In this document: positions 1 through 64,000 of the stretch, one piece after another
Numbering within the stretch: position 1 is the first letter of the stretch
How the letters are laid out: each line of letters opens with the position of its first letter
Source of the DNA: an uncultured Gammaproteobacteria bacterium
GTDB lineage: Bacteria > Patescibacteriota > Patescibacteriia > Magasanikbacterales > GWA2-37-8
NCBI GenBank assembly: GCA_964536615.1
Contig: CAZHYG010000001.1
Span: 6,200-70,199 of the forward strand
Direction: 5' to 3'
Length of the DNA stretch: 64,000 nucleotides
Notes under the pieces: generated by a model
Databases searched by the model: none
Told to the model about the DNA's origin: nothing
Seen by the model: the letters and a program-made list of their open reading frames with translations, nothing else
Program-made: the position numbers and the translations under genes

Positions 1-2
1 AT

Positions 3-683
3 GTTCGTATCACACATGGTCGCAGCATGTGTCTGAGCTGTCATCGCCAATTAGAATGGTTTGAGAATATTCCCGTGTTTAGTTTTTTGGCTCTCAAAGG
101 AAAGTGCAGGGTATGTAAAAATCATATTCCGTTTCATTATTTTTGTGTTGAAGTCTGTGTGGCGGCGCTATTTGTATACTTGGCCTGGTTTAATGCGCAT
201 AGTTTTAATCCAAATCTTGTTGTGTTGGTGCGCAACTTGATTTTTTTGTCGCTGCTGGTTGTTATTTTTATGTACGATTTGTTATATCAAGAAATTTTAT
301 CAAGCGTGGTGTGGTTTGGGGCGTTTACCGGATTATTTTTTAACGCATATCTACATTACGACTTAACCAGTTTGTTTATAGGCGCATTGGTGGCTGGCGG
401 TTTCTTTTTAGCTCAATTTATGATTTCAAAAGGGCAGTGGATTGGCGGTGGTGATGTTCGTTTGGGTGTGCTTATGGGTGTGTGGCTTGGCTGGCCTGTG
501 GTTGTTGTAGCTTTGGTGTTGGCGTATATCTCCGGATCAATTGTTGGTTTGTTGCTCATGGCTACAAAGAAAAAAACTTTAGGCAGCACCGTGCCATTTG
601 GTACATATCTGTCAGCAAGCACTCTTGTATGTTTATTGTGGGGAGAGGCGATAGTGCGTTGGTATGCTCAGTTTTTACGATAA
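3..683 (+). CDS. Type IV prepilin peptidase (A24 family), 5'-partial at the window edge
   Basis: Frame continues open from the window start. N-terminal Zn-binding CxxC...CxxC segment (CLSCHRQLEWFENIPVFS...CRVC) and the GGGDVRLGVLMGVWLGW motif are typical of PilD/A24 peptidases. Multi-TM hydrophobic profile. Confidence 0.75.
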   Translation, partial: VRITHGRSMCLSCHRQLEWFENIPVFSFLALKGKCRVCKNHIPFHYFCVEVCVAALFVYLAWFNAHSFNPNLVVLVRNLIFLSLLVVIFMYDLLYQEILSSVVWFGAFTGLFFNAYLHYDLTSLFIGALVAGGFFLAQFMISKGQWIGGGDVRLGVLMGVWLGWPVVVVALVLAYISGSIVGLLLMATKKKTLGSTVPFGTYLSASTLVCLLWGEAIVRWYAQFLR

Positions 684-2723
<2,040 letters not shown>

Positions 2724-2785
2724 TCACCAGTGTGCAAAATATAAAAAAAGTGATATAATAATATCGCTTACTTAAAATTCTCTGT

Positions 2786-5746
2786 ATGTACATTAGTTGG
2801 TTTAAAGATTTAACTATCAAAGATATTCCGAGCGTAGGCGGTAAAAACGCTTCGCTTGGTGAAATGTACGCTAAATTGACATCAAAAGGCATGAAAGTGC
2901 CAAATGGTTTTGCGTTAACCGCCGATGTGTATTGGGATTTTATCAAAGAAAATAAGTTGGATAAGAGAATAAAAGAAACACTTAAGGGTCTGGATAAAAA
3001 AAACGTGCACGAGTTGTCTGTGGTAGGAACCAAAATTCGCAAAATGATTTTGCAAGGCAAATTTTCTACAGAAGTAGAAAAGCAAATTGTTAGCGCTTAT
3101 AAAGAACTTTCCAAATTTTCCAAAAAATCAAATTTAGATGTAGCCGTGCGCAGCTCTGCTACAGCCGAAGATCTGCCAGACGCCAGTTTTGCCGGGCAGC
3201 AAGAAACATATTTAAATGTTCGTGGAGAAAAAGAATTGTTGCTAGCCAGCAAAAAATGTATTGCCTCGTTGTTTACCGATCGTGCCATTTCGTATCGTGA
3301 AGACAAAGGCTATGACCATACCGCCATTGCCTTGTCTGTAGGTGTTCAAGAAATGGTGCGTTCCGATCTTGGTGCCAGCGGGGTGATGTTTACCCTTGAT
3401 ACCGAATCTGGGTTTAAAGGTGCGGTACTTATTAACGCTGCGTATGGTTTGGGTGAATATGTGGTAAAGGGTCAGGTAACACCAGATCAGTTTTATGTAT
3501 TTAAAGATGGTCTAAAAAATGGTTTTAAATCTATTATTAGTAAACGTTTGGGCAGTAAGGAAGTTAAACTCATGTATGGCACAACAGGTACCAAGCAACA
3601 AAAAGTTAAAATATCTGAACAAAAAGTTTTTTGTTTAACAGACGATGAAGTCTTGCAATTGGCAAAATGGGGCGTGCTTATTGAAGATCACTATGGCCAT
3701 CCTATGGACATAGAATGGGCAAAAGATGGTGCTACTGGCCAGTTATATATCGTTCAAGCCAGATCCGAGACAGTTCGTTCTAAGGCAAATGTAAACATAA
3801 TTGAACAATACGAACTTAAACAAAAAGGCCCGGTAATGTTGACTGGTACCAGTGTTGGTCAAAAAATTGGCAATGGCAAGGCGCGAATCATCAACTCTCC
3901 AAAACAAATGAAGCAGTTTAAACCTGGTGAAGTTTTGGTAACTCGTATTACCGATCCAGATTGGGAACCAATCATGCGTATTGCCAGCGCTATTATTACC
4001 GAGCAGGGTGGAAAAACTTCTCATGCAGCTATTGTTAGTCGTGAGCTAGGCACGCCATGCATTGTGGGTGCGGCAAAAGCCAGGCAAATCATTAAAAATG
4101 GCCAAGATATTACCGCTTCCTGCGCTGAAGGTGATGTTGGGTATGTATATAAGGGTAAATTACCATTTGAGGTTCATAAAACCGAAATTAAAGAAGTTGC
4201 CAGCACTCGCACTAAAATAATGATGAATGTAGGCGATCCAGCTAGCGCTTTTGCATTGTCGGCAATCCCAAACAATGGTGTAGGTCTTGCTCGTGAAGAG
4301 TTTATTTTTACCAATTTTGTAAAGATTCATCCGCTTGCGCTGGTAAATTATAAAGACCAGCACAGCGAAACAAAAGCTAAAATAGACGCACTTACTGTGG
4401 GTTATAAAGACAAGGCTCAGTACTGTGTGGATAAGCTTGCCGAAGGCATTGCCTTTATTACCGCGGCGTTTCATCCTAATGACGTAATTGTTCGCTTGTC
4501 TGATTTTAAAACTAATGAATATGCCACTCTTATTGGCGGCGCGGCTTATGAACCAAAAGAAGAAAACCCAATGATCGGTTGGCGCGGCGCGTCTCGCTAT
4601 TATGATGAAAAATTTAAGCCAGGTTTCAAACTGGAATGCGAAGCCATTAAAAAAGTTCGTAATGAGTGGGGGATGAAAAACTTAATCGTGATGGTGCCGT
4701 TTTGCCGTACGGTAGAAGAAGGTAAAAAAGTTTTGGCAACCATGAAAGAATTTGGATTGGAACGTGGCAAAGACGGTTTAAAAGTATATGTGATGTGTGA
4801 AATTCCTGCCAATGTAATTTTAGCTAAAGAATTTTCCGAGATTTTTGATGGGTTTAGTATTGGTTCAAACGATCTTACTCAGCTTACTTTGGGAGTAGAT
4901 AGAGATTCCGCGCTGGTAAGCCATGTCTATGATGAAAAAAACGAAGCTGTAAAAACTTTGATACGCCAAGTAATTCGCGTAGCTCATGAAAACAAACGCA
5001 AAGTAGGTATTTGCGGACAGGCGCCGAGTGACTATCCGGAATTTGCCGAATTTTTGGTGCAAGAGGGGATAGACAGTATTTCGCTTAACCCAGACACGGT
5101 GCTCAAAACTCGTGAGCGAATTGCAGCCATGGAGAAAAAAGTTGCCGCCAAGCCAACCGGTAGTTTCAAGATGGGGATGGCTTCAAAATTATTGCTTATT
5201 TTTGGAGTGTTGGGTCTTACTACGGTTTTAGGCGGATACACCTGTCAAAATGTAAATGCCAATAAAATGTCGCCTGAAGAAGTAAAAGTTGAGGTTGCAA
5301 ATCAAGTGGCGGTAGCGCGACAAGAGATGAAAAAAGAGATGGAAGAAGCGTTTGAAAAAGAAAGAAAAGCTCAAAAATCCACATATGTTGAAAAGGGTGA
5401 TGATTTGCCAGAATTTACAATCTCGTATCCTTCAGGCTGGGCTGTAATGCGTCTAAAAAATCTAGCTACTTTTACCAATAATACTTTGCCTGAAAGCGCC
5501 TTTAGTGTAAGGGTATATCCGTTTACGCAGGGCAAGACAGAAAATTTGATTGGTACATCCACTTGGAATAACCTGCCAGTAGAAATATTTGAATTTCCCG
5601 GTGTAGATAATGTTAAAATTGGACGCAGAGTTATTGCTATATATCCGGATGGTTATAAAAAATCAAAATATATTATCTCTTTTGAAGGTACGCCAGATTA
5701 TTTTGATCAAATTTTCCAGAGTGTAAAAGATTTTAAAATTAATTAA
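2786..5746 (+). CDS. ppsA: Phosphoenolpyruvate synthase (pyruvate, water dikinase) with an in-frame ~200-aa C-terminal extension
   Basis: N-terminus MYISWFKDLTIKDIPSVGGKNASLGEMY is a classical PpsA start. The PEP-utilizing and mobile His domains end near aa 785 (SISLNPDTVLKTRERIAAMEKK), then comes a signal-peptide-like segment and a ~190-aa extra domain (see finding). Confidence 0.9.
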   Translation: MYISWFKDLTIKDIPSVGGKNASLGEMYAKLTSKGMKVPNGFALTADVYWDFIKENKLDKRIKETLKGLDKKNVHELSVVGTKIRKMILQGKFSTEVEKQIVSAYKELSKFSKKSNLDVAVRSSATAEDLPDASFAGQQETYLNVRGEKELLLASKKCIASLFTDRAISYREDKGYDHTAIALSVGVQEMVRSDLGASGVMFTLDTESGFKGAVLINAAYGLGEYVVKGQVTPDQFYVFKDGLKNGFKSIISKRLGSKEVKLMYGTTGTKQQKVKISEQKVFCLTDDEVLQLAKWGVLIEDHYGHPMDIEWAKDGATGQLYIVQARSETVRSKANVNIIEQYELKQKGPVMLTGTSVGQKIGNGKARIINSPKQMKQFKPGEVLVTRITDPDWEPIMRIASAIITEQGGKTSHAAIVSRELGTPCIVGAAKARQIIKNGQDITASCAEGDVGYVYKGKLPFEVHKTEIKEVASTRTKIMMNVGDPASAFALSAIPNNGVGLAREEFIFTNFVKIHPLALVNYKDQHSETKAKIDALTVGYKDKAQYCVDKLAEGIAFITAAFHPNDVIVRLSDFKTNEYATLIGGAAYEPKEENPMIGWRGASRYYDEKFKPGFKLECEAIKKVRNEWGMKNLIVMVPFCRTVEEGKKVLATMKEFGLERGKDGLKVYVMCEIPANVILAKEFSEIFDGFSIGSNDLTQLTLGVDRDSALVSHVYDEKNEAVKTLIRQVIRVAHENKRKVGICGQAPSDYPEFAEFLVQEGIDSISLNPDTVLKTRERIAAMEKKVAAKPTGSFKMGMASKLLLIFGVLGLTTVLGGYTCQNVNANKMSPEEVKVEVANQVAVARQEMKKEMEEAFEKERKAQKSTYVEKGDDLPEFTISYPSGWAVMRLKNLATFTNNTLPESAFSVRVYPFTQGKTENLIGTSTWNNLPVEIFEFPGVDNVKIGRRVIAIYPDGYKKSKYIISFEGTPDYFDQIFQSVKDFKIN

Positions 5747-5771
5747 TAAAATTATTCATTAACGTACATAT

Positions 5772-6089
5772 ATGTGCAATAACGGACAATGCGGACAAAA
5801 TCAGCAGGGTGGAGGATGTTGTGGCACTCATAAAATGGGTTGTGGCTGGGGGCATAAATCCGTTTGGTGCTGGCTTATCGGATTGGTAGTTTTAGTAATT
5901 GTATTTTGCACTGGTTACAAATTGGGTGTGTTGCGCGGATATTTTGGAGGGTATTATGGCATGTATAACGGCGGTATGTATTACCGGGGCGGGGTAGGTG
6001 GTAATTGGGGACCGGGTATGATGCGAAACTGGCAGTTTGATCAAACTGTTCAAGAACAGGGCAAGTCTGCCACCAATACTGAAAAATAA
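5772..6089 (+). CDS. Small Cys/Gly/Tyr-rich membrane protein, hypothetical
   Basis: Cys-rich N-terminus (CGQNQQGGGCCG), one TM helix, GY/GG-rich tail; followed directly by a hairpin terminator. Confidence 0.45.
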   Translation: MCNNGQCGQNQQGGGCCGTHKMGCGWGHKSVWCWLIGLVVLVIVFCTGYKLGVLRGYFGGYYGMYNGGMYYRGGVGGNWGPGMMRNWQFDQTVQEQGKSATNTEK

Positions 6090-6103
6090 AATATCTAAAA
6101 CAA

Positions 6104-6137
6104 AATATCCCGGTTATTCCGGGATATTTTTATTTTG
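6104..6137. terminator. Bidirectional rho-independent terminator (CCCGG-TTATT-CCGGG plus T-run)
   Basis: The sequence atcccggttattccgggatatttttatttt lies between the convergent genes 5772..6089(+) and 6114..6713(-). Confidence 0.6.
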
Positions 6138-6713
6138 TTTTCCGTATGCCATCTCAAGCAATAATTGCTTAGCTTTTCTTATGCGAGTGTTAATGGTGGC
6201 AATATTTATATTAAAATCTTTAGCAATATCTATAGGTCTTTTGCCTGTCATAAGCAGTTCCATGATAATTCGGTACCCCGATGGCAATTTTTCTATATCT
6301 GCTCTTAGAGCGCTGACTTCAAAATCTTGATTCTCCTTTTCTTCTTTTTCTATTACTATATCCTCAATTGTTTGGTCATCTCGGTTTGGTGTTGACGGAG
6401 AAAGTTTATCAATAATTTGGGTAAATCTTTTTCGTTTTCGTATTGCATCAATCGTAGTATTGTTTACAATTTGATGTAGCCAGGTGGTAAGAGACGCTTC
6501 GCCTCTATATTTTCCTTTTGATATCGCCTGAGCTGCTTTAGCTAACGTGGTTTGGATTATGTCTTCAATATCTGTTTCGGGAGGAAGATTGTTAAATTTT
6601 TTTCTGCATGCATTTATAAGAAAGTTTCTGGTTTCGGCGGATTGTAATTGTTTTAACAAATTTTCTGATTGTGGTTCTGTTGTCTCAGGCTGATGATGCG
6701 GCATTCGTTCCAT
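6114..6713 (-). CDS. ECF-type RNA polymerase sigma factor (sigma-70 family, regions 2 and 4)
   Basis: Region 2-like IEDIIQTTLAKAAQAI...TWLHQIVNNTTIDAIRKRKR and region 4 HTH LPSGYRIIMELLMTGKRPIDIAKDFNINIATINTRIRKAKQLL. Confidence 0.8.
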   Translation of the reverse strand: MERMPHHQPETTEPQSENLLKQLQSAETRNFLINACRKKFNNLPPETDIEDIIQTTLAKAAQAISKGKYRGEASLTTWLHQIVNNTTIDAIRKRKRFTQIIDKLSPSTPNRDDQTIEDIVIEKEEKENQDFEVSALRADIEKLPSGYRIIMELLMTGKRPIDIAKDFNINIATINTRIRKAKQLLLEMAYGKQNKNIPE

Positions 6714-6878
6714 AAAAATATATTATATATTTTGTAAATATATCTTAAAAAGAGGAGGTTGTAAACTGTAGTTTTATACAAAAACCTCGTTCGCATATTT
6801 CTCCTTGCCCAATATTCAATATGTTTGAAAACAGGGCAAGTAGAGCGAACGAGGGTTTTGATGTTTGCAGGAGGTTCG

Positions 6879-7064
6879 TCACATGTAGGAAGCCGAAAGG
6901 TCTTCACATAGGCGAACTTCCTTGGTAGTGAAGATGTGTTGACCACCCTCCATAGTGAAACCCAGCGTTTTCCCATCGCAACCGAGTATGCGAGTCGCAT
7001 GGACTAGCTGCCCCAATAGTTCCGGGGCAGTTGCGGGAGCGGTGTGGATTCGGATGATTACCAT
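6879..7064 (-). CDS. Candidate small protein (61 aa) in a GC-elevated structured region; could instead be part of an ncRNA
   Basis: AGGAAA Shine-Dalgarno ~8 nt upstream of the ATG. A long imperfect hairpin (aaaacctcgttcgc...gcgaacgagggtttt) with a T-run lies downstream. Local GC is ~50% against ~37% background. No recognised family. Confidence 0.25.
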   Translation of the reverse strand: MVIIRIHTAPATAPELLGQLVHATRILGCDGKTLGFTMEGGQHIFTTKEVRLCEDLSASYM

Positions 7065-7211
7065 TGGGATTTTTCCTGGTTGGGTTGCTGTTATTTATAG
7101 TAAACTAGATTGCCATTTTATTCAAATAGATTATAAACAGGGCGAGTTTGACAATTGGCTGAGTTTTTTGTATACTTTATAAAGTTAAATTAGTGTCAAA
7201 AAAGTACAATT

Positions 7212-7288
7212 TGGGTCGGTAGTTCAACTGGTTAGAGCACTGCCCTGTCACGGCAGAAGTTGCGGGTTCGAGTCCCGTCCGACCCGCC
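7212..7288 (+). tRNA. tRNA-Asp (anticodon GTC)
   Basis: Cloverleaf folds by hand: acceptor GGGTCGG/CCGACCC, anticodon loop CTGTCAC (GUC), T-loop TTCGAGT, encoded CCA; hairpin CCAC-ataa-GTGG plus T7 follows directly. Confidence 0.9.
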
Positions 7289-7402
7289 AGTTATTTCAAC
7301 ATAGAAACTCCACATAAGTGGTGTTTTTTTGTTTTAGTCTAGCGGAAATCGAGCTCACAACTTTTTTACTTTGAGATACCGAGAAGTTCCTCTCTTTGCT
7401 CC

Positions 7403-7424
7403 CTGTGTCCATTTTGTGTCCAAA
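7403..7424 (+). repeat. Tandem TGTGTCCA-N3-TGTGTCCAAA motif (copy 1)
   Basis: The sequence ctgtgtccattttgtgtccaaa recurs in the same orientation at 8501..8524, flanking ORF 7531..8412. Confidence 0.5.
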
Positions 7425-7530
7425 TCTTTGCCGAGCATGTCTGAAGGACATTAATAGCGTTTATTAATGTTTCGGAAGCAAGGTGCGCATCTAGACGAGA
7501 AGGGAGAATTATCTAAACAATCTGGCTTTA

Positions 7531-8412
7531 CTATAATTTAATTAGTTTTTTAAAGTATCTAAAAAGAAATAAGTCTAATTGGACTTTAAATTTATTCCAC
7601 CAGTTAAAATCGAGCCTTTTTATTTTTTGTTTGTCGACCATATTTTCTATAAATGGATAGATTATACTGATATGTTCAAATCCGCCATTTTTTAATGTTG
7701 CACCAGCGCCACCGTTCAAAGAAAAAGAAAGGGTTTCATCTTCTTTTTTATTACCTTTGGAGCTTATTCGTGTAAATATACCTATTATTCCTGGGCTTAT
7801 AGAGGGGCAGGGAATGTACTTTAAGGGTATTATTCCATAGTTAGGATGGTTAAAGGGTATAGTTCCCGTGCTTAAATTCAGCATTCTAATACTTTCTTTT
7901 GGAAGATAAAAAAATTCAAGATTGTAGCTGTAATCATTGTTGTTTCTTGGTTTATTATAAAAATCTACAATCTGTTCAAAGTCATTTATGATAATACTGC
8001 TTTTAATTTTATTTAACGGTGATATTAAATTTTTAGTATGGAAGATAAAAATTGGACCACCGTCGTTATTTCTTTTTTTAAGATCCATACTCTGACTGAA
8101 AATTCCTTTATGACCTTTAAAATATTTATAAAAGCCTGACATTATATCTGTGCCAGAAATATTCACTATTCCGTCAACGTGATGAGTTACTTTAGGTGAT
8201 TTTGAAACTAGCCAATATTTACAATCCTTCATTGGCACGGCGTAAAACCTAGACTTTCTTACATTTTCAGGCGGAATTATCATCTTGATGATAAGATATT
8301 CCTTTGCGTCATTTATTAAATCCTTTACAAAAAATCCACCTTCAGAAGTATAGCCGAGTTTAAAGATTTTATATATTTTTTCCTTACTTTTTATACAGAT
8401 ATCAAATTTCAT
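7531..8412 (-). CDS. Hypothetical protein (293 aa), very AT-rich, inside the tRNA-associated insert
   Basis: Long ORF with no recognisable motif. Its GC is lower than the backbone, consistent with foreign origin. Confidence 0.5.
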   Translation of the reverse strand: MKFDICIKSKEKIYKIFKLGYTSEGGFFVKDLINDAKEYLIIKMIIPPENVRKSRFYAVPMKDCKYWLVSKSPKVTHHVDGIVNISGTDIMSGFYKYFKGHKGIFSQSMDLKKRNNDGGPIFIFHTKNLISPLNKIKSSIIINDFEQIVDFYNKPRNNNDYSYNLEFFYLPKESIRMLNLSTGTIPFNHPNYGIIPLKYIPCPSISPGIIGIFTRISSKGNKKEDETLSFSLNGGAGATLKNGGFEHISIIYPFIENMVDKQKIKRLDFNWWNKFKVQLDLFLFRYFKKLIKL

Positions 8413-8500
8413 ATCCTATAAAGTATAACTTAGCATATTTAAAATCTATTTAAAACCCTCTCCACCACCTTTTCTATATCGCTGTTGGACATCTTAAAAT

Positions 8501-8524
8501 TTGTGTCCACCCTGTGTCCAAAAA
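8501..8524 (+). repeat. Tandem TGTGTCCA-N3-TGTGTCCAAAA motif (copy 2)
   Basis: The sequence ttgtgtccaccctgtgtccaaaa pairs with the motif at 7403..7424. Confidence 0.5.
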
Positions 8525-8640
8525 GTGATGAAATGAAGATTTTTTAACTGGATTTGATAGTGAACGAGAAGCGAATTATTTGCTAGAATTAGCAATAAAA
8601 TAAGGATTATTGCTAAAAATCACAAAATACCGCCCAGCGT

Positions 8641-8661
8641 TTCGAGTCCCGTCCGACCCGC
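8641..8661 (+). repeat. Direct repeat of the tRNA-Asp 3' end (TTCGAGTCCCGTCCGACCCGC), att-site-like
   Basis: Identical 21-mer to 7266..7286, with no tRNA body upstream of it. Confidence 0.7.
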
Positions 8662-8804
8662 ATAGCGGAAAAAATTCAAATTTCAGAATCCCTGCCACAT
8701 GCTGGTAGGGTTCTTTTTTGTATTTGTATGGAGCGTACTTGACCATACGCAAACTTTTTGCTAACATCTTTTGTTGTTGGAACAAACCATGGAGGCAAGA
8801 GGGT

Positions 8805-9053
8805 ATGCGCGCGCAAAAATCAAGATTCTCTAACCACCGCAACTGGCTTCAAGCCGTCGTTCACTGGAACGGCGGTCCGGTCGAGTGTGCCGACCACTTC
8901 AAGTTCGATGACGGTCGGCTCAGGGGGCGGGTCCAGGTCGCCATGACGGTGTACTTCCCGGGCCTCATCGAGCTCGGGGTGGGTGCAACCTTCGGCGAGT
9001 GTGTGGCAGAACTGGAGTCGCGATTTCCCGATCGCTTCAGCGCTTCAGCCTGA
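8805..9053 (+). CDS. Hypothetical small protein (82 aa) at the start of a high-GC block
   Basis: GGAGG SD-like sequence upstream (ggaggcaagagggtATG); GC-rich codon usage with GC3 bias. Confidence 0.35.
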   Translation: MRAQKSRFSNHRNWLQAVVHWNGGPVECADHFKFDDGRLRGRVQVAMTVYFPGLIELGVGATFGECVAELESRFPDRFSASA

Positions 9054-9205
9054 TCGCACCCTGTCATCCATCCGAAACCAACAAGGAGGCAGCCTGGCCT
9101 CGTCGCATTCGTGCGGCGGGGCCTTTTCAATATGTATTCGCAACCTTGACCACAAGGTTCTTTTTTAGTATAAATTTCAGTTAGGTTAACCCAAGGAGAA
9201 GTGCC

Positions 9206-10243
9206 ATGGCGATGATTGATAGTCTTCCGGATAGGATCAAGCCCTATTGTCAGAACCCCGAGCTTACGGAGGTTCTGATCTATAAGATGAGGCTGATGGC
9301 CGCAGGTGAGATGTGCAAGGGTGATGATGTCATTTTGGCGCTACTTGGTCTTGCTGGTTTGGAGATCAAGGATTATCAGGCGCGAGAGGTTGCTCGACAT
9401 CTCATTAAGGTAGGATGGCTTGAGTTGGTTGGGGAAGATGATCGCTACGCTTTCACCGCTCGTGCAAGAAAGTGTAGCCAAGACCCTGCGGTCAAGCAGC
9501 GGTTTGATGAAATCAGCGCCGCACAGGATCGTTCTAGCTCTCGAAACAAGGTTCCTTCACCCAAGTCTGCCCGACTCGATCTCATTAGGAGGGTGGCAAG
9601 CAGAGACGGATCCGCCCCAAACTCCACTAGATCTGGCGGTGTTCCAGGCCTTTCACAGGACAGACTGGATATGTTGTTGCCGTTGTTTGTGGCGACGGAG
9701 GGTGGGAGCTTTTTCGTTGAAGCTGCTCGGAGAGCTAAAGAGCTTGGTTTCAGCACAACTCAAGCGTTCAACGGTACGCTTATGCTGCTCAAGCAAGCAG
9801 GGTGGCTGACGAAAGTTGCATATGGTGTAGTGCAGTGGGATCTGGAGAAGGTCCCGCCGAAGTGGCGTGAAGCGCTGCCAAAAAAGAGCGAGCTGTCTGC
9901 TTCTGAACAGGTTGAGGAAGCTTCTGAAACCAGCGAAGGTGCGGAAGATGGTGGTGGCGCTGTGACAGTTGAAGGCGAGTCTGCACCTGTCTCCGAAGTA
10001 GAGGGGGGCGAGAAACCTGATAGCGAATCGTCTGGTGACGAAGAAGTTGATGAAGATGTTCAGGTAGAAGTTGTGGTTGAGTCAGCGTTGCAGACTGATC
10101 AAATCGGCGAGTCGGAACCGCAGCGATTGTTTGGGTTGTTGTTGGCGGTCACTGTTGAAGGTCTCTACCGTCAGATTGAGTGCATGCCAAGAGAACTCCA
10201 GATCATGGTTCTCAATGCGCTCAATCAGCGGATTAATGAGTGA
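9206..10243 (+). CDS. Hypothetical protein (345 aa) with two similar N-terminal helical modules and a strongly acidic E/D/S-rich C-terminal region; high-GC foreign gene
   Basis: AAGGAG SD 8 nt upstream of the ATG. GC3-rich codons. The internal segments ...VILALLGLAGLEIKDYQAREVARHLIKVGWLEL... and ...FVEAARRAKELGFSTTQAFNGTLMLLKQAGWLTKV... resemble each other and look winged-helix-like. Acidic tail EEASETSEGAEDGGG...DEEVDEDVQVEVVVE. Confidence 0.6.
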   Translation: MAMIDSLPDRIKPYCQNPELTEVLIYKMRLMAAGEMCKGDDVILALLGLAGLEIKDYQAREVARHLIKVGWLELVGEDDRYAFTARARKCSQDPAVKQRFDEISAAQDRSSSRNKVPSPKSARLDLIRRVASRDGSAPNSTRSGGVPGLSQDRLDMLLPLFVATEGGSFFVEAARRAKELGFSTTQAFNGTLMLLKQAGWLTKVAYGVVQWDLEKVPPKWREALPKKSELSASEQVEEASETSEGAEDGGGAVTVEGESAPVSEVEGGEKPDSESSGDEEVDEDVQVEVVVESALQTDQIGESEPQRLFGLLLAVTVEGLYRQIECMPRELQIMVLNALNQRINE

Positions 10244-10340
10244 AGCAGATCCAGAAGGGGTAATTCACTCGTGTTAGGAATTAGGAGGGGTGTGCGGCGA
10301 GCCACATTAAAGCGCTTAATTGGCGTGCTCGCATATCTCA

Positions 10341-10378
10341 AAAACAACTTTCTGTTAGAAGGTTGTTTTTGTTTTTTT
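10341..10378 (+). terminator. Rho-independent terminator
   Basis: aaacaactt-tctgttag-aaggttgttt hairpin followed by TTTTTGTTTTTTT. Confidence 0.6.
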
Positions 10379-10505
10379 ATTTTATCTAGATTTTATTTAT
10401 TTCTTATCTGTATTTGTATCTCAAAATGTATAATTAATTTATAAGGTTTTAAATATGAATATATAAGTATATAAAGGTCGAGTTTTTATTTTTAACTATT
10501 TTTAT

Positions 10506-11066
10506 ATGAGTAAAATAAAATATATTTTCCTAGCGGCAGGTTTTTTTATTGGTACAGCAACTATTTTGCTGATTCCAAAAGTATTTGCCCATGAAGGCAA
10601 TAGCGATCCAAATTTAATTCACGGATGTGTGAGTGATTTAACCGGCGCCTTAAGAGTTGTGTCCGCTACCACGACTAGTTGTGGTGCTTTGGAAACAGCT
10701 ATTCATTTTCCGGCAACTTTGTCTAGTGTACCGCCGCTTACATGTCCTGGGTGCGATATGACCGAATCAACACATTTGAGATATAAGGATTTAACAGGTG
10801 CGTGGTTGAGAGGGGCAATTTTATCATACGGCGATTACACAGGAGCTATTTTTACAGATGCGGATATGAGGGATGTCATTGCCGATGGGGCAAACTTTAG
10901 AGATGCAGATATGAGAAATGTGTTCTTTGAGCGCACGGCATTTACAGGTGCGATTGGTATGACCACAACGCTGTTAACGGGTGCCACATGGAGTTCTGTA
11001 AATTGCCCTGATGGTTCAAATAGCAGTGATCATGATAATACTTGTATCGGTCATCTTAGTCCATAA
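10506..11066 (+). CDS. Secreted pentapeptide-repeat protein
   Basis: Signal peptide MSKIKYIFLAAGFFIGTATILLIPKVFA. Tandem pentapeptide-like repeats (DLTGAWLRGAILSYGDYTGAIFTDADMRDVIADGANFRDADMRNVFFERTAFTGA). Confidence 0.65.
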   Translation: MSKIKYIFLAAGFFIGTATILLIPKVFAHEGNSDPNLIHGCVSDLTGALRVVSATTTSCGALETAIHFPATLSSVPPLTCPGCDMTESTHLRYKDLTGAWLRGAILSYGDYTGAIFTDADMRDVIADGANFRDADMRNVFFERTAFTGAIGMTTTLLTGATWSSVNCPDGSNSSDHDNTCIGHLSP

Positions 11067-11104
11067 TTTAAAAATAGAAGCGCATATTTTTATAATATTA
11101 TCAA

Positions 11105-11136
11105 ACTACCCAAACCATTGGGTAGTTTTAATTTTG
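11105..11136 (+). terminator. Rho-independent terminator
   Basis: ACTACCCAA-ACCA-TTGGGTAGT hairpin plus TTTAATTTTG. Confidence 0.65.
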
Positions 11137-11206
11137 TATATTTTAGAATGAGTTTAATATTGACAAAACAATTTATTTTTGCTAGCTTTGGCGTTAAGGG
11201 GGTGCT

Positions 11207-11572
11207 ATGAAAAAAAATCTTAGCGCAGGAGAGGTCCTTGATCTTCTGGTGCTTGACTTGCTGAAAAGATCCGGTGTAGAGCGCGTTGTGTTTCGGCAAG
11301 TGTACGGCAAGTACCAGTCGCTACTGCGCGAGCACATGCTCTATCCGCTCATTGATGCCATTCTGCTGAGGCTGGGAAAGCGATCTACCGGTCGGCGAAC
11401 CGGCGCAACTAGGCGGTTTCTGGCATTTCTCATGAAAGTTCTGGTGAGCGAGCGGGTTGGGATTGCGATACCGGATTTCAAACCCAATGATTTTTCGCGT
11501 TGGGTTGTCTGGGGGAGTCAGATAAAGACCTGGTTGGAAGCAAGGCAAGCCAAAGACGAGAAGGTGCTGTAG
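11207..11572 (+). CDS. Hypothetical protein (121 aa), GC-elevated
   Basis: GGGGGT SD before the ATG; R-rich central segment; followed by a long hairpin terminator. Confidence 0.45.
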   Translation: MKKNLSAGEVLDLLVLDLLKRSGVERVVFRQVYGKYQSLLREHMLYPLIDAILLRLGKRSTGRRTGATRRFLAFLMKVLVSERVGIAIPDFKPNDFSRWVVWGSQIKTWLEARQAKDEKVL

Positions 11573-11675
11573 TATGGTCGCGCAAAAGCCGCCACCATGC
11601 CAATTATGTTCTAAATATTTTGGAATATAATTGGCTGGCGGCTTTTTTGTTTTATTTATTAAACAGATTACTAGA

Positions 11676-11704
11676 TTGACAAAATTGTATGTTTTATTTA
11701 TATT
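11676..11704 (+). promoter_or_regulatory. Near-consensus sigma70-type promoter TTGACA-N17-TATATT
   Basis: gaTTGACAaaattgtatgttttattTATATTcat lies immediately upstream of ORF 11712..11969. Confidence 0.55.
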
Positions 11705-11711
11705 CATCCTT

Positions 11712-11969
11712 ATGAGCAATTCGTCATATTTTGAGCAGTTGGTGCAGAAGCTTATGGCAGGGATAACCAAGGAGACTGGCAGGAGGTTTTTCCCCAGCTA
11801 CATCCTAGGTGGATGGTTTCTGAAAGAGCTCAACAAGCGCTTGGCAACGGAGTTGGGGGTTAACCCAGGTTTGTTGCCGTCGCAACTGCAGGCTCTTGAA
11901 ACGTATTTGCCTTTGGCGGGTAACTGCCTGATGCTCGCAATGGTAGAGCGTCAGTATGGGGAGTTGTGA
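11712..11969 (+). CDS. Hypothetical small protein (85 aa); internal start chosen because the longer ORF begins inside the upstream terminator hairpin
   Basis: ATG at 11712 follows the consensus promoter. The upstream ATG at 11631 sits within the terminator stem. Confidence 0.4.
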   Translation: MSNSSYFEQLVQKLMAGITKETGRRFFPSYILGGWFLKELNKRLATELGVNPGLLPSQLQALETYLPLAGNCLMLAMVERQYGEL

Positions 11970-12048
11970 TGCGGTTGTGTCCAGGTCGCTGTAATTGCAA
12001 AGATTAGATGTGTATATAATTTTTGCAATAGCGATCTGGGTAAATATA

Positions 12049-12080
12049 AACACCTTGGCTAAAATAGCCAAGGTGTTTTA
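12049..12080 (+). terminator. Rho-independent terminator
   Basis: AACACCTTGGCT-aaaata-AGCCAAGGTGTT plus TTTA. Confidence 0.6.
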
Positions 12081-12094
12081 GCGTGTGTTGAAAA

Positions 12095-12117
12095 TGTGAT
12101 ATAATATATATGGAGGT
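12095..12117 (+). promoter_or_regulatory. Extended -10 promoter (TGaTATAAT) plus GGAGGT Shine-Dalgarno for the downstream small gene
   Basis: tgtgaTATAATatatatGGAGGTagcggtATG. Confidence 0.5.
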
Positions 12118-12123
12118 AGCGGT

Positions 12124-12321
12124 ATGCCCGAAGCAAACCAAGAGTATTTGCGGCAGTGCGCGCAAGCCATGTCCGGTGAAGATCTGCTTGCTGCATTTGA
12201 ACGCGAGCTCACACAAGACATCTTCTACAGGGATGGTGGAGAAGATTCTTTGCAGTTGCAATGCTTGCGTGAGGAGTTGTTGAGGCGACTGAAACCTGAA
12301 GGAGAGAGAGGGCGAAGATAG
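12124..12321 (+). CDS. Hypothetical small helical protein (65 aa)
   Basis: Textbook promoter and SD upstream; E/R-rich helical sequence; GC-elevated. Confidence 0.45.
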   Translation: MPEANQEYLRQCAQAMSGEDLLAAFERELTQDIFYRDGGEDSLQLQCLREELLRRLKPEGERGRR

Positions 12322-12442
12322 TGCCGCTAAACATTTGCGCGCACAGAGACTCTTCGCCGTTGTTGTTTAATAGCAAAAATTATTATTAATCATAGAATAA
12401 TTAAATACATTTAGTTATTCTAAATATCGTATTGTATATAAT

Positions 12443-12958
12443 ATGAAAAAAATAGCGTCTGGTTTATTAGTTGGAGCTGTGGTATTGTCTGCCGTTCCGT
12501 TTTTGGTAAAAACCGTATCTGCTAACGATGATGCCAGTTCGGTTTCTGCAAGTTCTTCCACTCAAGATGTGTTGGAGCAAAAAAAACAAGAAATGGAACA
12601 GTTGCGTGAAGCTCAGAAGCAAGAAATGGAACAGAAACGTGAAGAGATGAAACAAGCTCTTGAGCTTAAAAAACAAGAATTAGAAAAAGCGCGTGAAGCA
12701 AAGAAGCAGGAAATGGCACAGAAGCGCGAAGAGATAAAAAAGAAAGAAGAAGCACGCAAAGCTAGAAATGCCGCCTATCGTGCCGCAGTTAAAAAAGCTC
12801 AAGCAGACCACAGGGCTGCGATTGTCGCTGCTAACAAAGCATATCAAGAAGCGTTAAAAGAAGCTAAAAAGTTGCTCTCCGCACCGCTTGTAATAGAAGT
12901 GCCGACATCAACTATGCCAGCCACCAGCACAACTTCAGCATCTTCCACTGCTATCTAG
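12443..12958 (+). CDS. Secreted low-complexity coiled-coil protein with KQEMEQ(K/L)RE repeats
   Basis: Signal peptide MKKIASGLLVGAVVLSAVPFLVKTVSA. Tandem KKQEMEQLREAQKQEMEQKREEMKQ repeats. ST-rich C-terminus. Confidence 0.6.
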   Translation: MKKIASGLLVGAVVLSAVPFLVKTVSANDDASSVSASSSTQDVLEQKKQEMEQLREAQKQEMEQKREEMKQALELKKQELEKAREAKKQEMAQKREEIKKKEEARKARNAAYRAAVKKAQADHRAAIVAANKAYQEALKEAKKLLSAPLVIEVPTSTMPATSTTSASSTAI

Positions 12959-12976
12959 TTTTTAAAAAAATATCAA

Positions 12977-13010
12977 AAAACACCCCGTCAATATGATTGG
13001 GTGTTTTTTT
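12977..13010 (+). terminator. Rho-independent terminator
   Basis: ACACCC-gtcaatatgatt-GGGTGT plus T7. Confidence 0.65.
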
Positions 13011-13023
13011 GTAATAAAAAAGA

Positions 13024-13098
13024 TCCGGACAGTGCGTGGTAAGAGGAGAGGAAACGAAGGAGGGTACGTTTCCTCCTTATACCACACAATGTCCGGAC
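13024..13098. other. Long compound hairpin (~25-bp imperfect stem with a nested inner hairpin), GC-rich; likely bidirectional terminator or structured RNA
   Basis: tccggacagtgcgtggtaagaggag...ggaaacg-aaggagggta-cgtttcc...ctccttataccacacaatgtccgga, located downstream of rplT on the minus strand. Confidence 0.4.
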
Positions 13099-13160
13099 CT
13101 AGTTGTTAATGAAGATATATTACCGATTTTTTTATTTTTGTCAAGATATTCTGTTGTGGA

Positions 13161-13514
13161 TTATTTTTCTGATTTTACAGATTCAGCAATCTTAGCAAAA
13201 ATAGTTTCGTGATGTTGAGCAAGCTGGGAAAGAATTTTTCTATCAAGCTCGATATTGCTCTTTTTGAGGGCGTCTATAAAGCGGCTGTAGCTCATGCCAA
13301 ATTCTCTAACAGCAGCATTGATTTTTACGTTCCAAACGCCGCGGTTAAGGCGTTTTTTGATCTTGCGATCATTGAAAGCATATTGGCCAGCTTTCATTTT
13401 AGCAGGTTTTGCTAATTTGATTTTGGATTTTCTGCCCCAGCGGAAACCTTTTGTATGTTTGAGAATGCCGCGGCGGCGTTTTGCGTGGAGTAAACCACCT
13501 TTGATACGTGTCAT
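13161..13514 (-). CDS. rplT: 50S ribosomal protein L20
   Basis: MTRIKGGLLHAKRRRGILKHTKGFRWGRKS... is a canonical L20 N-terminus; 117 aa. Confidence 0.95.
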   Translation of the reverse strand: MTRIKGGLLHAKRRRGILKHTKGFRWGRKSKIKLAKPAKMKAGQYAFNDRKIKKRLNRGVWNVKINAAVREFGMSYSRFIDALKKSNIELDRKILSQLAQHHETIFAKIAESVKSEK

Positions 13515-13539
13515 AACGTTTTGGTGTTAGTAAGTATTA

Positions 13540-13737
13540 TTAAGCATTTGGTAAGTTGGTTGCCATGACGCGGTTGAGGGTGGTGCTGGCAATAACATCT
13601 GATTTTTTGTTGCGGCCGGTGTTGCCGTTTTCTCGTGCGTTGAAATGGTTTTGGCCAGCAGTGCGTTTAACAATTTTTCCTTTGCTGGTTAATTTATATC
13701 TTTTAGCCGTTGCTTTGTGAGTTTTTAATTTAGGCAT
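13540..13737 (-). CDS. rpmI: 50S ribosomal protein L35
   Basis: MPKLKTHKATAKRYKLTSKGKIVKR; 65 aa. Confidence 0.9.
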   Translation of the reverse strand: MPKLKTHKATAKRYKLTSKGKIVKRTAGQNHFNARENGNTGRNKKSDVIASTTLNRVMATNLPNA

Positions 13738-13766
13738 ATTGTTATAAACAATTATTATATTTAAAA

Positions 13767-14312
13767 TTATTTTTTGGCGATGATCGCGCTCACTTTATTC
13801 ATTTGAAATTCAATATCTTGATCTTTGCGTACCGGTAGGGAAGCATTGACGTTAGATACAAATTTTTCAATAACAGAGGCGGCCATTGGTTTTTGTTGCA
13901 TTTCTCGGCCTTTTAAAATGATTTCTGCTTTTACCTTATCGCCATCGTTTAAAAATTGAATTGTTTGATTTTGCCTGATTTCCATATCGTGCGGAGAAAT
14001 TCGGAGGGAAAGACGAACGCATTTAACTTCTGTTACATGCGCATGAGCTTGTTTTAAACGCTCTTCTTTTTCTTGTTGGTATTTAAATTGTCCAAAGTCC
14101 ATGATTTTTGCCACTGGAGGATTGGATTTTGGGTTGATAAGAACTAGGTCCAACTCCTGTTCTTTGGCCAATGTCATGCCTTTAGCCGGTGGCATAACAC
14201 CCAAATTTGAACCATCGCTATCAAGAACCATAACTTCAGGAACTGTGATGCCGAGGTTAAAAAAATAAGTTCGTTTCGGTTCTGGTTTATGTTTTTTATG
14301 TGAAATACGCAT
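13767..14312 (-). CDS. infC: Translation initiation factor IF-3 (start trimmed to the ATG at 14312; the longer track ORF overlaps tmRNA)
   Basis: IF-3 N- and C-domains present (EVMVLDSDGSNLGVMPPAKGMTLAKEQELDLVLINP...QQKPMAASVIEKF). Canonical infC-rpmI-rplT order. Confidence 0.85.
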   Translation of the reverse strand: MRISHKKHKPEPKRTYFFNLGITVPEVMVLDSDGSNLGVMPPAKGMTLAKEQELDLVLINPKSNPPVAKIMDFGQFKYQQEKEERLKQAHAHVTEVKCVRLSLRISPHDMEIRQNQTIQFLNDGDKVKAEIILKGREMQQKPMAASVIEKFVSNVNASLPVRKDQDIEFQMNKVSAIIAKK

Positions 14313-14354
14313 AAATAATATTTGTGCCACATGATGCCGTACAAGGCATTTCTG

Positions 14355-14772
14355 TGGAGGTGGCGAGAGTTGAACTCGCGTGTAGATAACTATGACTAAA
14401 CCGTCTACATACTTAGTGTCTCTTGGTGTGTCCTGGGCCAATAAAAGAGGACGAAAATTGGCTCAGCGAGCCGAGGAGACTTCACGATGCGATAATCGGC
14501 ATTACCGCCTCGCTACACTCAATGAATAACACCGTGGTTCGGTTATTGAGCATTGCCGATACGATGTCTCAAATCACGAAGGATCTGAGATAACCAGCAT
14601 GGTTCTTAGGCCATTACTGGAGCAAAGTTGGTGCTGAAAGCGTTAGCTACAGCAGACTTTACTTTTGATAACAAGTTTGCACTTATTATGTTGCTCCGTG
14701 TGATTTACGAGGAAAAGAGCTTCCTCGGTATGCAAGTGTAGCCAGAAGCTCCTATCGAAGCCCGGCACCCCC
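14355..14772 (-). ncRNA. ssrA: tmRNA (ssrA)
   Basis: On the minus strand the 5' end is GGGGGTGCCGGGCTTCGA... The 3' end ACGCGAG-TTCAACT-CTCGC-CACCTCC-A gives a tRNA-like T-arm plus acceptor stem pairing with the 5' GGGGGTG. An internal tag ORF starts at a GCA AAC resume context (ANLLSKVKSAVANAFSTNFAPVMA-stop). It lies immediately downstream of smpB. Confidence 0.85.
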
Positions 14773-14779
14773 GTGACCA

Positions 14780-15220
14780 TTAGTTTTTCATTGCTCTACC
14801 TAGCTCTCGTTTAAGCTCTCGTTTTTTGACAGACTCTCGTTTGTCGTAGAGCTTTTTTCCGCGAGCGATAGCCAGTTCAACTTTCACTAATCGTCCCTTA
14901 GTATACACATGCAAAGGCATAATTGTCAAGCCCTTTTCTTTGGATTTTTCCTGTAAATAAGCGATTTGTTTTTTATGGAGGAGAATTTCTCGTGATCTGG
15001 TGGGGTCGTAGTTTGGTAGGGGACCCGCCGCCTTATACTTGTTGATGTGCATGTTGAGTATATAAGCCCTGTTGTTATGAAAGGTAACATATGACCCTTT
15101 TAGGTTAATTTGGCCTGTTTTTGCCGACTTTACCTCTTGGCCAGTCAACACCAAACCAGCCTCCATTTTTTCAAGGATCTCAAATTCAAAAAATGCTTTT
15201 TTATTTTCCGCAAGGCTCAT
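14780..15220 (-). CDS. smpB: SsrA-binding protein SmpB
   Basis: MSLAENKKAFFEFEILEKMEAGLVLTGQEVKS...; 146 aa with a basic C-terminal tail. Confidence 0.95.
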   Translation of the reverse strand: MSLAENKKAFFEFEILEKMEAGLVLTGQEVKSAKTGQINLKGSYVTFHNNRAYILNMHINKYKAAGPLPNYDPTRSREILLHKKQIAYLQEKSKEKGLTIMPLHVYTKGRLVKVELAIARGKKLYDKRESVKKRELKRELGRAMKN

Positions 15221-15320
15221 ATTTATTTTTAATATTAGCAGAAAAATTGATTATTGACAAACAGGCAGGTGTTTTAAGGATAGTTTGCTTTTTCTTATTT
15301 TTTAGGATAAAATAAGAAAA

Positions 15321-16130
15321 ATGTATTCAAAAATAGATATGTTAAAATCTATCTCATTTCATCCCAAGCTGGCGGCCGTAATTGATGTTTTGGTAAATGT
15401 GGCCATGCTGTTTGTGTTTGGCAAGTTAAGTTCCTGGTGGATGGTTTGGGTATGGCTTGGTATACGAGTAGCCATCTGGGCTTTGCTGCTCTGGTCTGTA
15501 TATTATGCAAAAGAGATGAGTCGTGTTAAGCATCTTATTTCTTTAAGCGCTATGCTGGCTGGTATAACGCTTTTTCTATTATTTATAGAGTGGAGATTTG
15601 CCTGGTATGCCTCCGCAGCTCTTTTTTCCTTTTTTTCCTTTTTTAGTTTTTGGCTGCTGCCAGCCTCCGATCTTGGCTTGTCAGTATTTGTCAAACCGCA
15701 TTTGCGCTGGCGTTTTGTAATGTCAATTATTGGTCTGGCTGGAATTTTTCAAGGCATTCAAGCTATCATTTTATTGCAAATTTTACCCAACATTCATCAG
15801 TTAGTATGGTTATCTGTGTCGTCGCTTTGCGCGGCGTTGTTTGCAGGATGGTGGTGGTGGGAGTATAATCCGATGGTTGGTAAAAAAATATGGCTTTCCG
15901 TAGCACTGTGGTTTGTGTTAATATCGGAGTTAGTATGGGTGATAAATTTATTGCCGCTTGGTTATCTGACTGGAAGTTTGGCGCTGGTATGGGTTTGGTA
16001 TGTGCTCTGGCTTTTGTTTAGATTTAATCTTACTCCGGAAGGAGTTCATTGGAGAAAGCAAATTGTATTTTTAAGCAGTAACGCATTTTTATTTATATTA
16101 TTTTTATTTTTTATTTCGTTGTGGAAATAA
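15321..16130 (+). CDS. Hypothetical polytopic membrane protein (W-rich)
   Basis: Multiple hydrophobic helices; no recognised motif. Confidence 0.5.
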   Translation: MYSKIDMLKSISFHPKLAAVIDVLVNVAMLFVFGKLSSWWMVWVWLGIRVAIWALLLWSVYYAKEMSRVKHLISLSAMLAGITLFLLFIEWRFAWYASAALFSFFSFFSFWLLPASDLGLSVFVKPHLRWRFVMSIIGLAGIFQGIQAIILLQILPNIHQLVWLSVSSLCAALFAGWWWWEYNPMVGKKIWLSVALWFVLISELVWVINLLPLGYLTGSLALVWVWYVLWLLFRFNLTPEGVHWRKQIVFLSSNAFLFILFLFFISLWK

Positions 16131-16144
16131 AATTTTAACACGCT

Positions 16145-17206
16145 ATGAATCCTCCTCATCTTCCTCCTAAAAATAATCCAGCCGAATACAATCGTATGTG
16201 GTGGCGTCTTAAATTATTATTTAGCATTACCGCTATCAGTTTGGTGGTGGGTGCCAGCGGCGCTTCCATTATGATTGGCTGGATTTGGCCTCGGTTTGCC
16301 GAAGGTGATACCTGGATTGCGTCGTATACGCTTCAGGGAATTTCTCGTTCGCAGCTAGAGCTTCGGGTGCGAACGGAGGTTGGGGAGCGTATTTTTGCCC
16401 TATATAAAGGTTCTGCTTCAGTGGGCGGCACTAATTATTTAAATAAAAAAATAGGGGACGGCATTATGTTGAGTTCGGATGGCTGGCTTGCTGTGTATCA
16501 GCCCCATTATGATGGTGTTTATAAAAATATTTTTGTAACAGGGCAGAACGGTAATGTGTATCAGGTGGAAAATGCGCTATGGGACAAGTACACTGGCATA
16601 TTGTATATAAAAATTCCTAATGAACAATTTAAGGTTTTTGGATTTGAGGAAGAAAATTATAATCCAGATGAAATTTTTGTGTGGCACAATGACAATTGGT
16701 ATAGGACGCAGGCCTTATACCCGGTGCTTGGATATAAAATGCCTCACATAGATACGGCGCCCGTTGCGGCATATTCGCTTGATGGTAATTTTGTTGCTGG
16801 AAATGCTGCTATCAACAGCCAGGGCAGGTTTGCTGGGTTTGTTTCGGAAAATAATACGCTTGTGCCAAGTTATTACATCACCAGATTTTTATCAAAAATT
16901 TTAAGCGGCCAGCCGGTAGCGTACCCATCTTTAGGAGTTGAAGGCTGGTTTAGCGAAGAACAGAATATTTTTGTGCCAGTAGATGGTGAAAATAAAGTTG
17001 GTAAAAAGATACAAGGCTTTTTGGTAACCGGTTCAGTGGCGGCCAACAGTTTCCGCAAGGGCGATATTCTTATTGAGGTCAATGGAAAAATTGTTACCCA
17101 TGATGATCTGTGGTATACTATTTCTGATAAAGAAAGCGTAAGCGTGAAAATTCTTCGTAACGGCAAAGAACAGATAGTAACTGCTAAAGTACAGCTTGTA
17201 AAATAA
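16145..17206 (+). CDS. Hypothetical membrane-anchored or secreted protein with a C-terminal PDZ-like domain
   Basis: N-terminal TM segment. C-terminus KIQGFLVTGSVAANSFRKGDILIEVNGKIVTHDDL is PDZ-like. Confidence 0.5.
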   Translation: MNPPHLPPKNNPAEYNRMWWRLKLLFSITAISLVVGASGASIMIGWIWPRFAEGDTWIASYTLQGISRSQLELRVRTEVGERIFALYKGSASVGGTNYLNKKIGDGIMLSSDGWLAVYQPHYDGVYKNIFVTGQNGNVYQVENALWDKYTGILYIKIPNEQFKVFGFEEENYNPDEIFVWHNDNWYRTQALYPVLGYKMPHIDTAPVAAYSLDGNFVAGNAAINSQGRFAGFVSENNTLVPSYYITRFLSKILSGQPVAYPSLGVEGWFSEEQNIFVPVDGENKVGKKIQGFLVTGSVAANSFRKGDILIEVNGKIVTHDDLWYTISDKESVSVKILRNGKEQIVTAKVQLVK

Positions 17207-17225
17207 TCTTTAGATTATTAAACTT

Positions 17226-17843
17226 TTGCGTATGTTACATGTGTTGCAAAAACATCTTGCATTGCTAATTGTGTGGGGTTTGGTTTTTAGTTTGCTATCA
17301 ACTGTTACCTCTGTTTTTTTTCCAAAACAATATAGCGCCACCAGTCAAGTTTTAATTATTTCTCGCGATAAAGGCGGCGCAGATCCGTATACCCAGGCTC
17401 GTTCAGCAGAAAAAATAGGCGCCAATTTAGCGCAAATAATCAATACAACCGATTTTTACAACAAAGTAATCTCGGGAGCTTCGGAGCCGTTTGATAAAAC
17501 ACCGTGGACCAGTCTTACAGACCGCCAGCGCCGTAAAAAATGGGCGAAAGATGTCCAGGCAAGCATGCTCTATGGCGTTAGTATTATGAATGTAAAAATT
17601 TATAGTTATAGCCAAGCCGAGGCTGTTCGTTTGTCCAAAGCTGTGGCGCAGACTATGGTTTCGCAAGGATGGGAATATTTGGGTGGAGATGTTGCCATTA
17701 AACTTATTAGCGAACCTCTCGTTTCTCGTTGGCCGGTACGGCCTAACTTAGCAGTAAATGCCGGAATTGGTTTCGCGGCCGGGTTTTTACTGTCTGCATT
17801 ATGGGTGTTGCGCTACAAAAAACATAGTTTATTTGGAAATTAA
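17226..17843 (+). CDS. Wzz/chain-length-determinant-like membrane protein (two TM helices flanking a periplasmic domain)
   Basis: N-terminal TM followed by ...YSATSQVLI... C-terminal TM GIGFAAGFLLSALWVLRY. Topology resembles polysaccharide co-polymerase N-terminal domains. Confidence 0.4.
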   Translation: MRMLHVLQKHLALLIVWGLVFSLLSTVTSVFFPKQYSATSQVLIISRDKGGADPYTQARSAEKIGANLAQIINTTDFYNKVISGASEPFDKTPWTSLTDRQRRKKWAKDVQASMLYGVSIMNVKIYSYSQAEAVRLSKAVAQTMVSQGWEYLGGDVAIKLISEPLVSRWPVRPNLAVNAGIGFAAGFLLSALWVLRYKKHSLFGN

Positions 17844-17864
17844 TTATTTTAATTTTTACTGCAT

Positions 17865-18191
17865 ATGACACATCAATTTGATTTTTTAGAATCATTTATC
17901 CATAAAGTATTAGATGAGGCTGGTTTTGAAAATTTATCCGAAGAAACCAGGTCTCAGTTTGTGCCGATGTTTGTGGCTGAAGCTGAGCGTCGGCTGGGTA
18001 TGACGCTTTTACCATTGCTTTCTGAAAATCAAGCTAAGCAGCTCGTGGAACTCGCTGATCAAAACGGTTCTGCAGAAGAATTGGCTGCTTTTTGGCAAAC
18101 CAGTATTCCGGATTTTGAACAATTAGTCCAACAAACACTGTCTGCGTTCGCTCAAGAATTTAAAAAAACATTGGCCGGTATTGCCAAATAA
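17865..18191 (+). CDS. Hypothetical protein (108 aa)
   Basis: ORF with acidic helical sequence; no family recognised. Confidence 0.4.
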   Translation: MTHQFDFLESFIHKVLDEAGFENLSEETRSQFVPMFVAEAERRLGMTLLPLLSENQAKQLVELADQNGSAEELAAFWQTSIPDFEQLVQQTLSAFAQEFKKTLAGIAK

Positions 18192-18197
18192 TTTTTT

Positions 18198-18407
18198 ATG
18201 GGAGGACTGTTTCCACAATCAGAGTTAGAAGATAGGCAAAAAAAAGCGCAACAAAAATTGCTTCAGCTTAAAGAAGCTTATAATAATTTTATTTATTTTT
18301 GGAACCAGATGGAGCAAGAAGAGAAGGCGTTACTTAAAGATGTACACGAGCATATAGATGAGGAAAAATTGAAATCAGTCTTAAAAAATATTGAACAACA
18401 TAACTAA
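18198..18407 (+). CDS. Hypothetical small coiled-coil protein (69 aa)
   Basis: K/E-rich helical ORF immediately upstream of the giant gene. Confidence 0.35.
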   Translation: MGGLFPQSELEDRQKKAQQKLLQLKEAYNNFIYFWNQMEQEEKALLKDVHEHIDEEKLKSVLKNIEQHN

Positions 18408-18415
18408 ATAATTGT

Positions 18416-21400
18416 ATGCTTAGAGAGCGTGTTTCCAACTCTGACTTTAAAGGCGCAGAAATCGGTAAGTATAAAAAAGGCAAGCGAGTAGTCGTTAATA
18501 TTGAAGGTGAGTGGCAAGTGCGAGAACTGTTTGCGCCTGCGGCTGTTGAAAAAGGCAAGCTAAAATTGACTCTTGATAAAGGTGATGAAATTTTTGTCGA
18601 TTCTCCTCCGAGAATTGTAAAATTTTCCAAGTTAGACACTTTAACCGACGATCGAAAAGGCGGGGATTTTGTTGTTCATGGTGCATTCGCCACTCAGGAT
18701 GGTCGTTTGGAATATAATCTTACAACACCTGACGGCAAGATGTATAAGGGTATACCGGAAGAATTTTTGGATGTCTGGTCAAAAACTGTGGCTATGGAAG
18801 CTGAGGTTGAAGATTTAGAAAATAATATACAAGCATTAGGGGTAAAAGCACAGAAAGATTTACATGAAAAAATAAGCAAATTAAAAACTGCCTTGATGGG
18901 TACTTTTGAAAATTTACCCAAAGATTTTAAGGCAATGACAAAATCAGGAAAAAAAGATGTTGCTAGTGCAGTCAAAAAAATTAAATCTTTGCATGCCGAG
19001 GCCGCTCGGCATATTGATGATTTGAGATTAAAAATAGACGAAGCTAAAGTTAATGGTGCCGGTAAAAAATCAAAAATCGAGCACACAGAGACTGATACAG
19101 ACAAGCAAACTAGAAAAGCGCAGGAAGAAGGCTCTGCCGCGTTTAAAACAAAAAAAGCAAAATCAGTGAAAGAGTTCATGGGAAAACGGCTGGAACAGGA
19201 CAAAGAAGAAGCGTTGGCAGATAAAAAAAGATCTGTTCGCAATGAATACGAGAGTAAATTAAAAGAATGGGAAGATCAAAAAAGAGCCATGGCTCGTCCG
19301 GAACCAAAACAGCCAAATTATAAGGCTATTCAGCTTGACGCTGTTGAAGAAAACACTATTAGGCAAGATTACGATAAGCAACTTGCACTAATGCCTCAAA
19401 AAATGGAATACGAAAATGCTATGGATATTAATCGCCACCTCGAGGATGGTTTTAACAGTCGGCGTACGCAGAAGCTTGATGAAGCCCTTGATGCAAAAAG
19501 AAAAAACACTAAAGATCCTAAGGCTGCTTTGAGCAAGCGCGAAGTAGCGATGGTTGAGAAAGAATTGCGCACCACATTGATTGGAGAGGCGGTAGAAGAT
19601 TTTTCAGAATTGAGTGCTGCGTTAGAGCAAAAAAGAAAAGCAATGGCTGCAAAAGAAGCAGACCCGAAAGCTGCCGGGGTTGATCCAAATACAGGCGATT
19701 ATCTATCTACTCGGCAAGAAGAAATCAACGCTCGTTTGTACGATGCTTTTATAAAAGAAAGAATTAAGCAGTACGATGTTGCTCGAAAAGATTTAGAAAG
19801 AGAAGAAAAAGATGAAATTTTTAAAGCATTAGAAAATAAAAAAGAAGAAGCGTATAAAAAGTTTTTAGCAGACAGCGCCGAGTGGGATATAGAAAAAAGC
19901 AAGCTTAAGAAGCGGCCTGATGAGCCTGTGGAAAGCAGTGTTGTATTAACAAAAGACGAAGAAAAACAGGTGGCTGCAAAATCAAAATTTGAAACTATTA
20001 AATATTTGGTTGATCAAAATACAGACCTTAAGTTTAGTTTGGTTAAAAAAAGAATGGAGAAAGCAAAAACAGATCCAGATAAAGAAAATATCATTACATT
20101 ATCAAACGGTGAATCTGATTATAATGATGATAAAAAAGATGAAGTAAATGCCGAATTATTTGATGAGGTGTTGGCAGATTGGGAAAAAACCTATGAGTTT
20201 AAAGAGAAAGAACACGATGCCAATGCAGAAATTTTTGATTTTACAAATGAAATAAATAAAATAAATGCTGCTGCGCTGGACTGTGAACAGTCTATTCCGC
20301 AAACAAATGGAGTACCGGATAAGCCGTACCAGGGAGTGTATAAGGAGCTGTTAAAAAATAAAAAAGATTTTGCCAACACTCTGACAGCGTTAAGCGGTAT
20401 AGATGCTGCTAAAAAAGCAGGTTTCATTGGAGCGGCCGATGGGCAAGAAGAGTTGTATAAGGCGCGCGAGCGAGAGGCCGAAAAAATTAATAAAATTATA
20501 GATGGGCTTACTCAACAAATAGAAAAAATAAAAACCATTGAAAGCTTTGGCGAGAAATTCGAACAAACAGAAAAAATGACGCCAATAGATTTGCGGTCTT
20601 CTTTGGTGGAAAGAATTTTGAGTTTAAATGTTGATCAAGCCAAAAAAGCTATGAAAGCGTTGTATCGCGGTGATGCAACGGAAGAATTTAAACAACTAAT
20701 TGGCGATACGCCGCCGGCTGGAATTTCTGAAGTTGAGTTACGCAAGGCAGGCATCAAAGATTGGGCTGATTTTAAAGAATTGTGGGATGCAAGATTGGCC
20801 AAGGAGGTGGCGGTCAATATGGAAGAAATGGCTAAGCAAAGAATTTTACAAAAAGTGGCCGAAGCTATGGATAGCCTTAGTGGTGTTTGGGAAAAAATTA
20901 AAGCCATAAAAGGACAAATGACACTTCGGGCTGGCTTAAGTGCTCTGCTTGTGGGCGGATCGGCAATGACGGCTCGAACACTGCTGGGTAGTTTTTCTGA
21001 AGTGCTTCATAGTGCGGCGGTAATGGCAGGCGGCGCGGCAGGCGGCGCGGGAAAATGGTTGGTGGGCAGTAAGCTTTTTGGTAAAGACAGCGCCTGGGGA
21101 AAAGATGGCGCAAAAGCGATGCAAAAATTACAAGCCAAAACAGCAGATGATTTAGTTGATAGTATTGTGGACGAAGCTTTTGAATTTGCGTTTTCTCCGG
21201 TTCAGCCGCCAGTGCAAAAAGGATTTTTTAGAAAAATGTGGTCTTTTGTTTCTAAACCAAGCGAGCAGGAATTTACTAAAACGCAGCATAAAAAACACAT
21301 GCTTGACGGCATGCCAATGATGAGTTCGGTAATTGCCGGTACGATTAGAGATATAACCGGAGGCAGTCTTGAAGTAGAAACTGCTGAAGGCAAAGTTACC

Positions 21401-24127
21401 TTAAGTGGCGCAAATAGAATTAAGTTTGAAAAAGCATTAGGTCGTCTAGAAACCCAAAATCCCGAAGAAGAGCAGGTTAAAAATCTAGCTTTGGTTTTTG
21501 CAAAAATGTCTCAAAAAGGCGATGAGCTGCAAGCTCAAATGAAACATTTGGGACCAGGCAAGGCATCGCTTGGCGATACATGGCTGCAAAATTATTCTGG
21601 TCGCGGCAGTTTGGGCAAATCGGTGGCGATAAATTCCGCTTTAGCAGGTGTATTTTTGGCATCGAGTACAGCCAGGGCTGCGTTTGGCGCGGTTGTTGGT
21701 GCGTATAGTGGCTATAAAACCGGCGAAAGAATGTTTGCCAAAAAAGAACAGCAAGTTGCTAAAGAAAAATTGTTGGAAAAAATTTCTCATTTTACTTACG
21801 GAGTCCAATCATTTGAGGCGCTTACTCCTCAAGCAAAAATTGCGTTTAAAGCTGATTTAATATACCTTAAGAAATTCTTACACGGAAATGCCGCTCAGGA
21901 AGATCTATTGGCCGCAGTGCAAATTACCGAAGCTGGGCCAGTCGTAGACCAAATGCTTCTTTCGCAGATAGAAAGCTTGATTCACGAGGCGGAAGATATG
22001 GGTGCGTTAATAGAAAATAAAGAAGATGGGATGAATTTAGAAAAAGTATTGGCAGCCATGCAAGAATATCAGGGCAAAATTTCTGAAAAAGATAAGAAAA
22101 AAGTTGGTGAGCGATTTGCAAGATGGCTGGCAAAAGGAGTGTACAAGTTTGGCGGTGCCGCAGTCGGTGGCGCGGCAAGTGCTGGAATATATCTTGTTGG
22201 CGGGCCATTAATTGGAAAGGCTGTTGGAGCATTGCGTTCAAAACTTGGTTTGGGTGCAACACATGATCTTGTATCAACTGAGTCTGCAAAGAACATTGCT
22301 GTAGAACATATCGACGGATTAGAATCATACCAAGACAACTCCAGTGCTTTAGAGCGTGCAGATGGTTTGGTTTCGTATCCAGACGGTTCCGGTTTTGCAG
22401 AAAATATAAATCCAGATGTAGCAAACTTTGCAGCCGAACATCATTTAAGCGAACATTCAGCCCAATATCTAAATCAATTTGGTTCGTTGCAAACACACCC
22501 AGAATCGCTTAATAGAATTTTGGAAGCAAGCCATATTGGAGGTGATGGCCGCTCGCATTTTACCGGCAGTAAATTAGATAATCTTATAGAAGTTGGCGGT
22601 GAGCGTCGCGCTGTGATTTTTGAAGAGTTGTTAAAACATGATAAGCAAGCAGCGATTAAATTTTTGGAAGATCAAGATTTTAGCAAACAGCACCTTACCC
22701 ACCTGGCTGTTTTTGCAGACAAAAAAGGCCATGTTGACTTTGTTAAATTTGTAGAGAAATATAATCCAAATGATAAAAAAATGTCCTTGGCTTTGTTTAA
22801 AGCCATGCAAGGTAAAGAAAACACCGAGCTGGCCAATGCTGGGTTTGTCCGTGCAGCCACAGCTGATCATACAGGCCGAATAGTTCAAGTAAAAGGCGGG
22901 GTGGAATATTTCGGCTTGGATAAAAATGGTAAGCCAATTTTGAGCGGAGATGGCCAGGTGATGGTGAGAGAAACTATTTTGAGGACAGGTTCAGCAGCTG
23001 AACATAACGAAGGTTTAAGTACTGATGATAAATTATGGGCAAATGCCAATGTTATGCGCGGTATGCGGGCTGACGGCACCCCATTTGAAGGTGATACCAA
23101 AAATGTTTTGCCTGAATTTTCACCTAAAGGTATCGCTCAGTTTATGCAAGGCGAAGCAGATAAAGCTCAGTTTGCTAAAATGGGCGAAGAGCATATCAAT
23201 GCGTTGGACAGACCGATTGGTAGAAATGATGTTACTCTTACCAAATTTAACGTAACCCATTTACTGGATAAAGAGGGTAATCCAATTGAGCGAAGGACTT
23301 TTGCAGAACAGCCTGCCGAATCTCCGGTACCAGATAATGCGTTCAAACCACTTAAGAATCCTCAAACAAGCAAAGAAATTGCTGGTAAAACAGCCGCTAT
23401 CTATACTGCTGATAAACTAGTGGAAAGAGGGCAGGTTGTGGGAAATAGAGGGGTGAGAAGTAGTTCTCCTTCAGAAGAAATGGTTTCTCGAAGTGAATTT
23501 GCGCAAACTGAAGAAGTTAATTCTTCTCCTTTGGTTGAAGCTGGATCAGAAACAAAACCCGCAGCAAAAGTTGAAACTACACCCAATACTTTAGAGTTAA
23601 CGGAAGCGCAGAGAGATTATGTAGATAAGCTAAATAATGTATTTAGATCTCTTACTGAAAATGAAATCGGTCAAAAAATGGACTCATACACGTTTAAAAA
23701 TGATTCTGAAAATGTAATATATAATGCTATAACTAATGAGTCAGCTTTTAAAAACTTCAGAGACTATATTGAAAGCCTTTCAAATAATAAGCAACCAAGC
23801 TTAAGTCAGCAAGAAATAAGAGAGTTTGACAACCTGTTAAAAACTTACGATGCTGGTAACCAAAATTGGTACAAGATGATTAAAAATGACGAGCTTCGCT
23901 TGATGCTTGATCCTAGTGACGCATCTATGGTTGCAAATAATAGTCATGCAGTAAGAATTTGGGACCAGGAAAAACAGGAAGAGTTGTTTATTACCAACCC
24001 TCAGTATACTTTTGTAACAAAAGGTGATAGCCTCTTGAAAATGGATGGTGATAGAGTGGTGGATACATGGAAAAACTACAAAGAAGCGATTGCTACCGCT
24101 AGACAGTCTTCAAATATGAATAGATAA
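18416..24127 (+). CDS. Giant (1903 aa) K/E-rich coiled-coil low-complexity protein with Gly/Ala-rich amphipathic segments and a ~500-aa globular C-terminal region
   Basis: Uninterrupted 5.7-kb ORF in host-like codon usage. Segments such as AGGAAGGAGKWLVGSKLFGKDSAWGKDG and GGAAVGGAASAGIYLVGGPLIGKAVGAL. A strong hairpin terminator lies downstream. Confidence 0.75.
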   Translation: MLRERVSNSDFKGAEIGKYKKGKRVVVNIEGEWQVRELFAPAAVEKGKLKLTLDKGDEIFVDSPPRIVKFSKLDTLTDDRKGGDFVVHGAFATQDGRLEYNLTTPDGKMYKGIPEEFLDVWSKTVAMEAEVEDLENNIQALGVKAQKDLHEKISKLKTALMGTFENLPKDFKAMTKSGKKDVASAVKKIKSLHAEAARHIDDLRLKIDEAKVNGAGKKSKIEHTETDTDKQTRKAQEEGSAAFKTKKAKSVKEFMGKRLEQDKEEALADKKRSVRNEYESKLKEWEDQKRAMARPEPKQPNYKAIQLDAVEENTIRQDYDKQLALMPQKMEYENAMDINRHLEDGFNSRRTQKLDEALDAKRKNTKDPKAALSKREVAMVEKELRTTLIGEAVEDFSELSAALEQKRKAMAAKEADPKAAGVDPNTGDYLSTRQEEINARLYDAFIKERIKQYDVARKDLEREEKDEIFKALENKKEEAYKKFLADSAEWDIEKSKLKKRPDEPVESSVVLTKDEEKQVAAKSKFETIKYLVDQNTDLKFSLVKKRMEKAKTDPDKENIITLSNGESDYNDDKKDEVNAELFDEVLADWEKTYEFKEKEHDANAEIFDFTNEINKINAAALDCEQSIPQTNGVPDKPYQGVYKELLKNKKDFANTLTALSGIDAAKKAGFIGAADGQEELYKAREREAEKINKIIDGLTQQIEKIKTIESFGEKFEQTEKMTPIDLRSSLVERILSLNVDQAKKAMKALYRGDATEEFKQLIGDTPPAGISEVELRKAGIKDWADFKELWDARLAKEVAVNMEEMAKQRILQKVAEAMDSLSGVWEKIKAIKGQMTLRAGLSALLVGGSAMTARTLLGSFSEVLHSAAVMAGGAAGGAGKWLVGSKLFGKDSAWGKDGAKAMQKLQAKTADDLVDSIVDEAFEFAFSPVQPPVQKGFFRKMWSFVSKPSEQEFTKTQHKKHMLDGMPMMSSVIAGTIRDITGGSLEVETAEGKVTLSGANRIKFEKALGRLETQNPEEEQVKNLALVFAKMSQKGDELQAQMKHLGPGKASLGDTWLQNYSGRGSLGKSVAINSALAGVFLASSTARAAFGAVVGAYSGYKTGERMFAKKEQQVAKEKLLEKISHFTYGVQSFEALTPQAKIAFKADLIYLKKFLHGNAAQEDLLAAVQITEAGPVVDQMLLSQIESLIHEAEDMGALIENKEDGMNLEKVLAAMQEYQGKISEKDKKKVGERFARWLAKGVYKFGGAAVGGAASAGIYLVGGPLIGKAVGALRSKLGLGATHDLVSTESAKNIAVEHIDGLESYQDNSSALERADGLVSYPDGSGFAENINPDVANFAAEHHLSEHSAQYLNQFGSLQTHPESLNRILEASHIGGDGRSHFTGSKLDNLIEVGGERRAVIFEELLKHDKQAAIKFLEDQDFSKQHLTHLAVFADKKGHVDFVKFVEKYNPNDKKMSLALFKAMQGKENTELANAGFVRAATADHTGRIVQVKGGVEYFGLDKNGKPILSGDGQVMVRETILRTGSAAEHNEGLSTDDKLWANANVMRGMRADGTPFEGDTKNVLPEFSPKGIAQFMQGEADKAQFAKMGEEHINALDRPIGRNDVTLTKFNVTHLLDKEGNPIERRTFAEQPAESPVPDNAFKPLKNPQTSKEIAGKTAAIYTADKLVERGQVVGNRGVRSSSPSEEMVSRSEFAQTEEVNSSPLVEAGSETKPAAKVETTPNTLELTEAQRDYVDKLNNVFRSLTENEIGQKMDSYTFKNDSENVIYNAITNESAFKNFRDYIESLSNNKQPSLSQQEIREFDNLLKTYDAGNQNWYKMIKNDELRLMLDPSDASMVANNSHAVRIWDQEKQEELFITNPQYTFVTKGDSLLKMDGDRVVDTWKNYKEAIATARQSSNMNR

Positions 24128-24148
24128 TTGATAATAACTAAAAAGTTA

Positions 24149-24188
24149 GAAAAACCTTGGTGAAAACCTAAGGTTTTTCTTTTATTTT
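24149..24188 (+). terminator. Rho-independent terminator after the giant gene
   Basis: GAAAAACCTTGG-tgaaaa-CCTAAGGTTTTTC followed by a T-rich tract. Confidence 0.65.
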
Positions 24189-24220
24189 AGCCAAAAATAC
24201 CCAAAAATACCTTCTAGCTA

Positions 24221-24249
24221 TTGACAAAAATAACAATGTATGGTATAGT
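24221..24249 (+). promoter_or_regulatory. Near-consensus promoter TTGACA-N17-(TGg)TATAGT directed into the high-GC island
   Basis: ctaTTGACAaaaataacaatgtatggTATAGTg. Confidence 0.55.
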
Positions 24250-24277
24250 GCTCTATCGTTTGAAAGATGGCAGTATT

Positions 24278-24360
24278 GCGAGAGGTATTGCCAAACCTAT
24301 TAAACGAATGAATAGTCATGTTAGTTTTTTACAACCTCTCTCGCAAAGTGAGGTTTTACT
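24278..24360 (+). promoter_or_regulatory. Leader region with mutually exclusive hairpins (attenuator-like) and a possible 25-codon leader ORF
   Basis: GCGAGAGGT (24278-86) pairs with ACCTCTCTCGC (24334-44). This overlaps a terminator-like AACCTC-tctcgcaaagt-GAGGTT plus a U-run (24333-24360). The ORF ATGaatagtcat... (24308) spans both. Confidence 0.35.
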
Positions 24361-24492
24361 GTTTCTAATTAGCGCGTCAATGTAATAGTTGATGTGCGAA
24401 CCGGTAACGGTAACACTCGTGCGCTTCGTGTGGTCGAGTGACCTTGCGAAGCAAACGGGAGTGAGGCGCCTTAGATGCGCCTTGGAGGTTCC

Positions 24493-25224
24493 ATGCACAC
24501 GCCTTCCTCGGGTACGCAGCAGATCACTGGCCAGCAGGCCGCCGTCAAGACCCAGGTCATCGATCGTGGCGGCTGGTCGAGCTGGGCCAGGCTCGCCTTC
24601 GTCGCGCTGGCTGTGATGCTCATCACCGGGCTCATCGCCTGGTCGGTGGTGGGTGGCGGCAAGAAGCCGTCCGCCGCGGGTGGCAGCGTCCACCACGCCG
24701 CCGACGGTGGTGTTGCCAGCGACGACAAGCCGGTCGTCGAGGCCACGAAGCCGCCCACGGTCGCGCTCGACCTGAGCCCGCTCAACACGAGCTTGAACGA
24801 GCTCAACACCACCTTGGGTGGCATGGGCGATAGCATCGCCAGCAAGGTCGGCGAGAAGATGGACGAGAGCAACGAGGTGATCGTCCAGAAGCTCGACCAG
24901 CTGCTCGCGCAGCAGGCCAAGCCGGATGATTCGTCCGGTGGCTCGGCAGGGGACAAGACCGACGACACCAAGGTCAACGGTGGCAGTGATGCCAAGCCAC
25001 CGTGCGACGATCATCTCAAGGCGCTCACGATCGAAGATCGTGTTGGCGCGCTAGAGACGTGGCGTACCGGGGTCGACAAGACCCTCAAGCGCCACACCCG
25101 GCAGATTCGTCGGATCAACGACCGCCTCGGTCAGCTCAGTGGTGCGCAGGTCACCGACCTGCCCGGCTACAAGACCGCGGTGGCGACCCACAGCGCTGTC
25201 GTGCACCTGAAGTACGACAAGTAG
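24493..25224 (+). CDS. Membrane-anchored (single N-terminal TM) coiled-coil protein; high-GC foreign gene
   Basis: GGAGGT SD 5 nt upstream. GC3-rich codons. TM WARLAFVALAVMLITGLIAWSVV, then a hydrophilic helical region. The antisense ORFs on the other strand are R/D-rich and judged spurious. Confidence 0.6.
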   Translation: MHTPSSGTQQITGQQAAVKTQVIDRGGWSSWARLAFVALAVMLITGLIAWSVVGGGKKPSAAGGSVHHAADGGVASDDKPVVEATKPPTVALDLSPLNTSLNELNTTLGGMGDSIASKVGEKMDESNEVIVQKLDQLLAQQAKPDDSSGGSAGDKTDDTKVNGGSDAKPPCDDHLKALTIEDRVGALETWRTGVDKTLKRHTRQIRRINDRLGQLSGAQVTDLPGYKTAVATHSAVVHLKYDK

Positions 25225-25573
25225 ATTCCTCCTCAACCAGGCTGTCGTCAGATCGAGAAATCGAACTGACAACGCCTCAAGAGGGGAAGACGGGATGTTC
25301 TTCGCAAGAAGAGCATCCCGGGAGAAAATCATCTTCTTAAAACATATCATGTATTAGGAATATGATAAGCTCTAACAAAGCGAAAAGAAAATATAGTTCT
25401 TTAAAATTAAAAAACAAACAAAAGTAACCGTTGTTCCGTATTTATTATATTTATTAATATATATAAATAAATATATATAGTAAGTACGGAGCGACGGTTA
25501 AAAACACCGTCACCAACAACTCCCAGGCCCAACGGCCTGAAACCGGCCGTTGTGGCCAACCTTTGCCGGCTCT
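25217..25573 (+). repeat. 357-bp intergenic cassette, copy 1 (identical to 26458..26814)
   Basis: Begins at the last codons (caagtag) of the upstream gene. Contains two GNRA-tetraloop hairpins (GTCAGATCGA-GAAA-TCGAACTGAC; GGATGTTCTTC-GCAA-GAAGAGCATCC) and a TATCAT/ATGATA inverted repeat. A 44-bp AT-rich block is flanked by the imperfect inverted repeat aaccgttgttccgta/tacggagcgacggtt, followed by GACGGT-taaaaac-ACCGTC and CAACGGCC-tgaaacc-GGCCGTTG hairpins. Confidence 0.85.
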
Positions 25574-25601
25574 AATGGAGCCAGAATTGCGAGTTCAGTC
25601 A

Positions 25602-26465
25602 ATGAAGACGATCCTTTGCGTGATGATGCTTGCCATCGCAACCTTCGGCGGCAACGCCAAGGCACAGCCCCGGGTCACCGTGACGCAGGACGTGCCGCCC
25701 CCGGAGCCCTGTGCTCCGGGCCAGCCGCGTGACACGGTCTCGCACGACGCCTCGGGCGTCGACGAGACCATCAAGGTCAACGGCCTCGAGACCCCGTGTC
25801 TCGAGCTCACGGTCCACCTGCCCAAGGCGATGGATCCGGCGCTTGCGCCGATCATCCCCACGGCCCCCATCGACAACGATGGTGGCCTGGATCGCCACGG
25901 CACGAGCACCAACGATCTCATCGAGATCTCGCGCACGGCTGCCTCGGCGGCCAACGAGGTCGCAAAGGCTCAGGCGCGGTGGAACTTCGGGCTGGCGAGC
26001 CAGGTGCTCGCGGTCTCGCACAAGGGCACGACCGCCTCGTATGGCCTCCTCGGCCTGTACGGTGTACGTGCCACCCGGGCCACGCTCGTTCAGCTGCAGG
26101 GTGGTCTCGGCAAGGACAGCGAGGGGAATCTCGCTATCGGCGCCGCGCTCATGGCGGGATACAAGGTCGGTGAGCGTGCTGCTGTTGGCATCGCGCTCAC
26201 CGGCACCGATTCCATCGATCAGAGGGGAGACAAGGATCGCGAGGTCCTCATGCTCCGTTCGGTCGGGGTCGGCCCCAGCGTCACGATGACGTTGGGCAGC
26301 ACCGTCAACGTCACCATCGCTGGTGGCGTGGCATGGAGCGGTAAGCCCATTGATGGGCGTCGTGTGGACGGTGTCCTGGTCGAAGAGCCGGGGCGTTCTT
26401 ACGCCTTCGGTGGCTACGGCACGGTCACGCTGAACCTCGGCCTCAAGGGCCTGTTCAGCAAGTAG
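25602..26465 (+). CDS. Secreted protein (signal peptide, beta-rich C-terminal half); high-GC foreign gene
   Basis: MKTILCVMMLAIATFGGNAKA-QP signal peptide. Alternating hydrophobic beta-strand-like pattern (VTMTLGSTVNVTIAGGVAWSG...YGTVTLNLGLKGLFSK). GC3-rich. Confidence 0.6.
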   Translation: MKTILCVMMLAIATFGGNAKAQPRVTVTQDVPPPEPCAPGQPRDTVSHDASGVDETIKVNGLETPCLELTVHLPKAMDPALAPIIPTAPIDNDGGLDRHGTSTNDLIEISRTAASAANEVAKAQARWNFGLASQVLAVSHKGTTASYGLLGLYGVRATRATLVQLQGGLGKDSEGNLAIGAALMAGYKVGERAAVGIALTGTDSIDQRGDKDREVLMLRSVGVGPSVTMTLGSTVNVTIAGGVAWSGKPIDGRRVDGVLVEEPGRSYAFGGYGTVTLNLGLKGLFSK

Positions 26466-26814
26466 ATTCCTCCTCAACCAGGCTGTCGTCAGATCGAGAA
26501 ATCGAACTGACAACGCCTCAAGAGGGGAAGACGGGATGTTCTTCGCAAGAAGAGCATCCCGGGAGAAAATCATCTTCTTAAAACATATCATGTATTAGGA
26601 ATATGATAAGCTCTAACAAAGCGAAAAGAAAATATAGTTCTTTAAAATTAAAAAACAAACAAAAGTAACCGTTGTTCCGTATTTATTATATTTATTAATA
26701 TATATAAATAAATATATATAGTAAGTACGGAGCGACGGTTAAAAACACCGTCACCAACAACTCCCAGGCCCAACGGCCTGAAACCGGCCGTTGTGGCCAA
26801 CCTTTGCCGGCTCT
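26458..26814 (+). repeat. 357-bp intergenic cassette, copy 2
   Basis: Base-for-base the same as 25217..25573 by reading, again starting at the caagtag stop region of the preceding gene and ending at gccggctct just before the next gene's RBS. Confidence 0.85.
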
Positions 26815-26834
26815 TCGGAGCCATGGAGAAAGAC

Positions 26835-28185
26835 GATGAAGAAGCTGATGATGTATCTGGTGTGCGTGGCGGCCCTCACGGGCTGCCTCCTCGAGAATGG
26901 CAAGGTCGTCGACGAGACGACCGACGCTGGTGTCGACGCCTCCGAGAGCAAGTGTACGGTCACCATCCGAGCGACCGACAGCATCGCCAACGAGAACGGC
27001 GACACCGCCATGGTGCAGTTCGAGCGGAGCAACTGCTCCCTCGACAAGCAGCTCGAGGTCAAGTTCGACCTCAGCGGTACGGCCAGCAGCTCCGACTACG
27101 TGGGGCTCGCGGAGTGGTACGCCCTCATCCCTGCCGGTCAGACCGAGGCCACCATCGTGGTGGTCCCGTTCAACGACACGATCGACGAGAGCGACGAGAC
27201 CCTGATCTTCACCATCCGTCCGGAGCCCCACCTCATCGTGGGTGCGCCGGCCGCGGCGACGGTGACGATCACCGATGACGACAGCCCGCCGCCCACGCCG
27301 TTCCTGAACTTCAGCTGCAGCCCCAACGGCATCACTGCCGGCGGTAGCAGCACCTGCACGTGGACTTCGAACGCCACGGCGTGCACGCTCTCCGGTGGCC
27401 AGTTCGGCTCCGGGGTGGCTCAGGCGGGTAACGGTTCGGTCGTGGTGAGCAACATCACCACGACCACGACTTTCGGCATGACCTGTAACAACGGTCAGAC
27501 CAAGTCGTCGACGGTGACGGTCAATACGCAGCAGCAGTGCACTGGCAACGGTACCCTGACGGCGAACACCCTGTTCATCGTCGTGGGGAGCCCCATCGAC
27601 TTGGACGCGACGTTCAACTGTCCGTCCGGTACGATCGCCCGAGTCGAGTTCAAGGTGGGTAGCACCACCCTCTGCACCGACACGAGCGCGGCCTACCACT
27701 GCGACTGGGACAATGCCACTGTCGGCACGCACACCGTCATCGCGACGGCGTACTCGGCGAGTGGCACCCAGCTCCAGCAGACCAACCCCCTCCAGATCGA
27801 GGTGGCGCAGACGTCGCAGCAGGTGTCGTGTCACGGCCTCGGCCTCTACTTCTCCAACACCCAGGTGAACAACATCACCCGGTGCACGAAGTGGAGCGCT
27901 ACGGGGTCGGGTACCGACATCGCCAAGTCGACGTTCGTGGATGGCGGTCTGGGCGCTTGCGCCCTGACCTGCTACGACCTCACGGGTAACACGGTCCTGC
28001 CGCTGGCGGTGACCGGTGTCTGGCTGCAGAACGGAACGAGCGACGTCACCCGGTGGTACACCAGTGGCTGCGCGCGGCTCCCGTGGCACCCCGCTGCCGA
28101 GCCCGACCAGGCTGGTGGCGCCTGGGACCGGCTTTGCGATCGTTCGGTCGCCAGCCTGAGTGGTCCGCCCAACACCAACCAGTAG
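26835..28185 (+). CDS. Lipoprotein with a Calx-beta-like domain and Cys-rich Ig-like repeats; high-GC foreign gene
   Basis: GGAG SD. MKKLMMYLVCVAALTGC lipobox (LTGC). Calx-beta-like motif DYVGLAEWYALIPAGQTEATIVVVPFNDTIDESDETLIFTI. Many Cys and Thr/Ser-rich beta segments. Confidence 0.6.
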
Positions 28186-28502
28186 TGGTGGACAAAGGTT
28201 CCCGAACCTAAAAAATCGGAAATGTCCGCGCCATTGATGTGAATCGAGGGTGTGGCAAGAGTCTTATCCGCGGGTTCTTCGGAACCCGCGCGATTGAATC
28301 AGTTTCTTACTTGTATAGAATAGGGAACTGATACTGATCGAAAACAATTAATACTAGTGTCAAAAAATAGAAAGTAGGTTACAATAGACCTACTTTAAAA
28401 TTATCATTCGAGATTTGAAAATAGTTTATTTTTAAATCTCGGGCAATAATACCCGACAAGTTCGGCTCATTTCCCGCCTGATGCGGGTGAATCGGGGTTG
28501 CA

Positions 28503-29249
28503 ATGAAGATTTTCTGCTGTCTGGTGCTAGTCATCACCGCTTGCTCCTTTAACCCGTCGGGTTCGCTCGACGGAGAGGTAGATGCAATGGGTGATGGAGT
28601 AGTCCTCACCCCCGACGCCCAGATCGATGCGCCCATCGATGCTCCGCCGCCCTTGGTGGCGAGCATTGTGGGAGACTGCTACGTCCGCCCGCAGGCTCCG
28701 CCTGCCGACGGGGTGACCGTGGGTCGTCCCAAGACCCTGGTCTGCCTCGCGGAAGCGAGGCAGTGTACGGCGACCAACAGCCGCGTTCCGAGCGCTCCGC
28801 TTCCCATGACCCCACCGGTCCAACCTGGTGTGGGCGAGTGGGAGGTTTCGTTCACCCCGGTGTTCACCGGTGTGAACGAGTTCACCTTCACCTGTGAAGG
28901 TGATGTGGGTAGTGTGGCGACTGCAGGACCGCTGGCACTTCATGCCATGTCCTTGCAGATCACCGAAGGAGTTTCGGTGATCGACCAGAGCCTCGGGCAG
29001 TACCAACTGCTCAATCGCAACGGTCGAATCCGGCTCGTCTGGGGTATCCCGGACGATCCAACGCCCCAAACGTGCGGCAACTCGGTTTCCGGGCTGCCAA
29101 CGGTCAACATCGGAAGTGGAGGGCGTCCGTGCGTGGGCGAAATCTACGACCTGCTTGTTCCAACGAACGGACCAGCGGGGACAGTGGTTCTTCGCTTCTC
29201 GTCGGCGTTGTATGTGGGGTCTGTGTCTGTTGCAGTGCCGGCCTCGTAG
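28503..29249 (+). CDS. Lipoprotein, paralog 1 of a tandem pair; high-GC
   Basis: MKIFCCLVLVITAC lipobox-like signal. 611 bp (28604..29214) are identical to 29474..30084. Confidence 0.6.
   Translation: MKIFCCLVLVITACSFNPSGSLDGEVDAMGDGVVLTPDAQIDAPIDAPPPLVASIVGDCYVRPQAPPADGVTVGRPKTLVCLAEARQCTATNSRVPSAPLPMTPPVQPGVGEWEVSFTPVFTGVNEFTFTCEGDVGSVATAGPLALHAMSLQITEGVSVIDQSLGQYQLLNRNGRIRLVWGIPDDPTPQTCGNSVSGLPTVNIGSGGRPCVGEIYDLLVPTNGPAGTVVLRFSSALYVGSVSVAVPAS
28604..29214 (+). repeat. Tandem duplication unit, copy 1 (611 bp identical to 29474..30084)
   Basis: Direct comparison of the two blocks shows identity through ...cggcgttgtatg, then divergence; the period is 870 bp. Confidence 0.85.
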
Positions 29250-29387
29250 GGTTGGAGGGTGTAGTAAGAGGAAGAAATTCGAGGTGTAGACAGTGTTGGC
29301 AGGGTATCTTCCTCACAGAAATTTTTCCATCATTATTTGGTGGTGGAAAATAAGCTGTGCAAATCAAGCAAGAGGCCAGGAGGCCAC

Positions 29388-30119
29388 ATGTCTCTCAGAA
29401 CATTGTTTGCAGTGTTGTTGACGATAGTTTGTGGTGGCGGATGTAATCTGGTCTTCGGACTGGATGAGGTTCGCCTCACCCCCGACGCCCAGATCGATGC
29501 GCCCATCGATGCTCCGCCGCCCTTGGTGGCGAGCATTGTGGGAGACTGCTACGTCCGCCCGCAGGCTCCGCCTGCCGACGGGGTGACCGTGGGTCGTCCC
29601 AAGACCCTGGTCTGCCTCGCGGAAGCGAGGCAGTGTACGGCGACCAACAGCCGCGTTCCGAGCGCTCCGCTTCCCATGACCCCACCGGTCCAACCTGGTG
29701 TGGGCGAGTGGGAGGTTTCGTTCACCCCGGTGTTCACCGGTGTGAACGAGTTCACCTTCACCTGTGAAGGTGATGTGGGTAGTGTGGCGACTGCAGGACC
29801 GCTGGCACTTCATGCCATGTCCTTGCAGATCACCGAAGGAGTTTCGGTGATCGACCAGAGCCTCGGGCAGTACCAACTGCTCAATCGCAACGGTCGAATC
29901 CGGCTCGTCTGGGGTATCCCGGACGATCCAACGCCCCAAACGTGCGGCAACTCGGTTTCCGGGCTGCCAACGGTCAACATCGGAAGTGGAGGGCGTCCGT
30001 GCGTGGGCGAAATCTACGACCTGCTTGTTCCAACGAACGGACCAGCGGGGACAGTGGTTCTTCGCTTCTCGTCGGCGTTGTATGGCGGATCAATCAGTGT
30101 GGAGGTCCCGGCCTCGTGA
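29388..30119 (+). CDS. Lipoprotein or secreted protein, paralog 2 of the tandem pair; high-GC
   Basis: AGGAGG SD 5 nt upstream of ATG (MSLRTLFAVLLTIVCGGGC). The body is identical to paralog 1 except the N-terminal signal region and the last ~10 residues. Confidence 0.6.
   Translation: MSLRTLFAVLLTIVCGGGCNLVFGLDEVRLTPDAQIDAPIDAPPPLVASIVGDCYVRPQAPPADGVTVGRPKTLVCLAEARQCTATNSRVPSAPLPMTPPVQPGVGEWEVSFTPVFTGVNEFTFTCEGDVGSVATAGPLALHAMSLQITEGVSVIDQSLGQYQLLNRNGRIRLVWGIPDDPTPQTCGNSVSGLPTVNIGSGGRPCVGEIYDLLVPTNGPAGTVVLRFSSALYGGSISVEVPAS
29474..30084 (+). repeat. Tandem duplication unit, copy 2
   Basis: Identical to 28604..29214. Confidence 0.85.
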
Positions 30120-30327
30120 TTCGCACAAGGAGAAGCACCGAGGTTGAGGTTGTATATGGCAAGCGCTTCTCCTGTCTCGCAATATTATTATCAAAAATTG
30201 GTAATAATATCTGAGATAAAAAAACAGACAAACCAATCTATAATTGTTCATCAAACTTGGTGAATAACCATAGACAGATTTATCTGCCTAACAAAATTAC
30301 CATCCGATTACCCGAATAAATAATTTA

Positions 30328-31845
30328 TTACTTATTTAGGTGACTCTCCCGGATGGTTTTTTGTTGTGAAATCCAATATCCCCATATTGCCCATAACCAC
30401 CAGATTACTGGTGTGTGGCGCAGCATGTTATCGGAAACGCTTAGGGTAAGATAGATAAAAATACTGGCAATAAAAATAATATTAAGCCAGTTATTTTTTA
30501 AACCAAATATAATTTGTTGATAGAGTAGAGTAATAAAAATAAAAACAAACAATACCAAACCAACAACCCCTGATTCAAAAGCAACTTTAATGTAGTCGTT
30601 GTGAGCTTCGGAAGTGTTATCCCATAGATTTTCAACATCTTTATTATCGTCCCAAACGCGAGAAAATGTTCCGTATCCATAACCAACTATCCAATGTTCT
30701 TTAAATAACGGTATGATTTTTGCCGCCAAATTGGTGCGCCAGCGAATGGAATCGGCATCTTGGTTGCGACTGGTAAGACGAGCAATGAGTGTATTTGCTT
30801 GCAAGTTTACATTAAAATTATTTATTAGATATCTATTTGCTGGATAAAACAGACCATAAAACAGCACAATTGCCGCGCACGTATAAAACAATAGTTTTCT
30901 GTAGTACATTGCACCAACAAAACAGCCAAGTATAACTGTTCCAATCCAAGCAATCCGTGTGTACGTAAGGGCAATTATGCAAATCAGGGTAAAAATAATG
31001 AGTTTTATTTCCGGTTCTTGTTTTAAATCAAAAAAGTCCATTTTTTTAAATCCATGTATGCTGATTCTTGAAATCAGTTCGGATACTGCCAGCAATAATA
31101 GCGTAAGCGCAAAAGTTGCTAAGACGTTGGGGTGGGCAAAGGTGCCGTAGATGCGGTTTGCCACATCGTCAATATCCACACCTGTTTTGGTTATAAATTG
31201 GTATGCGCCAACGGCAAAAGGAATAATGGCTGCGCCAATAGCGCTGGCAAGAAAATATTTTTTAAATGCCAGTGGGTTTTTTTGGGACATGACATATGTA
31301 ATGGCAAGCAAACCGAATAAATTGCTTAGTTTAAGTGTTTCAATTATAGTTGCGGACATTGAATATGTATAGAATACCGAGATGCCGCACCAGAGAATAA
31401 ATGCTGCCCAGATGCTGGCTAGCGGCAATTTTTTTGCATACTGGTAATTTTGCGCGATAAATAAAATTGTCCATACTAGTAGAAATACCGATAGCGCCGC
31501 GTTAATATTAAAATTAAAAAATCGGATAGAAAATAAGTTGTAATCTCGCCAATAATCCATGGCCGGACGCAGCGCTAACAGAATTAAAATAAAATATTCT
31601 CCTAGTATTTTTTGTAAAATAATAAAACCGGCCATCAAAAATGCCAGAGTATCAAGGTTGGTAAAAGGATTGATTAAAATAAACAACAATAAAAATATGA
31701 CAAGTATCGCGCTGTAAGAAAAGTTTTTTATATGCATCATATATAGATAATCTTTTCTTGAGTATAGCATAATAATATGATAAACTAAAGATATTAAAGA
31801 GATATGCCTGTGCAGAGAAAAAAACATAAAAAAGCCGCACGACAT
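30328..31845 (-). CDS. O-antigen ligase/polymerase family (Wzy_C-like) polytopic membrane protein
   Basis: ~12 TM helices. A conserved-looking ...SEAHNDYIKVAFESGVVGLVLFVFIF... segment (HN...E.G..G) is typical of the O-antigen ligase family. Confidence 0.55.
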   Translation of the reverse strand: MSCGFFMFFSLHRHISLISLVYHIIMLYSRKDYLYMMHIKNFSYSAILVIFLLLFILINPFTNLDTLAFLMAGFIILQKILGEYFILILLALRPAMDYWRDYNLFSIRFFNFNINAALSVFLLVWTILFIAQNYQYAKKLPLASIWAAFILWCGISVFYTYSMSATIIETLKLSNLFGLLAITYVMSQKNPLAFKKYFLASAIGAAIIPFAVGAYQFITKTGVDIDDVANRIYGTFAHPNVLATFALTLLLLAVSELISRISIHGFKKMDFFDLKQEPEIKLIIFTLICIIALTYTRIAWIGTVILGCFVGAMYYRKLLFYTCAAIVLFYGLFYPANRYLINNFNVNLQANTLIARLTSRNQDADSIRWRTNLAAKIIPLFKEHWIVGYGYGTFSRVWDDNKDVENLWDNTSEAHNDYIKVAFESGVVGLVLFVFIFITLLYQQIIFGLKNNWLNIIFIASIFIYLTLSVSDNMLRHTPVIWWLWAIWGYWISQQKTIRESHLNK

Positions 31846-33852
31846 ACGCGGCGGTATATAGTTACCGCTGCTTTTATGTTAGTGCTGGGCGGGTACATAG
31901 CTCTGCTATTTCCACATTTTTCTTCAGCTATCCGAACTTCGCCGCGGCGCGCCAATTATTTTTTATGGTGGGATATTCCCAGCTCAAAAATTGCTGAGTT
32001 GGCGAGATACGATCTGCTAGTGCTTGATATGGAAACACAGGTTACCAGTCCTGCCGCCCTTAAAAAAATAAAAGAGCTTAACCCAGATATTATTCTGTTG
32101 GCATATATAACGCCGCAAGAAATCAAATCAGATGCAGCTTCAGGGTCAAGTGTTATGCGCCGTAAATTGGCCGCCGGCATTGATCAGCAATGGTATATAA
32201 CAGACTTAGCTCAGCAAAAAAAATCTTTTTGGCCGGGCACCTGGATGCTAAATGTGGCGGACAATGCGCCGCAAATAAACGGAGTTAGATTTAACCAATA
32301 TTTAGCTCAATTTGTAAGCAAAGAAATTTTAGCCACCGGTATGTGGAGCGGCGTATTTTACGATAATGCCTGGCGAGAAGTGCAGTGGGTTATTGGTCCT
32401 GATGCCGATCTTGATAAAGATGGACAAAAAGATAGTGATATTGATGCGCATTGGCAAGAGGGTATGCGCGCGCTGTTTCGCGAAACACGTCGTTTAGCAG
32501 GTAATCCGTACTATATTGTCGGAAATGCGCCAAATGACGCGTATAAAAATGACTTAAATGGTATTATGCTGGAAAGTTTTCCCGCTTCTGGCTGGAAAGA
32601 AACTATGCGTATTTATGCTTCCACAGCCCAGGGTGGTCCGTTGCCTCGATTTATGATTATAAATGCTAATAACGGCAACAAAGGAACTCAGGCTAGCAAT
32701 TTAAAAAAATTTCGTTTTGGTTTGGCTAGCACGCTCATGGTGGATGGATATTACTCGTTTGATTATGGCGACCAAAATCATGGCCAGACTTGGTGGTATG
32801 ATGAATACGATGTTGAGCTTGGTAAAGCTATTTCGCCACCGCTTTCTTTAAACAATAAAGCGCAGTTTGAAGAAGATGTCTGGAGAAGAGAGTATGAAAA
32901 TGGTATCGCCATTGTTAATCCTACCGGACAAGCCCAGGATATTGATTTGGGCGGTGAGTATGAAAAATTAAGCGGCGTTCAAGATAAAACCGCTAATAAT
33001 GGCGCTATAGTCAGCCAGGTAAACTTACCATCTAAAGACGGGCTTATCATGTTGCGCACATTTCAAACTTTAAAAAATTTAGTTTTTGGCAATGGTAATT
33101 TTGTACGATTTTTCAACGCAGCAGGAAATCGCGCCCGCAACGGTTTGTTTATTTACGAAGATGATATTGCCGGCGGCGCGAGCATTTATTATGGCGATTT
33201 GGATGCCGATGGTTTGGAAGAAAAAATTGTTGCTAACGGTCCAAAATTGCAGATATTTAATAATGTCGGACAGATTTGGTTTGAAGGATTTCCGTTTGGA
33301 AATTATAAAGGTGAACTACGAATTGCAATTGGAACACTGGCTGGATCAAAAACAAAATCTATTGTTGTAACGCAGGCCAGTGGTGGGCAGGCGGTGATTT
33401 ATAATTATCACGGCGGTGTAATAAAAGAAAATATTTTTCCGTTGGGTAAAAATTACAAAGGCGGGTTATCTGTAGCGGTGTTGGAAGATAGAAATACAAA
33501 CCCCGATAAAAATGGCCAGATTGTGGTAGGAAAAGCAGGTGGCAGTCGGCCGGAAGTTATTATATATAACAATACATTTTCAAAAATTAACAAACGGTTC
33601 TTTATTGATACAACAAAATTAAAAGGGGAGCTTAGCGTAACAGCAAGTGATCTAAACGGAGATAAGACGAAAGAAATAATTGTCGCCTATGACTACGGGC
33701 GATTCAAACAAGTTAAAATTTATCAGCCTTCAGGCAAGCTTATTTCTCAATTTAAAACTTCTATTAGTTTCGCCAATGGACATGTGTCGGTTGGAGCGGT
33801 AGATGTAGATTTTGACGGCAAAGATGAGATAGTACTGATGAATAAACAGTAG
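31804..33852 (+). CDS. Membrane-anchored glycoside-hydrolase-like (GHL TIM-barrel) protein with C-terminal FG-GAP/VCBS-like repeats
   Basis: N-terminal TM. WWDIPSSKIAELARYDLLVLDMET... block resembles putative GH114/GHL-type barrels. Repeated GDLDADGLEEKIV / DLNGDKTKEIIVA / VDVDFDGKDEIVL motifs. Confidence 0.45.
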   Translation: MPVQRKKHKKAARHTRRYIVTAAFMLVLGGYIALLFPHFSSAIRTSPRRANYFLWWDIPSSKIAELARYDLLVLDMETQVTSPAALKKIKELNPDIILLAYITPQEIKSDAASGSSVMRRKLAAGIDQQWYITDLAQQKKSFWPGTWMLNVADNAPQINGVRFNQYLAQFVSKEILATGMWSGVFYDNAWREVQWVIGPDADLDKDGQKDSDIDAHWQEGMRALFRETRRLAGNPYYIVGNAPNDAYKNDLNGIMLESFPASGWKETMRIYASTAQGGPLPRFMIINANNGNKGTQASNLKKFRFGLASTLMVDGYYSFDYGDQNHGQTWWYDEYDVELGKAISPPLSLNNKAQFEEDVWRREYENGIAIVNPTGQAQDIDLGGEYEKLSGVQDKTANNGAIVSQVNLPSKDGLIMLRTFQTLKNLVFGNGNFVRFFNAAGNRARNGLFIYEDDIAGGASIYYGDLDADGLEEKIVANGPKLQIFNNVGQIWFEGFPFGNYKGELRIAIGTLAGSKTKSIVVTQASGGQAVIYNYHGGVIKENIFPLGKNYKGGLSVAVLEDRNTNPDKNGQIVVGKAGGSRPEVIIYNNTFSKINKRFFIDTTKLKGELSVTASDLNGDKTKEIIVAYDYGRFKQVKIYQPSGKLISQFKTSISFANGHVSVGAVDVDFDGKDEIVLMNKQ

Positions 33853-33853
33853 T

Positions 33854-34747
33854 TTACGGTCCGGTAATTAAGCACGCAACTGATCCGGCTGGCTTCCAAT
33901 TATTTTTTAGCGCAACCATCAGTCCAGCTACGGACAGAGCGCTGTTAGGAGAAAGCGCGAGCGGTTTTTCTTGGTCTGTAATTTTTTCTTCCGTAATAAT
34001 TTTTTGTATTTGTAAAATATCTTCGTCCGTTGCTATCCAGCCTGACCCGTGGCTGTCGTGTAAAGTTTGCATGATGTAATTTTTACGATTACCAACCATA
34101 TCCACAATAGCATGCGCCATTGATTGGCCGGTTTGTTTGGAATCAATAAAAGGATGGCATGCTGGAGTTTGAACAATATGAATCTCCGGATTAATGCCTA
34201 TTTTTTTAAACCCTTCAAATAATCCTTGAGCAGTTGTGCCGCTGGAAGTGGGAATAAAAACCGCGCTTAAATTTGGTATGGCAGAAAGCTCTTTAGCCAA
34301 AGTGTGATATCCGATTAAGGCCAGGTCATCGGTTGATTGGCGTAAGTTTTTTGAAAGGCCTTGTTTATCCAATAAAAACGCGCTTTGTTTTGGGTTATCT
34401 GTTTGCGCAATATGAATGTGAGAATTTTGTTGTGTTAAGGCAAATAGCGTTGTAAGTTTTTCTCGAGCAATATGCTTGCCAATAAAAATTTGCAGGCTAA
34501 TAGGTTTAGCTGGGTTTTGCGTGTTATAATTTTTAATGTAAGTAGCGGCGGCAATAGCAGAGTTTCCAGAAGATGAAATACAAAAATCGCGTACCCCTTG
34601 TTCGTAGTATGCACCAATCATAAGCGGAATTGAACGGCCTTTGTGCGAATGGTAATCAGGCATCACATCCTCTCGTTTAAGATAAAGATCTTGTGATAAG
34701 CCCAAGGCGGCAGCTAATTTTGGTGAAGTAGATTGAGGGGTAAGCAT
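33854..34747 (-). CDS. PLP-dependent enzyme of the threonine synthase / Trp-synthase beta fold
   Basis: Lys-containing N-terminal motif (KREDVMPDYHSHKGRS, in place of SFKDRG) and SSGNSAIAAATY glycine-rich loop. 297 aa. Confidence 0.45.
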   Translation of the reverse strand: MLTPQSTSPKLAAALGLSQDLYLKREDVMPDYHSHKGRSIPLMIGAYYEQGVRDFCISSSGNSAIAAATYIKNYNTQNPAKPISLQIFIGKHIAREKLTTLFALTQQNSHIHIAQTDNPKQSAFLLDKQGLSKNLRQSTDDLALIGYHTLAKELSAIPNLSAVFIPTSSGTTAQGLFEGFKKIGINPEIHIVQTPACHPFIDSKQTGQSMAHAIVDMVGNRKNYIMQTLHDSHGSGWIATDEDILQIQKIITEEKITDQEKPLALSPNSALSVAGLMVALKNNWKPAGSVACLITGP

Positions 34748-34824
34748 ATATAGTTTATGTAGCTTGTTTTTATAGTCGTTTTATACTATAATCTATCTAT
34801 TCTTAAATTTATATTATTTCTATT

Positions 34825-34989
34825 ATGAAACTTACATGCCCAGAATGTCAAAACGAGGTTGATCTTTCTTCGTATATAAATCTTGAGGTCGGTAATGTTA
34901 TTGAATGTAATGTCTGTGGTATTACTCTGATGGTGCAATCTATAGAAAACGAAATTGTCAGTGCCGAGGTGGTGGACGAAGGCAAATAG
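34825..34989 (+). CDS. LysW-like zinc-ribbon amino-group carrier protein (54 aa; absent from the ORF track)
   Basis: MKLTCPECQNEVDLSSYINLEVGNVIECNVCGITLMVQSIENEIVSAEVVDEGK has the CPxC...CxxCG ribbon and acidic C-terminal tail of LysW/ArgW carriers. Confidence 0.45.
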   Translation: MKLTCPECQNEVDLSSYINLEVGNVIECNVCGITLMVQSIENEIVSAEVVDEGK

Positions 34990-36399
34990 CTATTGCTCCT
35001 GATAACGGCGAACCAATTCATCTATCATCCCTCTAAAACCATGTGAACCCAAGAAGACGATAACGTCTTCTTTTTTTGCATCTTGCATAATACGATTGAT
35101 AAGATCTGTATCCTTTTCTATATACAGTACTTGCGAGTGGTCTTTAGATATAACCTGTGAAAGAGCGGTGCCGTCAAAGGGAGGGTTTTCGTTTTTTTCG
35201 TCTACCTTTAATTTTGTAAGAGTTGGAATTAAAACAGTGTCTGCATCCGTAAATGCCTGAGCGTATCCCGGAATTGATTGCTGGGTTCGGTTGCCTGTAT
35301 TTGGTTCAAAGATAGCAAAAATATGCTGGTTTGGATAAATGGCGCGCAATGTTTTTAGGGTGGCGGCAGCTTTGGTGGGTGAGTGAGCCAGGTCGTCAAA
35401 GATAGTAACAAATCCTTCGTATCGTTTTTCCAAGCGTCGTTTAACTCCTGCAAATCGTGATATGGACGCAATAACTTGATCTGGATCAATGCCGATTTCT
35501 ACAGCCAAGGCAAAAGCGCCGCAAATATTTTCCGCCATATGAGCGCCTAGTATTGGCGCTGATACCATATATGCTTTGCTGTCGTGAGAAATAGTAAACT
35601 GTAACCCGGCGCGTGTTTGGTTAACATTGTTATATATATAATCGGCCTTACTATTTTTTCCATAAGTAATAACGTGAGCTTGTGCTTGCGAAGCTGCCTG
35701 TGAAACGGCTTCAGAATCTGAGCAAGCCACAATTATTCCGGTTTGCGGTATGTTTTTAACAAGCTCATTAAAGACATTAATATATAAATCTTCGGTAGGG
35801 TATAAATCCGCATGATCCCAAGAGATTGAGGTTAGCAGCAAGTGAGTAGGGCGGTACAGAGCAAACTTTGGACGATTATCCCAGCGGGCAATTTTATACT
35901 CGTCGCCTTCAAGAACGCTCCAGGCGGTATCGGTTTCCTTCAAGCGAGCACTAGTTGAAATATTGGCGCTCAGGCCTCCAAACATATAACTTGGTGCCAT
36001 CTGTGCCTCTTGTAAAATATGTGTAAGCAGTACCGATGAAGAAGTTTTACCATATGTGCCTGCGCACACAATAGAATTTTCTGCTACAATTTTTTCGGCT
36101 ACTACTTCTGGATACGATGCGTACGTAATATTATTTTGTTGGACAAATACATATTCTGGATTGGTTGATCCGGCTACATTTCCCACTACAACCAAATCCG
36201 GTATGCCGCCCGCAATCATTTTGTCTACATGCCAGCCTGGATAGAAATCAACGTTATTTTTTTGTAAATATGTAGAAATTGGCGGAAAAAAACCCACATC
36301 ACTGCCGGTAACATGCCAACCCGCATTTTTAAACGCCGCAGCCAAAGCGCTCATAGCCACGCCGCAAATGCCGATAAAGTGTATTCGTTTCGCTTCCAT
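34990..36399 (-). CDS. Mur ligase family protein, Mpl/MurC-like
   Basis: N-terminus RIHFIGICGVAMSALAAAFKNAGWHVTGSD...FFPPIS matches the Mpl/MurC Rossmann start, followed by Mur ligase middle and C-terminal domains. Confidence 0.7.
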   Translation of the reverse strand: MEAKRIHFIGICGVAMSALAAAFKNAGWHVTGSDVGFFPPISTYLQKNNVDFYPGWHVDKMIAGGIPDLVVVGNVAGSTNPEYVFVQQNNITYASYPEVVAEKIVAENSIVCAGTYGKTSSSVLLTHILQEAQMAPSYMFGGLSANISTSARLKETDTAWSVLEGDEYKIARWDNRPKFALYRPTHLLLTSISWDHADLYPTEDLYINVFNELVKNIPQTGIIVACSDSEAVSQAASQAQAHVITYGKNSKADYIYNNVNQTRAGLQFTISHDSKAYMVSAPILGAHMAENICGAFALAVEIGIDPDQVIASISRFAGVKRRLEKRYEGFVTIFDDLAHSPTKAAATLKTLRAIYPNQHIFAIFEPNTGNRTQQSIPGYAQAFTDADTVLIPTLTKLKVDEKNENPPFDGTALSQVISKDHSQVLYIEKDTDLINRIMQDAKKEDVIVFLGSHGFRGMIDELVRRYQEQ

Positions 36400-36407
36400 A
36401 AGATAAT

Positions 36408-37022
36408 TTATTTTGATAAAAATCCTGATTTTTGCAACTGCTTATTATGTAATTTTGTAAGCAGAGCCAGCGCCAGAATTGCTCCAGTCAGACAAAGCGC
36501 CATATCGGATTGGGTGTCCCAGATATAACCCTGTGTTCCCAAAAAAGCATCTCCTGCCGAACCGACGGCTATTGCTACCAGCCATTCAATTATTTCGTAT
36601 AAAGCGGTAATAAGTCCGGCAATAGATATTATAATGAAGTTAAGCCATTTTCCTGGCTTGAGCGGGGAAGTGCGCAATAAAATTTCACGAGCTACAATTG
36701 CAGGTATAAAACCTTGAGCCAGATGACCTATTTTATCGTAGTTGTTTCGTTCAAATATGCCGATGTCGCGCAACCAATTAAACAATGGCACTTCCGCATA
36801 TGTGGAGTGGCCTCCGACCATTAAGATTGCCGCATGAATTGCAATAAGAGTATATGTTAAATTGGTGAAACGAAATTTTTTATTGGTGATCGCCAAGAAA
36901 ATAAAACCCATTATGGCAGGCGCTACTTCTAAAAACCAGGTAAAATAATCATGGGGATTGATGGCTGACCATGTAAAAACTACAAGTACTAGCACAAGCA
37001 ATATTTTTTGATATGTTGACAT
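36408..37022 (-). CDS. Hypothetical polytopic membrane protein (YjdF/DUF2238-like)
   Basis: 6 TM helices; conserved-looking HLAQGFIPA and YEIIEWL segments. Confidence 0.45.
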   Translation of the reverse strand: MSTYQKILLVLVLVVFTWSAINPHDYFTWFLEVAPAIMGFIFLAITNKKFRFTNLTYTLIAIHAAILMVGGHSTYAEVPLFNWLRDIGIFERNNYDKIGHLAQGFIPAIVAREILLRTSPLKPGKWLNFIIISIAGLITALYEIIEWLVAIAVGSAGDAFLGTQGYIWDTQSDMALCLTGAILALALLTKLHNKQLQKSGFLSK

Positions 37023-37027
37023 AAAAA

Positions 37028-37684
37028 TTAAGAAAGGTTATTCAGAATTTGTTTTAATTTTTCCGTATCCTTAGTCCAGGTTGCGCCATCAAACCATTCT
37101 AGGCCGGAAAACTGCAGTTTGTATGTGTCGGTGGGGCGTTGAGCAGAGCCAAGATATACGTATTGTTTGCCTTGTTCTTGCGCCCAAACAATTGCCCGAA
37201 GCATCATGCCCATGCCAGTATTAGTTGGTGCAGTTTGCAAATTATAAAACGGATAGCAATAATGAAAAATATGTTGAGTTTCCAAAGCAATGCAATAGCC
37301 AAGCTGTTCGTTATTTTGTGTGTATATAAACAGGCGGTTAAAATTACTTTGGGTAGAATCGGTGATAAGCTCTTTTATTTTTTGGGCGCTAAAAGTTTTT
37401 TCACCAAATTTTTGTTCGTAAAAATCTTTTCCCAGTTTATGAATTTGCCAGCTGTAGTTTGCGTAGGGGATAGGCGAGACGGTTAATTGTAAATCTTCTG
37501 TTTTTTTTAAGATTCTTTTATTTTCGGAAGAGAGAGCGAAAGTTTTTAAATCCAAACGGAGGCTGCGTGTTTGGTTCAGGTCGCCATAGCCTGTACGCGT
37601 AAAAACATAACCTTCGTTATACAAGGTTTCGATATTTTTTTCAGAAAAATCCGTTATAGTTTGTTTATTCCAAGATAAATACAT
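37028..37684 (-). CDS. Putative aminoacyl-tRNA-protein transferase (ATE/Bpt-like) or FemAB-like GNAT-fold protein
   Basis: GYVFTRTGYG and YVYLGSAQ segments resemble ATE_N/ATE_C motifs. Assignment is weak. Confidence 0.3.
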   Translation of the reverse strand: MYLSWNKQTITDFSEKNIETLYNEGYVFTRTGYGDLNQTRSLRLDLKTFALSSENKRILKKTEDLQLTVSPIPYANYSWQIHKLGKDFYEQKFGEKTFSAQKIKELITDSTQSNFNRLFIYTQNNEQLGYCIALETQHIFHYCYPFYNLQTAPTNTGMGMMLRAIVWAQEQGKQYVYLGSAQRPTDTYKLQFSGLEWFDGATWTKDTEKLKQILNNLS

Positions 37685-37685
37685 A

Positions 37686-38801
37686 TTATTTATGCAAACT
37701 CATCCAAACCGCCGCGATGACAAAAAAACCATGAATAAGCCAGAAACGCATCACAATTTTTTCTTCGCCCCAGCCTTTAAATTCAAAATGATGATGCAGC
37801 GGTGCCATTTTGAAAAAACGCTTGCCGATTAGTCGGCGGAAAAATACTTGTATAATTACGGAAAATATTTCTATGTAGAAAATAAAGCCTAAGAAAGGTA
37901 TAAGTAAAATACGGTTTATCGCAATGGCGTTTATGGCCAGAAGCGCTCCCAGCCCAAGCGAACCCACGTCGCCCATCTGAAAACGCGCCGGTTTAATATT
38001 AAAATATGTATAAGCGATTAAAGCGCCGACTGTAGTGGCATTTAAATATGTAAACGAAATGCGCCCTTCGGTCCAGCTTATAATAGTAAGCCCTAAAAAA
38101 GTGAGGATAAGCGATCCGCCCACTAAACCGTCAAGGCCGTCGGCAAAATTTACGGCATTAGCGGTAAACATTACAAAAAATATTACCAGAGGGATAATCC
38201 ACCAGCCAATGTATGGCGTGCCATCAAAGGGAATCCAAACCGAATGCCAGGCAATGCCGAGTTTGTAATAGATCCACCAGGCGGTAACTGCTCCGGCGAT
38301 AAATTGAAATAATAATTTTTCATGCACATGAATGCCGCGGCCCGGGTGCGAACCAAAAATTGAAACAGATCGATGAAATATTTCCCATGGCAAAATTAAG
38401 GCGTACCATAATTTCATGTGCCACTTTTTATGCACGCGAATTAAATGGACAATATGGCTAATTTTTCGATCGCGTCTTTTCTTGCCAAAAATATTAAGCA
38501 GGTCATCGGCTGCGCCAAGCAGTGCGGCAATACTCATTACGCCAATTGGAACATAGGTGTTTTCGCGGTTCCAGTTCCAAATCATGGTAACCACGGTGAC
38601 GGTTATAATAACAAGTAATCCGCCCATGATAGGGGTGCCAACTTTTTGCTGGCGATCGCCGCGCAAGGTGAAATCAAATTCGTTGCGGCGGGTAATGTTG
38701 TATGAGTATAAAAATTTTGTCAGAAGCGGCGCCCAAATAAACGCGCCAATGGCTGCAAAAATAATATAGAATAAAGCGTTTTGAATGACTGTTATTTCCA
38801 T
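37686..38801 (-). CDS. mraY: Phospho-N-acetylmuramoyl-pentapeptide transferase MraY
   Basis: Polytopic; conserved PLHHHFE motif near the C-terminus; DD motifs in cytoplasmic loops. Confidence 0.9.
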   Translation of the reverse strand: MEITVIQNALFYIIFAAIGAFIWAPLLTKFLYSYNITRRNEFDFTLRGDRQQKVGTPIMGGLLVIITVTVVTMIWNWNRENTYVPIGVMSIAALLGAADDLLNIFGKKRRDRKISHIVHLIRVHKKWHMKLWYALILPWEIFHRSVSIFGSHPGRGIHVHEKLLFQFIAGAVTAWWIYYKLGIAWHSVWIPFDGTPYIGWWIIPLVIFFVMFTANAVNFADGLDGLVGGSLILTFLGLTIISWTEGRISFTYLNATTVGALIAYTYFNIKPARFQMGDVGSLGLGALLAINAIAINRILLIPFLGFIFYIEIFSVIIQVFFRRLIGKRFFKMAPLHHHFEFKGWGEEKIVMRFWLIHGFFVIAAVWMSLHK

Positions 38802-39571
38802 ATATGCAATCTTTTAATTTCTAAGGTGGCGGCGCCAGTTGCCTCCAGGAAAGTTTCGTTTTCTGTATTTATTTTACCGTTCTCAGTCCAAATTTGTTCG
38901 GTTAGAGGTTTGTTAATGTCGGCAATAGTGATAGTGCCGCGCGAAACACCGTGGCCATATCTGCCTTCGCTAGACCATGCTCGCGCATGCGCATACGAAA
39001 TTGTGTTATTTTCAGTGGCAGTTATAAGAAGTATATGATCTCTTTTTTTCTGAGGTCCGGTTTGGAGCATGATAATTAAATCTCCGGCAGCAATATTTTG
39101 TAAATTTACTGTGTGGCTATTTTTTTCACTTGTATATACCTTAACACTGATTTGTTCGGTGGGACGGAGCCGGCTAATAAGCCAGCGCAGCAATCTTCGT
39201 TTTGGCGCGATAAAAATAGTATGTAAAAAATTAATTGACTGCGCAGCAAAGTGCGCCTGAAAAACATTGCTAATAAATCCGGAGCAATCAATGCCTAAAT
39301 TATTATCAACGAGAAACGCCCGTATTTCATCTGAGGAAATGTCAGAATTACTGAAAATTGGCTGTTTGTATTGAATAGAAATAATTTTTGCTTCCTCAAC
39401 TATTTCTTGCGGCGTGCCTTTGCCTGCCAACACTTTGAGCTGCCCGCGATGACCTGTTTTTGCGTTATTAAAATACGGACAGCGAATGCCGGCATGATTG
39501 GGAAAAGGCAGGTTAAAATAGGCATCAATTGCCTGTTGGGCGTTTTGTGAAATTTTAGTATGTTTTAACAT
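38792..39571 (-). CDS. NlpC/P60-like putative cell-wall peptidase
   Basis: GIDCSGF segment resembles the catalytic Cys region of NlpC/P60; overlaps the mraY start by 10 nt. Confidence 0.35.
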   Translation of the reverse strand: MLKHTKISQNAQQAIDAYFNLPFPNHAGIRCPYFNNAKTGHRGQLKVLAGKGTPQEIVEEAKIISIQYKQPIFSNSDISSDEIRAFLVDNNLGIDCSGFISNVFQAHFAAQSINFLHTIFIAPKRRLLRWLISRLRPTEQISVKVYTSEKNSHTVNLQNIAAGDLIIMLQTGPQKKRDHILLITATENNTISYAHARAWSSEGRYGHGVSRGTITIADINKPLTEQIWTENGKINTENETFLEATGAATLEIKRLHIWK

Positions 39572-40824
39572 AGAGCGGTGCGAATATTTTTTCCGAATGT
39601 ATTTAATTTATTATGCTGTTGCATAATTGATTGAGAGCTTTGTATGCGAAGCAGGTCTGCTCCCGGTTTTGTGTTTTGATAGGAAATTGCCTTGATAAGA
39701 GCAGGGTTTTGCAATCGCAGGCGCGCGTCTGTAATTTTTTTTGTTACACGCTGCACAATTTGCGCGCCATCTGTAATCGTGATTATGCTGTTGTCTTTTG
39801 TTTTTATGTTAAGCAAGGCAGCCAGATGCGCTAAAAATACGGTATTGCCATTTGAGTTTGCGCGTGTTTGCAGCCAAGATTCAAACATGCTTGAAGCGGG
39901 TTGGCGCGCATTTATTTCCAGCAGATGCAGTTCGCCGGTCTTTTGGTTTAAAATAACATCTACGCCAAATAAACCTTTCCAGCCGCGAGCGTGTAATTTT
40001 ACCCCAACCGCACGAACCAATTTTTTATACTGCGCAAATTGTTTTTTGGAAAGTAACATATGCGGTAATGCCCAATCATTGCCGATAGTGCTAAATTGAT
40101 TATCGGTAAATGGTTTCAAGCCGGTAATTTGGTAGCTAATATTGCCTATAATTACACTCTTGTTCCAAATAATATTGTTATTGGTAAAAACCGGTCCGGA
40201 AATAAATTGCACAGCACGCACTGGACGCTTAGGGAATTGTTGTTGCAAACGCGATAAAGCGCGCGCGTTGTTAATAAAAAAAGTGCCGCTGCCAGTATGA
40301 GAATGATTAAATTGTAATATAAACGGTTTTTGTTTCCATTGTACTTTTTCACAGGCTGTAACTTGGTGCGCAGGCATGTATTTTTTTGCTGTCGCGCCAA
40401 GCCAGGTAATCTGTGATATTTTTCCTTCAATCATATCTGCAAGCTGGGCGGCAGGGTTGAGAAGGCGCCATTTTTGCTGTGCGCAAATTTTTTCAATAAG
40501 TGCGTTATTTTTAAATACCAATACAAAATGTTTTGATGGAATTGTGTTGGTTGCCGCTGCCCATTGCAACAGCTCGTCGGTATCCATCGGCTTGTTATTT
40601 TCAACTAGTATGATATTTGAAAATTTCCGTGCCAGATCTGCGGCATAGCTTGTTTTATTGGTAATGATGTAGTAGTTAGCCAGGTCTGTTTCAGGAATAA
40701 ACGCGCGTTCAATATCCCGGCAAACATAAAATAAATGGTATTTTGTTAACCGTTTGGATATCATCTTGCCAAGGGTATTTGAGTTTACCATGGATTTGCT
40801 ATATACTAAGGCGTAATAAGGCAT
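39565..40824 (-). CDS. ATP-grasp domain ligase
   Basis: C-terminal ATP-grasp signature GLFGVDVILNQKTGELHLLEINARQ; 419 aa. Confidence 0.6.
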   Translation of the reverse strand: MPYYALVYSKSMVNSNTLGKMISKRLTKYHLFYVCRDIERAFIPETDLANYYIITNKTSYAADLARKFSNIILVENNKPMDTDELLQWAAATNTIPSKHFVLVFKNNALIEKICAQQKWRLLNPAAQLADMIEGKISQITWLGATAKKYMPAHQVTACEKVQWKQKPFILQFNHSHTGSGTFFINNARALSRLQQQFPKRPVRAVQFISGPVFTNNNIIWNKSVIIGNISYQITGLKPFTDNQFSTIGNDWALPHMLLSKKQFAQYKKLVRAVGVKLHARGWKGLFGVDVILNQKTGELHLLEINARQPASSMFESWLQTRANSNGNTVFLAHLAALLNIKTKDNSIITITDGAQIVQRVTKKITDARLRLQNPALIKAISYQNTKPGADLLRIQSSQSIMQQHNKLNTFGKNIRTALC

Positions 40825-40862
40825 AGTATAGCCTAAAAAGTACTATAAAGCAAGCATAATAT

Positions 40863-41810
40863 ATGGAAGATTTGCAGCCTAAACTTAAAGAATTTGGCGA
40901 TGTAAAAATTAATGAAATAATGGCAAATCACCTCACTTTTAAGATTGGCGGCCCGGCCAGTCTGTTTGTGAATGTCAGTGAAACTGAAAAACTGGTAGAT
41001 CTGTTGAATTTTCTTAAAAATCAGAGTCTGGCGTACTTTGTAATCGCTGGCGGCTCAAATTTGCTTATGAATGACGCTGGCTTTAATGGCTTGGTGATTA
41101 AGGTTGCAACCAATGAGCCTCCAAAAATATCGCAAGCAGGTTCTGGTTTTGAAATTGAAGTTGAGGCTGGGGTGACATTAAGCGCGGTTGTAAACACTGC
41201 TTTTAAAAATAGTTTGGCGGGAATGAGTTGGGCAGTGGGAATTCCTGGGACTTTTGGCGGCGCCATACGAGGTAATGCCGGTGCCATGGGTAAAGAGATC
41301 GTAAACGTGCTTCGCTGGGTGGATGTTTGGAGAAATGGAGAAGTGATGCGCTTAAAACCGGAGGATTGCGCATTTTCATATAGAGACAGTGTTTTTAAGC
41401 ACAACCAAGATGTTATTTTGCGCGGTTGTATATATTTAGAGCCAGGCGACCAGAAAGAAATCATGGAAAATATGCAGGCAAACCTCAAACAGCGAAAGCA
41501 TACACCATTTCCTTCAGCCGGCAGTTTTTTTAAGAATATTAAAATGCATAAATGGACAGGTGATAAAGCTGAATTACCAGAGCTTTTTGTGCAGCGAGGC
41601 ACTGTGCCGGTTGGCTGGCTTACGGAATCGCTCGGGCTTCGAGGTTTTTCTGTAGGAGGCGCAAAAATTGCCGACGAGCACGGTAATTATATTGTAAATT
41701 TTAATCATGCCACTCAAGAGGATGTGCTTAAGTTGGTTGAAGAAATAAAAGCCAAGGTATATAATAGATTTAGTGTGATGCTGGAACCGGAAGTGCAGAT
41801 TGTTCCGTAA
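40863..41810 (+). CDS. murB: UDP-N-acetylenolpyruvoylglucosamine reductase MurB
   Basis: FAD-binding domain (KIGGPASLFV...AGGSNLL) and GIPGTFGGAIRGNAGAMG motif. Confidence 0.85.
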   Translation: MEDLQPKLKEFGDVKINEIMANHLTFKIGGPASLFVNVSETEKLVDLLNFLKNQSLAYFVIAGGSNLLMNDAGFNGLVIKVATNEPPKISQAGSGFEIEVEAGVTLSAVVNTAFKNSLAGMSWAVGIPGTFGGAIRGNAGAMGKEIVNVLRWVDVWRNGEVMRLKPEDCAFSYRDSVFKHNQDVILRGCIYLEPGDQKEIMENMQANLKQRKHTPFPSAGSFFKNIKMHKWTGDKAELPELFVQRGTVPVGWLTESLGLRGFSVGGAKIADEHGNYIVNFNHATQEDVLKLVEEIKAKVYNRFSVMLEPEVQIVP

Positions 41811-41841
41811 ATTATATTATTAATTCTTAACGCATGCGTAT

Positions 41842-42201
41842 ATGGATATTCAAATTACAGGCAGGGGAATAGAATTAACTGAGGCGATAAAAGAATATGC
41901 GGCAAAAAAAGCGAATGCCCTCAACAAATTCTACAACAATCGTATTACGCGCACAGAAGTTATTGTTGGCATTAACCATCGCCATAGCCGCAAAGGTGAT
42001 ATGTTTGTGGCAGAATTTAAGCTTGATGTGCCTGGCAATACAATTTTTGCTTCCAAGCAGGAAGAAAATTTATACAAAGCTATAGATGCGGTGCGAGATT
42101 ATTTGGAATTAGAGCTAAAAAAATATAAATTGAAACAACGCGTCAATGAGAAAGATAAAAAAATTGCTCGTAAAAATAAAGAGTATAGAGTGGAGTTATA
42201 A
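41842..42201 (+). CDS. hpf: Ribosome hibernation promoting factor / RaiA family
   Basis: MDIQITGRGIELTEAIKEYAAKKANALNKFY...; 119 aa. Confidence 0.85.
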   Translation: MDIQITGRGIELTEAIKEYAAKKANALNKFYNNRITRTEVIVGINHRHSRKGDMFVAEFKLDVPGNTIFASKQEENLYKAIDAVRDYLELELKKYKLKQRVNEKDKKIARKNKEYRVEL

Positions 42202-42436
42202 CGCTCTTACTGTTAGGCAAAAACTATACGTCGGTTCTGCGCTAGTTGGAATTATAATAATACTCATCATTTCCCGGATCAATCATTCTTTAGCTCAGAC
42301 ATGTGCCGAAGTTAATTCGTTTAGAGGCTGTGTGGCAAAGCCGGGTTTTTGTCGCACCAAAACTTTGCCTTGCCCACAAGGCAACTCTTGTCAGTCGGCT
42401 AACATACATAAATGTGTGCCAGTGTATTATTTTTAA
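42146..42436 (+). CDS. Candidate small secreted Cys-rich peptide (overlaps the 3' end of hpf; start uncertain)
   Basis: Hydrophobic signal-like LYVGSALVGIIIILIISRINHSLA, then a 45-aa tail with six Cys (QTCAEVNSFRGCVAKPGFCRTKTLPCPQGNSCQSANIHKCVPVYYF). Confidence 0.3.
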   Translation: MRKIKKLLVKIKSIEWSYNALTVRQKLYVGSALVGIIIILIISRINHSLAQTCAEVNSFRGCVAKPGFCRTKTLPCPQGNSCQSANIHKCVPVYYF

Positions 42437-44730
42437 TATTTTTGTGTTTTGTGTGGCAGAAATTGCATAATAAATCATTGTGGGGGTGGGGGGAAGTTCA
42501 GGCAATTATAGCGTCTTTTATAATTTCTGCTGGGTGGAATTGGTATCATACGCCATATCGTCCGCATAGCCGTTTTGTGTTTATTTCCATAGCAACATGG
42601 TTAGCGGTGTTGGCCGGCTATTATATCAGCAAACATATATACGGTTTTTTGGTCCGCCGTTTCAATCGCCATGCATTCTGGCGCGAAAACTTCTTTCAGT
42701 CTCTTGATGGGCTTTTTTTTCATCTCTCGCTGTTCTTTTTGGTTTTTTTCTGTCGAAACCAAATTGCCGGGGTGGTATTATTTTTTTTAGCGCTGGCTTT
42801 GTTGTTTCGTAAAACTCAGCAGTATTTAAGCGGGCATCCGCACGCGGCTTGGTGGAAGCGGGTAAACATGTATATGTTTACCTTGGTAACTTTTTTATTT
42901 TCTTTTTTGATAATAGTGCAGTATATCGCATTTCGCACTGCCAATTTTGATGCGTATTTAAAATTTCATAACATTATATTATTTCGAGCTTGGGCAATGA
43001 GCATGTTTTTTATGCTCGGTTTTTCTATTTCAACATTGCTGTTTGCCCTCTGTAAAAAACCATGGCGGTATTTTGCGGTTGCAATATGGGTGCTGTTATT
43101 TTTTAGTCTAGTTCTATTATGGTGTGTCAATATCGCGATCATGTATTTTACCGGGTTATATTTCAACCCGCTCATGATAGAGGTGGCGCGAGGTTCAAGC
43201 AGTGTTATTTTTAACTGGCTAAGCCTTGTTTTAGGATGTGCGGCCTTGTTGGTGATTGTTGGTTTTGGAGTGCTGACAAGTCGCATCTTTTCTACTGTTC
43301 ACACAGATTCGTTTAGGCAATGGGTATACTATTGTCTGCTTATAATTCCAATCGCGCTTGGGTCTTTATTTGGCCTCAGTTCTTTTAAAAATACTCCCGA
43401 GTATGTCATAGTTCGTAATTTTATTGCTTATGCCAGACATACTAACAAAACAGCAGAAATTGACCCGGTCATTTTGCAAAAATTGGAAAGATTCGGTTTG
43501 AGTTACAATACCAGTACTTTTGCGGTGGCGCGCAAAGACGTTATTTTTTCATCTGATCAGAATGCTAAAACCATAACTCCTAATATTATTATAGTTTTTT
43601 TTGAATCTTTCTCCTCAGATTTAACCAGTGTTTACAATAAAGTATTTCCAAACCTCACGCCATATTTGGAAGATATGGCTAATAATTCCACTACATTTGA
43701 ATTCACAAATTTTTTTAACGCTTCCACTCCCACCATCAATGGCATAATTGCCCAGCTTTGCTCGTTTTTGCCTCCGACAGGATATTCAGAAATAGAGGAA
43801 AATAAAAACTTGCAGCGGCTGCGCTTACTGTGTTTGCCGGATATTTTAAAACAACACGGGTATGCTACCAGCTATATTACTGCTGTAAAAAAAGAATTTG
43901 AGAATAAAAATTCTATTTTTAAAAGCATGGATACTGATTATATATATGGACAAGATGAATTGGCAAGCGTAATTTCAGGCGAGCCGCTGTCATGGGGCTA
44001 TTCGGATCACCAGCTTTTTCCTGCTATGTGGAAACTGGTGCAGCAGCAAAAAAAAGAGCCGTTTTTAATGATGCTTTCAACAGTTGACACGCACCCGCCG
44101 TTTGATTTGGCGCGCGATATGGTTAAATATGGCGATGGTAAAAACAACGTACTCAACTCCTACCATACTGCCGATGATGCTTTTGGTATTTGGTGGCAAC
44201 AGTTTACACAAAGTCAATACGCTTCAAATACAATTGTAATAGCTGTGGCTGATCATGCTACATTTCCCGGTGCTGAAATTAAAAAATTATTACCAAACAG
44301 AGCCGGTGATTTAAGCTTTTATGATCGTAATTTGTTTTTAATGTATATACCGCCGGCATTTTTATCTCAGATTGCGCCTTTGCAAAGCATGGAGAATCGC
44401 AAAATTGATACATACGCATCTTCTATAGATGTGGCGCCAACCGTACTGCATTTACTTGGCGTAAACGCCACTACCAGTTTTGAAGGGCATTCTATTTTTG
44501 CTCAACGAAAGCAATTTCCTAACGTGCTCGGCATGCATGAATATGGGTTGTATATCAATCAAGAAACAAAATCTGGGCGAGCTGTGTCATACCAGATTCC
44601 AAGTGAATTGAGCTGCGACTCTAATCATGGTATACTTACTAGTAGTACGCCTCTTACTTTGTGTGAGTACATGCAATTTTATGCGTGGAAAAGAAAAATG
44701 TTTGAGGAAGGGCGGTTTTGGGAGAAATAA
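42412..44730 (+). CDS. LtaS/sulfatase-family polytopic membrane protein (alkaline phosphatase superfamily; lipoteichoic-acid-synthase-like)
   Basis: ~10 N-terminal TM helices, then a sulfatase-like domain (IIIVFFESFSSD...VDTHPPF...AVADHATF). Confidence 0.6.
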   Translation: MCASVLFLIFLCFVWQKLHNKSLWGWGEVQAIIASFIISAGWNWYHTPYRPHSRFVFISIATWLAVLAGYYISKHIYGFLVRRFNRHAFWRENFFQSLDGLFFHLSLFFLVFFCRNQIAGVVLFFLALALLFRKTQQYLSGHPHAAWWKRVNMYMFTLVTFLFSFLIIVQYIAFRTANFDAYLKFHNIILFRAWAMSMFFMLGFSISTLLFALCKKPWRYFAVAIWVLLFFSLVLLWCVNIAIMYFTGLYFNPLMIEVARGSSSVIFNWLSLVLGCAALLVIVGFGVLTSRIFSTVHTDSFRQWVYYCLLIIPIALGSLFGLSSFKNTPEYVIVRNFIAYARHTNKTAEIDPVILQKLERFGLSYNTSTFAVARKDVIFSSDQNAKTITPNIIIVFFESFSSDLTSVYNKVFPNLTPYLEDMANNSTTFEFTNFFNASTPTINGIIAQLCSFLPPTGYSEIEENKNLQRLRLLCLPDILKQHGYATSYITAVKKEFENKNSIFKSMDTDYIYGQDELASVISGEPLSWGYSDHQLFPAMWKLVQQQKKEPFLMMLSTVDTHPPFDLARDMVKYGDGKNNVLNSYHTADDAFGIWWQQFTQSQYASNTIVIAVADHATFPGAEIKKLLPNRAGDLSFYDRNLFLMYIPPAFLSQIAPLQSMENRKIDTYASSIDVAPTVLHLLGVNATTSFEGHSIFAQRKQFPNVLGMHEYGLYINQETKSGRAVSYQIPSELSCDSNHGILTSSTPLTLCEYMQFYAWKRKMFEEGRFWEK

Positions 44731-44742
44731 TTTTTATAAAAT

Positions 44743-45003
44743 ATGACAAAAGAAGGAAATGGAAGAAGCGGGGAAGTAAGAAGAAAAAATTTTAGCAGGG
44801 TCGGCTTTACATTTACGAGAGATAGGTATGGCAACATTACTGAGTTTACAGATAACAATGGCGATGCTTTTCTTTTGGAGCCTGGTGAACAAGTGGTCTT
44901 CACACAAGCGTCAGATGGAAATAGCCGACAAGTTTCTATACGCCTAACATCAGGACAAGAAATACCATTTGAAGAATGGAAGGAAGATAAATTACCAAAT
45001 TAA
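44743..45003 (+). CDS. Hypothetical protein (86 aa)
   Basis: ORF only; no family recognised. Confidence 0.35.
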   Translation: MTKEGNGRSGEVRRKNFSRVGFTFTRDRYGNITEFTDNNGDAFLLEPGEQVVFTQASDGNSRQVSIRLTSGQEIPFEEWKEDKLPN

Positions 45004-45018
45004 TTTAATACTGTTTTT

Positions 45019-45414
45019 ATGTCTTCGTCTGAGCGTGGAGGTGAAGGAGGAAAAGTAGTAGATTTTAAATTTGATGGAAAAAAAACCAAAAGTCCTTTAG
45101 TTGAAAAAAATCCAACTAGTGGAGCAATGGCCGATTTAGCCAGTTTTCGTTTAAAAAAAGAAATTGAAGAGGGTGGAATAGAAATCTTAGTAGAAAAAGC
45201 TCGAGCATTTTTGCGAGAACATCAAAAACCTGCGGATATTTCAGCTACTGCATCTATGATTGATGTCTATACAAAAAAACCATATGAAGCGCTCATTAAA
45301 TCAGTACGTACTTTTTTGATGAATCCTAATGGAATAACAGCTGGTAATATTCTGCAAGTTAAAGCAGTAATGCATGCGTTTATCTTAGAATCAAATAATC
45401 AAAAAAATACTTAA
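45019..45414 (+). CDS. Hypothetical protein (131 aa)
   Basis: ORF only; no family recognised. Confidence 0.35.
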   Translation: MSSSERGGEGGKVVDFKFDGKKTKSPLVEKNPTSGAMADLASFRLKKEIEEGGIEILVEKARAFLREHQKPADISATASMIDVYTKKPYEALIKSVRTFLMNPNGITAGNILQVKAVMHAFILESNNQKNT

Positions 45415-45421
45415 AAATCCC

Positions 45422-47641
45422 ATGTTGAAAAACATGTTACCAAAAAAAATTACAAACAAATTGGAGGTTAGGCAGCGTGTTGTAGAAGGGGAGTATATTC
45501 AGATAAAAGATCGGGGCGCAAAAATGCCCCCAGATATTGATGTTGATAAAATGGAAAAATTTGCTCGCGTTTTGCGAGGCCTTATTTTTGCGTCCGTTGA
45601 AGCAGGGCAATCTGGGCATCCCGGCAGCAGCAGCAAGACAGAGCAATTTTTGGCGCTTACTTTAAGTAATATTCTGGCTTTCAATCCGTTGCTTCCCAAA
45701 AATCCAGGCCGTGATCGGGTTGTTTGGAGTGCAGGACATTGCACACCGCTATTATTTGCCGGCCAAGCTCTCTACTATGAAGTGTTGCGCCGCACTGGTC
45801 GCCAATTTTCCGAAGCAGTTGTTAAACCTGTATTTCCGGAACATCTGATTCGTTTCCGCCATGCGGATGGTCCGCAAGGACACGCTGAATCAAGCTTTCC
45901 TTTCTCCGATGTGACCACCGGTCCCTCAGGGCATGGTTTTTCTGCGGCTGTAGGTTTGGCACTATCGCACCGTGGCGCAGGTTTGGATACAAAAATTTGG
46001 GTATTTATGGGTGATGCGGAAAGCGAAGAGGGTTTAACATATGAAGCACGAAATTTGGCAGCGGCCAATGGGTTAAAAAATTTGATAGTTAGTTTGGATT
46101 ATAATCATTTTGGCATTGATGAAGAAATAGAACAGGTGATTGCTTCGCCATACGCAAATCATTGGCGCGGTTTGGGATGGAATGTTATTGAGGTGGATGG
46201 TCATAACTTGCCCCAACTTATCAACGCATATCACCTGGCCGCTCGTGGGTTTGAAAACAATTCGCCAACCATGGTTTTATGCCACACTCGCAAAGGCAAG
46301 GGTTATGGTTCTCTGGAAAATACGGCTGCTTCTCATGGCACACCGGTTGGACATGAAGAGTATGTGCAGATCATGAAAAAATTAGGTTTTGATATCGCCG
46401 GAAACAAAAATGACGTTATGTCCGACATAGAAGTTGTTTTACAAGAAATAACATCCGAAGATGAAATATATATTGCGCAACAGTTAGAAAAAGGGGCTCA
46501 GAAAATTTCTACGGAACATCAATTGGTTTCCAAAATAAAAACCAGCCTGGCTAAACGCCCAATTATTAATCCGCTACATATTAAGCGTCCGGAAATTTTA
46601 CCACCGGAACTAGTTTTTAAACCAGGAGAAAAAGTAGCCACTCGCACCGCAGCCCAGGCGTGGATGAATTGGTTTATGAAACAGACTGCTTTTTTCTATG
46701 TTGGCGCAGGAGATTTGGCTCGATCTGTATATACCAATACTGCCGAAAATGTATATGGGCTCATTAACCGCCAAAATCCGTATGGCCGCGGCATACGATT
46801 TGGCATTGCCGAGCAGAATATGGCTATGGCCGGTGCGGGTATGACCCAGGATATTTTACCGGGCGGTTTTCAACCAGTTTGCATGTTTGGCACATTTGCC
46901 GTGTTTACCACCATGATGGGTAATGCCATAAGATTAGCCGCAATCGGCAACCAGCTTAACCCGGAACTTAAAGGTTTTTTTATCGCCCTAGCTTCGCACG
47001 ATGGGCCTGAAACCGGAGAAGACGGTCCAACACACCAAGGAATGTATTGGATGTCTTTATATAATGCCTTACCAGGAGTAAAGGTATATAAGCCGCTTGA
47101 TGCTAATGAAACAATTGAGATGCTTTTTGGCGCGTTAGAAAAAGGTGAGCCTATTATTTTATCCGTGTCTCGCCCAGCAGTACCAGTAATAGCACGAGGA
47201 GCAGCGGGTGTTCCTGAAGCCAAAGAAGCAAATAATGGCGCGTATGTTTATAGAAATTTTTCAGGCAAAGGACAGAAAGTTATCTTGGCAGTTTCAGGTT
47301 CCTATCTACTGCACAACACTATGGCAATTGTGCCTGAATTGGAAAAACAAAGGCTGGATATAAAAATTGTTGCCGTTACTTCTCCCGAATTATTTGCAGA
47401 ACTTAGAAAAACAAACCCAGACAAAGCAGCTGCGATTTTTTCTGATGAAGATAGAAAGTCAGCAATCACGCTTCATAATGGCTGGCCCGGATTTTTGCAC
47501 CCATTTTTACTTCCATCACAATACGAAAAAAGAGCCATTGGCATCACTTCATATTTAAAATCCGGCACCGTAGAAGAAGTATATGATCTGGCTCGATTAT
47601 CTCCGCAAGATATTAAAGAGAAAATCCTGCGCGCAATTTAG
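45422..47641 (+). CDS. tkt: Transketolase (with ~45-aa N-terminal extension)
   Basis: SGHPGSS ThDP motif; GDAESEEG...NLIVSLDYNHFGID (GDG-X-EG...N motif); Pyr and C-terminal domains. 739 aa. Confidence 0.8.
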   Translation: MLKNMLPKKITNKLEVRQRVVEGEYIQIKDRGAKMPPDIDVDKMEKFARVLRGLIFASVEAGQSGHPGSSSKTEQFLALTLSNILAFNPLLPKNPGRDRVVWSAGHCTPLLFAGQALYYEVLRRTGRQFSEAVVKPVFPEHLIRFRHADGPQGHAESSFPFSDVTTGPSGHGFSAAVGLALSHRGAGLDTKIWVFMGDAESEEGLTYEARNLAAANGLKNLIVSLDYNHFGIDEEIEQVIASPYANHWRGLGWNVIEVDGHNLPQLINAYHLAARGFENNSPTMVLCHTRKGKGYGSLENTAASHGTPVGHEEYVQIMKKLGFDIAGNKNDVMSDIEVVLQEITSEDEIYIAQQLEKGAQKISTEHQLVSKIKTSLAKRPIINPLHIKRPEILPPELVFKPGEKVATRTAAQAWMNWFMKQTAFFYVGAGDLARSVYTNTAENVYGLINRQNPYGRGIRFGIAEQNMAMAGAGMTQDILPGGFQPVCMFGTFAVFTTMMGNAIRLAAIGNQLNPELKGFFIALASHDGPETGEDGPTHQGMYWMSLYNALPGVKVYKPLDANETIEMLFGALEKGEPIILSVSRPAVPVIARGAAGVPEAKEANNGAYVYRNFSGKGQKVILAVSGSYLLHNTMAIVPELEKQRLDIKIVAVTSPELFAELRKTNPDKAAAIFSDEDRKSAITLHNGWPGFLHPFLLPSQYEKRAIGITSYLKSGTVEEVYDLARLSPQDIKEKILRAI

Positions 47642-48045
47642 TTTGTTTTTAACATGCTCGCAACTGCCATCACGGCTTTGTGAGCGCCCGGAAGCAGGCG
47701 AGAAGGAATTTGGCTCGGCAGAATTTCCGGACCCAAGATACCAACACCAATCGGTTTCATATATTCAAGCTCTAGATTTAAAATAGCTTGCATAACGGTA
47801 ATTCCCATGACCATGCCGTGTTTTGTTTCACCTCGTTCAATGATTCCCAAAGTTACCACCGCGTCAATATTTTCTTTTTGCAAAAGCCGTTTCACTGCCA
47901 GCGGTGTTTCGTACGAACCATCCACCCAAACTTCTTCAACCACAGTCAAATCGTTTAAAGAAGCGGTTTTTTTTGCTTCTTCCAGCATGGCAGAAACTTC
48001 TTTTTTATGAAATGATCCGCAAACTATAGCGATGTTTTTTGACAT
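47638..48045 (-). CDS. ribH: 6,7-dimethyl-8-ribityllumazine synthase-like protein
   Basis: IAIVCGSFHKKEV...WVDGSYETPLAVKRL...DAVVTLGIIERGETKH...IGVGILGPE matches RibH conserved blocks. Confidence 0.75.
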   Translation of the reverse strand: MSKNIAIVCGSFHKKEVSAMLEEAKKTASLNDLTVVEEVWVDGSYETPLAVKRLLQKENIDAVVTLGIIERGETKHGMVMGITVMQAILNLELEYMKPIGVGILGPEILPSQIPSRLLPGAHKAVMAVASMLKTN

Positions 48046-48133
48046 AAAATGACAGGTTATATTGATATGTTCAATATTTCTTTCTTATGATATAGTATTT
48101 CCGTAAAATAGCAAGTAATCAGACTCTACACGT

Positions 48134-48715
48134 ATGTCAAATGAAATTATATTTGATATCGAAACTATTGGCGATATCACGGATTTAAGCACAATGGAAA
48201 TCACAGTGGTCTCTATATACGAATACGAACATGATAAATACAGTTCGTATGAAAAACACGAGCTGGGCAAATTGTGGCCTATTTTGGAAAAAAGCAGCCG
48301 TTTAATAGGGTACAACAGCGAACACTTTGATTTGCCGATTTTAAACAAATATTATCCGGGCGACTTAACGGTATTTCCGCATCTAGATTTATTAAAAGCC
48401 ATAAAAGATTCTTTGGGGCGGCGCTTAAAACTTAATGATGTGGCCGAAGCTACACTTGATATTACCAAAAGCGCGGATGGTTTGCAGGCTATGAAATGGT
48501 GGAAAGAAGGCAAAGTTGATGAAATTAAAAAATATTGCGAACAAGATGTAAAAGTTACCAAAGAAGTGTACGAATTTGGCAGAAACAACAAACAATTATT
48601 TTACAAATCGCTGGTTGGTGAAGTGGTGCCATTTGCTGTTAATTTTGATTTGCCTGGCAGCAGCGCTCAAGCATCGCAAGCGAAAAAAAATATAAATTTA
48701 ACCTTGCCATTTTAA
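48134..48715 (+). CDS. DEDD-family 3'-5' exonuclease (DnaQ-like)
   Basis: Exo I motif IFDIETIG, Exo II YNSEHFDLPIL, Exo III YCEQDVKVTKEVY. Confidence 0.7.
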   Translation: MSNEIIFDIETIGDITDLSTMEITVVSIYEYEHDKYSSYEKHELGKLWPILEKSSRLIGYNSEHFDLPILNKYYPGDLTVFPHLDLLKAIKDSLGRRLKLNDVAEATLDITKSADGLQAMKWWKEGKVDEIKKYCEQDVKVTKEVYEFGRNNKQLFYKSLVGEVVPFAVNFDLPGSSAQASQAKKNINLTLPF

Positions 48716-48720
48716 ACTAT

Positions 48721-49917
48721 ATGGCTGTTCGTGCTAAAAAAACAGTATATCTTGATCATGCGGCCGCTACCCCAATGGACTCCCGTGTTTTTTTGGCCAT
48801 GAAACCGTTCTTGCAAAACACGTACGGTAATCCTTCTTCACTGCATTCTCAGGGCCAAAATGCTGCCAAAGCGCTTGCAAAACATCGCACGCAAATCGCT
48901 GGTATTCTAGGGGCTAATCCAGATAATATTATTTTTACCGCCAGCGGTACCGAGTCTGATAATTTGGCCATCACGGGCTCAGCATTGGCGCATGCAAAGC
49001 CCAGACATATTGTTTCGACGGCTATAGAGCATCATGCTGTGCTGCACCCTTTGCAACAACTGGAACAAAAAGGCTGGAAGGTAACATATCTTCGTCCACG
49101 CGCTGCCGATGGATTGTTTTCTGCCGAAGATATTATGCGCGCCGTTACACCGGATACAGTTTTAGTTTCTGTAATGTTTGCCAATAACGAAATCGGCAGT
49201 ATAGCGCCTATAGCGGAACTCGGCCGAAAAATTTTGCAATACAGAAAAACACACAATACTATTTACCCGCTGTTTCACACCGATGCCTGCCAAGCGGCAA
49301 GTTTTTATGATCTCTCCGTAGATAAACTGCATGTTGATCTGCTCACTATCAATGGCAGTAAAATATATGGGCCAAAAGGCACTGGCTTGCTGTATGTACG
49401 TCATAAACACCTGCTTAAAGCTGTCATTTTGGGCGGCGGGCAAGAGTTTGATCTTCGTTCAGGCACAGAAAATAGCGCGGGGATCGCCGGTCTAGCGCAA
49501 GCATTGCAGATTTGCCAAAAACAGTCTGCCAAAGACAGCGCTCGTTTACGATCTCTTACCGAATACTTTTGGAAAAATATTCAAAAAAAGATTTCTGGCG
49601 TTTCTCTTACCGGGCCAGCCATAGGCGAACAGCGCTTGCCAAATAATTTACATGTTCATTTTGCGGGCATTGAAGCCGAGGCGCTTTTGTTATATCTCGA
49701 CGCGCGCGGAATAATGGCTTCAATCGGCTCCGCATGCTCCAGCAAAACTATGCAAGCGTCGCATGTGCTGGCTGCGCTTGGAAAAAATTACGAAGAAGCA
49801 AAAGGCAGTATCAGATTTTCTTTAGGCCGAAACAATACAAAATCAAATATAGATTATGTTATGAAGTATTTGCCGGAGATTGTATCGCAGCTGCGCGCCT
49901 TAAACACATTGCAATAA
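48721..49917 (+). CDS. iscS: Cysteine desulfurase (NifS/IscS family)
   Basis: LDHAAATPMD...SGTESDNLAI...PLP-Lys region SGSKIYGPKG; 398 aa. Confidence 0.9.
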   Translation: MAVRAKKTVYLDHAAATPMDSRVFLAMKPFLQNTYGNPSSLHSQGQNAAKALAKHRTQIAGILGANPDNIIFTASGTESDNLAITGSALAHAKPRHIVSTAIEHHAVLHPLQQLEQKGWKVTYLRPRAADGLFSAEDIMRAVTPDTVLVSVMFANNEIGSIAPIAELGRKILQYRKTHNTIYPLFHTDACQAASFYDLSVDKLHVDLLTINGSKIYGPKGTGLLYVRHKHLLKAVILGGGQEFDLRSGTENSAGIAGLAQALQICQKQSAKDSARLRSLTEYFWKNIQKKISGVSLTGPAIGEQRLPNNLHVHFAGIEAEALLLYLDARGIMASIGSACSSKTMQASHVLAALGKNYEEAKGSIRFSLGRNNTKSNIDYVMKYLPEIVSQLRALNTLQ

Positions 49918-49919
49918 TT

Positions 49920-50234
49920 ATGAAAAAAAGAACTGAAGTCCGCGTCTGCCAAAACTATTCATGCATAGAAAATGGCGCCGAAGCGGTGGTAAAAAAAATC
50001 AAACAAGAAACAGGCTTGGAGCCGGGCGAGCAAAACAAAGAAATTGATTTTGACTACGCCTGCTGTTTAGGTTGTTGTGATTTTGGGCCAAATATGCTGG
50101 TAAATGAAAACCTGGTTTTGGGCGTTACTCCCGAAAACGTAATGGGGGAGATAGAAAAAAATGCCCAGAAAAAAGCAAAAACTGCAGCTGAAAAAAGCAA
50201 AGATCTGGATAATGTCCTTGAAAACATGTTTTAA
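49920..50234 (+). CDS. Thioredoxin-like [2Fe-2S] ferredoxin (NuoE-like)
   Basis: VRVCQNYSC...ACCLGCCDFGPNMLV Cys pattern. Start trimmed to the ATG overlapping the iscS stop. Confidence 0.6.
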   Translation: MKKRTEVRVCQNYSCIENGAEAVVKKIKQETGLEPGEQNKEIDFDYACCLGCCDFGPNMLVNENLVLGVTPENVMGEIEKNAQKKAKTAAEKSKDLDNVLENMF

Positions 50235-50235
50235 T

Positions 50236-50658
50236 ATGCGTTTTTCTTTTAAAGATCTCTTTCATATCTGCGTCCCGCCTTTTATGGTGTTTCTAGTCGC
50301 AGATTCTCTTAATAATTTTTACGAACCCTACAGCACAGTGTGGTGGTGGAATGTTTTGTTTCATTTTCTGGGCGGGTTTAGCATGGCAATCAGCGGTTTG
50401 TATATACTTAGTTTTTTTAAACGCATCGGCACCATGAGCACAACCAGCGCAGTAGTAGATGCTGTTCTGGTAATTTTGTTTACCATGTCCATGGCCGTAT
50501 GCTGGGAATTTTATGAATTTTTATCGGATACTTTTTTATATACCCATGCTCAAGCCAGTAATTTTGACACTATGAAGGATCTGTTTATGGGCACTTTGGG
50601 CGCTACGGTTTTTTCTGTTTCAAATTTAGTCTGGACTCGCGCTGGGTTCAAAAAATAA
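50236..50658 (+). CDS. Hypothetical small membrane protein (VanZ-like?)
   Basis: 4 predicted TM helices. Start trimmed to the ATG after the ferredoxin stop. Confidence 0.4.
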   Translation: MRFSFKDLFHICVPPFMVFLVADSLNNFYEPYSTVWWWNVLFHFLGGFSMAISGLYILSFFKRIGTMSTTSAVVDAVLVILFTMSMAVCWEFYEFLSDTFLYTHAQASNFDTMKDLFMGTLGATVFSVSNLVWTRAGFKK

Positions 50659-50703
50659 TAATCTTTGCTTTTTTGGCTAGTTTTTGCTAGTATTACCTGT
50701 ATT

Positions 50704-51375
50704 ATGACAGGTACGCTATACATAGTAGCCACGCCGATTGGTAATTTAGGCGATATAACTTTGCGCGCTTTAGAAACACTTAAAAGCGTAGATATTGTGT
50801 TATGCGAAGATACTCGTGTAACCAAAAATCTGCTAGAGCACTTTCAGATTAGCAAAACACTTTCTAGCTACCACCAGCACTCAGACATGAAAAAAATAAA
50901 AGAAATTGTGTCTATGTTGGAAGAGGGAAAAAATATGGCTCTGGTTACCGATGCTGGCACGCCTGGAATCAGCGACCCGGGCGGCGTGCTTATTGCCCAA
51001 ATTGTAAAGTTTGCCCCACAAATCGCGGTTATATCAATTCCTGGACCATCGGCAATTGTAGCAGCTTTGTCTATCTCAGGTTTTCCTACGGACAAGTTTG
51101 TTTTTATGGGTTTTCCTCCGCACAAAAACAAGCGACAAAAATTTTTTAAAGAAGCTGCTGCTACTGAGCATACGGTGGTATTTTATGAATCCGGACATAG
51201 AATAAAAAAATGTTTGCAAGAATTAAAAGAAGTTCTTGATCCAAAAAGACAGCTTATGGTATGTAGAGAAATTACCAAAAAATTTGAAACGGTTTATAGA
51301 GGCACGATTGATCAGGTAGTAGAAAGCATGCAAGATGAGCGAGGGGAGTTTGTGGTTGTGATTAATTCTAAGTAA
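50704..51375 (+). CDS. rsmI: 16S rRNA (cytidine1402-2'-O)-methyltransferase RsmI
   Basis: TLYIVATPIGNLGDITLRALETLKSVDIVLCEDTR is the classical RsmI N-terminus (tetrapyrrole-methylase fold). Confidence 0.85.
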   Translation: MTGTLYIVATPIGNLGDITLRALETLKSVDIVLCEDTRVTKNLLEHFQISKTLSSYHQHSDMKKIKEIVSMLEEGKNMALVTDAGTPGISDPGGVLIAQIVKFAPQIAVISIPGPSAIVAALSISGFPTDKFVFMGFPPHKNKRQKFFKEAAATEHTVVFYESGHRIKKCLQELKEVLDPKRQLMVCREITKKFETVYRGTIDQVVESMQDERGEFVVVINSK

Positions 51376-51381
51376 AAATAC

Positions 51382-51813
51382 ATGAATAAAGAACACGAAA
51401 AATTTACCGTCAGTCAGTGGGGTGCATTAATCCGTGATAAAAAATGCTTAATTATTCGTGCTCCTGGTAATGATTACTGGGAATTGCCTGGAGGTAGGAT
51501 AGAGGTGGAAGAGTTAGACAGCTCAACCGCCGAAGAGGCGTTTCGCCGAGAAATCAAAGAAGAATTAGGCCTGGATGATTTTGAGATTATGCGCCCGCTT
51601 GGATCTATGATTGGCTATACGTTAAAAAACCATACTCCAACCTGCCGCATAATTTATGAAATTAAAAATAATACTGCGGACATTAAATTAAGTAGTGAAC
51701 ACGAAGAATCTTATTGGGTTAGTCTGGAAGAGCTGGAGAATTTTATATATAGTCCACTGAAAAATTCGGTTGAGTTAAAAGATATCATAAAAAACGCACT
51801 TGCTGAAAATTAA
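51382..51813 (+). CDS. NUDIX hydrolase
   Basis: Nudix box GGRIEVEELDSSTAEEAFRREIKEELGL. Confidence 0.75.
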   Translation: MNKEHEKFTVSQWGALIRDKKCLIIRAPGNDYWELPGGRIEVEELDSSTAEEAFRREIKEELGLDDFEIMRPLGSMIGYTLKNHTPTCRIIYEIKNNTADIKLSSEHEESYWVSLEELENFIYSPLKNSVELKDIIKNALAEN

Positions 51814-51839
51814 AATAAGTTTTATTTCACTCACTTTGT

Positions 51840-53369
51840 ATGAAAAATAAATATTATCTCACCACTGCCATTCCATACGCCAATGCCAAGCCGCATATTG
51901 GCCATGCCTTAGAATTTTTGTATACCGATGTGATGGCCCGCTACCAGCGCCTGCTGGGCAAGGATGTGTATTTTCTTACTGGCACCGATGAGCATGGCCA
52001 GAAAATGCTTAAAACTGCCAAAGAAGACGGTAAAACCGTAGAAGAATTTGCCGCAGAAAAATCCGCGCAGTTTTTGCGCTTAGCCGATGAGTGGAATATT
52101 TCCAATAATGATTTTATTCGTACGACCGAAAATCGCCACATGCAATCTGCACAAGAGCTCTGGAAAAAATCTCTGGCCAATGGTGATATCTATAAAAAAA
52201 CCTATACCGGCTTATACTGCGTTGGCTGTGAATCGTTTAAGGTAGAAAAAGATTTGGTAGATGGCAAATGCCCAGACCATAACCGCGTGCCGGAAACTTT
52301 GTCCGAAGAAAATTATTTTTTTAAACTTTCTAAGTACCAAAAACAAATAGAGGGTTTATTTGAACAAAATCCAAATTTTGTCTATCCGGAACATCGTTAT
52401 AAAGAAATGAAAAATATTCTTAAAAATGGCTTGGAAGACGTGAGCATCTCAAGAGTAAAAGAAAAACTGCCATGGGGCGTGCCGGTGCCAGATGACGAAA
52501 ATCAGGTGATGTATGTTTGGTTTGACGCGCTTACCAATTATATCTCCGCGCTGGGGTGGGGAAGGCAAGACAACGAGCTGCTTAACAAATTTTGGCCGGC
52601 CGATGCTCATGTAATTGGAAAAGAAATTAATCGGTTCCATTCGCTCTTATGGCCAGCGATGCTTTTGTCTGCAGGTGTGGAAGTGCCAAAACAAATTGCG
52701 GTGCATGGCTGGATAACCGTAGATGGTCAGAAAATGAGCAAAAGCGTAGGTAATGTAATTGACCCTCTGGAACTAGTGCAAAAATATCCTTTGGAAGCCG
52801 TGCGATATTTTTTGATGCGTGAAATATTGTTTGATAATGATGGTGATTTTTCGTATGCCAAATTTAATGAACGTTACCAGGCAGATTTAGCAAATGGTTT
52901 GGGCAACCTTACCAATCGCGTACTTGTTATGATTGAAAAATATTGCGACAGCACAATTCCGGAAACATCCAAAGTAGACAACGAAATTATTGAACAGGTA
53001 TCTAAAATTTATGCGGAATACCAGCAGGGCATGGAAGCTTGGCGGTTTGACCGAGCCTTGGAATCAGTTTGGAAATTTATTACATATTGCGATCAAATGA
53101 TTTCAGACAGGCAGCCATGGGCAATGATAAAAGCAGGCAAAGAAGACGAAGTAAAAGATTTGTTGCATCATTTGGCAGAAGGGCTTCGTCATATTGCTGT
53201 AATGATTTTGCCTATCATGCCTGAAACAGCCGAAAAAATCATGACACAGCTAGGTTTGGATTTTGCCGCTGAATGCGCTAAGCCTTTATCTGAATTGCAA
53301 AATTGGGTACAATTAGTGGTAGGAAATACTATTAAAAAACCCGAACAGCTCTTCCCGCGTTTGGGATAA
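51840..53369 (+). CDS. metG: Methionyl-tRNA synthetase
   Basis: HIGH (PHIGHA), KMSKS (QKMSKSVGN), and a Zn knuckle CVGC...C. Confidence 0.95.
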   Translation: MKNKYYLTTAIPYANAKPHIGHALEFLYTDVMARYQRLLGKDVYFLTGTDEHGQKMLKTAKEDGKTVEEFAAEKSAQFLRLADEWNISNNDFIRTTENRHMQSAQELWKKSLANGDIYKKTYTGLYCVGCESFKVEKDLVDGKCPDHNRVPETLSEENYFFKLSKYQKQIEGLFEQNPNFVYPEHRYKEMKNILKNGLEDVSISRVKEKLPWGVPVPDDENQVMYVWFDALTNYISALGWGRQDNELLNKFWPADAHVIGKEINRFHSLLWPAMLLSAGVEVPKQIAVHGWITVDGQKMSKSVGNVIDPLELVQKYPLEAVRYFLMREILFDNDGDFSYAKFNERYQADLANGLGNLTNRVLVMIEKYCDSTIPETSKVDNEIIEQVSKIYAEYQQGMEAWRFDRALESVWKFITYCDQMISDRQPWAMIKAGKEDEVKDLLHHLAEGLRHIAVMILPIMPETAEKIMTQLGLDFAAECAKPLSELQNWVQLVVGNTIKKPEQLFPRLG

Positions 53370-53378
53370 AATATTTTT

Positions 53379-53903
53379 ATGTCATTATTTGACATTATTC
53401 TGCTTCTTATCATTGCCGGATTTGCTTTGTTTGGTTTGTGGTTTGGCTTAGTGCGTACAGTTGGTTCGCTGATCGGCACTGCGGTTGGCGTATATGTAGC
53501 CAGTCGATACTACGAACAGCTGGCTAATTGGATTATCAATCTTACCGGTTGGAACCAAAATTATGTTAAAGTCATAATATTCATTGTTTCGTTTCTTCTC
53601 ATTACTCGCATAGTTGGTTTAATTTTCTGGCTCATAGAAAAAGTATTATCAATTTTTACTCGATTGCCTTTTTTGCACAGCATAGATCGAATACTCGGCT
53701 TTGTTTTAGGGGCGCTTGAAGGCGCGCTCATGGTCGGTGTATCATTATTTTTCATCGCTCGTTTTCCTATTGGTTTGCCGTTTATGGAGGGTTTGGCACA
53801 GTCACAGGTGGCGCCGCCGCTCGTTCGTTTAGCCTCTATTCTTATTCCTTTGTTTCCCGAAGCGTTGCGCATACTGCGCAGCACCGTAGACAGTATTTTG
53901 TAA
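53379..53903 (+). CDS. CvpA-family membrane protein
   Basis: MSLFDIILLLIIAGFALFGLWFGLVRTVGSLIG... is a typical CvpA start; 4 TM helices. Confidence 0.55.
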   Translation: MSLFDIILLLIIAGFALFGLWFGLVRTVGSLIGTAVGVYVASRYYEQLANWIINLTGWNQNYVKVIIFIVSFLLITRIVGLIFWLIEKVLSIFTRLPFLHSIDRILGFVLGALEGALMVGVSLFFIARFPIGLPFMEGLAQSQVAPPLVRLASILIPLFPEALRILRSTVDSIL

Positions 53904-53906
53904 TCT

Positions 53907-54761
53907 ATGTTTGACACTCATTGCCACGTTCAATTTAACGGATTTAAAAACGATGCTTTGGAAGTTGTAAAAAAATGCGGAGAAAAAAAGATGGTTTTAA
54001 ATTTAGTTGGTACGCAAAAAGATACCAGCCGCGCCGGAGTAGAGATGGCCGAAAAATTTCCATTTACATATGCTAGCATTGGTTTACATCCGGTCCATTT
54101 ATTTTCTACCCATATAGACGAAGAAGAGAGCAGTTTTTTGTCGCGTGAAGAAGATTTTGATTACGATTATTATAAACAGCTAGGGCAGAGCAAAAAAGTT
54201 ATTGCTGTAGGGGAGTGCGGTTTGGATTTGTACCGTATGCCCGAAGGCAGGACGCGTGAAGAAGTTTTGGAAAAACAAAAGAAAACATTTGCTTTGCAGT
54301 TTAAACTCGCTCAGGAGCTTGGAGTGGCGCTGGTAATTCATGTTCGGGAAGCGCATGCGGAAATGATAGAACTGCTTAAAAGTTTAATGCAAGAATATAA
54401 CATGCTATCAGTGCGCGGAACGGTGCATTGCTATACCGGAGATTGGAAATTTGCTGAACAATACTTAAGCTTAGGGTTGCATATTGGTTTTACCGGTGTA
54501 ATAACATTTCCTCCTAAAAAATCAGATCCTCAGACTCAGACTGATCTACTAGAAGCGGTAAAAAATATTCCGCTAGAAAAAATTGTGGTGGAAACCGACG
54601 CTCCGTATTTGGCGCCAATTCCTTTTAGAGGCAGGCGCTGCGAGCCGCTAATGGTAGAACATACCATCAGAAAAATTGCCGAATTAAAACACGTGTCTTT
54701 TGAAGATGCTGAGCGTGCAACTACGGACAATGCGCTTAAGCTGTTTAATATTACTCTATAA
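53907..54761 (+). CDS. tatD: TatD-family metal-dependent hydrolase
   Basis: MFDTHCHV... plus conserved His/Glu/Asp positions (HVRE, HCYTG, ETDAPY). Confidence 0.85.
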   Translation: MFDTHCHVQFNGFKNDALEVVKKCGEKKMVLNLVGTQKDTSRAGVEMAEKFPFTYASIGLHPVHLFSTHIDEEESSFLSREEDFDYDYYKQLGQSKKVIAVGECGLDLYRMPEGRTREEVLEKQKKTFALQFKLAQELGVALVIHVREAHAEMIELLKSLMQEYNMLSVRGTVHCYTGDWKFAEQYLSLGLHIGFTGVITFPPKKSDPQTQTDLLEAVKNIPLEKIVVETDAPYLAPIPFRGRRCEPLMVEHTIRKIAELKHVSFEDAERATTDNALKLFNITL

Positions 54762-54772
54762 AAATGCGAATG

Positions 54773-54800
54773 CCCTGCCTCGAGAATCGAGAGCAGGGCG
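54773..54800. terminator. Bidirectional hairpin terminator (GCCCTGC-ctcgagaatcgaga-GCAGGGC)
   Basis: Serves tatD (+) and the convergent small minus-strand gene; an A/T-run lies on the minus-strand side. Confidence 0.55.
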
Positions 54801-54826
54801 AGGGACGACAGGTGGGGCGGTAGGGC

Positions 54827-54982
54827 CTAGTCCAGGTAGGTGCGCGGAGTGTCACCTTTCTTGTTGCGGATTGCTCCGTAAAAGAATAGAACCCCCACTA
54901 CCGCGCAGAACGTAGCTACCTGCGCACCGTCGAGCAGGAACTGCACTGCTCGGTGCCTCAAATTGTCTATGGTCGTCGCCAT
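54827..54982 (-). CDS. Small hydrophobic peptide (51 aa, one TM helix); type-I-toxin-like or holin-like candidate, absent from the ORF track
   Basis: Strong SD AAGGAGGA 3 nt before the ATG. MATTIDNLRHRAVQFLLDGAQVATFCAVVGVLFFYGAIRNKKGDTPRTYLD. Hairpin terminator downstream. GC-elevated segment. Confidence 0.4.
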   Translation of the reverse strand: MATTIDNLRHRAVQFLLDGAQVATFCAVVGVLFFYGAIRNKKGDTPRTYLD

Positions 54983-55274
54983 GGATCCTCCTTGTGTTTC
55001 TACCGTAGCACAACCAAGATAGAGAAGTAAATAGCCATAAAATCGCTTAAAAGCAAAAAACCCGCACCAATCTTTCTGGCTGTATGGTACAGCACTAGAT
55101 TGATGCGGTCGGAGCAGCCTTGGAAAAGCTGGTCCACTTTGTCATGCCGGGTTCTTCTACCTTCCCTTGATGAGGCAGAGGAAGAAGAGCGCCCAGTCTT
55201 TCATGGTATTTGGCCACATGAGCATGTATCCCATATATCATATTTTACCAAAAAAGTCAATACCTAAACCAAAC

Positions 55275-55304
55275 AAAAAACCACGCCTTTAAGCGTAGTT
55301 TTTT
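55275..55304. terminator. Bidirectional rho-independent terminator
   Basis: aaaaaCCACGCctttaaGCGTAGtttttt. Confidence 0.55.
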
Positions 55305-55408
55305 GTTATGTTTGTTCTTTAACGAAGTTCGCCGTCATCGCTTTGTAGACAATATAATTATCTATAAAGCGACTCGTGACGGCGAACATGTTAATTGGTC
55401 TGAAGCAT

Positions 55409-55711
55409 TCAGCCGATGACTGGCTGATCGCCCGCAGGAACCCGCCGGCCATTGACCTCCCGGGCCACCACCACCGTTCCCACATCCACCACCGTTGTCT
55501 CCCCCCAGTCATCACCCCAGAGATCGTCGATCGGAGGCTCCTCCGCCTCCATTTCGATCACCACCATTGCCGGAGGCGAAGGGGGAGAGTGCAGAGGGGT
55601 AGGCTTCTTTTCCGCAGAGAAAGTGACAAAATCGCCACTTCTCGCACGCGGCATCTCATCGTCGAGAGCCGCATCAACAAACCAGTCCAGTTCTAGATCG
55701 ATGTCTTCCAT
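55409..55711 (-). CDS. Hypothetical acidic protein (100 aa; DDLWGDDWGE-type acidic/Pro-rich sequence)
   Basis: GAGGAG upstream. Preceded on the minus strand by a consensus promoter and a leader with alternative hairpins. GC-elevated. Confidence 0.4.
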   Translation of the reverse strand: MEDIDLELDWFVDAALDDEMPRARSGDFVTFSAEKKPTPLHSPPSPPAMVVIEMEAEEPPIDDLWGDDWGETTVVDVGTVVVAREVNGRRVPAGDQPVIG

Positions 55712-55851
55712 CTTTATCTTTTCTCCTCAAACTGAAGATGCGTGCATCCCCTTGGGTGCGCGCGGGATCGGGTTAAAGTAACCTAAGGGGAGAAAAAGCG
55801 TTAAATTACCGCTCTTTTTCCCCTTGACTACTCATTGTTAAAGAACAACTC

Positions 55852-55880
55852 AATATATAGCTATTTTGCTATTTTGTCAA
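55852..55880 (-). promoter_or_regulatory. Near-consensus promoter TTGACA-N17-TATATT on the minus strand
   Basis: The reverse complement reads cTTGACAaaatagcaaaatagctaTATATTg, directed toward the gene at 55409..55711. Confidence 0.5.
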
Positions 55881-55952
55881 TAGATATATACCCATAATAG
55901 GTTTAAAAGTTACATTTTTGGCTAAAATAAGCAATTTTAGCTCTGTTTAAAC

Positions 55953-55984
55953 AAAAAAAGCCTTGACTTTCAAAGCTTTTTTTG
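55953..55984. terminator. Bidirectional rho-independent terminator
   Basis: aaaaaaAGCCTTGActtTCAAAGCTttttttg, located downstream of the minus gene 56029..56427. Confidence 0.55.
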
Positions 55985-56028
55985 TCTTGTGGGTGCCCGT
56001 GAACCCTTGTTCACCGAAGCACCCAACC

Positions 56029-56427
56029 CTATTTGCCACCAAGCACCTGGCGCAAGCATGCAGTCCTGATCCGACTAGCATCAGGCAGACCTTCACCTCG
56101 CAAGATTTGCCAAATGCCCATTGAACCACCTTCCAAAAGCGTAGTCAGGCTAAAGATCTTGCCCTTTTTAGGGCCTTCCAAGATCTTACACCCGATCCTA
56201 GCCTCTCCAGGGGGTTGTGGAATGCCAGCAGATTCTGAGCTCAAGAACTCAATTTCAATCAGACAACTCCATTCGGGAGGGGTAATTTCCCCAATCAGGA
56301 TTTGCGCTGCACCACCTTCTTGAGCGGAGCGAACACTGGCCTCCAAACCGTAACCACGAAAAGTCTTCAGAATTTTTTCCAGCATACTCCCTCGCATTGT
56401 TGCGGGTTTTTGGTAGGGTTTTACCAT
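56029..56427 (-). CDS. Hypothetical protein, possibly GlnB/P-II-like fold
   Basis: C-terminal GEARIGCKILEGPKKGKIFSLTTL weakly resembles the P-II T-/B-loop region (GKIGDGKIFV). Low confidence. Start among several in-frame Met codons. Confidence 0.3.
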   Translation of the reverse strand: MVKPYQKPATMRGSMLEKILKTFRGYGLEASVRSAQEGGAAQILIGEITPPEWSCLIEIEFLSSESAGIPQPPGEARIGCKILEGPKKGKIFSLTTLLEGGSMGIWQILRGEGLPDASRIRTACLRQVLGGK

Positions 56428-56570
56428 TCAAAGCCATCACTGGCCAGAACAGATTATCTTGAAACTAGCAAAAAAACTGCCTCTGGTCAATATATGGGGG
56501 TAGATTTTTCAAAATCCTTGACTTTGTCAAGAAATATATGTAAAATAATCGCGTCATTTGTTTCTTAGGT

Positions 56571-56870
56571 ATGCAAGATTCACAATCACCCAAACCAACA
56601 AGTCGAGACTATCAAATTCTCGGCCTAAAGATAGTAGGGGATTTTGGCGCTTCTATTGCCATACCGGTAGTAGTATTTGTTCTCATCGGTCAATATTTTG
56701 ATAAGAAATATAACACTGGGCCCTGGTTAACAATTTTGGCCTTCATTATCTCGGCTTGCATTTCAGCAAAAATAATACACCAAAAAGCCAAGAGATATGG
56801 AGCGGAATACAAAACACTCAATGACGCAAGCAGAATAAATAAAGATATTTCAGAAAAAAATAATTTTTAG
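56571..56870 (+). CDS. AtpZ/AtpI-like small membrane protein preceding the ATP synthase operon
   Basis: Two TM helices; position immediately upstream of atpB. Confidence 0.5.
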   Translation: MQDSQSPKPTSRDYQILGLKIVGDFGASIAIPVVVFVLIGQYFDKKYNTGPWLTILAFIISACISAKIIHQKAKRYGAEYKTLNDASRINKDISEKNNF

Positions 56871-56885
56871 CAGCATTGCCTTACT

Positions 56886-57674
56886 ATGGAATCACATATC
56901 CCAACCCTTGCTCCGGAAACATTATTTCATATTGGAAAATTGCCTATTACTAACACCATAATCAATACATGGTTGGCGCTCTTGATTTTTTTACTCATCG
57001 GTTTATCTCTACGAAAAAAAATAAAATTAAAACCAGGAAAAACTCAAAACTTCATTGAGTTTTTTTTGGAAAAATTATTTGTTTATTTTGACCAAGTAAC
57101 AGGGGATCGTAAAAAAACCATGCAGTTTTTGCCGATTGTCGGTTCTATCTTTTTCTTCATCCTATTATCCAACTGGCTTGGCCTGCTTCCCGGAACAGGC
57201 AGTATTATTGCCGGAGAAGCTCCTTTGCTTCGCCCAGCCAACACCGATCTGAATTTAACCGTCGCCATGGCCTTAGTATCAGTAATTTCTTCGCATATTT
57301 TTGGATTGTTTAGTGTTGGATTTTTTACTCATATAAATAAATTTATTCAGATCGGCACTTTTGTTAAAAGTTTAACAAAAGGACCTGTGGCTATTTTCAC
57401 CGCAGTCATTGAACTGGCAGTCGGTCTTATTGAAATCGTCAGCGAAATGGCCAAGGTTCTTTCGTTATCACTCAGATTATTCGGAAATATTTTTGCCGGT
57501 GAAGTTCTAATCTCTGTTATTAGCAGTATCGCCGCAGCGTTTGTCCCTGCGCCATTTATGATGTTAGAAATTTTAGTTGGACTTATCCAGGCCAGCGTAT
57601 TCACCATGCTTACGCTCGTATACTTAACAGTTATGACCACCAAACCGCATGGCTCTCACGAAGAAAAACATTAA
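56886..57674 (+). CDS. atpB: F0F1 ATP synthase subunit a
   Basis: Conserved LSLRLFGNIFAGE motif containing the essential Arg; 5-6 TM helices. Confidence 0.9.
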   Translation: MESHIPTLAPETLFHIGKLPITNTIINTWLALLIFLLIGLSLRKKIKLKPGKTQNFIEFFLEKLFVYFDQVTGDRKKTMQFLPIVGSIFFFILLSNWLGLLPGTGSIIAGEAPLLRPANTDLNLTVAMALVSVISSHIFGLFSVGFFTHINKFIQIGTFVKSLTKGPVAIFTAVIELAVGLIEIVSEMAKVLSLSLRLFGNIFAGEVLISVISSIAAAFVPAPFMMLEILVGLIQASVFTMLTLVYLTVMTTKPHGSHEEKH

Positions 57675-57792
57675 TTCCTTTTTTTAGCCTGTTATTTTAT
57701 AACAAGCTGAAATATTAATTAATTTAAGATATTGCCCGCGAGGTAAAATTCCCAACCCCCTCGACCGGCGTCAATATCAGAAAGGCAAACAT

Positions 57793-58014
57793 ATGGATCA
57801 TGAATCCATTGTAACATTGGCCAAAGGTTTAACTATGGCCATCGGCGGTTTGGCACCAGCATTGGCCATCGGCAGCTTGGTTTCAAAAGCTATGGAAGCT
57901 ATTGGACGCAATCCAGAAGCTTCAGATAAATTATTCGTACCGATGCTTCTTGGCGCAGCTTTCGCTGAAGCTATCGCTATTTACGCCCTCGTGGTTGTAT
58001 TTACTTTGAAGTAA
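57793..58014 (+). CDS. atpE: F0F1 ATP synthase subunit c
   Basis: 73-aa two-helix hairpin with polar loop GRNPE and a carboxylate-bearing second helix. Confidence 0.9.
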   Translation: MDHESIVTLAKGLTMAIGGLAPALAIGSLVSKAMEAIGRNPEASDKLFVPMLLGAAFAEAIAIYALVVVFTLK

Positions 58015-58080
58015 TTTGATCAATTTGATCTGTCATTTTGGCAGGTCAAATTGCATGGAGTTATTTAATACAAAATATTT

Positions 58081-58641
58081 ATGTTTACAGAAATTGCATA
58101 CGCATCCAAAACAGCCGTTCGCGCCACCGAAACAGCCGCCGCTGATGAAACAGTGTTAAGCTCGCTCGGAATCAACAGCACTTTGTTTATTTTTCAACTT
58201 ATCAACTTTGCATTAGTAGCATCAATTGTTTGGTTTTTAATTTTAAAACCACTTACCAAGAAAATGGCTGAACGCCAAAAAATGATTGATGACAGTATTG
58301 ATAATGCAAAAAAAATTGAAACCAATCTTGGTATGAGCGAGCGAAAATACCAGGAAAAAATTGACCAGGCAAAAGTTGATGCCAATAAAATTATTGAAAA
58401 GGCTCAGCAAGAATCTGTGCTGGTTGCCGAAGCGGCAAAAGAAAAAACACGCAAAGAAATTGAAGCATTAGTCGAAACTGCGCGCAAGAATATTAAAAGC
58501 GAACGCGACGAATCTATTCGTGAAATTAAAGAACAGGCAGCGGCTGTTATTGTTTCTGCTGCGGAAAAAATTATCGGCTCCAGCCTAAGCGTTGAAAAAG
58601 ACAATAAGATAATCGAAGAAGCGATTAAAAAAATGAACTAA
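58081..58641 (+). CDS. atpF: F0F1 ATP synthase subunit b
   Basis: Single N-terminal TM, then a long charged helix. Operon position. Confidence 0.8.
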   Translation: MFTEIAYASKTAVRATETAAADETVLSSLGINSTLFIFQLINFALVASIVWFLILKPLTKKMAERQKMIDDSIDNAKKIETNLGMSERKYQEKIDQAKVDANKIIEKAQQESVLVAEAAKEKTRKEIEALVETARKNIKSERDESIREIKEQAAAVIVSAAEKIIGSSLSVEKDNKIIEEAIKKMN

Positions 58642-58645
58642 TTTT

Positions 58646-59035
58646 ATGGCAAAACAAAGCAATATACAATTTGCCAAAGCGTTATACGAGGTTACGGAAC
58701 ACGCCCCGCAATCTGCTTTACCTGAAATTGTAAAACAGTTTTTACTTGTACTGCAAAAAAATAACAGGCTAAAAAAAATAAATTATATCCTAGATGAATT
58801 TATTGCCTATTCAAAAAAACAATCGGGTATTACCACAGTAGAGTTGGAGACAGCGCAATCAATATCCGATCAGGTTATCCAGCAAATAAAGAAAAAATTT
58901 GGCAATAAAGTTGAAATAGAACATGCCATAAACCCAAAACTGCTCGGCGGAATAAAGATAAAGATAGAAGACAGCGTATACGACGCGAGCGTGCAAACTC
59001 AACTTAATAAATTAAAGAAAACCTTACAAGCATAA
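58646..59035 (+). CDS. atpH: F0F1 ATP synthase subunit delta (short OSCP-like)
   Basis: C-terminal [22 protein letters not shown] matches the delta/OSCP C-terminus. Operon position. Confidence 0.75.
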
Positions 59036-59046
59036 TTAAAATCCGT

Positions 59047-60543
59047 ATGTCCACAAATAATATCATTGAAGAGATAAAGAAAAATATTTCTCTGTTTCAA
59101 AAAGAAGCAGAAATGGAAGAAGTCGGAAAAGTAATAGAAGTAGGCGATGGTATCGCGCGCCTTTCTGGTTTGGGCAAATGCCAAGCGAGTGAAATGCTTG
59201 AGTTCGGCAGCGGTGAAAATATTACCTATGGTTTGGCATTAAACTTGGAAGAAGAAACTGTTGGCTGCGTATTGCTTGGTGAATATAAGCACATCAAGGA
59301 AGGGGATACCGTAAAACGAACGAACCGTATTTTGTCCGTACCAGTTGGCGAAGAGTTAGTAGGCCGTGTTGTTAATCCGCTTGGCCAGGCAATTGACGGA
59401 GGTAAGGATATTAAAACCAAAACATTTTATCCAATTGAAAAAATTGCTCCGGGTGTAATGACTCGCGAAAGAGTAAACCAACCTTTACAGACTGGTATTA
59501 AAGCTATTGATGCGCTTATTCCAGTTGGCCGCGGCCAGCGCGAGCTTATTATCGGCGACCGCCAAACTGGTAAAACTGCTGTAGCCATTGACACTATCAT
59601 CAATCAAAAAGGCAAAGATGTCATTTGTGTATACGTAGCCATCGGTCAGAAAGAATCAAAAATTGCTCGTATTGTGGCCAAACTTAAAGAAACTGGCGCA
59701 ATGGATTACACTATCGTAGTTGTCGCCGGCGCTTCACAGCCAGCTGCGCTTTCATATATCGCTCCATACGCTGGCGTATCTATGGCTGAATACTTCATGG
59801 ACAAAGGCAAAGATGTGTTATGTGTCTATGACGATCTTTCCAAGCAAGCTTGGGCTTATCGTGAAATTTCTCTTTTGCTCCGCAGACCTCCAGGCCGTGA
59901 AGCCTATCCGGGTGATGTGTTCTACTTACATTCTCGCTTATTAGAACGCGCTTGCCGCCGCAACAAAGAATTCGGCGGAGGCTCAATTACCGCGCTTCCT
60001 ATTATTGAAACTCAAGCCGGTGACGTTACCGCATATATTCCTACCAACGTAATTTCCATTACCGACGGTCAGATTTTCTTGGAAACAGATCTGTTCTATA
60101 AAGGTATTCGTCCTGCTTTAAACGTTGGTATCTCCGTGTCCCGCGTCGGTGGTGATGCTCAGATCAAACCAATGAAAAAAGTTGCTGGTAAATTAAAATT
60201 GGCTATGGCTCAATTCCGTGAAATGGAAGCATTTGCGCAATTTTCTTCTGATTTAGATGCGGAAACCAAGAATCAAATTGATTTGGGTCAGCGCTTGGTA
60301 GAAGTTCTCAAACAGCCTCAATACGAACCAATGTCGGTTGCCCACCAGGTAGCGGTTATTTACGCAGTCAGTAACGGATTTACAAACCATGTGGCTGTAA
60401 AAGATATAAGACAATGGGAAAATGATTTCCACGCGTTCCTTGACACTTCCAAAGCTCTGCTTTTAGAAAAAATTGAAGCAGGGGAATGGAATGAAGAAAT
60501 TGAAAAAGAATTAAAAGAAGCATGCGGGCAGTTTAAAAAATAG
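59047..60543 (+). CDS. atpA: F0F1 ATP synthase subunit alpha
   Basis: P-loop GDRQTGKTA; 498 aa. Confidence 0.95.
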
Positions 60544-60586
60544 TTTGAAAAGTTAACGTAATGTATTCTGCTTAGTCAAATTAAAT

Positions 60587-61540
60587 ATGGCAATTAACAC
60601 AAAAGTAATCAAACGCCGCATAAAATCCATTAGCAGCACTAAAAAAATTACCAAAGCTATGGAAATGATTGCAGCCGCCAAAATGCGCAAAGCCGTAAAC
60701 GCTGCTTTGGATACGCGCGCCTACGCCAGTGTAGCATGGGAACTTTTGGTGCAGCTTTCAAAGATGCAAAAAACTCAAGCCCCTCTTTTGGAAACTCGTC
60801 CGGTAGAAAAAATGTTGGTAATAATGATTACTTCAAACAGAGGTCTTTGCGGCAGTTTTAATGCCAACATAATCAAAAAAACCGCTGCTCAAATGAACAA
60901 TCCAAAAAAGATTGCTGTTCAATTTGCAGACGGAAAAGAAATTAACCCGCATGATAATATCTCCATAGACGTGATAGGAATTGGCAAAAAAGGTGCTGAT
61001 TTTGCCAAAAAAATGGGATACAACCTCATTGCCGCCTTTAGCGACATGAGCGACACACCGACTTTTGAAAATGCTTTACCAATTGCAAAAATGGTAATAC
61101 GCGCGTACGAAGAAAAGAAATACGATAAAGTTGTAGTGGCCTATACGGATTTCAAGTCAGCTTTATCGCAAACTGCGCGCTTGCGCCAAGTATTACCGGT
61201 TTCAGAGCGAGATTTGGAAGCAACTATTTCCGAACTAAAAGATCTTTCCGGGCAAGGTAACACAAATTTACAAACAAAATTAAATGACTATCTTTTTGAG
61301 CCAAATAAAACCGAGGTCTTGCAAGTAATTTTGCCTCGCTTAGTTGAAACACAAGTATACCAAACACTGCTTGAGTCTTCGGCCAGCGAACACAGTAGCC
61401 GTATGGTAGCCATGAAAAATGCCAGTGAAGCCGCGAAAGATATGATAAATGAGCTTAATCTAACATTTAACAAGGCCAGACAAGCAGGTATTACCCAAGA
61501 AATTGCGGAGATTGCCGGCGGAGCGGCTGCGTTGGAATAA
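60587..61540 (+). CDS. atpG: F0F1 ATP synthase subunit gamma
   Basis: N-terminal IKRRIKSISSTKKITKAMEMIAAAKMRKA and C-terminal ITQEIAEIAGGAAAL helices. Confidence 0.9.
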   Translation: MAINTKVIKRRIKSISSTKKITKAMEMIAAAKMRKAVNAALDTRAYASVAWELLVQLSKMQKTQAPLLETRPVEKMLVIMITSNRGLCGSFNANIIKKTAAQMNNPKKIAVQFADGKEINPHDNISIDVIGIGKKGADFAKKMGYNLIAAFSDMSDTPTFENALPIAKMVIRAYEEKKYDKVVVAYTDFKSALSQTARLRQVLPVSERDLEATISELKDLSGQGNTNLQTKLNDYLFEPNKTEVLQVILPRLVETQVYQTLLESSASEHSSRMVAMKNASEAAKDMINELNLTFNKARQAGITQEIAEIAGGAAALE

Positions 61541-61561
61541 TCTTACTAATAATACATTTAA

Positions 61562-62938
<1,377 letters not shown>

Positions 62939-63018
62939 TCGTTCTGCGCTTGAAATTACATCGACATTTGAGAAAGAAAATTTGTTTTTCTGCTCAGGTC
63001 TAGTAATTATAAACATAT

Positions 63019-63447
63019 ATGCTTAAATTAAAAATTGTCACACCGGAAAAGACAGTATATCAAAATGAAGTTTTTCAGATTTCTGTTCCAACTACAGAAG
63101 GCGAAGTAACTATTTTGCCTCACCACATACCTCTCATTTCGGTTCTAAAAGCAGGGGAAATGCGCTTCAAAGATGCTTCCGGAGACCAGAGTATGGCCGT
63201 ATCTGGAGGGTTTTTAGAAGTCCGAGGTAAAGAGGAAATAGTGGTTTTAGCCGATCACGCTGAACGCTCAGCAGAAATTGATCTTGCTCAAACCGAAGCA
63301 GCTCATAAAAAAGCGCTGGAACAGATGGAAAAACTAAAAAATTCTGAGAATGCAGACTTTGCCAGGTTGCAAGCTGCCATAGATCGCGAAACAAATAAAT
63401 TAAAAGTTGCAAAAAAATATCGTGCTATTTCTATAAACCAACAATAA
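63019..63447 (+). CDS. atpC: F0F1 ATP synthase subunit epsilon
   Basis: N-terminal beta-sandwich LKLKIVTPEKTVY... and C-terminal helices. End of operon. Confidence 0.85.
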   Translation: MLKLKIVTPEKTVYQNEVFQISVPTTEGEVTILPHHIPLISVLKAGEMRFKDASGDQSMAVSGGFLEVRGKEEIVVLADHAERSAEIDLAQTEAAHKKALEQMEKLKNSENADFARLQAAIDRETNKLKVAKKYRAISINQQ

Positions 63448-63462
63448 TATCTATATATTACT

Positions 63463-63597
63463 ATGGAAAAATGCCAAAAATGCCGAACACACTTAGAAGA
63501 TTCAGACATGGCCTGCCTATGCGATGAAAGCATCTGTGTATCTTGCTGCCAATGTGAAGAAACGTGTGGTTGCGAATGTGTAGACAAGCAAGGGTAA
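63463..63597 (+). CDS. Candidate 44-aa Cys-rich peptide (11 Cys; metallothionein-like or RiPP-precursor-like); absent from the ORF track
   Basis: MEKCQKCRTHLEDSDMACLCDESICVSCCQCEETCGCECVDKQG, located directly after atpC. Confidence 0.3.
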   Translation: MEKCQKCRTHLEDSDMACLCDESICVSCCQCEETCGCECVDKQG

Positions 63598-63670
63598 GCC
63601 GTTGCCAAACAAGATATCATCAATTATAATAAATACAGCCAAAAAGGCTGTTTTTATTATAATTGGCGCT

Positions 63671-64000
63671 ATGACCCAACGCATCCTTAACCAGGCGCAA
63701 CAACAAGCGGTGTCTTACTTTGACGGACCGCTCATTATTGTGGCTGGAGCGGGCACCGGAAAAACTACGGTTATTACAGAAAAAATTACCCATATTCTTA
63801 AGAGCAAGCGAGCGCGCACTTCAGAAGTTCTAGCTCTCACTTTTACCGAGAAAGCTGCAGCCGAAATGCAGGAACGAGTTGACGCCAATATTGATTCTGG
63901 CTATGTTGAGCTTCACATTTCAACTTTTCATTCTTTTTGTCAAAAAATTTTGGAGGAGTTTGCGCTGCATATTGGACTAGGCACCTCATTTACTCTGTTA
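63671..64000 (+). CDS. UvrD/PcrA/Rep-family ATP-dependent DNA helicase, 3'-partial at the window end
   Basis: N-terminus LNQAQQQAVSYFDGPLIIVAGAGTGKTTVITEKI (Walker A), then LALTFTEKAAAEMQERV. Confidence 0.8.
   Translation, partial: MTQRILNQAQQQAVSYFDGPLIIVAGAGTGKTTVITEKITHILKSKRARTSEVLALTFTEKAAAEMQERVDANIDSGYVELHISTFHSFCQKILEEFALHIGLGTSFTLL

Follow-up and report, generated by a model that had tools for sequence, protein, structure and literature searches.

A tRNA-Asp island in an uncultured bacterium, read as the probable deletion remnant of a tyrosine-integrase element

The locus described here raises a simple question: what placed a second copy of the 3' end of a tRNA-Asp gene 1.35 kb downstream of that gene, on the far side of a segment with a single intact open reading frame? 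A preliminary description had taken the arrangement for the attL/attR signature of an element that integrated into a tRNA 3' end, and had called it either a decayed island or a non-autonomous element. In the window (by which we mean the whole stretch of DNA analysed, 64 kb in length), ARAGORN placed a tRNA-Asp(GTC) gene on the + strand that scores 66.8 bits against the Rfam tRNA model and starts 37 bp after a promoter-like site (Table 1). The repeat is real as well. Two exact copies of the 21-mer TTCGAGTCCCGTCCGACCCGC are present in the 64 kb, one at 7267-7287 (this first copy had initially been placed one base off) and one at 8641-8661 (as originally given). The two copies are identical at 21/21 positions, with none expected by chance (0 matches in 100 shuffles). 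The random recurrence of the 21-mer that had been named as speaking against an integration was not encountered either, since no further copy was found in the 64 kb with up to three mismatches allowed.

Within the tRNA, the repeated segment opens with the first base of the T-loop and closes with the first C of CCA. No tRNA body precedes the second copy, as had been claimed for it: no 10-mer from the remaining part of the tRNA recurs nearby. The encoded CCA is found only in the tRNA copy, where CA comes next and the sequence continues from 7288 as CAGTTATTTC..., and is missing from the displaced copy. The tRNA-Asp genes of two relatives (L022 and L023) are without an encoded CCA, and positions 1-75 of the window's tRNA-Asp are identical to the tRNA-Asp of L022. 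The gene is intact despite the insertion, its replaced 3' part being supplied by the element. The segment between the 21-mers is compositionally foreign, with a GC content of 30% (0.295-0.33 in the 400-bp windows from 7401 to 8600), compared with 42% in the window as a whole, and it encloses on its minus strand the AT-rich 293-aa ORF reported earlier. Among independent assemblies, L011 crosses the left junction, L021 the right one, and L001/L010 and L002 cross both, at 99.9-100% identity, and the arrangement of tRNA-Asp and repeat is therefore not an assembly artefact.

Table 1. Coordinates of the features discussed in the text, in positions of the window.
Feature	Position	Strand	Evidence or remark
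Promoter-like site for tRNA-Asp, TTGACA-17-TATACT	7148..7176	+	11/12 consensus matches; consensus match only
tRNA-Asp(GTC)	7213..7289	+	ARAGORN, Rfam; predicted composite gene, 5' part from the host, sequence 3' of the crossover and encoded CCA from the element
Core repeat 1 (putative attL core): T-loop, 3' T-stem, 3' acceptor strand, discriminator, first C	7267..7287	+	exact 21-mer
Putative element-borne hairpin and T-run now ending the tRNA transcript	7307..7330	+	weak stem; read from the sequence
Tyrosine-integrase 3' remnant, 41 codons (DAHLASETLINAINVLQTCSAKIWTQNGHREQREELLGISK) and stop	7366..7491	-	BLASTP against C terminus of the L161 integrase pseudogene
Left pair, 11-bp-spaced repeats TGTGTCCAtttTGTGTCCAAA, proposed P' arm-type integrase sites	7404..7424	+	116 bp from core 1
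Cargo gene, 293 aa	7531..8412	-	18 full-length homologues
Promoter-like site facing the cargo gene, TGGACA-18-TAAGAT	8491..8520	-	9/12 consensus matches, weak; consensus match only
Right pair TGTGTCCAcccTGTGTCCAAA, proposed P arm-type sites	8502..8522	+	118 bp before core 2
Core repeat 2 (putative attR core): displaced native tRNA-Asp 3' end, then ATA, not CCA	8641..8661	+	exact 21-mer
Intrinsic-terminator-like hairpin and T-run	8690..8719	+	8-pair stem, then TTCTTTTTTG
GC-rich block, outside the 1.35-kb island	8730..10400	+	ORFs 8805-9053 (82 aa) and 9206-10243 (345 aa)
Predicted attB junction			...GTCCGACCCGC / ATAGCGGAAAA, full tRNA upstream; ATAGCGGAAAAAATTC directly after GTCCGACCCGC
Predicted attP junction			...CCGCCCAGCGT / TTCGAGTCCCGTCCGACCCGC / CAGTTATTTC; also as ...AAAATACCGCCCAGCGT + TTCGAGTCCCGTCCGACCCGC + CAGTTATTTCAACATAG

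The same site is filled differently in the sister strain L161. Its flanks are 98-100% identical to those of the window and its tRNA-Asp is 100% identical, and the same 21-mer stands at 241-261 and again at 9435-9455, with 9.17 kb between. The cargo genes that lie between these homologous island ends are completely different in the two strains, and the content between the ends has thus been turned over. The proposed comparison with related genomes revealed a strain-specific, differently filled site (9.17 kb of other genes in L161) and no empty variant, the closest other genomes being too distant. Together with a repeat that starts at the T-loop and the foreign composition of the segment, the L161 island between the same 21-mers upholds the original attL/attR interpretation.

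The ends of the two islands have themselves diverged. Identity to L161 is 97.8% upstream of the tRNA, 80.0% in the attL arm (where DNA homology ends at window position 7488), 74.6% in the attR arm and 99-100% in the backbone from ~12.2 kb on. As judged from this alignment, the right boundary of the island is not clean: the 70 bp past core 2 are only 75% identical, and identity then rises gradually to 100% over ~4.5 kb. The hairpin and T-run at 8690-8719 probably served tRNA-Asp as its original terminator; L161 retains it with changed stem bases. The hairpin and T-run at 7307-7330 was not called by a terminator scan of the window; its equivalent in L161, also with changed bases, has a better 6-bp stem.

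The island of L161 opens, beside attL, with a truncated integrase ORF (Pfam Phage_integrase) that contains the motifs RFGEL, HTLRHT and LLGH...RYAH, RYAH being a catalytic motif. At the same place the window retains the 3' remnant of an integrase gene, its last 41 codons and stop codon on the minus strand. The C-terminal tail encoded at 7369-7491 is identical to the C terminus of the L161 pseudogene at 29/39 amino acids (BLASTP, E=3e-19). The earlier statement that no integrase is present thus holds for an intact gene, which was not found anywhere in the 64 kb, and has to be amended for these surviving codons. Because they have been kept, the 1.35-kb island reads as a deletion derivative and not as an element that was integrase-free from its origin. 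Decay is accordingly the half of the original alternative that stands; non-autonomy is possible only as a present state.

The ORF had also been described as flanked by paired motifs of the same orientation, perhaps binding sites of a recombinase or a regulator. The pairs are there, at slightly corrected positions (7404-7424 and 8502-8522). Each comprises TGTGTCCA-N3-TGTGTCCA (7404-7422 and 8502-8520, both on the + strand), and these are the only two matches in the window even with 2 mismatches, against 0.04 expected; a single isolated TGTGTCCA lies at 11976. The left pair sits within the integrase 3' coding tail. An inverted TGGACA is found at 8486-8491, near the right pair. The definition of a heterobivalent attachment site that we used is that of direct repeats flanking the core (PMC3448106), and at least two direct repeats, distinct from the core and on the same strand, lie on each side of it here. 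All four 8-mers read TGTGTCCA in the window and TGTGACCA in L161, where the left pair at the homologous place is TGTGACCAtttTGTGACCAAA and the right pair is TGTGACCAaacTGTGACCAAA (as it is in L162). The replacement of TGTGTCCA by TGTGACCA in all four copies is, on this comparison of strains, a concerted change.

The same pairs occur beside integrases elsewhere. Viral contigs gave 51 hits to TGTGTCCA pairs, but ~32 of these fall in a single conserved coding sequence of a helicase and were not considered further. Of 14 independent non-coding groups with pairs of this variant, 4 have an integrase no more than 250 bp away (0.63 expected); in L122/L131, L145, L147 and L154 the distance to a full tyrosine-integrase gene is 0-70 bp. 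For TGTGACCA pairs, 11 of 23 viral contigs, Staphylococcus phage EW among them, have an integrase at a distance of 214 bp or less, against 1.87 expected. No motif pair was found in 80 unrelated genome loci. One motif-associated integrase matches Pfam Arm-DNA-bind_4. The order in L154 is pair, tRNA-3'-end-like core with terminator, pair and integrase, with motif and tRNA fragment on one strand as in the window, and in L122 a core containing a tRNA-like 5' half is flanked by one pair on either side; both repeat the arm-pair layout of the window beside intact integrases. In L147 the order is tRNA-Pro, terminator, pair and integrase. The motif pairs are best read as arm-type integrase binding sites, and binding of the 8-mers, predicted to be by the N-terminal domain of an integrase, is suggested indirectly by the sequence comparisons. 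Of the two functions originally considered, recombinase binding is thus the one favoured by the concerted change in L161 and by the proximity of tyrosine integrases in viral contigs.

The two pairs might instead have separate causes, the left one just encoding part of the integrase tail (KIWTQNGH) while the right one serves the cargo gene as a promoter or operator. Indeed, the left pair lies inside the integrase remnant, and the right pair contains the -35-like hexamer TGGACA of a promoter-like site that faces the cargo gene, with TAAGAT 18 bp off. The 7-mer and 8-mer are also found without an integrase (in conserved phage helicase coding sequence, in origin-like iteron arrays by a primase-polymerase-like gene and between genes in small marine phage contigs), so that the motif alone is not diagnostic. 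We nevertheless consider separate causes very unlikely, as one would then expect neither that both sides share a tandem 8-mer, placed symmetrically at 116 and 118 bp from the cores, nor that four copies undergo a joint T -> A change. Moreover, the pair in L145 is read in a different frame (KCVQSVSK), which indicates conservation at the DNA level; the pairs of L147 and L154 lie outside the integrase ORF; and the right pair of L161 precedes no homologue of the cargo gene. A further candidate, that the motif encodes the 'LGH' box of the integrase, was rejected: the LLGH...RYAH box of L161 lies upstream, and the motif falls in the tail past the catalytic tyrosine. The searchable literature yielded no description of a TGTG[T/A]CCA arm motif, only primers and unrelated hits, which is a weak sign of novelty.

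The arm repeats and the integrase remnant also bear on whether the second 21-mer could be what is left of a tandem tRNA-Asp gene that decayed, or could match by chance. tRNA genes do duplicate, and L022 has a 24-nt 5' tRNA-Asp fragment 73 bp upstream of its gene, so that pieces of this tRNA are found in the lineage. In the window, however, the chance expectation is 0, the identity stops sharply at the T-loop boundary with nothing tRNA-like upstream, and both the remnant and the arm repeats lie between the copies; in L161 the same 21-mers surround a different, integrase-bearing island. We give a tandem or chance origin almost no credence.

The BLAST search that had been recommended for the 293-aa ORF returned 147 cluster representatives at E<=1e-3 and 18 homologues that match over the full length, with identities of 41-100%; the protein has invariant motifs that contain His, Asp and Glu. 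The protein had no match in Pfam, PHROG, PADLOC, NCBIfam or a PDB sequence search, and its AF2 model (pLDDT 85) had none in the PDB or BFVD by Foldseek at E <= 0.001 (TM-scores below 0.2). Some members of the family are longer, with additional sequence at the C terminus, and these contain no Pfam domain. The protein belongs to a real conserved family that is without a name or known fold, to which the island draws attention and which travels with defence-type genes. As the sole intact gene between the repeats, with no known family or fold and with such invariant motifs, it could be imagined to encode a recombinase of a new type, itself responsible for moving the segment. That is scarcely credible: at seven loci with homologues, no tRNA adjoins the gene, the motif is absent and no flanking direct repeat reaches 13 bp (except for one AT-only 13-mer), L161 has the same attachment sites with the gene absent, and the classical integrase remnant accounts for the sites.

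It is highly probable, in our judgement, that a tyrosine-integrase element with heterobivalent arms integrated into tRNA-Asp and later underwent an internal deletion, and that the 21-mers are its attL and attR cores. Such an element (a prophage or genomic island) would have recombined with the segment of tRNA-Asp from the T-loop to the 3' end, presumably by a crossover within the T-loop, and would have carried its own copy of that segment along with the encoded CCA and a hairpin with T-run. Since the element supplied its own 3' segment, tRNA-Asp would have stayed intact while its native 3' end and terminator were moved 1.35 kb downstream. The integrase would have been a two-domain (heterobivalent) enzyme that recognized the core and, in each arm, two tandem 8-mers TGTGTCCA with an 11-bp period, ~117 bp inside the cores. 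An internal deletion, which we infer to have followed the integration, would then have taken out all but the last 41 codons of the integrase gene, presumably together with further genes, leaving both attachment sites and one cargo gene.

Might the remnant still move? It could perhaps be excised by an integrase supplied in trans, and a non-autonomous present state is compatible with an origin by decay. A stronger version would make it a working, CIME-like non-autonomous element, moved in trans by the integrase of a related phage or island and serving as a mobile cassette for the 293-aa gene. This we regard as possible, though unlikely. It would fit two identical 21-mers and four perfect 8-mers in arm DNA that is 20-25% off L161, the different cargo between homologous ends in two strains, and the use of the same motif by intact integrases elsewhere. 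The intact sites may, however, only reflect a recent deletion; the 64 kb are without an integrase, and the homologues of the cargo gene elsewhere are never by a tRNA, the motif or flanking repeats. Our scans of the searched collections also found no circular junction, no truly empty site and no second copy of the island. The predicted attB/attR junction had 0 hits in metagenome contigs, as did a pattern of core, 101-131 nt and motif pair in viral and metagenome contigs. Every contig of the species carries an island, and in independent assemblies and read sets from at least 5 samples of the strain each contig carries this one, at 99.9-100% identity. We hold it to be quite unlikely that the tRNA-Asp site is an active exchange point, at which the arm-repeat base (TGTGTCCA versus TGTGACCA) addresses helper integrases and remnants are moved in trans, swapping defence-like cargo between strains.

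More distant genomes were of limited use for this comparison. Genome contigs yielded no relatives via the adjacent sigma factor, and a search with PEP synthase found only distant genomes (67% aa identity for that of L022). L022 keeps the order ppsA, tRNA-Asp, rplT-rpmI-infC and tmRNA, with the whole tRNA-to-rplT interval different, and tRNA-Asp of L023 is on the opposite strand. Within the strain, some contigs break at the tRNA (L012, L013 and L002) or at 10402 (L015 and L016), and population heterogeneity was rejected as the cause. A break at the tRNA fits a tRNA common to other genomes in the sample, the end of L021 at 10387, 14 bp short of L015, fits a coverage gap, and three SPAdes contigs have equal coverage (10.6-11.8x). 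The odd first 79 nt of L011 are Illumina adapter.

A GC-rich block that follows the second repeat had been taken as a hint of successive insertions at the same hotspot. The block (GC 0.51-0.565 in 400-bp windows covering 8601-10200) is an ORFan region, with no homologues of its 345-aa protein beyond that protein's own 90% cluster. It is 91-96% identical to L161, versus 98-100% further out, and is bounded by an imperfect direct repeat (8711-8729 / 10401-10419) whose 17/19 matches were reached by 0/300 shuffles. Its ORFan character, its greater divergence than the backbone and this repeat agree with a separate insertion; against it, no third tRNA fragment was found at the block, which is present in every strain seen.

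By itself, the island is an ordinary genomic scar of a virus-like element, routine if unusually well preserved. Its value is that of a clean worked example from a group of uncultured bacteria in which few integrative elements have been dissected. Between the same attachment sites two sister strains carry different cargo, and of the integrase gene one strain has a pseudogene and the other the last 41 codons. The concerted one-base change, and the presence of both variants beside integrases in unrelated phages, suggest tandem TGTG[T/A]CCA with an 11-bp period as a signature that, if confirmed, may locate the attachment sites of one integrase clade. Should the tRNA-Asp site indeed be the active exchange point that we hold to be quite unlikely, the tandem pair would be a previously unnamed and very widely shared arm-site code, usable for finding attachment sites computationally, that spans Staphylococcus phage EW, high-GC actinophage-like contigs and candidate-phyla bacteria.

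Among known systems, the element most readily compared is the heterobivalent integrase element of the lambda, P2 and 186 type. Direct core repeats bound the element in the window as they do in that type. Where that type has its integrase gene, next to one of the attachment sites, L161 has a truncated integrase ORF and the window the 41-codon remnant. P2 and 186 have two tandem direct repeats on each side of the core (PMC3448106), as does the window, and the P2 arm consensus tgTGGaCa is similar to the motif of the window in length and tandem direct arrangement. Unlike that type, the window has an integrase cut to 41 codons, the arm motif TGTG[T/A]CCA, an uncultured Patescibacteria-like host and one arm pair that overlaps the integrase coding tail. 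Insertion sequences and MITEs are ruled out: no inverted repeat pairs the ends of the island (the longest inverted pairs near them are 72-81% AT-rich matches off the boundaries), and the 21-bp repeat is tRNA sequence and not a target duplication.

Williams (2002, Nucleic Acids Res) reportedly distinguished sublocation classes of integration into tRNA genes, including one with a T-loop crossover and an identity block that extends to the 3' end. The window resembles this class in an identity block that opens with the first T-loop base and extends one base past the discriminator, and in the restoration of the tRNA 3' end by the element, the assignment being made here by the start of the identity block and not by the crossover position. 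CIMEs, which are defined for ICE relatives in Streptococcus, are said (by Pavlovic et al. in 2004 and Bellanger et al. in 2011) to derive from integrative elements that have lost their recombination module. The island is like a CIME in its attL/attR flanks (sites whose function is predicted), the absence of recombination genes of its own and of a functional integrase, its apparent origin by deletion from an integrase-bearing element and the related elements at the same site. It is unlike one in that the parent would be phage- or island-like and the remnant is only 1.35 kb, and no partner element, accretion or excision of the kind described for CIMEs was observed at the window's island. With defective prophage remnants by tRNA genes it shares an integrase pseudogene or fragment, foreign composition and few accessory genes; it differs from typical ones in being unusually small, yet with both attachment sites complete.

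The 21-mer TTCGAGTCCCGTCCGACCCGC occurs exactly twice in the 64 kb window, at 7267–7287 inside a tRNA-Asp gene (core 1, or attL) and at 8641–8661 (core 2, or attR). A search of the whole 64 kb for further copies with up to three mismatches returned none, and 100 shuffles gave no matches. The tRNA parse (see table) therefore places the repeat between the first base of the T-loop and the first C of CCA. The preliminary description had reported this 21-bp repeat of the tRNA 3' end, with a second copy lacking a tRNA body. Its first coordinates (7266–7286) are one base off; the repeat itself exists, and nothing tRNA-like was found upstream of the second copy. The DNA between the repeats (the island) has a GC content of 30–33%, compared with 51–56% for the next 1.6 kb and a window mean of 42%. 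Both junctions are spanned by independent assemblies from other samples at 99.9–100% identity, and the arrangement is therefore real. One contig of the same strain from another assembly (ENA ERZ27283032 k141_192733) carries an Illumina adapter fused onto genomic DNA at positions 1–79.

Features around the tRNA-Asp insertion site and identity to the sister strain L161
Feature	Window position	Strand	Basis	L161 vs window
ECF-type sigma factor (neighbour gene)	6114–6713	-		
Upstream of tRNA, 186 bp				97.8%
tRNA-Asp(GTC)	7213–7289	+	ARAGORN; Rfam tRNA model, 66.8 bits	100%
T-stem	7262–7266 and 7274–7278	+	parsed from sequence	
T-loop	7267–7273	+	parsed from sequence	
3' acceptor strand	7279–7285	+	parsed from sequence	
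Discriminator	7286	+	parsed from sequence	
CCA	7287–7289	+	parsed from sequence	
attL arm	7290–7488			80.0%
attR arm	8463–8640			74.6%
Core 2	8641–8661			100%
Segment after core 2	8662–8730			75%
GC-rich block				91–96%
Outer region	~13 kb outwards			~100%

A sister strain (L161; ENA contig ERZ4216102 NODE_1848, reached via a 90%-cluster variant of the 345-aa protein of the GC-rich block) carries the identical 21-mer at 241–261 and 9435–9455, enclosing 9.17 kb at ~31% GC. Immediately after its attL lies a 119-aa ORF matching Pfam Phage_integrase, with the translation ...RFGELIALKW...HTLRHTFASHL...LLGHSDLKTTMRYAHIASETLMNAINVLQTCSAKIWSQNGHSVQKEVALSNSI before the stop and many stop codons ahead; it is what remains of a tyrosine recombinase, its C-terminal catalytic half, after loss of the N-terminal half. 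At the DNA level the two islands are homologous only in the attL and attR arms (the island ends next to the cores); the interiors are unrelated, and the 293-aa cargo gene of the window is absent from the 9.17-kb island. The minus strand of window 7369–7491 encodes DAHLASETLINAINVLQTCSAKIWTQNGHREQREELLGISK followed by a stop, with 29 of 39 residues identical to the L161 integrase tail (E=3e-19); an integrase gene of this kind therefore once stood at the corresponding position of the window island. A deletion with an end at ~7489 removed all but the last 41 codons of that gene. What is left comprises both cores, all four arm repeats, the 41 integrase codons and one cargo gene. We conclude that the footprint was left by a tyrosine-integrase insertion of the classical type, into the part of a tRNA gene that runs from the T-loop to the 3' end, and that deletion has cut it to 1.35 kb. 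The preliminary description recognized the integration correctly; the integrase remnant settles its choice of a decayed island or a non-autonomous element in favor of decay, and narrows its statement that no integrase is present to an intact gene. We consider it unlikely that what remains could still move with help.

The displaced copy at 8641–8661 is followed by ATA and then by a good terminator at 8690–8719, while the live tRNA-Asp is followed by CA (giving the encoded CCA) and then by a weak hairpin and T-run. In two more distant relatives CCA is not encoded: the tRNA-Asp of L022, identical to the window gene over positions 1–75, continues with TTT, and that of L023 with TTA. This is suggestive of a native tRNA 3' end having been pushed downstream and a foreign one now being used, the CCA argument comprising two bases only. 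L022, the closest other genome, also carries a 24-nt copy of the tRNA-Asp 5' end (GGGTCGGTAGTTCAACTGGTTAGA, 3776–3799) 73 bp upstream of its intact gene; by analogy with the attP core of viral contig L122, this copy may be the scar of an integration via the 5' half.

Paired motifs at both flanks, in the same orientation, had also been described, and are borne out: TGTGTCCA-N3-TGTGTCCA is found at 7404 and 8502, both on the + strand, 116 bp past core 1 and 118 bp ahead of core 2. There are no other such pairs in the window with up to two mismatches (0.04 matches expected). In L161, TGTGACCA stands in all four places where the window has TGTGTCCA (attL TGTGACCAttttGTGACCAAA, attR TGTGACCAaacTGTGACCAAA), and L162 has the same variant at attR. 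Four independent neutral changes at one base are not credible; one factor must read the repeats. Since the left pair belongs to the integrase tail (KIWTQNGH) and the right one to non-coding sequence, it is the DNA that is under constraint. The two islands appear to descend from related elements of slightly different specificity. The right pair also overlaps a weak −35-like hexamer directed at the cargo gene.

Other short motifs occur nearby. A fifth, single TGTGTCCA at 11976–11983, just past the stop of a 112-aa ORF (11631–11969) and kept in L161 at 12780, is no more than chance would give for an 8-mer over 64 kb. The sequence TAGCGGAAA is present at 7340–7348, 52 bp past core 1 and just beyond the element-borne hairpin, and at 8663–8671, 1 bp past core 2 (L161 counterparts GAGCGGAAATC and TAGCGGAAAAATC); this may mark another protein site, or be a trace of host flank taken up into the attachment site of the element.

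The 293-aa cargo ORF has 18 full-length homologues (41–100% identity) with the invariant motifs PKxTHHxDG...SGxGIxSG, NDGGP and LEFFY, and 147 cluster representatives at E≤1e-3; it is a real gene. Neither searches against Pfam, PHROGs, PADLOC, NCBIfam and PDB sequences nor Foldseek comparison of its mostly beta AlphaFold model (pLDDT 85.4, pTM 0.83) with PDB and BFVD gave a match. Its homologues neighbor HEPN/AbiV-like, Mrr-like and DUF5677 genes, an nSTAND3/AAA_14 ATPase, a ParB-methyltransferase and LexA-like protein with a DUF8370/DUF8371 protein, a KAP NTPase and an HNH endonuclease, a setting typical of variable or defense regions. No tRNA, motif or flanking repeats were found beside them, and the cargo is therefore passenger DNA rather than the cause of the repeats. 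With low confidence, we guess at a defense-related or other accessory role. The L161 island encodes, after its integrase ORF and within 930–9247, NACHT-like, 1008-aa HEAT/DUF8371 and 544-aa TPR proteins, among others, and the DUF8370/DUF8371 protein near a cargo homologue lies at 1544–2956 of locus L007, which hints at a common pool of accessory genes.

The GC-rich block had been taken as a hint of successive insertions at the same hotspot. It is flanked by TTCTTTTTTGTATTTGTAT (8711–8729) and TTCTTATCTGTATTTGTAT (10401–10419), matching at 17 of 19 positions, a level reached by none of 300 shuffles of both flanks. Its identity to L161 is below that of the backbone (98–100%), and all strains seen carry it. 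Neither its 82-aa nor its 345-aa ORF matched a family, and the latter had no homologues outside its own 90% cluster. The interval from tRNA-Asp to ~11–12 kb thus behaves as a variable region. Successive insertions at the tRNA site are only partly supported for the block: no third tRNA fragment was found, and no strain seen lacks it. Across 8662–13000, identity to L161 climbs smoothly from 75% after core 2 through 91, 94, 96, 97 and 98% to 100% by ~13 kb, unlike a single recombination tract, which would give a uniformly diverged block.

Neighboring genes include a DNA ligase and a 986-aa PEP synthase and, beyond the variable region, a pentapeptide-repeat protein, rplT, infC, tmRNA and smpB. The nearest PEP-synthase loci are on MAG contigs labeled Magasanikbacteria, Moraniibacteriota or Patescibacteria; L022, labeled Gammaproteobacteria, has the order ppsA, tRNA-Asp, rplT-rpmI-infC, tmRNA in common with the window. 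The PEP synthase (2786–5746, +) has a ~190-aa C-terminal extension, a hydrophobic segment plus an extra domain, common to L022; most other relatives align over residues 2 to ~790 only. The tmRNA (14354–14772, −; 419 nt) has an unusually long tag of 24 residues, ANLLSKVKSAVANAFSTNFAPVMA, with related tags in L022 and L023.

Scanning IMG/VR with TGTGTCCANNNTGTGTCCAAA returned 51 contigs, ~32 of which match through a single conserved helicase coding sequence and are irrelevant. The exact 21-mer TGTGTCCAAATTGTGTCCAAA, coding and just upstream of the helicase DEAQD motif (L102, L103, L105–L108 and ~26 more viral loci), makes these loci, in many small marine viral contigs, a trap for searches by motif alone. 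The remaining matches form ~10 non-coding groups. In L147 (42% GC), a tRNA-Pro and terminator precede TTTGGACACAccTTGGACACA, a third copy and a 401-aa integrase (Pfam Phage_integrase, 1e-28); in L122/L131 (61% GC), a 139-bp core with a tRNA-like 5' half has a pair on each side and is directly followed by a 389-aa integrase; and in L145 (63% GC) the pair falls within the tail of an Arm-DNA-bind_4-matching integrase, in a reading frame different from that of the window.

A scan with the TGTGACCA pair gave 23 contigs, with a tyrosine integrase 0–214 bp from the pair in 11, where random placement within these loci would give 1.87; among the 11 is Staphylococcus phage EW, whose gene is annotated integrase. 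For TGTGTCCA, 4 of 14 groups have an integrase no more than 250 bp away (0.63 expected), and the pair is absent from 80 unrelated genome loci taken from the PEP-synthase search. Small marine phage contigs that have no integrase within range also contain the short motif, as do iteron arrays next to a primase-polymerase-like gene (L153, L155). Those high-GC viral arrays (L153 7313–8145, L155 6258–6510) hold at least 10 GTGTCCA repeats with an 11-bp period, and the one in L155 adjoins an 830-aa primase-polymerase-like ORF; the 7-mer may be an origin iteron in other elements. L112 (223–290) and L129 (12248–12312) have six consecutive 11-bp iterons (CATGTCCAAGC three times, TGTGTCCAAGA twice and lastly TGTGTCCAAA), with no integrase in the fetched DNA. 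The pairs are probably arm-type integrase sites, with the occurrences of the motif in other settings and the overlap of the right pair with the −35-like hexamer as caveats; the concerted four-copy change and the integrase adjacency in 11 of 23 contigs (1.87 expected) favor the earlier guess of recombinase binding.

Four points carry some interest: one site has two alternative occupants in sister strains, the arm repeats show a concerted change of a single base, the cargo family is conserved and uncharacterized, and the tandem TGTG[T/A]CCA signature is found widely beside integrase genes. Pair-gap-pair scans recovered L154 and L156 in addition to the iteron-array contigs L153 and L155. L154 (59% GC) has a pair at 5974–5991, a tRNA 3' end (T-arm, acceptor and CCA) at ~6120–6160, a terminator hairpin, and a second pair at 6232–6249, followed by a minus-strand integrase (hmmsearch 9e-31). 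Motif and tRNA fragment have the same strand relation as in the window, and core, terminator, pair and integrase follow in the same order; the layout of L154 is that of the attP which circularizing the window island would give.

What the first reader, a model, noticed from the sequence alone, without database searches (positions are those of the whole stretch)
24221..30180. ~5.9-kb, ~65%-GC island of five envelope-protein genes embedded in a ~37%-GC genome, driven from a host-like AT-rich promoter and leader
Composition changes abruptly at ~24.37 kb and ~30.12 kb. Inside it there are five co-directional genes with strong GC3 bias and AGGAGG/GGAGG Shine-Dalgarno sites. The products are a TM-anchored coiled-coil protein, a secreted beta-rich protein, a Calx-beta lipoprotein and two paralogous lipoproteins. 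This style is typical of high-GC Gram-negatives such as Myxococcota or other Proteobacteria. The surrounding genes use AT-rich codons, weak SDs and CPR-like content. The intergenic regions inside the island contain extremely AT-rich blocks that look host-like rather than donor-like, which argues against a simple chimeric-contig artefact and for a domesticated horizontally acquired surface-protein module. An engineered construct is the alternative. What these five envelope proteins do together is unknown.
Basis: partly seen in the sequence, partly recalled or inferred. Interest (0 to 1): 0.85.

Follow-up and report, generated by a model that had tools for sequence, protein, structure and literature searches.

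The report
GC-rich surface-gene cluster kept in AT-rich genome
A tiny symbiotic-type (CPR) bacterium with a 41%-GC genome carries five surface-protein genes at 64% GC, and its distant relatives have kept the same genes equally GC-rich. The contrast is therefore actively maintained, not the fading mark of a recent gene transfer.

Summary
Five co-directional genes (24493-30119) are 61-66% GC (GC3 0.68-0.89) in a 40.7%-GC window, separated by 22-28%-GC spacers. It is not an assembly chimera or an engineered construct: independent assemblies cross both junctions. The host is a Patescibacteria (Magasanikbacteria-like) bacterium.

The 'recent transfer from a high-GC Gram-negative' reading is not supported. 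P2 and full-length P3 have homologues only in this clade, and the other three match no profile library or phage/plasmid DNA.

The same five genes sit at the same syntenic site in relatives whose flanking genes are saturated at silent sites, yet they remain GC-rich there. Polarised substitutions give an equilibrium GC3 of about 0.7 in the island against about 0.33 in the flanks. Neutral decay would predict at most 0.55, but 0.73-0.79 is observed. Island genes keep Shine-Dalgarno sites that host genes lack.

Conserved structured spacer modules, with compensatory base changes, evolve in concert within each genome, and alleles are exchanged between strains.

Best reading: a clade-specific surface module whose transcribed units are held GC-rich by a GC-favouring fixation bias, probably selection on the RNA or coding sequence. 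The cause is unproven and the function is unknown.

The parts
24148..24180 (+). Terminator-like hairpin plus T-run that ends the upstream 1903-aa gene; it marks the left edge of the unit.
   Evidence: 13-bp stem followed by TTTATTTTAG. Conserved in L009, L011 and L015.
24221..24249 (+). Sigma-70-type promoter TTGACA-17-TATAGT with an upstream TG.
   Evidence: 11 of 12 matches. Both hexamers are invariant in four lineages, including L009.
24254..24372 (+). Conserved leader RNA. It has a nested 5' stem-loop (24256-24307) and a weak terminator-like hairpin (24333-24355) followed by UUUUACUGUUU. The loop segment UUGCGAGAGG is complementary to the downstream CCUCUCUCGCAA. It is a candidate attenuator.
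   Evidence: Alignment A3: nearly invariant from the promoter to column ~240 even against L009. The fold is the same in the window and in L009, z = -3.2. No Rfam family matches. It occurs only at the head of the island in every locus. Function is inferred.
24373..24492 (+). P1 5' UTR (56% GC) with Shine-Dalgarno GGAGG at 24484-24488.
24493..25224 (+). P1: 243 aa, N-terminal cytoplasmic tail, one transmembrane segment (about residues 29-57), Gly/Ala/Asp-rich linker, conserved C-terminus ...VHLKYDK. GC3 is 0.85. It evolves fast (33% aa identity to L009).
   Evidence: dN/dS is 0.47-0.51 and lowest in this frame. No Pfam, NCBIfam, PHROG or PADLOC hit.
25225..25601 (+). Intergenic module IG1. It contains 3' UTR hairpins with GAAA/GCAA tetraloops (25226-25320), an AT-rich spacer (22% GC), a long hairpin at 25426-25499 (22 bp, three invariant G.U pairs that pair only on the + strand, and a variable AT loop holding a -10-like TATAGT), and a GC-rich 5' UTR hairpin (25524-25557).
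   Evidence: Repeat D1. Folds have z = -8.2 and -3.9. 12 compensatory pairs against 4.8 +/- 1.4 in shuffles, 0 of 500. One compensatory change in the long hairpin in L020. The motifs occur only in IG1 and IG2.
25602..26465 (+). P2: 287 aa, Sec signal peptide (…AKA|QPRV), a small beta domain with 2 conserved Cys, a helix, then eight long beta-strands. GC3 is 0.83.
26466..26835 (+). Intergenic module IG2, a copy of IG1 (96% identical over the whole length and 100% over 300 nt). The long hairpin is at 26667-26740.
26836..28185 (+). P3: 449-aa lipoprotein (LTGC). It has a Calx-beta-like N-terminal domain, two Ig/FN3-like domains (the second is Big_7), and a nearly invariant Cys-rich C-terminal domain of about 130 aa from no known family. 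GC3 is 0.89.
   Evidence: In the AF2 model only residues ~150-325 are confident. Foldseek finds FN3/Ig tandem hits. The C-terminal domain has no significant match in the PDB (one marginal phmmer hit, E 8e-4, no stretch passing on its own) and none in Pfam.
28186..28502 (+). Intergenic module IG3, built on the same plan but with different sequence. It has 3' hairpins, including a UUCG-loop hairpin at 28266-28294. A promoter-like GTGTCA-17-TACAAT lies at 28357-28385, with its -10 box in the loop of hairpin 28371-28396. An AT-rich long hairpin lies at 28407-28442 and a 5' UTR hairpin at 28457-28500.
   Evidence: z = -3.3 and -7.1. Conserved down to L018.
28503..29249 (+). P4: 248-aa lipoprotein (ITAC), 9 Cys, GC3 0.69.
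   Evidence: dN/dS is 0.09. It is a paralogue of P5.
29250..29387 (+). Short spacer IG4 (46% GC) with Shine-Dalgarno AGGAGG before P5.
29388..30119 (+). P5: 243 aa, a paralogue of P4 with a different signal peptide (…CGGGC). 611 nt are identical to P4. GC3 is 0.68.
   Evidence: Within-genome P4-P5 identity (0.73-0.94) exceeds the identity between deep lineages (0.39-0.45), which indicates concerted evolution.
30129..30172 (+). 3' hairpin GGAGAAGC…GCTTCTCC that closes the island. In L009 the same element follows both P4 and P5.

Best explanation
**What it is.** This is a clade-specific cell-surface gene module of a Magasanikbacteria-like CPR bacterium. It is inherited at a fixed place inside a cell-envelope locus, in the order Wzz-like, giant ORF, island, Wzy_C, GHL15. 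It encodes one membrane-anchored protein, one secreted protein with an eight-stranded beta-barrel-like domain, and three lipoproteins.

**How it is probably expressed (inferred).** Transcription starts at a strong sigma-70-type promoter and passes through a conserved attenuator-like leader RNA. The genes are separated by conserved structured modules. Each module has 3' hairpins with stable tetraloops, a short AT-rich spacer with promoter-like boxes, a long hairpin and a structured GC-rich 5' UTR. These modules most likely stabilise or process the gene-sized transcripts, or re-initiate transcription.

**Why it is GC-rich.** The GC-richness is not a decaying trace of recent transfer. It is a maintained state of the transcribed units (5' UTR, CDS and 3' UTR). 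Substitutions towards G/C are fixed more often, and those towards A/T less often, than in the neighbouring host genes. This keeps GC3 near 0.7-0.9 over a time in which host silent sites were fully randomised.

**Most likely cause (inferred, not shown).** Selection acts on the RNA or coding sequence itself, through mRNA structure or stability, or through codon- and SD-dependent expression in a host that otherwise uses AU-rich, SD-less mRNAs. An ancient transfer from an unknown high-GC donor remains the plausible origin. Alleles and spacer modules are exchanged by recombination within and between strains.
For: **Shown: real and conserved.**
- Independent assemblies span both junctions.
- The same five genes lie in the same synteny in L009, L013 and L015-17. 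Partial copies occur in L011/12, L018, L019/20 and L014. All have 56-69%-GC genes and 26-45%-GC spacers.
- Flanks of the window against L009 are 56-78% identical in protein. Their 4-fold-site difference is 0.64-0.72, against a saturation value of 0.74.

**Shown: composition is maintained.**
- In a two-state model the flanks keep no strong/weak (G/C versus A/T) memory (0.016; CI -0.06 to 0.086). Neutral decay from 90-100% GC would leave at most 0.53-0.55, but 0.79 and 0.73 are observed.
- Polarised third-position changes in the island: 87 weak-to-strong changes at 234 weak sites and 137 strong-to-weak changes at 964 strong sites. This gives an equilibrium GC of 0.72.
- In the flanks: 210 at 1233 and 230 at 679, giving 0.33. 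Binomial p = 1e-27.
- There are 92 G<->C changes, so the sites turn over but stay G/C.

**Shown: the effect is confined to the gene units.**
- The edges are sharp and there is no GC3 gradient in the flanking genes.
- The UTR parts of each unit are 50-60% GC.
- Codon usage is extreme: A at third positions is 1-3%, and Lys is AAG in 100% of cases against AAA in 84% of host cases.
- SD motifs occur at 18 of 25 island starts against 0 of 29 host starts.

**Shown: coding and under constraint.** dN/dS is lowest in the annotated frame, at 0.09-0.51.

**Shown: RNA structure.** 12 compensatory pairs against 4.8 +/- 1.4 in shuffles, 0 of 500. The G.U pairs form only on the + strand.

**Shown: recombination.** IG1 and IG2 are 100% identical within L009 but 76% identical between L009 and the window. 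P4 and P5 are more alike within genomes than between deep lineages. L013 and L015 have near-identical flanks (4-fold difference 0.01-0.07) but P2 alleles with 0.35.

**Shown: host phylum.** The nearest named LigA relatives are Candidatus Magasanikbacteria, at 75-79%.
Against: - The cause of the GC-favouring bias is not identified. Nothing here separates selection on RNA from biased gene conversion or from a local mutational bias.
- There is a modest net excess of G/C-to-A/T changes (137 against 87), so some decay is going on. Equilibrium GC (0.60-0.80, depending on the filter) lies below present GC.
- Parsimony polarisation is biased in skewed compositions.
- Silent divergence in P2 and P3 is below that of the flanks (4-fold difference 0.30-0.44 against 0.64-0.72 to L009). 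This fits constraint but also fits later exchange between lineages.
- Relatives were found through the island's own proteins, so lineages without the island, or with an AT-rich version too diverged for word-based search, could have been missed.
- There are no expression data. The promoter, attenuator, processing roles and operon structure are all inferred.
- The protein models are of low confidence (pLDDT 52 and 58).
Confidence: 0.55

Rival explanations
1. GC-biased gene conversion. The locus is a recombination hot spot for allele exchange between strains and for conversion between repeats. Repair of the resulting heteroduplex DNA favours G/C, and this drives and holds GC high.
For: - Recombination is evident. 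L013 and L015 carry mosaic P1/P2 alleles.
- IG1/IG2 and P4/P5 evolve in concert.
- In L018 the spacer module plus signal peptide was copied from P2 to P3.
- The AT-to-GC fixation bias affects silent sites, and first and second codon positions are also at a higher GC equilibrium.
Against: - There is no GC3 gradient into the flanking genes, and the edges coincide with the transcribed gene units.
- The variable AT-rich loops and spacers inside the island stay at 22-28% GC.
- P4 and P5, the genes that demonstrably convert, have the lowest GC3 (0.68 against 0.83-0.89).
- From general knowledge, not tested here: a 45-point GC3 difference is far larger than reported recombination-associated GC effects in bacteria.
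Confidence: 0.2
2. One reading: a recently acquired island from a high-GC Gram-negative donor (Myxococcota or Proteobacteria) that is merely domesticated with host promoters and is still decaying towards host composition.
For: - Codon usage is typical of genomes of about 65% GC, and canonical SD sites are present.
- P2 has an OMP-like eight-stranded barrel model.
- There is a slight net excess of GC-to-AT changes.
- An ancient transfer is still the simplest origin.
Against: - No homologue exists outside the clade among 5.8 billion clusters or 1.84 billion representatives. There is none in plasmids or phages.
- The island is present at the same site in relatives with saturated silent divergence, and P4/P5 are themselves saturated between lineages.
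- The neutral decay model predicts at most 0.55, against the observed 0.73-0.79.
- There is no integrase, transposase, adjacent tRNA or flanking direct repeat.
Confidence: 0.07
3. Repeated re-import. The CPR cell takes up DNA of a high-GC host by natural transformation and keeps overwriting these genes with host alleles.
For: - Allele replacement is seen.
- The window encodes a type IV prepilin peptidase.
- From general knowledge: CPR bacteria are thought to be naturally competent.
Against: Every contig carrying a homologue shows the CPR-type AT-rich spacer modules. No homologue was found in a GC-rich context in any collection searched.
Confidence: 0.04
4. Artefact: an assembly chimera, contamination or an engineered construct.
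For: Exact 366-nt and 611-nt repeats and 'promoter plus terminator' cassettes look designed.
Against: - Both junctions and the interior are reproduced in independent assemblies from at least six samples.
- Diverged natural versions exist with compensatory RNA changes.
- Long contigs of 109-754 kb run through the island.
Confidence: 0.01

Closest known systems
Horizontally acquired genomic islands and the amelioration model (Lawrence & Ochman 1997; cited from my own knowledge)
   Same: There is an abrupt compositional contrast, foreign-type codon usage and foreign translation signals. The genes encode accessory surface proteins.
   Different: There are no mobility genes, no tRNA or direct-repeat borders and no identifiable donor. 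The island sits at a fixed syntenic position across deep divergence. Its composition is not relaxing to the host value.
GC-biased gene conversion in recombining bacterial genes (Lassalle et al. 2015; cited from my own knowledge)
   Same: There is an AT-to-GC fixation bias in a locus with clear recombination.
   Different: The magnitude is about 45 GC3 points. The edges are sharp and fall at the boundaries of the gene units. AT-rich variable spacers are retained. The lowest GC is found in the converting paralogues.
Operons with intercistronic stabiliser or processing hairpins, such as REP elements in malEFG, the puf operon and RNase III sites in phage T7 transcripts (cited from my own knowledge)
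   Same: Stable hairpins lie directly after each stop codon, a long stem lies between genes, and a structured 5' UTR lies before each gene.
   Different: Processing has not been shown. The modules also contain promoter-like boxes. The module sequences match no Rfam family.
Small eight-stranded outer-membrane beta-barrels (NspA, OmpW, OmpA/OprF N-terminal domain, OmpX)
Paralogous surface-lipoprotein loci that evolve by gene conversion, such as Mycoplasma Vlp/Vsa and Borrelia Vls/Vmp (cited from my own knowledge)
   Same: Tandem paralogous lipoproteins evolve in concert, the sequences evolve fast, and signal-peptide/5' modules are shared or swapped.
   Different: There are no tandem coding repeats, invertible elements or silent cassette archives. 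These are not homologous families.
Agrobacterium T-DNA (an analogy for the speculative reading only)
   Same: A block of genes is kept with composition and expression signals unlike those of the carrier genome.
   Different: No border repeats, relaxase or secretion system are linked here. No evidence of transfer exists.

Membership tests
Recently acquired mobile genomic island | Atypical composition relative to the genome | tested here: met
   CDS are 64.2% GC against 40.7% for the rest of the window, about 6 SD above background windows.
Recently acquired mobile genomic island | Integrase, transposase or relaxase, a tRNA-adjacent site, or flanking direct repeats | tested here: not met
   Neighbours are Wzz-like, DUF5663, a giant ORF, Wzy_C, GHL15 and PALP. 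The only tRNA is 17 kb away. There are no flanking direct repeats.
Recently acquired mobile genomic island | Patchy presence among relatives, with empty sites | tested here: inconclusive
   The island is present at the same site in every relative retrieved. However, the relatives were found through island proteins, so empty sites could not be sampled.
Recently acquired mobile genomic island | Homologues in a plausible donor lineage | tested here: not met
   nothing was found outside the clade except generic Calx-beta domain hits.
Integron gene-cassette array | Adjacent IntI integrase and attI site | tested here: not met
   No integrase domain occurs in any scanned ORF of the window or in the gene tables of related loci.
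Integron gene-cassette array | attC hairpins with RYYYAAC / GTTRRRY cores; cassettes variable in content and order | tested here: not met
   The arms of the long hairpin read …AGTAACCG… and …GGTTAAAAAC. The cores do not fit when read. Gene order P1-P5 is conserved in all lineages.
OmpA/OmpW/OmpX-type outer-membrane beta-barrel | Match to a sequence family (OMP_b-brl, OmpA_membrane, OmpW and similar) | tested here: not met
   Pfam up to E = 10 for all six family members gives none. A PDB profile search gives none.
OmpA/OmpW/OmpX-type outer-membrane beta-barrel | Eight-stranded antiparallel barrel fold | tested here: inconclusive
OmpA/OmpW/OmpX-type outer-membrane beta-barrel | C-terminal beta-signal ending in an aromatic residue; an outer membrane and BAM machinery in the organism | tested here: not met
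   The proteins end in GLFSK, GLAK, GLLK or GLAN. Presence of BAM or an outer membrane in this genome could not be tested with these tools.
Bacterial lipoproteins (Lgt/LspA substrates) | Signal peptide followed by a lipobox [LVI][ASTVI][GAS]C | tested here: met
   P3 has LTGC and P4 has ITAC. Equivalent boxes occur in all lineages (LGGC, MAAC, VSAC, LTAC). P5 is atypical (GGGC or CAGC). The lgt and lspA genes were not looked for.
Pfam Big_7 (bacterial Ig domain) | Score above the gathering threshold | tested here: met
   P3 residues 249-301 score 38.2 bits against a cut-off of 24.1. The model is confident there.
Pfam Calx-beta | Score above the gathering threshold | tested here: not met
   The score is 20.5 bits against 27. 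Precomputed hits list PF03160 for homologue P0054. It is 'Calx-beta-like' only. The domain is replaced in P0057/58.
Known cis-regulatory RNA or riboswitch (Rfam 15) | Covariance-model match at the gathering score | tested here: not met
   The window has only tmRNA and tRNA at the gathering score. An E-value search of 24100-30400 gives only chance miRNA-like hits on AT hairpins.
Anti-phage defence systems (PADLOC) and phage protein families (PHROGs) | Profile match | tested here: not met

The most novel reading that the evidence does not exclude
The module is directed at the host. An episymbiotic CPR bacterium keeps a cassette of surface or membrane-insertion proteins in the 'language' of a high-GC partner cell: high-GC codons, canonical Shine-Dalgarno sites and an OMP-like barrel that a cell with a single membrane cannot use itself. 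The reason would be that the genes, their transcripts or their products are delivered to, expressed in or exchanged with that partner. Selection in the partner would then hold the composition. This would be a bacterial analogue of T-DNA or of Tir-like receptor insertion.
Probability: 0.06. Interest if true: 0.95.

Novelty: new variant of a known kind. Interest (0 to 1): 0.68.

Why it matters
Compositional islands are routinely read as recent horizontal transfers that decay towards host composition. Here a 64%-GC gene set has stayed GC-rich in a 41%-GC genome for longer than it takes host silent sites to randomise, and there is a measurable GC-favouring fixation bias confined to the gene units. 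This gives three things:

- A clean natural case for asking what can hold local base composition far from the genome's equilibrium: selection on mRNA, biased conversion or something else.
- A warning for HGT dating and for binning or contamination filters in CPR genomes.
- A short list of orphan, fast-evolving, recombining surface proteins, with unusual conserved RNA modules, as candidates for the unknown host-contact machinery of an uncultured Patescibacteria lineage.

Tried and rejected
- **Chimera or engineered construct.** Rejected by independent assemblies and by natural divergence.
- **Minus-strand genes.** JGI called these on L015-17. Rejected by the six-frame dN/dS test and by the signal peptides and lipoboxes.
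- **Donor search.**
  - Word-indexed search of 5.8 billion proteins for P2 and P3.
  - Full HMM scan of 1.84 billion representatives for P2.
  - GTDB genomes: 1 locus among 185,579 species.
  - JGI metagenome contigs: 1 short locus.
  - Plasmids and phages by DNA.
  - Viral contigs for the spacer motif.
  - Nothing was found outside the clade.
- **Family assignment.** Pfam, NCBIfam, PHROGs, PADLOC and PDB sequence searches for P1, P2, P4, P5 and the P3 C-terminal domain returned nothing significant; the only hit was one marginal PDB match at E 8e-4 with no qualifying stretch.
- **Rfam.** Searched for the leader and spacer RNAs. Only chance hits.
- **Integron reading of the spacer hairpins.** Rejected: no integrase, the cores do not fit, and the gene order is fixed.
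- **Leader peptide in the leader.** A 14-codon ORF starts at 24269, but its ATG is not conserved in L009.
- **Leader as a regulon motif.** It occurs only at the head of the island.
- **Structure-based function.** The models are too weak (pLDDT 52 and 58). The P3 C-terminal domain was not modelled. The AFDB library was unavailable.
- **'Gammaproteobacteria' label of MAG CAZLNR01.** Not consistent with LigA or AtpD.

Full report
**1.

In 300-nt windows, GC rises from 0.34-0.38 before 24450 to 0.63-0.68. It falls to 0.36-0.41 in three spacers (about 25.2-25.65, 26.4-26.85 and 28.2-28.5 kb), dips to 0.52 between P4 and P5, and returns to 0.33-0.36 after 30150.

The five CDS are 64.2% GC. The rest of the 64-kb window is 40.7%, with an SD of 0.038 and a maximum of 0.543 for 700-nt windows. 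The unit runs from the terminator of the upstream gene (24148-24180) to a closing hairpin (30129-30172).

Two gene starts needed correction. P1 starts at 24493, which has a GGAGG 4 nt upstream and matches the N-terminus MHTPSSG shared with homologues. P2 starts at 25602.

GC-rich DNA carries long ORFs on both strands, and JGI's gene caller chose minus-strand ORFs in three related contigs. I therefore tested all six frames. In each of the five genes the annotated frame has the lowest dN/dS: P1 0.47-0.51, P2 0.23-0.30, P3 0.31-0.41, and P4 and P5 about 0.10. The flanking genes give 0.05-0.15.

**2. It is not an artefact**

- A 28.8-kb contig from ERZ27283041 covers window positions 8416-25358 and so crosses the left junction.
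- Contigs from SRR34691339, GCA_054404015.1, ERZ27283041 and SRR6837570 cross the right junction.
- Three more contigs cover the interior.
- All are 99.97-100% identical to the window.
- The short-read contigs break at the exact repeats, as expected.
- Contigs of 109, 133, 164 and 754 kb from JGI samples run straight through diverged versions of the island.
- One source project, SRP286056, is municipal wastewater (PMC9405806).

**3. The host**

The window is cellular DNA. It carries tmRNA, tRNA-Asp, SmpB, IF3, L20, LigA, PPDK, MetRS, F-ATPase, MraY, MurB and a prepilin peptidase.

The nearest named LigA relatives are 'Candidatus Magasanikbacteria bacterium' (79% and 75%), then Parcubacteria and Patescibacteria. 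The longest related contigs are 0.75-0.83 Mb, which is consistent with small genomes. The title 'uncultured Gammaproteobacteria' on the one GTDB representative that carries the island looks wrong.

**4. The proteins**

- **P1 (243 aa)** has one transmembrane segment and a conserved C-terminal VHLKYDK.
- **P3 (449 aa)** is a lipoprotein. It has a Calx-beta-like domain that falls below Pfam's threshold, two Ig/FN3-like domains (Big_7, E 2.4e-9), and a Cys-rich C-terminal domain of about 130 aa. That domain is nearly invariant and matches nothing convincingly. In two lineages the N-terminal domain is replaced.
- **P4 and P5** are paralogous Cys-rich lipoproteins.

The neighbours are a Wzz-like protein, DUF5663, a 1903-aa ORF, Wzy_C and GHL15 with FG-GAP repeats. 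This is a cell-envelope neighbourhood. Together this indicates a surface module. The function is unknown.

**5. No donor can be found**

- P2 has six homologue clusters (62-100% identity) among 5.8 billion proteins.
- A full profile scan of 1.84 billion representatives returns only P2's own cluster.
- Full-length P3 relatives number about seven. The remaining hits are Calx-beta domain matches.
- Only 1 of 185,579 GTDB species genomes carries P2.
- Plasmid, phage and viral collections give nothing.
- NCBIfam, PHROGs and PADLOC give nothing.

**6. The island is old and stays in place**

In L009 (a 109-kb contig) the order is SmpB, two ORFs, Wzz, two small ORFs, the giant ORF, P1-P5, Wzy_C, GHL15, PALP and Mur ligase. 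This is the same order as in the window.

Flank proteins are 56-78% identical between the two. Their 4-fold sites differ at 0.64-0.72, where saturation is 0.74.

The island genes in L009 are still 56-65% GC and its spacers 38-45%. GC3 there is 0.85, 0.78, 0.78, 0.59 and 0.62 for P1 to P5. In the window it is 0.85, 0.83, 0.89, 0.69 and 0.68. The flanks have 0.28-0.43.

The same alternation of GC-rich genes and AT-rich spacers is seen in L011/12, L013, L015-17, L018/L014 and L019/L020. In the most distant of these, P3 is down to 44-58% identity.

**7. The composition is maintained, not decaying**

*Two-state model.* At 4-fold sites the flanks retain no strong/weak (G/C versus A/T) memory between the window and L009 (0.016; 95% CI -0.06 to 0.086). 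Under host rates, an island that was 90-100% GC at these sites in the common ancestor should now be at most 0.53-0.55 and most likely about 0.44. It is 0.79 and 0.73.

*Polarised substitutions.* I polarised third-position changes among the window, L013 and L015.

| Region | AT-to-GC changes / A/T sites | GC-to-AT changes / G/C sites | Equilibrium GC3 | Present GC3 |
|---|---|---|---|---|
| Island | 87 / 234 | 137 / 964 | 0.72 | 0.80 |
| Flanks | 210 / 1233 | 230 / 679 | 0.33 | 0.36 |

- Stricter filters give 0.60-0.80 for the island against 0.37-0.43 for the flanks.
- The island's share of AT-to-GC changes is 39%, where host rates predict 11% (p = 1e-27).
- 92 G<->C changes show that the sites turn over but stay G/C.
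- First and second codon positions are also balanced at a higher GC.
- The modest excess of GC-to-AT changes means some decay, or a parsimony bias. The equilibrium is far from the host's either way.

*Codon usage and translation signals.* Codon usage is extreme. A at third positions is 1-3% in P1-P3, and Lys is AAG in 100% of cases against AAA in 84% of host cases. Canonical SD motifs occur at 18 of 25 island starts across lineages but at 0 of 29 host starts.

*Limits of the effect.* GC-richness covers the 5' UTR and 3' UTR parts of each unit (50-60%). It stops within tens of bases. There is no GC3 gradient in the adjoining genes.

**8. Recombination**

- IG1 and IG2 are 96-100% identical within a genome but about 76% identical between the window and L009.
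- P4 and P5 are 0.73-0.94 identical within genomes but 0.39-0.45 between deep lineages. This is concerted evolution.
- L013 and L015 have almost identical flanks (4-fold difference 0.01-0.07) but P2 alleles that differ at 0.35, with 76% aa identity. This is allele replacement.
- In L018, P2 and P3 share an identical 18-aa signal peptide, so the converted module reaches into the CDS.

**9. Non-coding anatomy**

*Promoter and leader.* The promoter is TTGACA-17-TATAGT. It is followed by a leader that is almost invariant, even in L009. The leader folds into a nested stem-loop and a weak terminator-like hairpin with a U-tract. One loop is complementary to the 5' half of the terminator. I infer an attenuator. 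It has no Rfam match and occurs only at the head of the island.

*Spacer modules.* Each spacer follows one plan:

- hairpins with GAAA, GCAA or UUCG loops directly after the stop codon;
- about 80-150 nt at 22-28% GC with promoter-like boxes;
- a long hairpin with a variable AT loop;
- a GC-rich structured 5' UTR.

The 3' hairpins carry 12 pairs with compensatory changes, against 4.8 +/- 1.4 in shuffles (0 of 500) and 0-3 in slid controls. The long hairpin is invariant apart from one compensatory change in L020. Its three G.U pairs can form only in + strand RNA. This argues that transcripts read through it.

Whether the locus is one processed polycistronic RNA or five separate units is not settled.

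**10. Interpretation**

*What is shown.* This is a clade-specific, syntenic, protein-coding surface module with conserved RNA structures. Recombination is active, and a GC-favouring fixation bias is confined to the gene units.

*What is inferred.* The cause of the bias is inferred only. I favour selection on the transcript or coding sequence. The GC-rich state tracks the transcribed units exactly, silent sites in P2 and P3 evolve more slowly than flank silent sites, and these mRNAs also keep SD-led initiation in an SD-less host.

*Biased gene conversion.* This is the main rival, because recombination is evident. Three things argue against it: there is no flank gradient, the variable spacers remain AT-rich, and the converting paralogues have the lowest GC3.

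*Other rivals.* Repeated import from a high-GC host lacks any donor sequence. Recent transfer with neutral decay is contradicted.

*Speculative reading.* The module might be kept in the coding 'language' of a high-GC partner cell. I cannot exclude this and cannot test it.

**11. Limits**

- Relatives were found through the island's own proteins, so there is an ascertainment bias.
- Parsimony polarisation was used.
- There are no expression or population data.
- The structure models are weak.
- P1 and P4/P5 were not searched against the large protein databases.
- The coiled-coil claim for P1 was not tested.

Noticed in passing
window 8805-10243: A second, smaller GC-enriched block holds two genes. 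An 82-aa ORF at 8805-9053 is about 62% GC. A 345-aa ORF at 9206-10243 is about 52% GC and has an acidic C-terminal half. The block has its own GC-rich terminator and a TTGACC-17-TATAAA promoter between the genes. It has no Pfam or NCBIfam match. It may be another compositionally foreign unit in the same genome.
   Followed up: partly
window, 29 gene starts outside the island: Host genes lack Shine-Dalgarno motifs: 0 of 29 have GGAG or GAGG within 22 nt upstream. Their upstream regions are AT-rich. The island genes do carry SDs (18 of 25 starts across lineages).
   Followed up: yes
L013 (CAZLNR010000008.1): This GTDB species-representative MAG carries the island and is titled 'uncultured Gammaproteobacteria bacterium'. 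Its LigA and AtpD affinities and its synteny with the window indicate Patescibacteria. It is probably mislabelled or mis-binned.
   Followed up: partly
L015 5940-8080, L016 5935-8080, L017 5940-8080: The public gene calls place 307-380-aa genes on the minus strand over P1 and P2. These are antisense shadow ORFs of GC-rich DNA. The real genes are therefore missing from those annotations.
   Followed up: yes
L018 35-88 and 1253-1306: P2 and P3 of this lineage start with the identical 18-aa signal peptide MKKILCVMMLVAATFGGG. The repeated spacer module has been copied together with the start of the CDS.
   Followed up: partly
window 26836-27290 versus P0057/P0058: The Calx-beta-like N-terminal domain of P3 is swapped for a different Ig-like segment in two lineages. 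The C-terminal 130 aa (27790-28185) is almost invariant and matches no known family.
   Followed up: partly
window 18416-24127: A 1903-aa ORF with no domain match lies directly upstream and points the same way. It evolves fast (41% aa identity to L009 and 85% to L015) and differs in length between lineages (1481-1925 aa). It is probably a giant surface protein.
   Followed up: no
window 14354-14772 (-): The tmRNA has an unusual 24-residue tag, ANLLSKVKSAVANAFSTNFAPVMA. It lies next to smpB.
   Followed up: no
window 28371-28396 and 25426-25499: The -10-like boxes (TACAAT, TATAGT) sit inside the loops of conserved hairpins in two different spacer modules. This recurring arrangement has no explanation so far.
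   Followed up: partly

Follow-up and report, generated by a model that had tools for sequence, protein, structure and literature searches.

The first gene of a GC-rich island in the stretch of DNA analyzed here (64,000 nt; hereafter the window) is preceded by about 237 nt, from ~24256 to 24492, that very probably constitute a functional, sense-strand structured 5' leader with a strong promoter of its own. Rfam has no model for the leader, which is probably a new regulatory RNA, restricted to its lineage. The reading that we favor, at a rough probability of 0.4, is that it works as a factor-dependent two-state switch, in which a small hairpin (T) alternates with a pseudoknot between the loop of the first hairpin (P1) and the core of the leader. 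Positions are those of the window, and features lie on the plus strand unless stated otherwise.

Results

We found an extended −10 promoter of the sigma-70 type at 24221..24249, comprising TTGACA (24221-26), a 17-nt spacer, TG (24241-42), one further base, and TATAGT (24244-49). It matches 11 of 12 box positions and carries the TG, and it was the sole site of this quality among the eight 11/12 sites of the 64-kb window (block shuffles led us to expect 1.95 sites that score at least 11/12, and 0.11 that also carry TG). Both boxes and their spacing were invariant in 7/7 relatives, with variation confined to the sequence of the spacer. The TTGACA-N17-TGgTATAGT promoter proposed in the initial annotation was thus borne out, being present, conserved, and the best in the window. 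The initial region that follows, GCUCUA (24250..24255), was invariant in the alignment (A4), and the distance to the −10 box would place the transcription start at ~24255-24257. The window promoter scan returned no promoter-like site between hairpin T and the first island gene (g1). Of the other 11/12 sites, one (7148) precedes the tRNA-Asp gene and one (14929) lies on the strand of the tmRNA gene, so promoters close to consensus may be a mark of heavily transcribed RNAs in this genome. The match at 14929 (minus strand) sits within the smpB ORF, and the tag peptide predicted for the tmRNA itself (14354-14772, minus strand), ANLLSKVKSAVANAFSTNFAPVMA, is unusually long.

The giant ORF upstream, of 1903 aa, ends at 24127 and is followed by an intrinsic terminator (24148..24190), a hairpin and U-run whose 13-bp stem leads into UUUUAUUUU. 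The stability of this hairpin was −17 kcal/mol in the window and in the relatives L012 and L018, both strands of the stem differing with the hairpin kept. Because this terminator is strong and conserved, read-through from the giant gene into the island is unlikely, which disfavors the alternative to a leader promoter that the initial annotation had allowed for. Together with its equivalents in L004, L012, and L018, the terminator also serves as an internal standard for a real terminator in this lineage. The giant protein (window 18416-24127; L012 2880-7325; L022 9769-14469) has no Pfam domain and ranges from 1481 to 1903 aa among relatives; in L022 its gene is broken into several ORFs, either as a pseudogene or by sequencing frameshifts.

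The leader folded far beyond its shuffles in three diverged variants (z −5.7 to −6.6). On the plus strand, the minimum energy was −44.4 kcal/mol over 145 nt (z −4.4) and −92.6 kcal/mol over 245 nt (z −6.6), as against z −2.0 on the minus strand; the values for L012 and L018 were z −6.1 and −5.7, respectively. Numerous G-U pairs make the leader structures specific to the sense RNA.

The leader and its promoter were also kept upstream of homologous islands. Compared with L004, whose g1 is 74% identical, the segment 24258-24437 was 97-100% identical and its flanks 65-92%. In L012 and L018, the g1 proteins are only 34-46% identical, and part A of the leader (24250-24366) retained 75% and 84% identity, respectively, against ~50% for part B, 59-66% for g1 DNA, and 71-74% for the 3'-terminal 300 nt of the giant gene. 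Conservation fell steeply past 24367, and identity along the locus as a whole was mosaic. Within part A, conservation sat in three places: GCUCUAUCGUUU.AAAGAU.GC.GUAUUGCGAGAGGU, CUCUCGCAAAGUGAG, and the beginning of the U-run. These comparisons draw on only three independent sequence variants of the leader. The GTDB scan for leader variants returned one near-identical copy, the JGI pattern scan one new variant (L018) and two chance matches (L016 and L017), and protein-guided look-ups L012, L019, and L022, the last with a window-type leader. No paralogous copy of the leader was found in the window or the island, where it is single-copy.

P1, the 5'-proximal hairpin of 52 nt (24256..24307), has a stem of 8+2+10 bp and an invariant loop, GCGAGA(GG), at 24278-24285. 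Its energy was −17.7 to −20.3 kcal/mol (z −4.2 to −5.1), and ~98% of its stem positions were paired, compared with 38-50% when the partners were slid against each other. In the stem, five changes were one-sided but compatible, and one pair was compensatory, G-C becoming A-U and, in the recombinant L019, G-U. Owing to four G-U pairs, the structure exists only in plus-strand RNA. An AU-rich linker of 25-30 nt follows (24308..24332), variable in sequence and holding an ATG at 24308-24310.

Beyond hairpin T lies a long hairpin, P3 (24356..24413), in which UUACUGUU (24356-63) pairs with AACGGUAA (24406-13) below an upper stem at 24372-24397. The same architecture was predicted independently in the window, L012, and L018 from unrelated upper-stem sequences (z −3.8, −7.1, and −7.5 in the three variants), and the lower stem showed two compensatory changes in L012 (C-G to U-A and G-C to A-U). 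As the MAFFT alignment of P3 was inconsistent with the structure, the evidence for P3 lies in these independent folds. The remaining 3' part of the leader (24414..24492) is GC-rich and variable, ~50% identical to L012 and L018, and has no promoter-like site; it includes the hairpin P5 (24465-24481) and the Shine-Dalgarno sequence GGAGG (24484-24488). Each variant has a hairpin immediately 5' of its Shine-Dalgarno sequence. We also considered whether the core or the 5' end might sequester the Shine-Dalgarno sequence and dropped the idea, since such pairing appeared in single-variant predictions only and was not conserved.

Hairpin T (24333..24355) encloses a 15-mer, CUCUCGCAAAGUGAG (24338-24352), that was invariant in all variants, its AAA loop included. 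The terminator-like AACCUC..GAGGUU of the initial annotation was indeed present at 24333-24355 and is followed by the U-tract, UUUUACUGUUU. The hairpin appeared in the minimum-energy fold together with P1 and in the RNAalifold consensus, in two registers, with one compensatory pair in register 2 and two pairs broken in L012. As a terminator it looks weak: the stem has 6-9 bp, its z of −1.8 to −3.7 is marginally above chance, and its energy is −5.7 to −10.9 kcal/mol versus −17 kcal/mol for the real terminator 170 nt upstream. A consensus scan for terminator-like sites gave 11 observed against 9.7 expected. In addition, the U-tract after T forms the 5' strand of the covarying lower stem of P3, so its conservation does not require a terminator role. 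The hairpin and U-run named in the initial annotation are thus present, but the hairpin is weak.

The segment CUCUCGC (24338-44) has two alternative partners, namely GUGAG within hairpin T and the P1 loop GCGAGAGG, and all three segments were invariant amid diverged neighboring sequence. The pairing of 24278-86 with 24334-44 had been noted before, and we confirmed that GCGAGAGG(T) is complementary to (A)CCUCUCUCGC, with a duplex energy of −12.5 to −16.8 kcal/mol that exceeds that of T. The loop-core helix has 8 bp and was compatible in 100% of the sequences, with a G-U pair replaced by G-C in L012. By our own estimate, a 7-bp complement within ~110 nt is expected ~0.4 times by chance; the evidence thus lies in the conservation of the segments and not in their complementarity. 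Because the segments of the loop-core helix and of T are invariant, covariation cannot discriminate between the two pairings. Invariance is, however, what a two-state switch predicts for one segment serving two alternative partners.

The initial annotation had described these two folds as mutually exclusive. Their three-way complementarity exists and is invariant, but a nested antiterminator, which must melt P1, was 4.5-6.5 kcal/mol less stable than P1 with T, its probability at equilibrium being ≤0.15%. If the core instead paired with the P1 loop as a pseudoknot, this could coexist with P1, and a rough estimate using a generic penalty would put this state within a few kcal/mol of P1 with T.

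The known RNA families gave no identity for the leader. With Rfam 15 at the gathering threshold, only the tmRNA and a tRNA were detected in the whole window. In permissive scans of the region at E≤10, one of them over 23900-24900, only microRNA, sRNA, and snoRNA models overlapped the leader, and the matches at E<0.1 (BSnc120, and L20_leader on the minus strand) fell on the terminator of the upstream gene (24074-24198). The suggestion of a riboswitch thus gained no support, with no known riboswitch or leader family matched; nor did the leader contain aptamer-like conserved junction nucleotides. Of the attenuation architecture that had been proposed, the autonomous promoter, the structured leader, and the three invariant segments were supported, whereas the leader peptide and the riboswitch were not, and the terminator hairpin is weak.

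We looked specifically at JUMPstart/ops elements because of the neighboring Wzz and Wzy_C genes, the variable cluster, and the recombination boundary. The JUMPstart model RF01707 recognized the E. coli K-12 rfb element at 60 bits (positive control) and gave no match in the leader at E≤10. The 8-mer shared with JUMPstart, AGTGCTCT, lies in a non-consensus part of that element, and we rejected it as coincidental, the covariance model missing the leader. The ops consensus GGCGGTAG was absent; the equivalent stretch reads GGCAGTAT, AGCGGTAT, or AGCAGTAT, lacks G8, and has variable positions that covary as an RNA stem. A Pfam scan of 30 window ORFs (64 kb of genome) yielded no member of a KOW or NusG family.

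One relative, L019, is a recombinant at the leader. Up to its position 199 it was window-type at 55 of 55 diagnostic sites, and it was L018-type from position 222 onward at every diagnostic site listed for its positions 1-340, and further on its window-by-window identity to L018 was 88-100%. The crossover falls within 24270-24291 (L019 199-222), that is, in the invariant arm and loop of P1, and we judged this identical stretch of 22 nt too short for an assembler-made chimera. The leader is therefore the left boundary for the exchange of island alleles. The mosaic also means that leader conservation is partly confounded as evidence of function, although the compensatory changes and the strand asymmetry are not explicable by recombination.

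The jump in GC content starts at ~24385. The first island gene, g1 (24493..25224), encodes a membrane-anchored protein and starts at the second of two ATGs, behind GGAGG. In L005, a frame-breaking insertion separates the two ATGs and the gene was called from the second one; since the insertion puts the upstream ATG out of frame, the true start is at 24493. The g1 family had 7 matches in 1.84 billion representative proteins, and a PDB search with the g1 profile returned nothing meaningful. The rest of the GC3-rich array (25225..30119, plus strand) consists of g2 (25602-26465), g3 (26836-28185; a Big_7/Calx-beta lipoprotein), and the 98% duplicates g4 and g5 (28503-29249 and 29388-30119), with AT-rich spacers between genes. 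The proteins encoded downstream of the leader are secreted or membrane proteins. The g4/g5 repeat (28593-29249 versus 29463-30119) is a 98% identical tandem with a period of 870 bp, and the near-identical strain L001 has a single copy, so the copy number differs among strains.

GC3 was 0.83-0.89 in g1-g3, 0.68 in g4-g5, and 0.59-0.85 in the array of L012, against 0.32-0.41 in host genes. The spacers of the five-gene array, which spans 24385-30120 in the window and 7726-13225 in L012, are AT-rich, at ~40% GC. Two of them, 25218-25560 and 26459-26800 (after g1 and g2), were 100% identical over ~340 nt, pointing to a recent event of gene conversion or to a modular cassette junction. Each of these two spacers holds a pair of hairpins immediately past the stop codon, an extremely AT-rich stretch with a promoter-like TTAATA-16-TATAGT, and a GC-rich 5' UTR filled with hairpins.

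The locus of L012, on a 109-kb contig, is syntenic with that of the window: a PDZ-like gene and Wzz come first, then a pair of small genes, the giant gene (1481 aa), and five GC-rich genes, and lastly Wzy_C on the opposite strand and GHL15. The array spacers are homologous and collinear between the two, and the g1 protein of L012 is 34% identical to that of the window. Independent assemblies from ENA, Logan, JGI, and NCBI share the junction between giant gene and GC-rich genes; an assembly chimera behind the GC jump was rejected on finding the same junction in at least 5 independent assemblies and in diverged relatives. Searches for a phage or defense origin of the island gave no PHROGs, NCBIfam, or viral-contig match, and no donor was visible, g3 having only domain-level Calx-beta/Big_7 relatives outside the lineage.

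Given this synteny, the homologous spacers, the diverged g1, and the lack of a visible donor, the island is an old, resident, and fast-evolving locus that is compositionally foreign. The initial annotation had spoken of a foreign operon. The array is compositionally alien, as that term implies, but it is not a recent insertion, since relatives whose g1 proteins are only 34-46% identical have it at an equivalent position, between homologous intergenic regions; the word operon, too, is qualified by internal spacers that carry promoter-like sites of their own. Likewise, the GC3 anomaly is not a matter of simple recent transfer and amelioration. An array GC3 of ~0.8 in a genome of ~0.35, together with 34% protein identity, contradicts simple amelioration and, on a speculative reading, would point to an active process, for instance selection in favor of foreign codon usage, or a recombination hotspot with biased gene conversion.

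The gene content of the window (DUF5663, an LtaS-like sulfatase, PilD, and small housekeeping genes) and relatives on 0.75-Mb contigs suggest a Patescibacteria-like host. The only GTDB representative contig with the locus, L011 (CAZLNR010000022.1, 10.6 kb), comes from a wastewater or river MAG labeled Gammaproteobacteria; in view of the Patescibacteria-like gene content, this contig may be mis-binned. A second GC-rich patch was observed at 8800-10250 of the window, 1.5 kb from tRNA-Asp (7213-7289), with 53% GC at 9001-10000. It contains an ORF (9206-10243; 52% GC) matching no Pfam, PHROGs, or other family, and it may be another acquired segment.

Discussion

As a factor-dependent switch, the leader would work as follows. 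Transcription would start at the extended −10 promoter after termination of the giant gene, and the RNA would fold into P1, the AU-rich linker, T, the long P3, and the hairpins before the Shine-Dalgarno sequence. CUCUCGC would then pair locally with GUGAG, giving T followed by the U-run, where T might act as a conditional terminator or pause site; or it would pair with the exposed P1 loop as a putative pseudoknot, for which P1 need not melt. The choice between the two states would be tipped by a candidate factor acting in trans, be it protein, small RNA, or ligand, and this in turn would set the share of transcripts continuing into, or productively expressing, g1.

This arrangement resembles terminator/antiterminator leaders (riboswitch platforms, PyrR, LicT/RAT, and ANTAR) in having its own promoter, a long 5' UTR, one segment with two partners, a hairpin and U-run ~100 nt from the start, and a single downstream gene start. 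It differs from them in its stem of only 6-9 bp, in an alternative partner that lies in a hairpin loop and thus implies a pseudoknot topology, and in showing neither a recognizable aptamer nor a known protein-binding motif.

The most serious competitor, which we consider unlikely all the same, is a constitutive 5' UTR that stabilizes the mRNA or tunes its translation in the manner of ompA and involves no switching. P1 and the other helices would shield a highly expressed mRNA for a surface protein from decay that depends on its 5' end and would set the accessibility of the Shine-Dalgarno sequence, with T as a small helix stacked on P3. Like ompA-type 5' UTRs, the leader is long and structured, opens with a stem-loop at its 5' end, and precedes a gene for an envelope protein. 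P1 is very stable and begins 0-2 nt from the putative 5' end, the whole leader is rich in helices (z ~ −6 in three variants), T adjoins P3, the U-tract is paired, and P1 with T dominates the nested ensemble; the secreted and membrane nature of the downstream products fits as well. What this account leaves unexplained is why the P1 loop and the 15-nt core, AAA loop included, are invariant while stems and linker change, and why every variant keeps a perfect complementarity between loop and core. A pure stabilizer needs neither an invariant loop and distal 15-mer nor their mutual complementarity. Another idea, that part A is an independent small RNA of ~100 nt (P1, linker, T, and U-run) made from a very strong promoter, with g1 expressed by leaky read-through, deserves little credence, although its anatomy is typical of small RNAs, two other near-consensus promoters in this window accompany tRNA-Asp and the tmRNA strand, and conservation drops at the end of part A. 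As a terminator T is poor, and covariation of the U-run with the downstream strand of P3 argues that selection acts on the read-through transcript; moreover, g1 has no promoter of its own and the element is single-copy. No target complementarity was identified for part A. The trp-type attenuation implied by the initial annotation is hardly tenable. The proposed ORF of 25 codons (24308-24385) exists in the window and spans T, but it lacks a Shine-Dalgarno sequence, L004 has ATA in place of its ATG, L012 has no such ORF, and L018 differs in start, frame, and stop. Judging from these comparisons of sequence, the leader peptide is no part of the mechanism.

The setting of the leader brings further alternatives into view. 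JUMPstart regions have been described as recombination boundaries, and the leader, likewise a boundary for recombinational exchange, shares with the JUMPstart/ops elements of RfaH-dependent polysaccharide, hemolysin, and pilus operons a conserved, promoter-proximal position at the entrance of a variable and atypical surface-structure cluster, here with Wzz and an O-antigen-ligase-like gene as neighbors. It could then be a signal for processive antitermination (of the JUMPstart/ops-RfaH, LoaP, UpxY, put, or EAR type) that modifies RNA polymerase directly or via a NusG paralogue, so that polymerase crosses the hairpin-rich alien array; the strong hairpins in the island spacers are in keeping with this. 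We regard it as improbable, however, given the silence of RF01707, the non-consensus nature of the shared 8-mer, the missing G8, the lack of a NusG-like protein among the window ORFs tested, and the promoter-like sites within the spacers. In contrast to JUMPstart, the leader contains a 52-nt RNA hairpin with a covarying stem, and its host is Patescibacteria-like, not enterobacterial. The RNA-only processive antiterminators, put RNA of phage HK022 and EAR RNA of Bacillus, are also promoter-proximal, structured, cis-acting RNAs before a multigene cluster, but the leader has no sequence or model similarity to them (Rfam, 23900-24900, E≤10). Finally, the conserved block might have no RNA function, being a homology arm for the exchange of island alleles or the trace of a recent sweep. 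The L019 mosaic and the mosaic identity along the locus favor this view, which nevertheless seems very improbable, because it does not account for strand-asymmetric folding, stems rich in G-U pairs, the compensatory changes in P1 and P3, or z ~ −6, and because the coding flank would be equally usable as a homology arm and yet is less conserved.

On balance, we prefer the two-state switch. A more specific version, in which the leader represents a hitherto undescribed class of regulatory pseudoknot RNA whose invariant 22-nt P1 loop region is at once the sensor arm of the switch and a fixed crossover point for swapping whole array alleles among strains, in a low-GC and probably episymbiotic bacterium, is a speculation that we think unlikely to hold.

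If the leader were only a stabilizing UTR, the finding would be an ordinary one. Whatever the mechanism, the locus brings together a conserved non-coding element that serves as a recombination boundary, a variable array, and a persistent anomaly of codon composition. If the switch is real, a poorly known uncultured lineage with very few known cis-regulators would gain a new structured regulatory RNA, and the switch would form the control point of fast-diversifying envelope proteins that probably contact other cells or phages.
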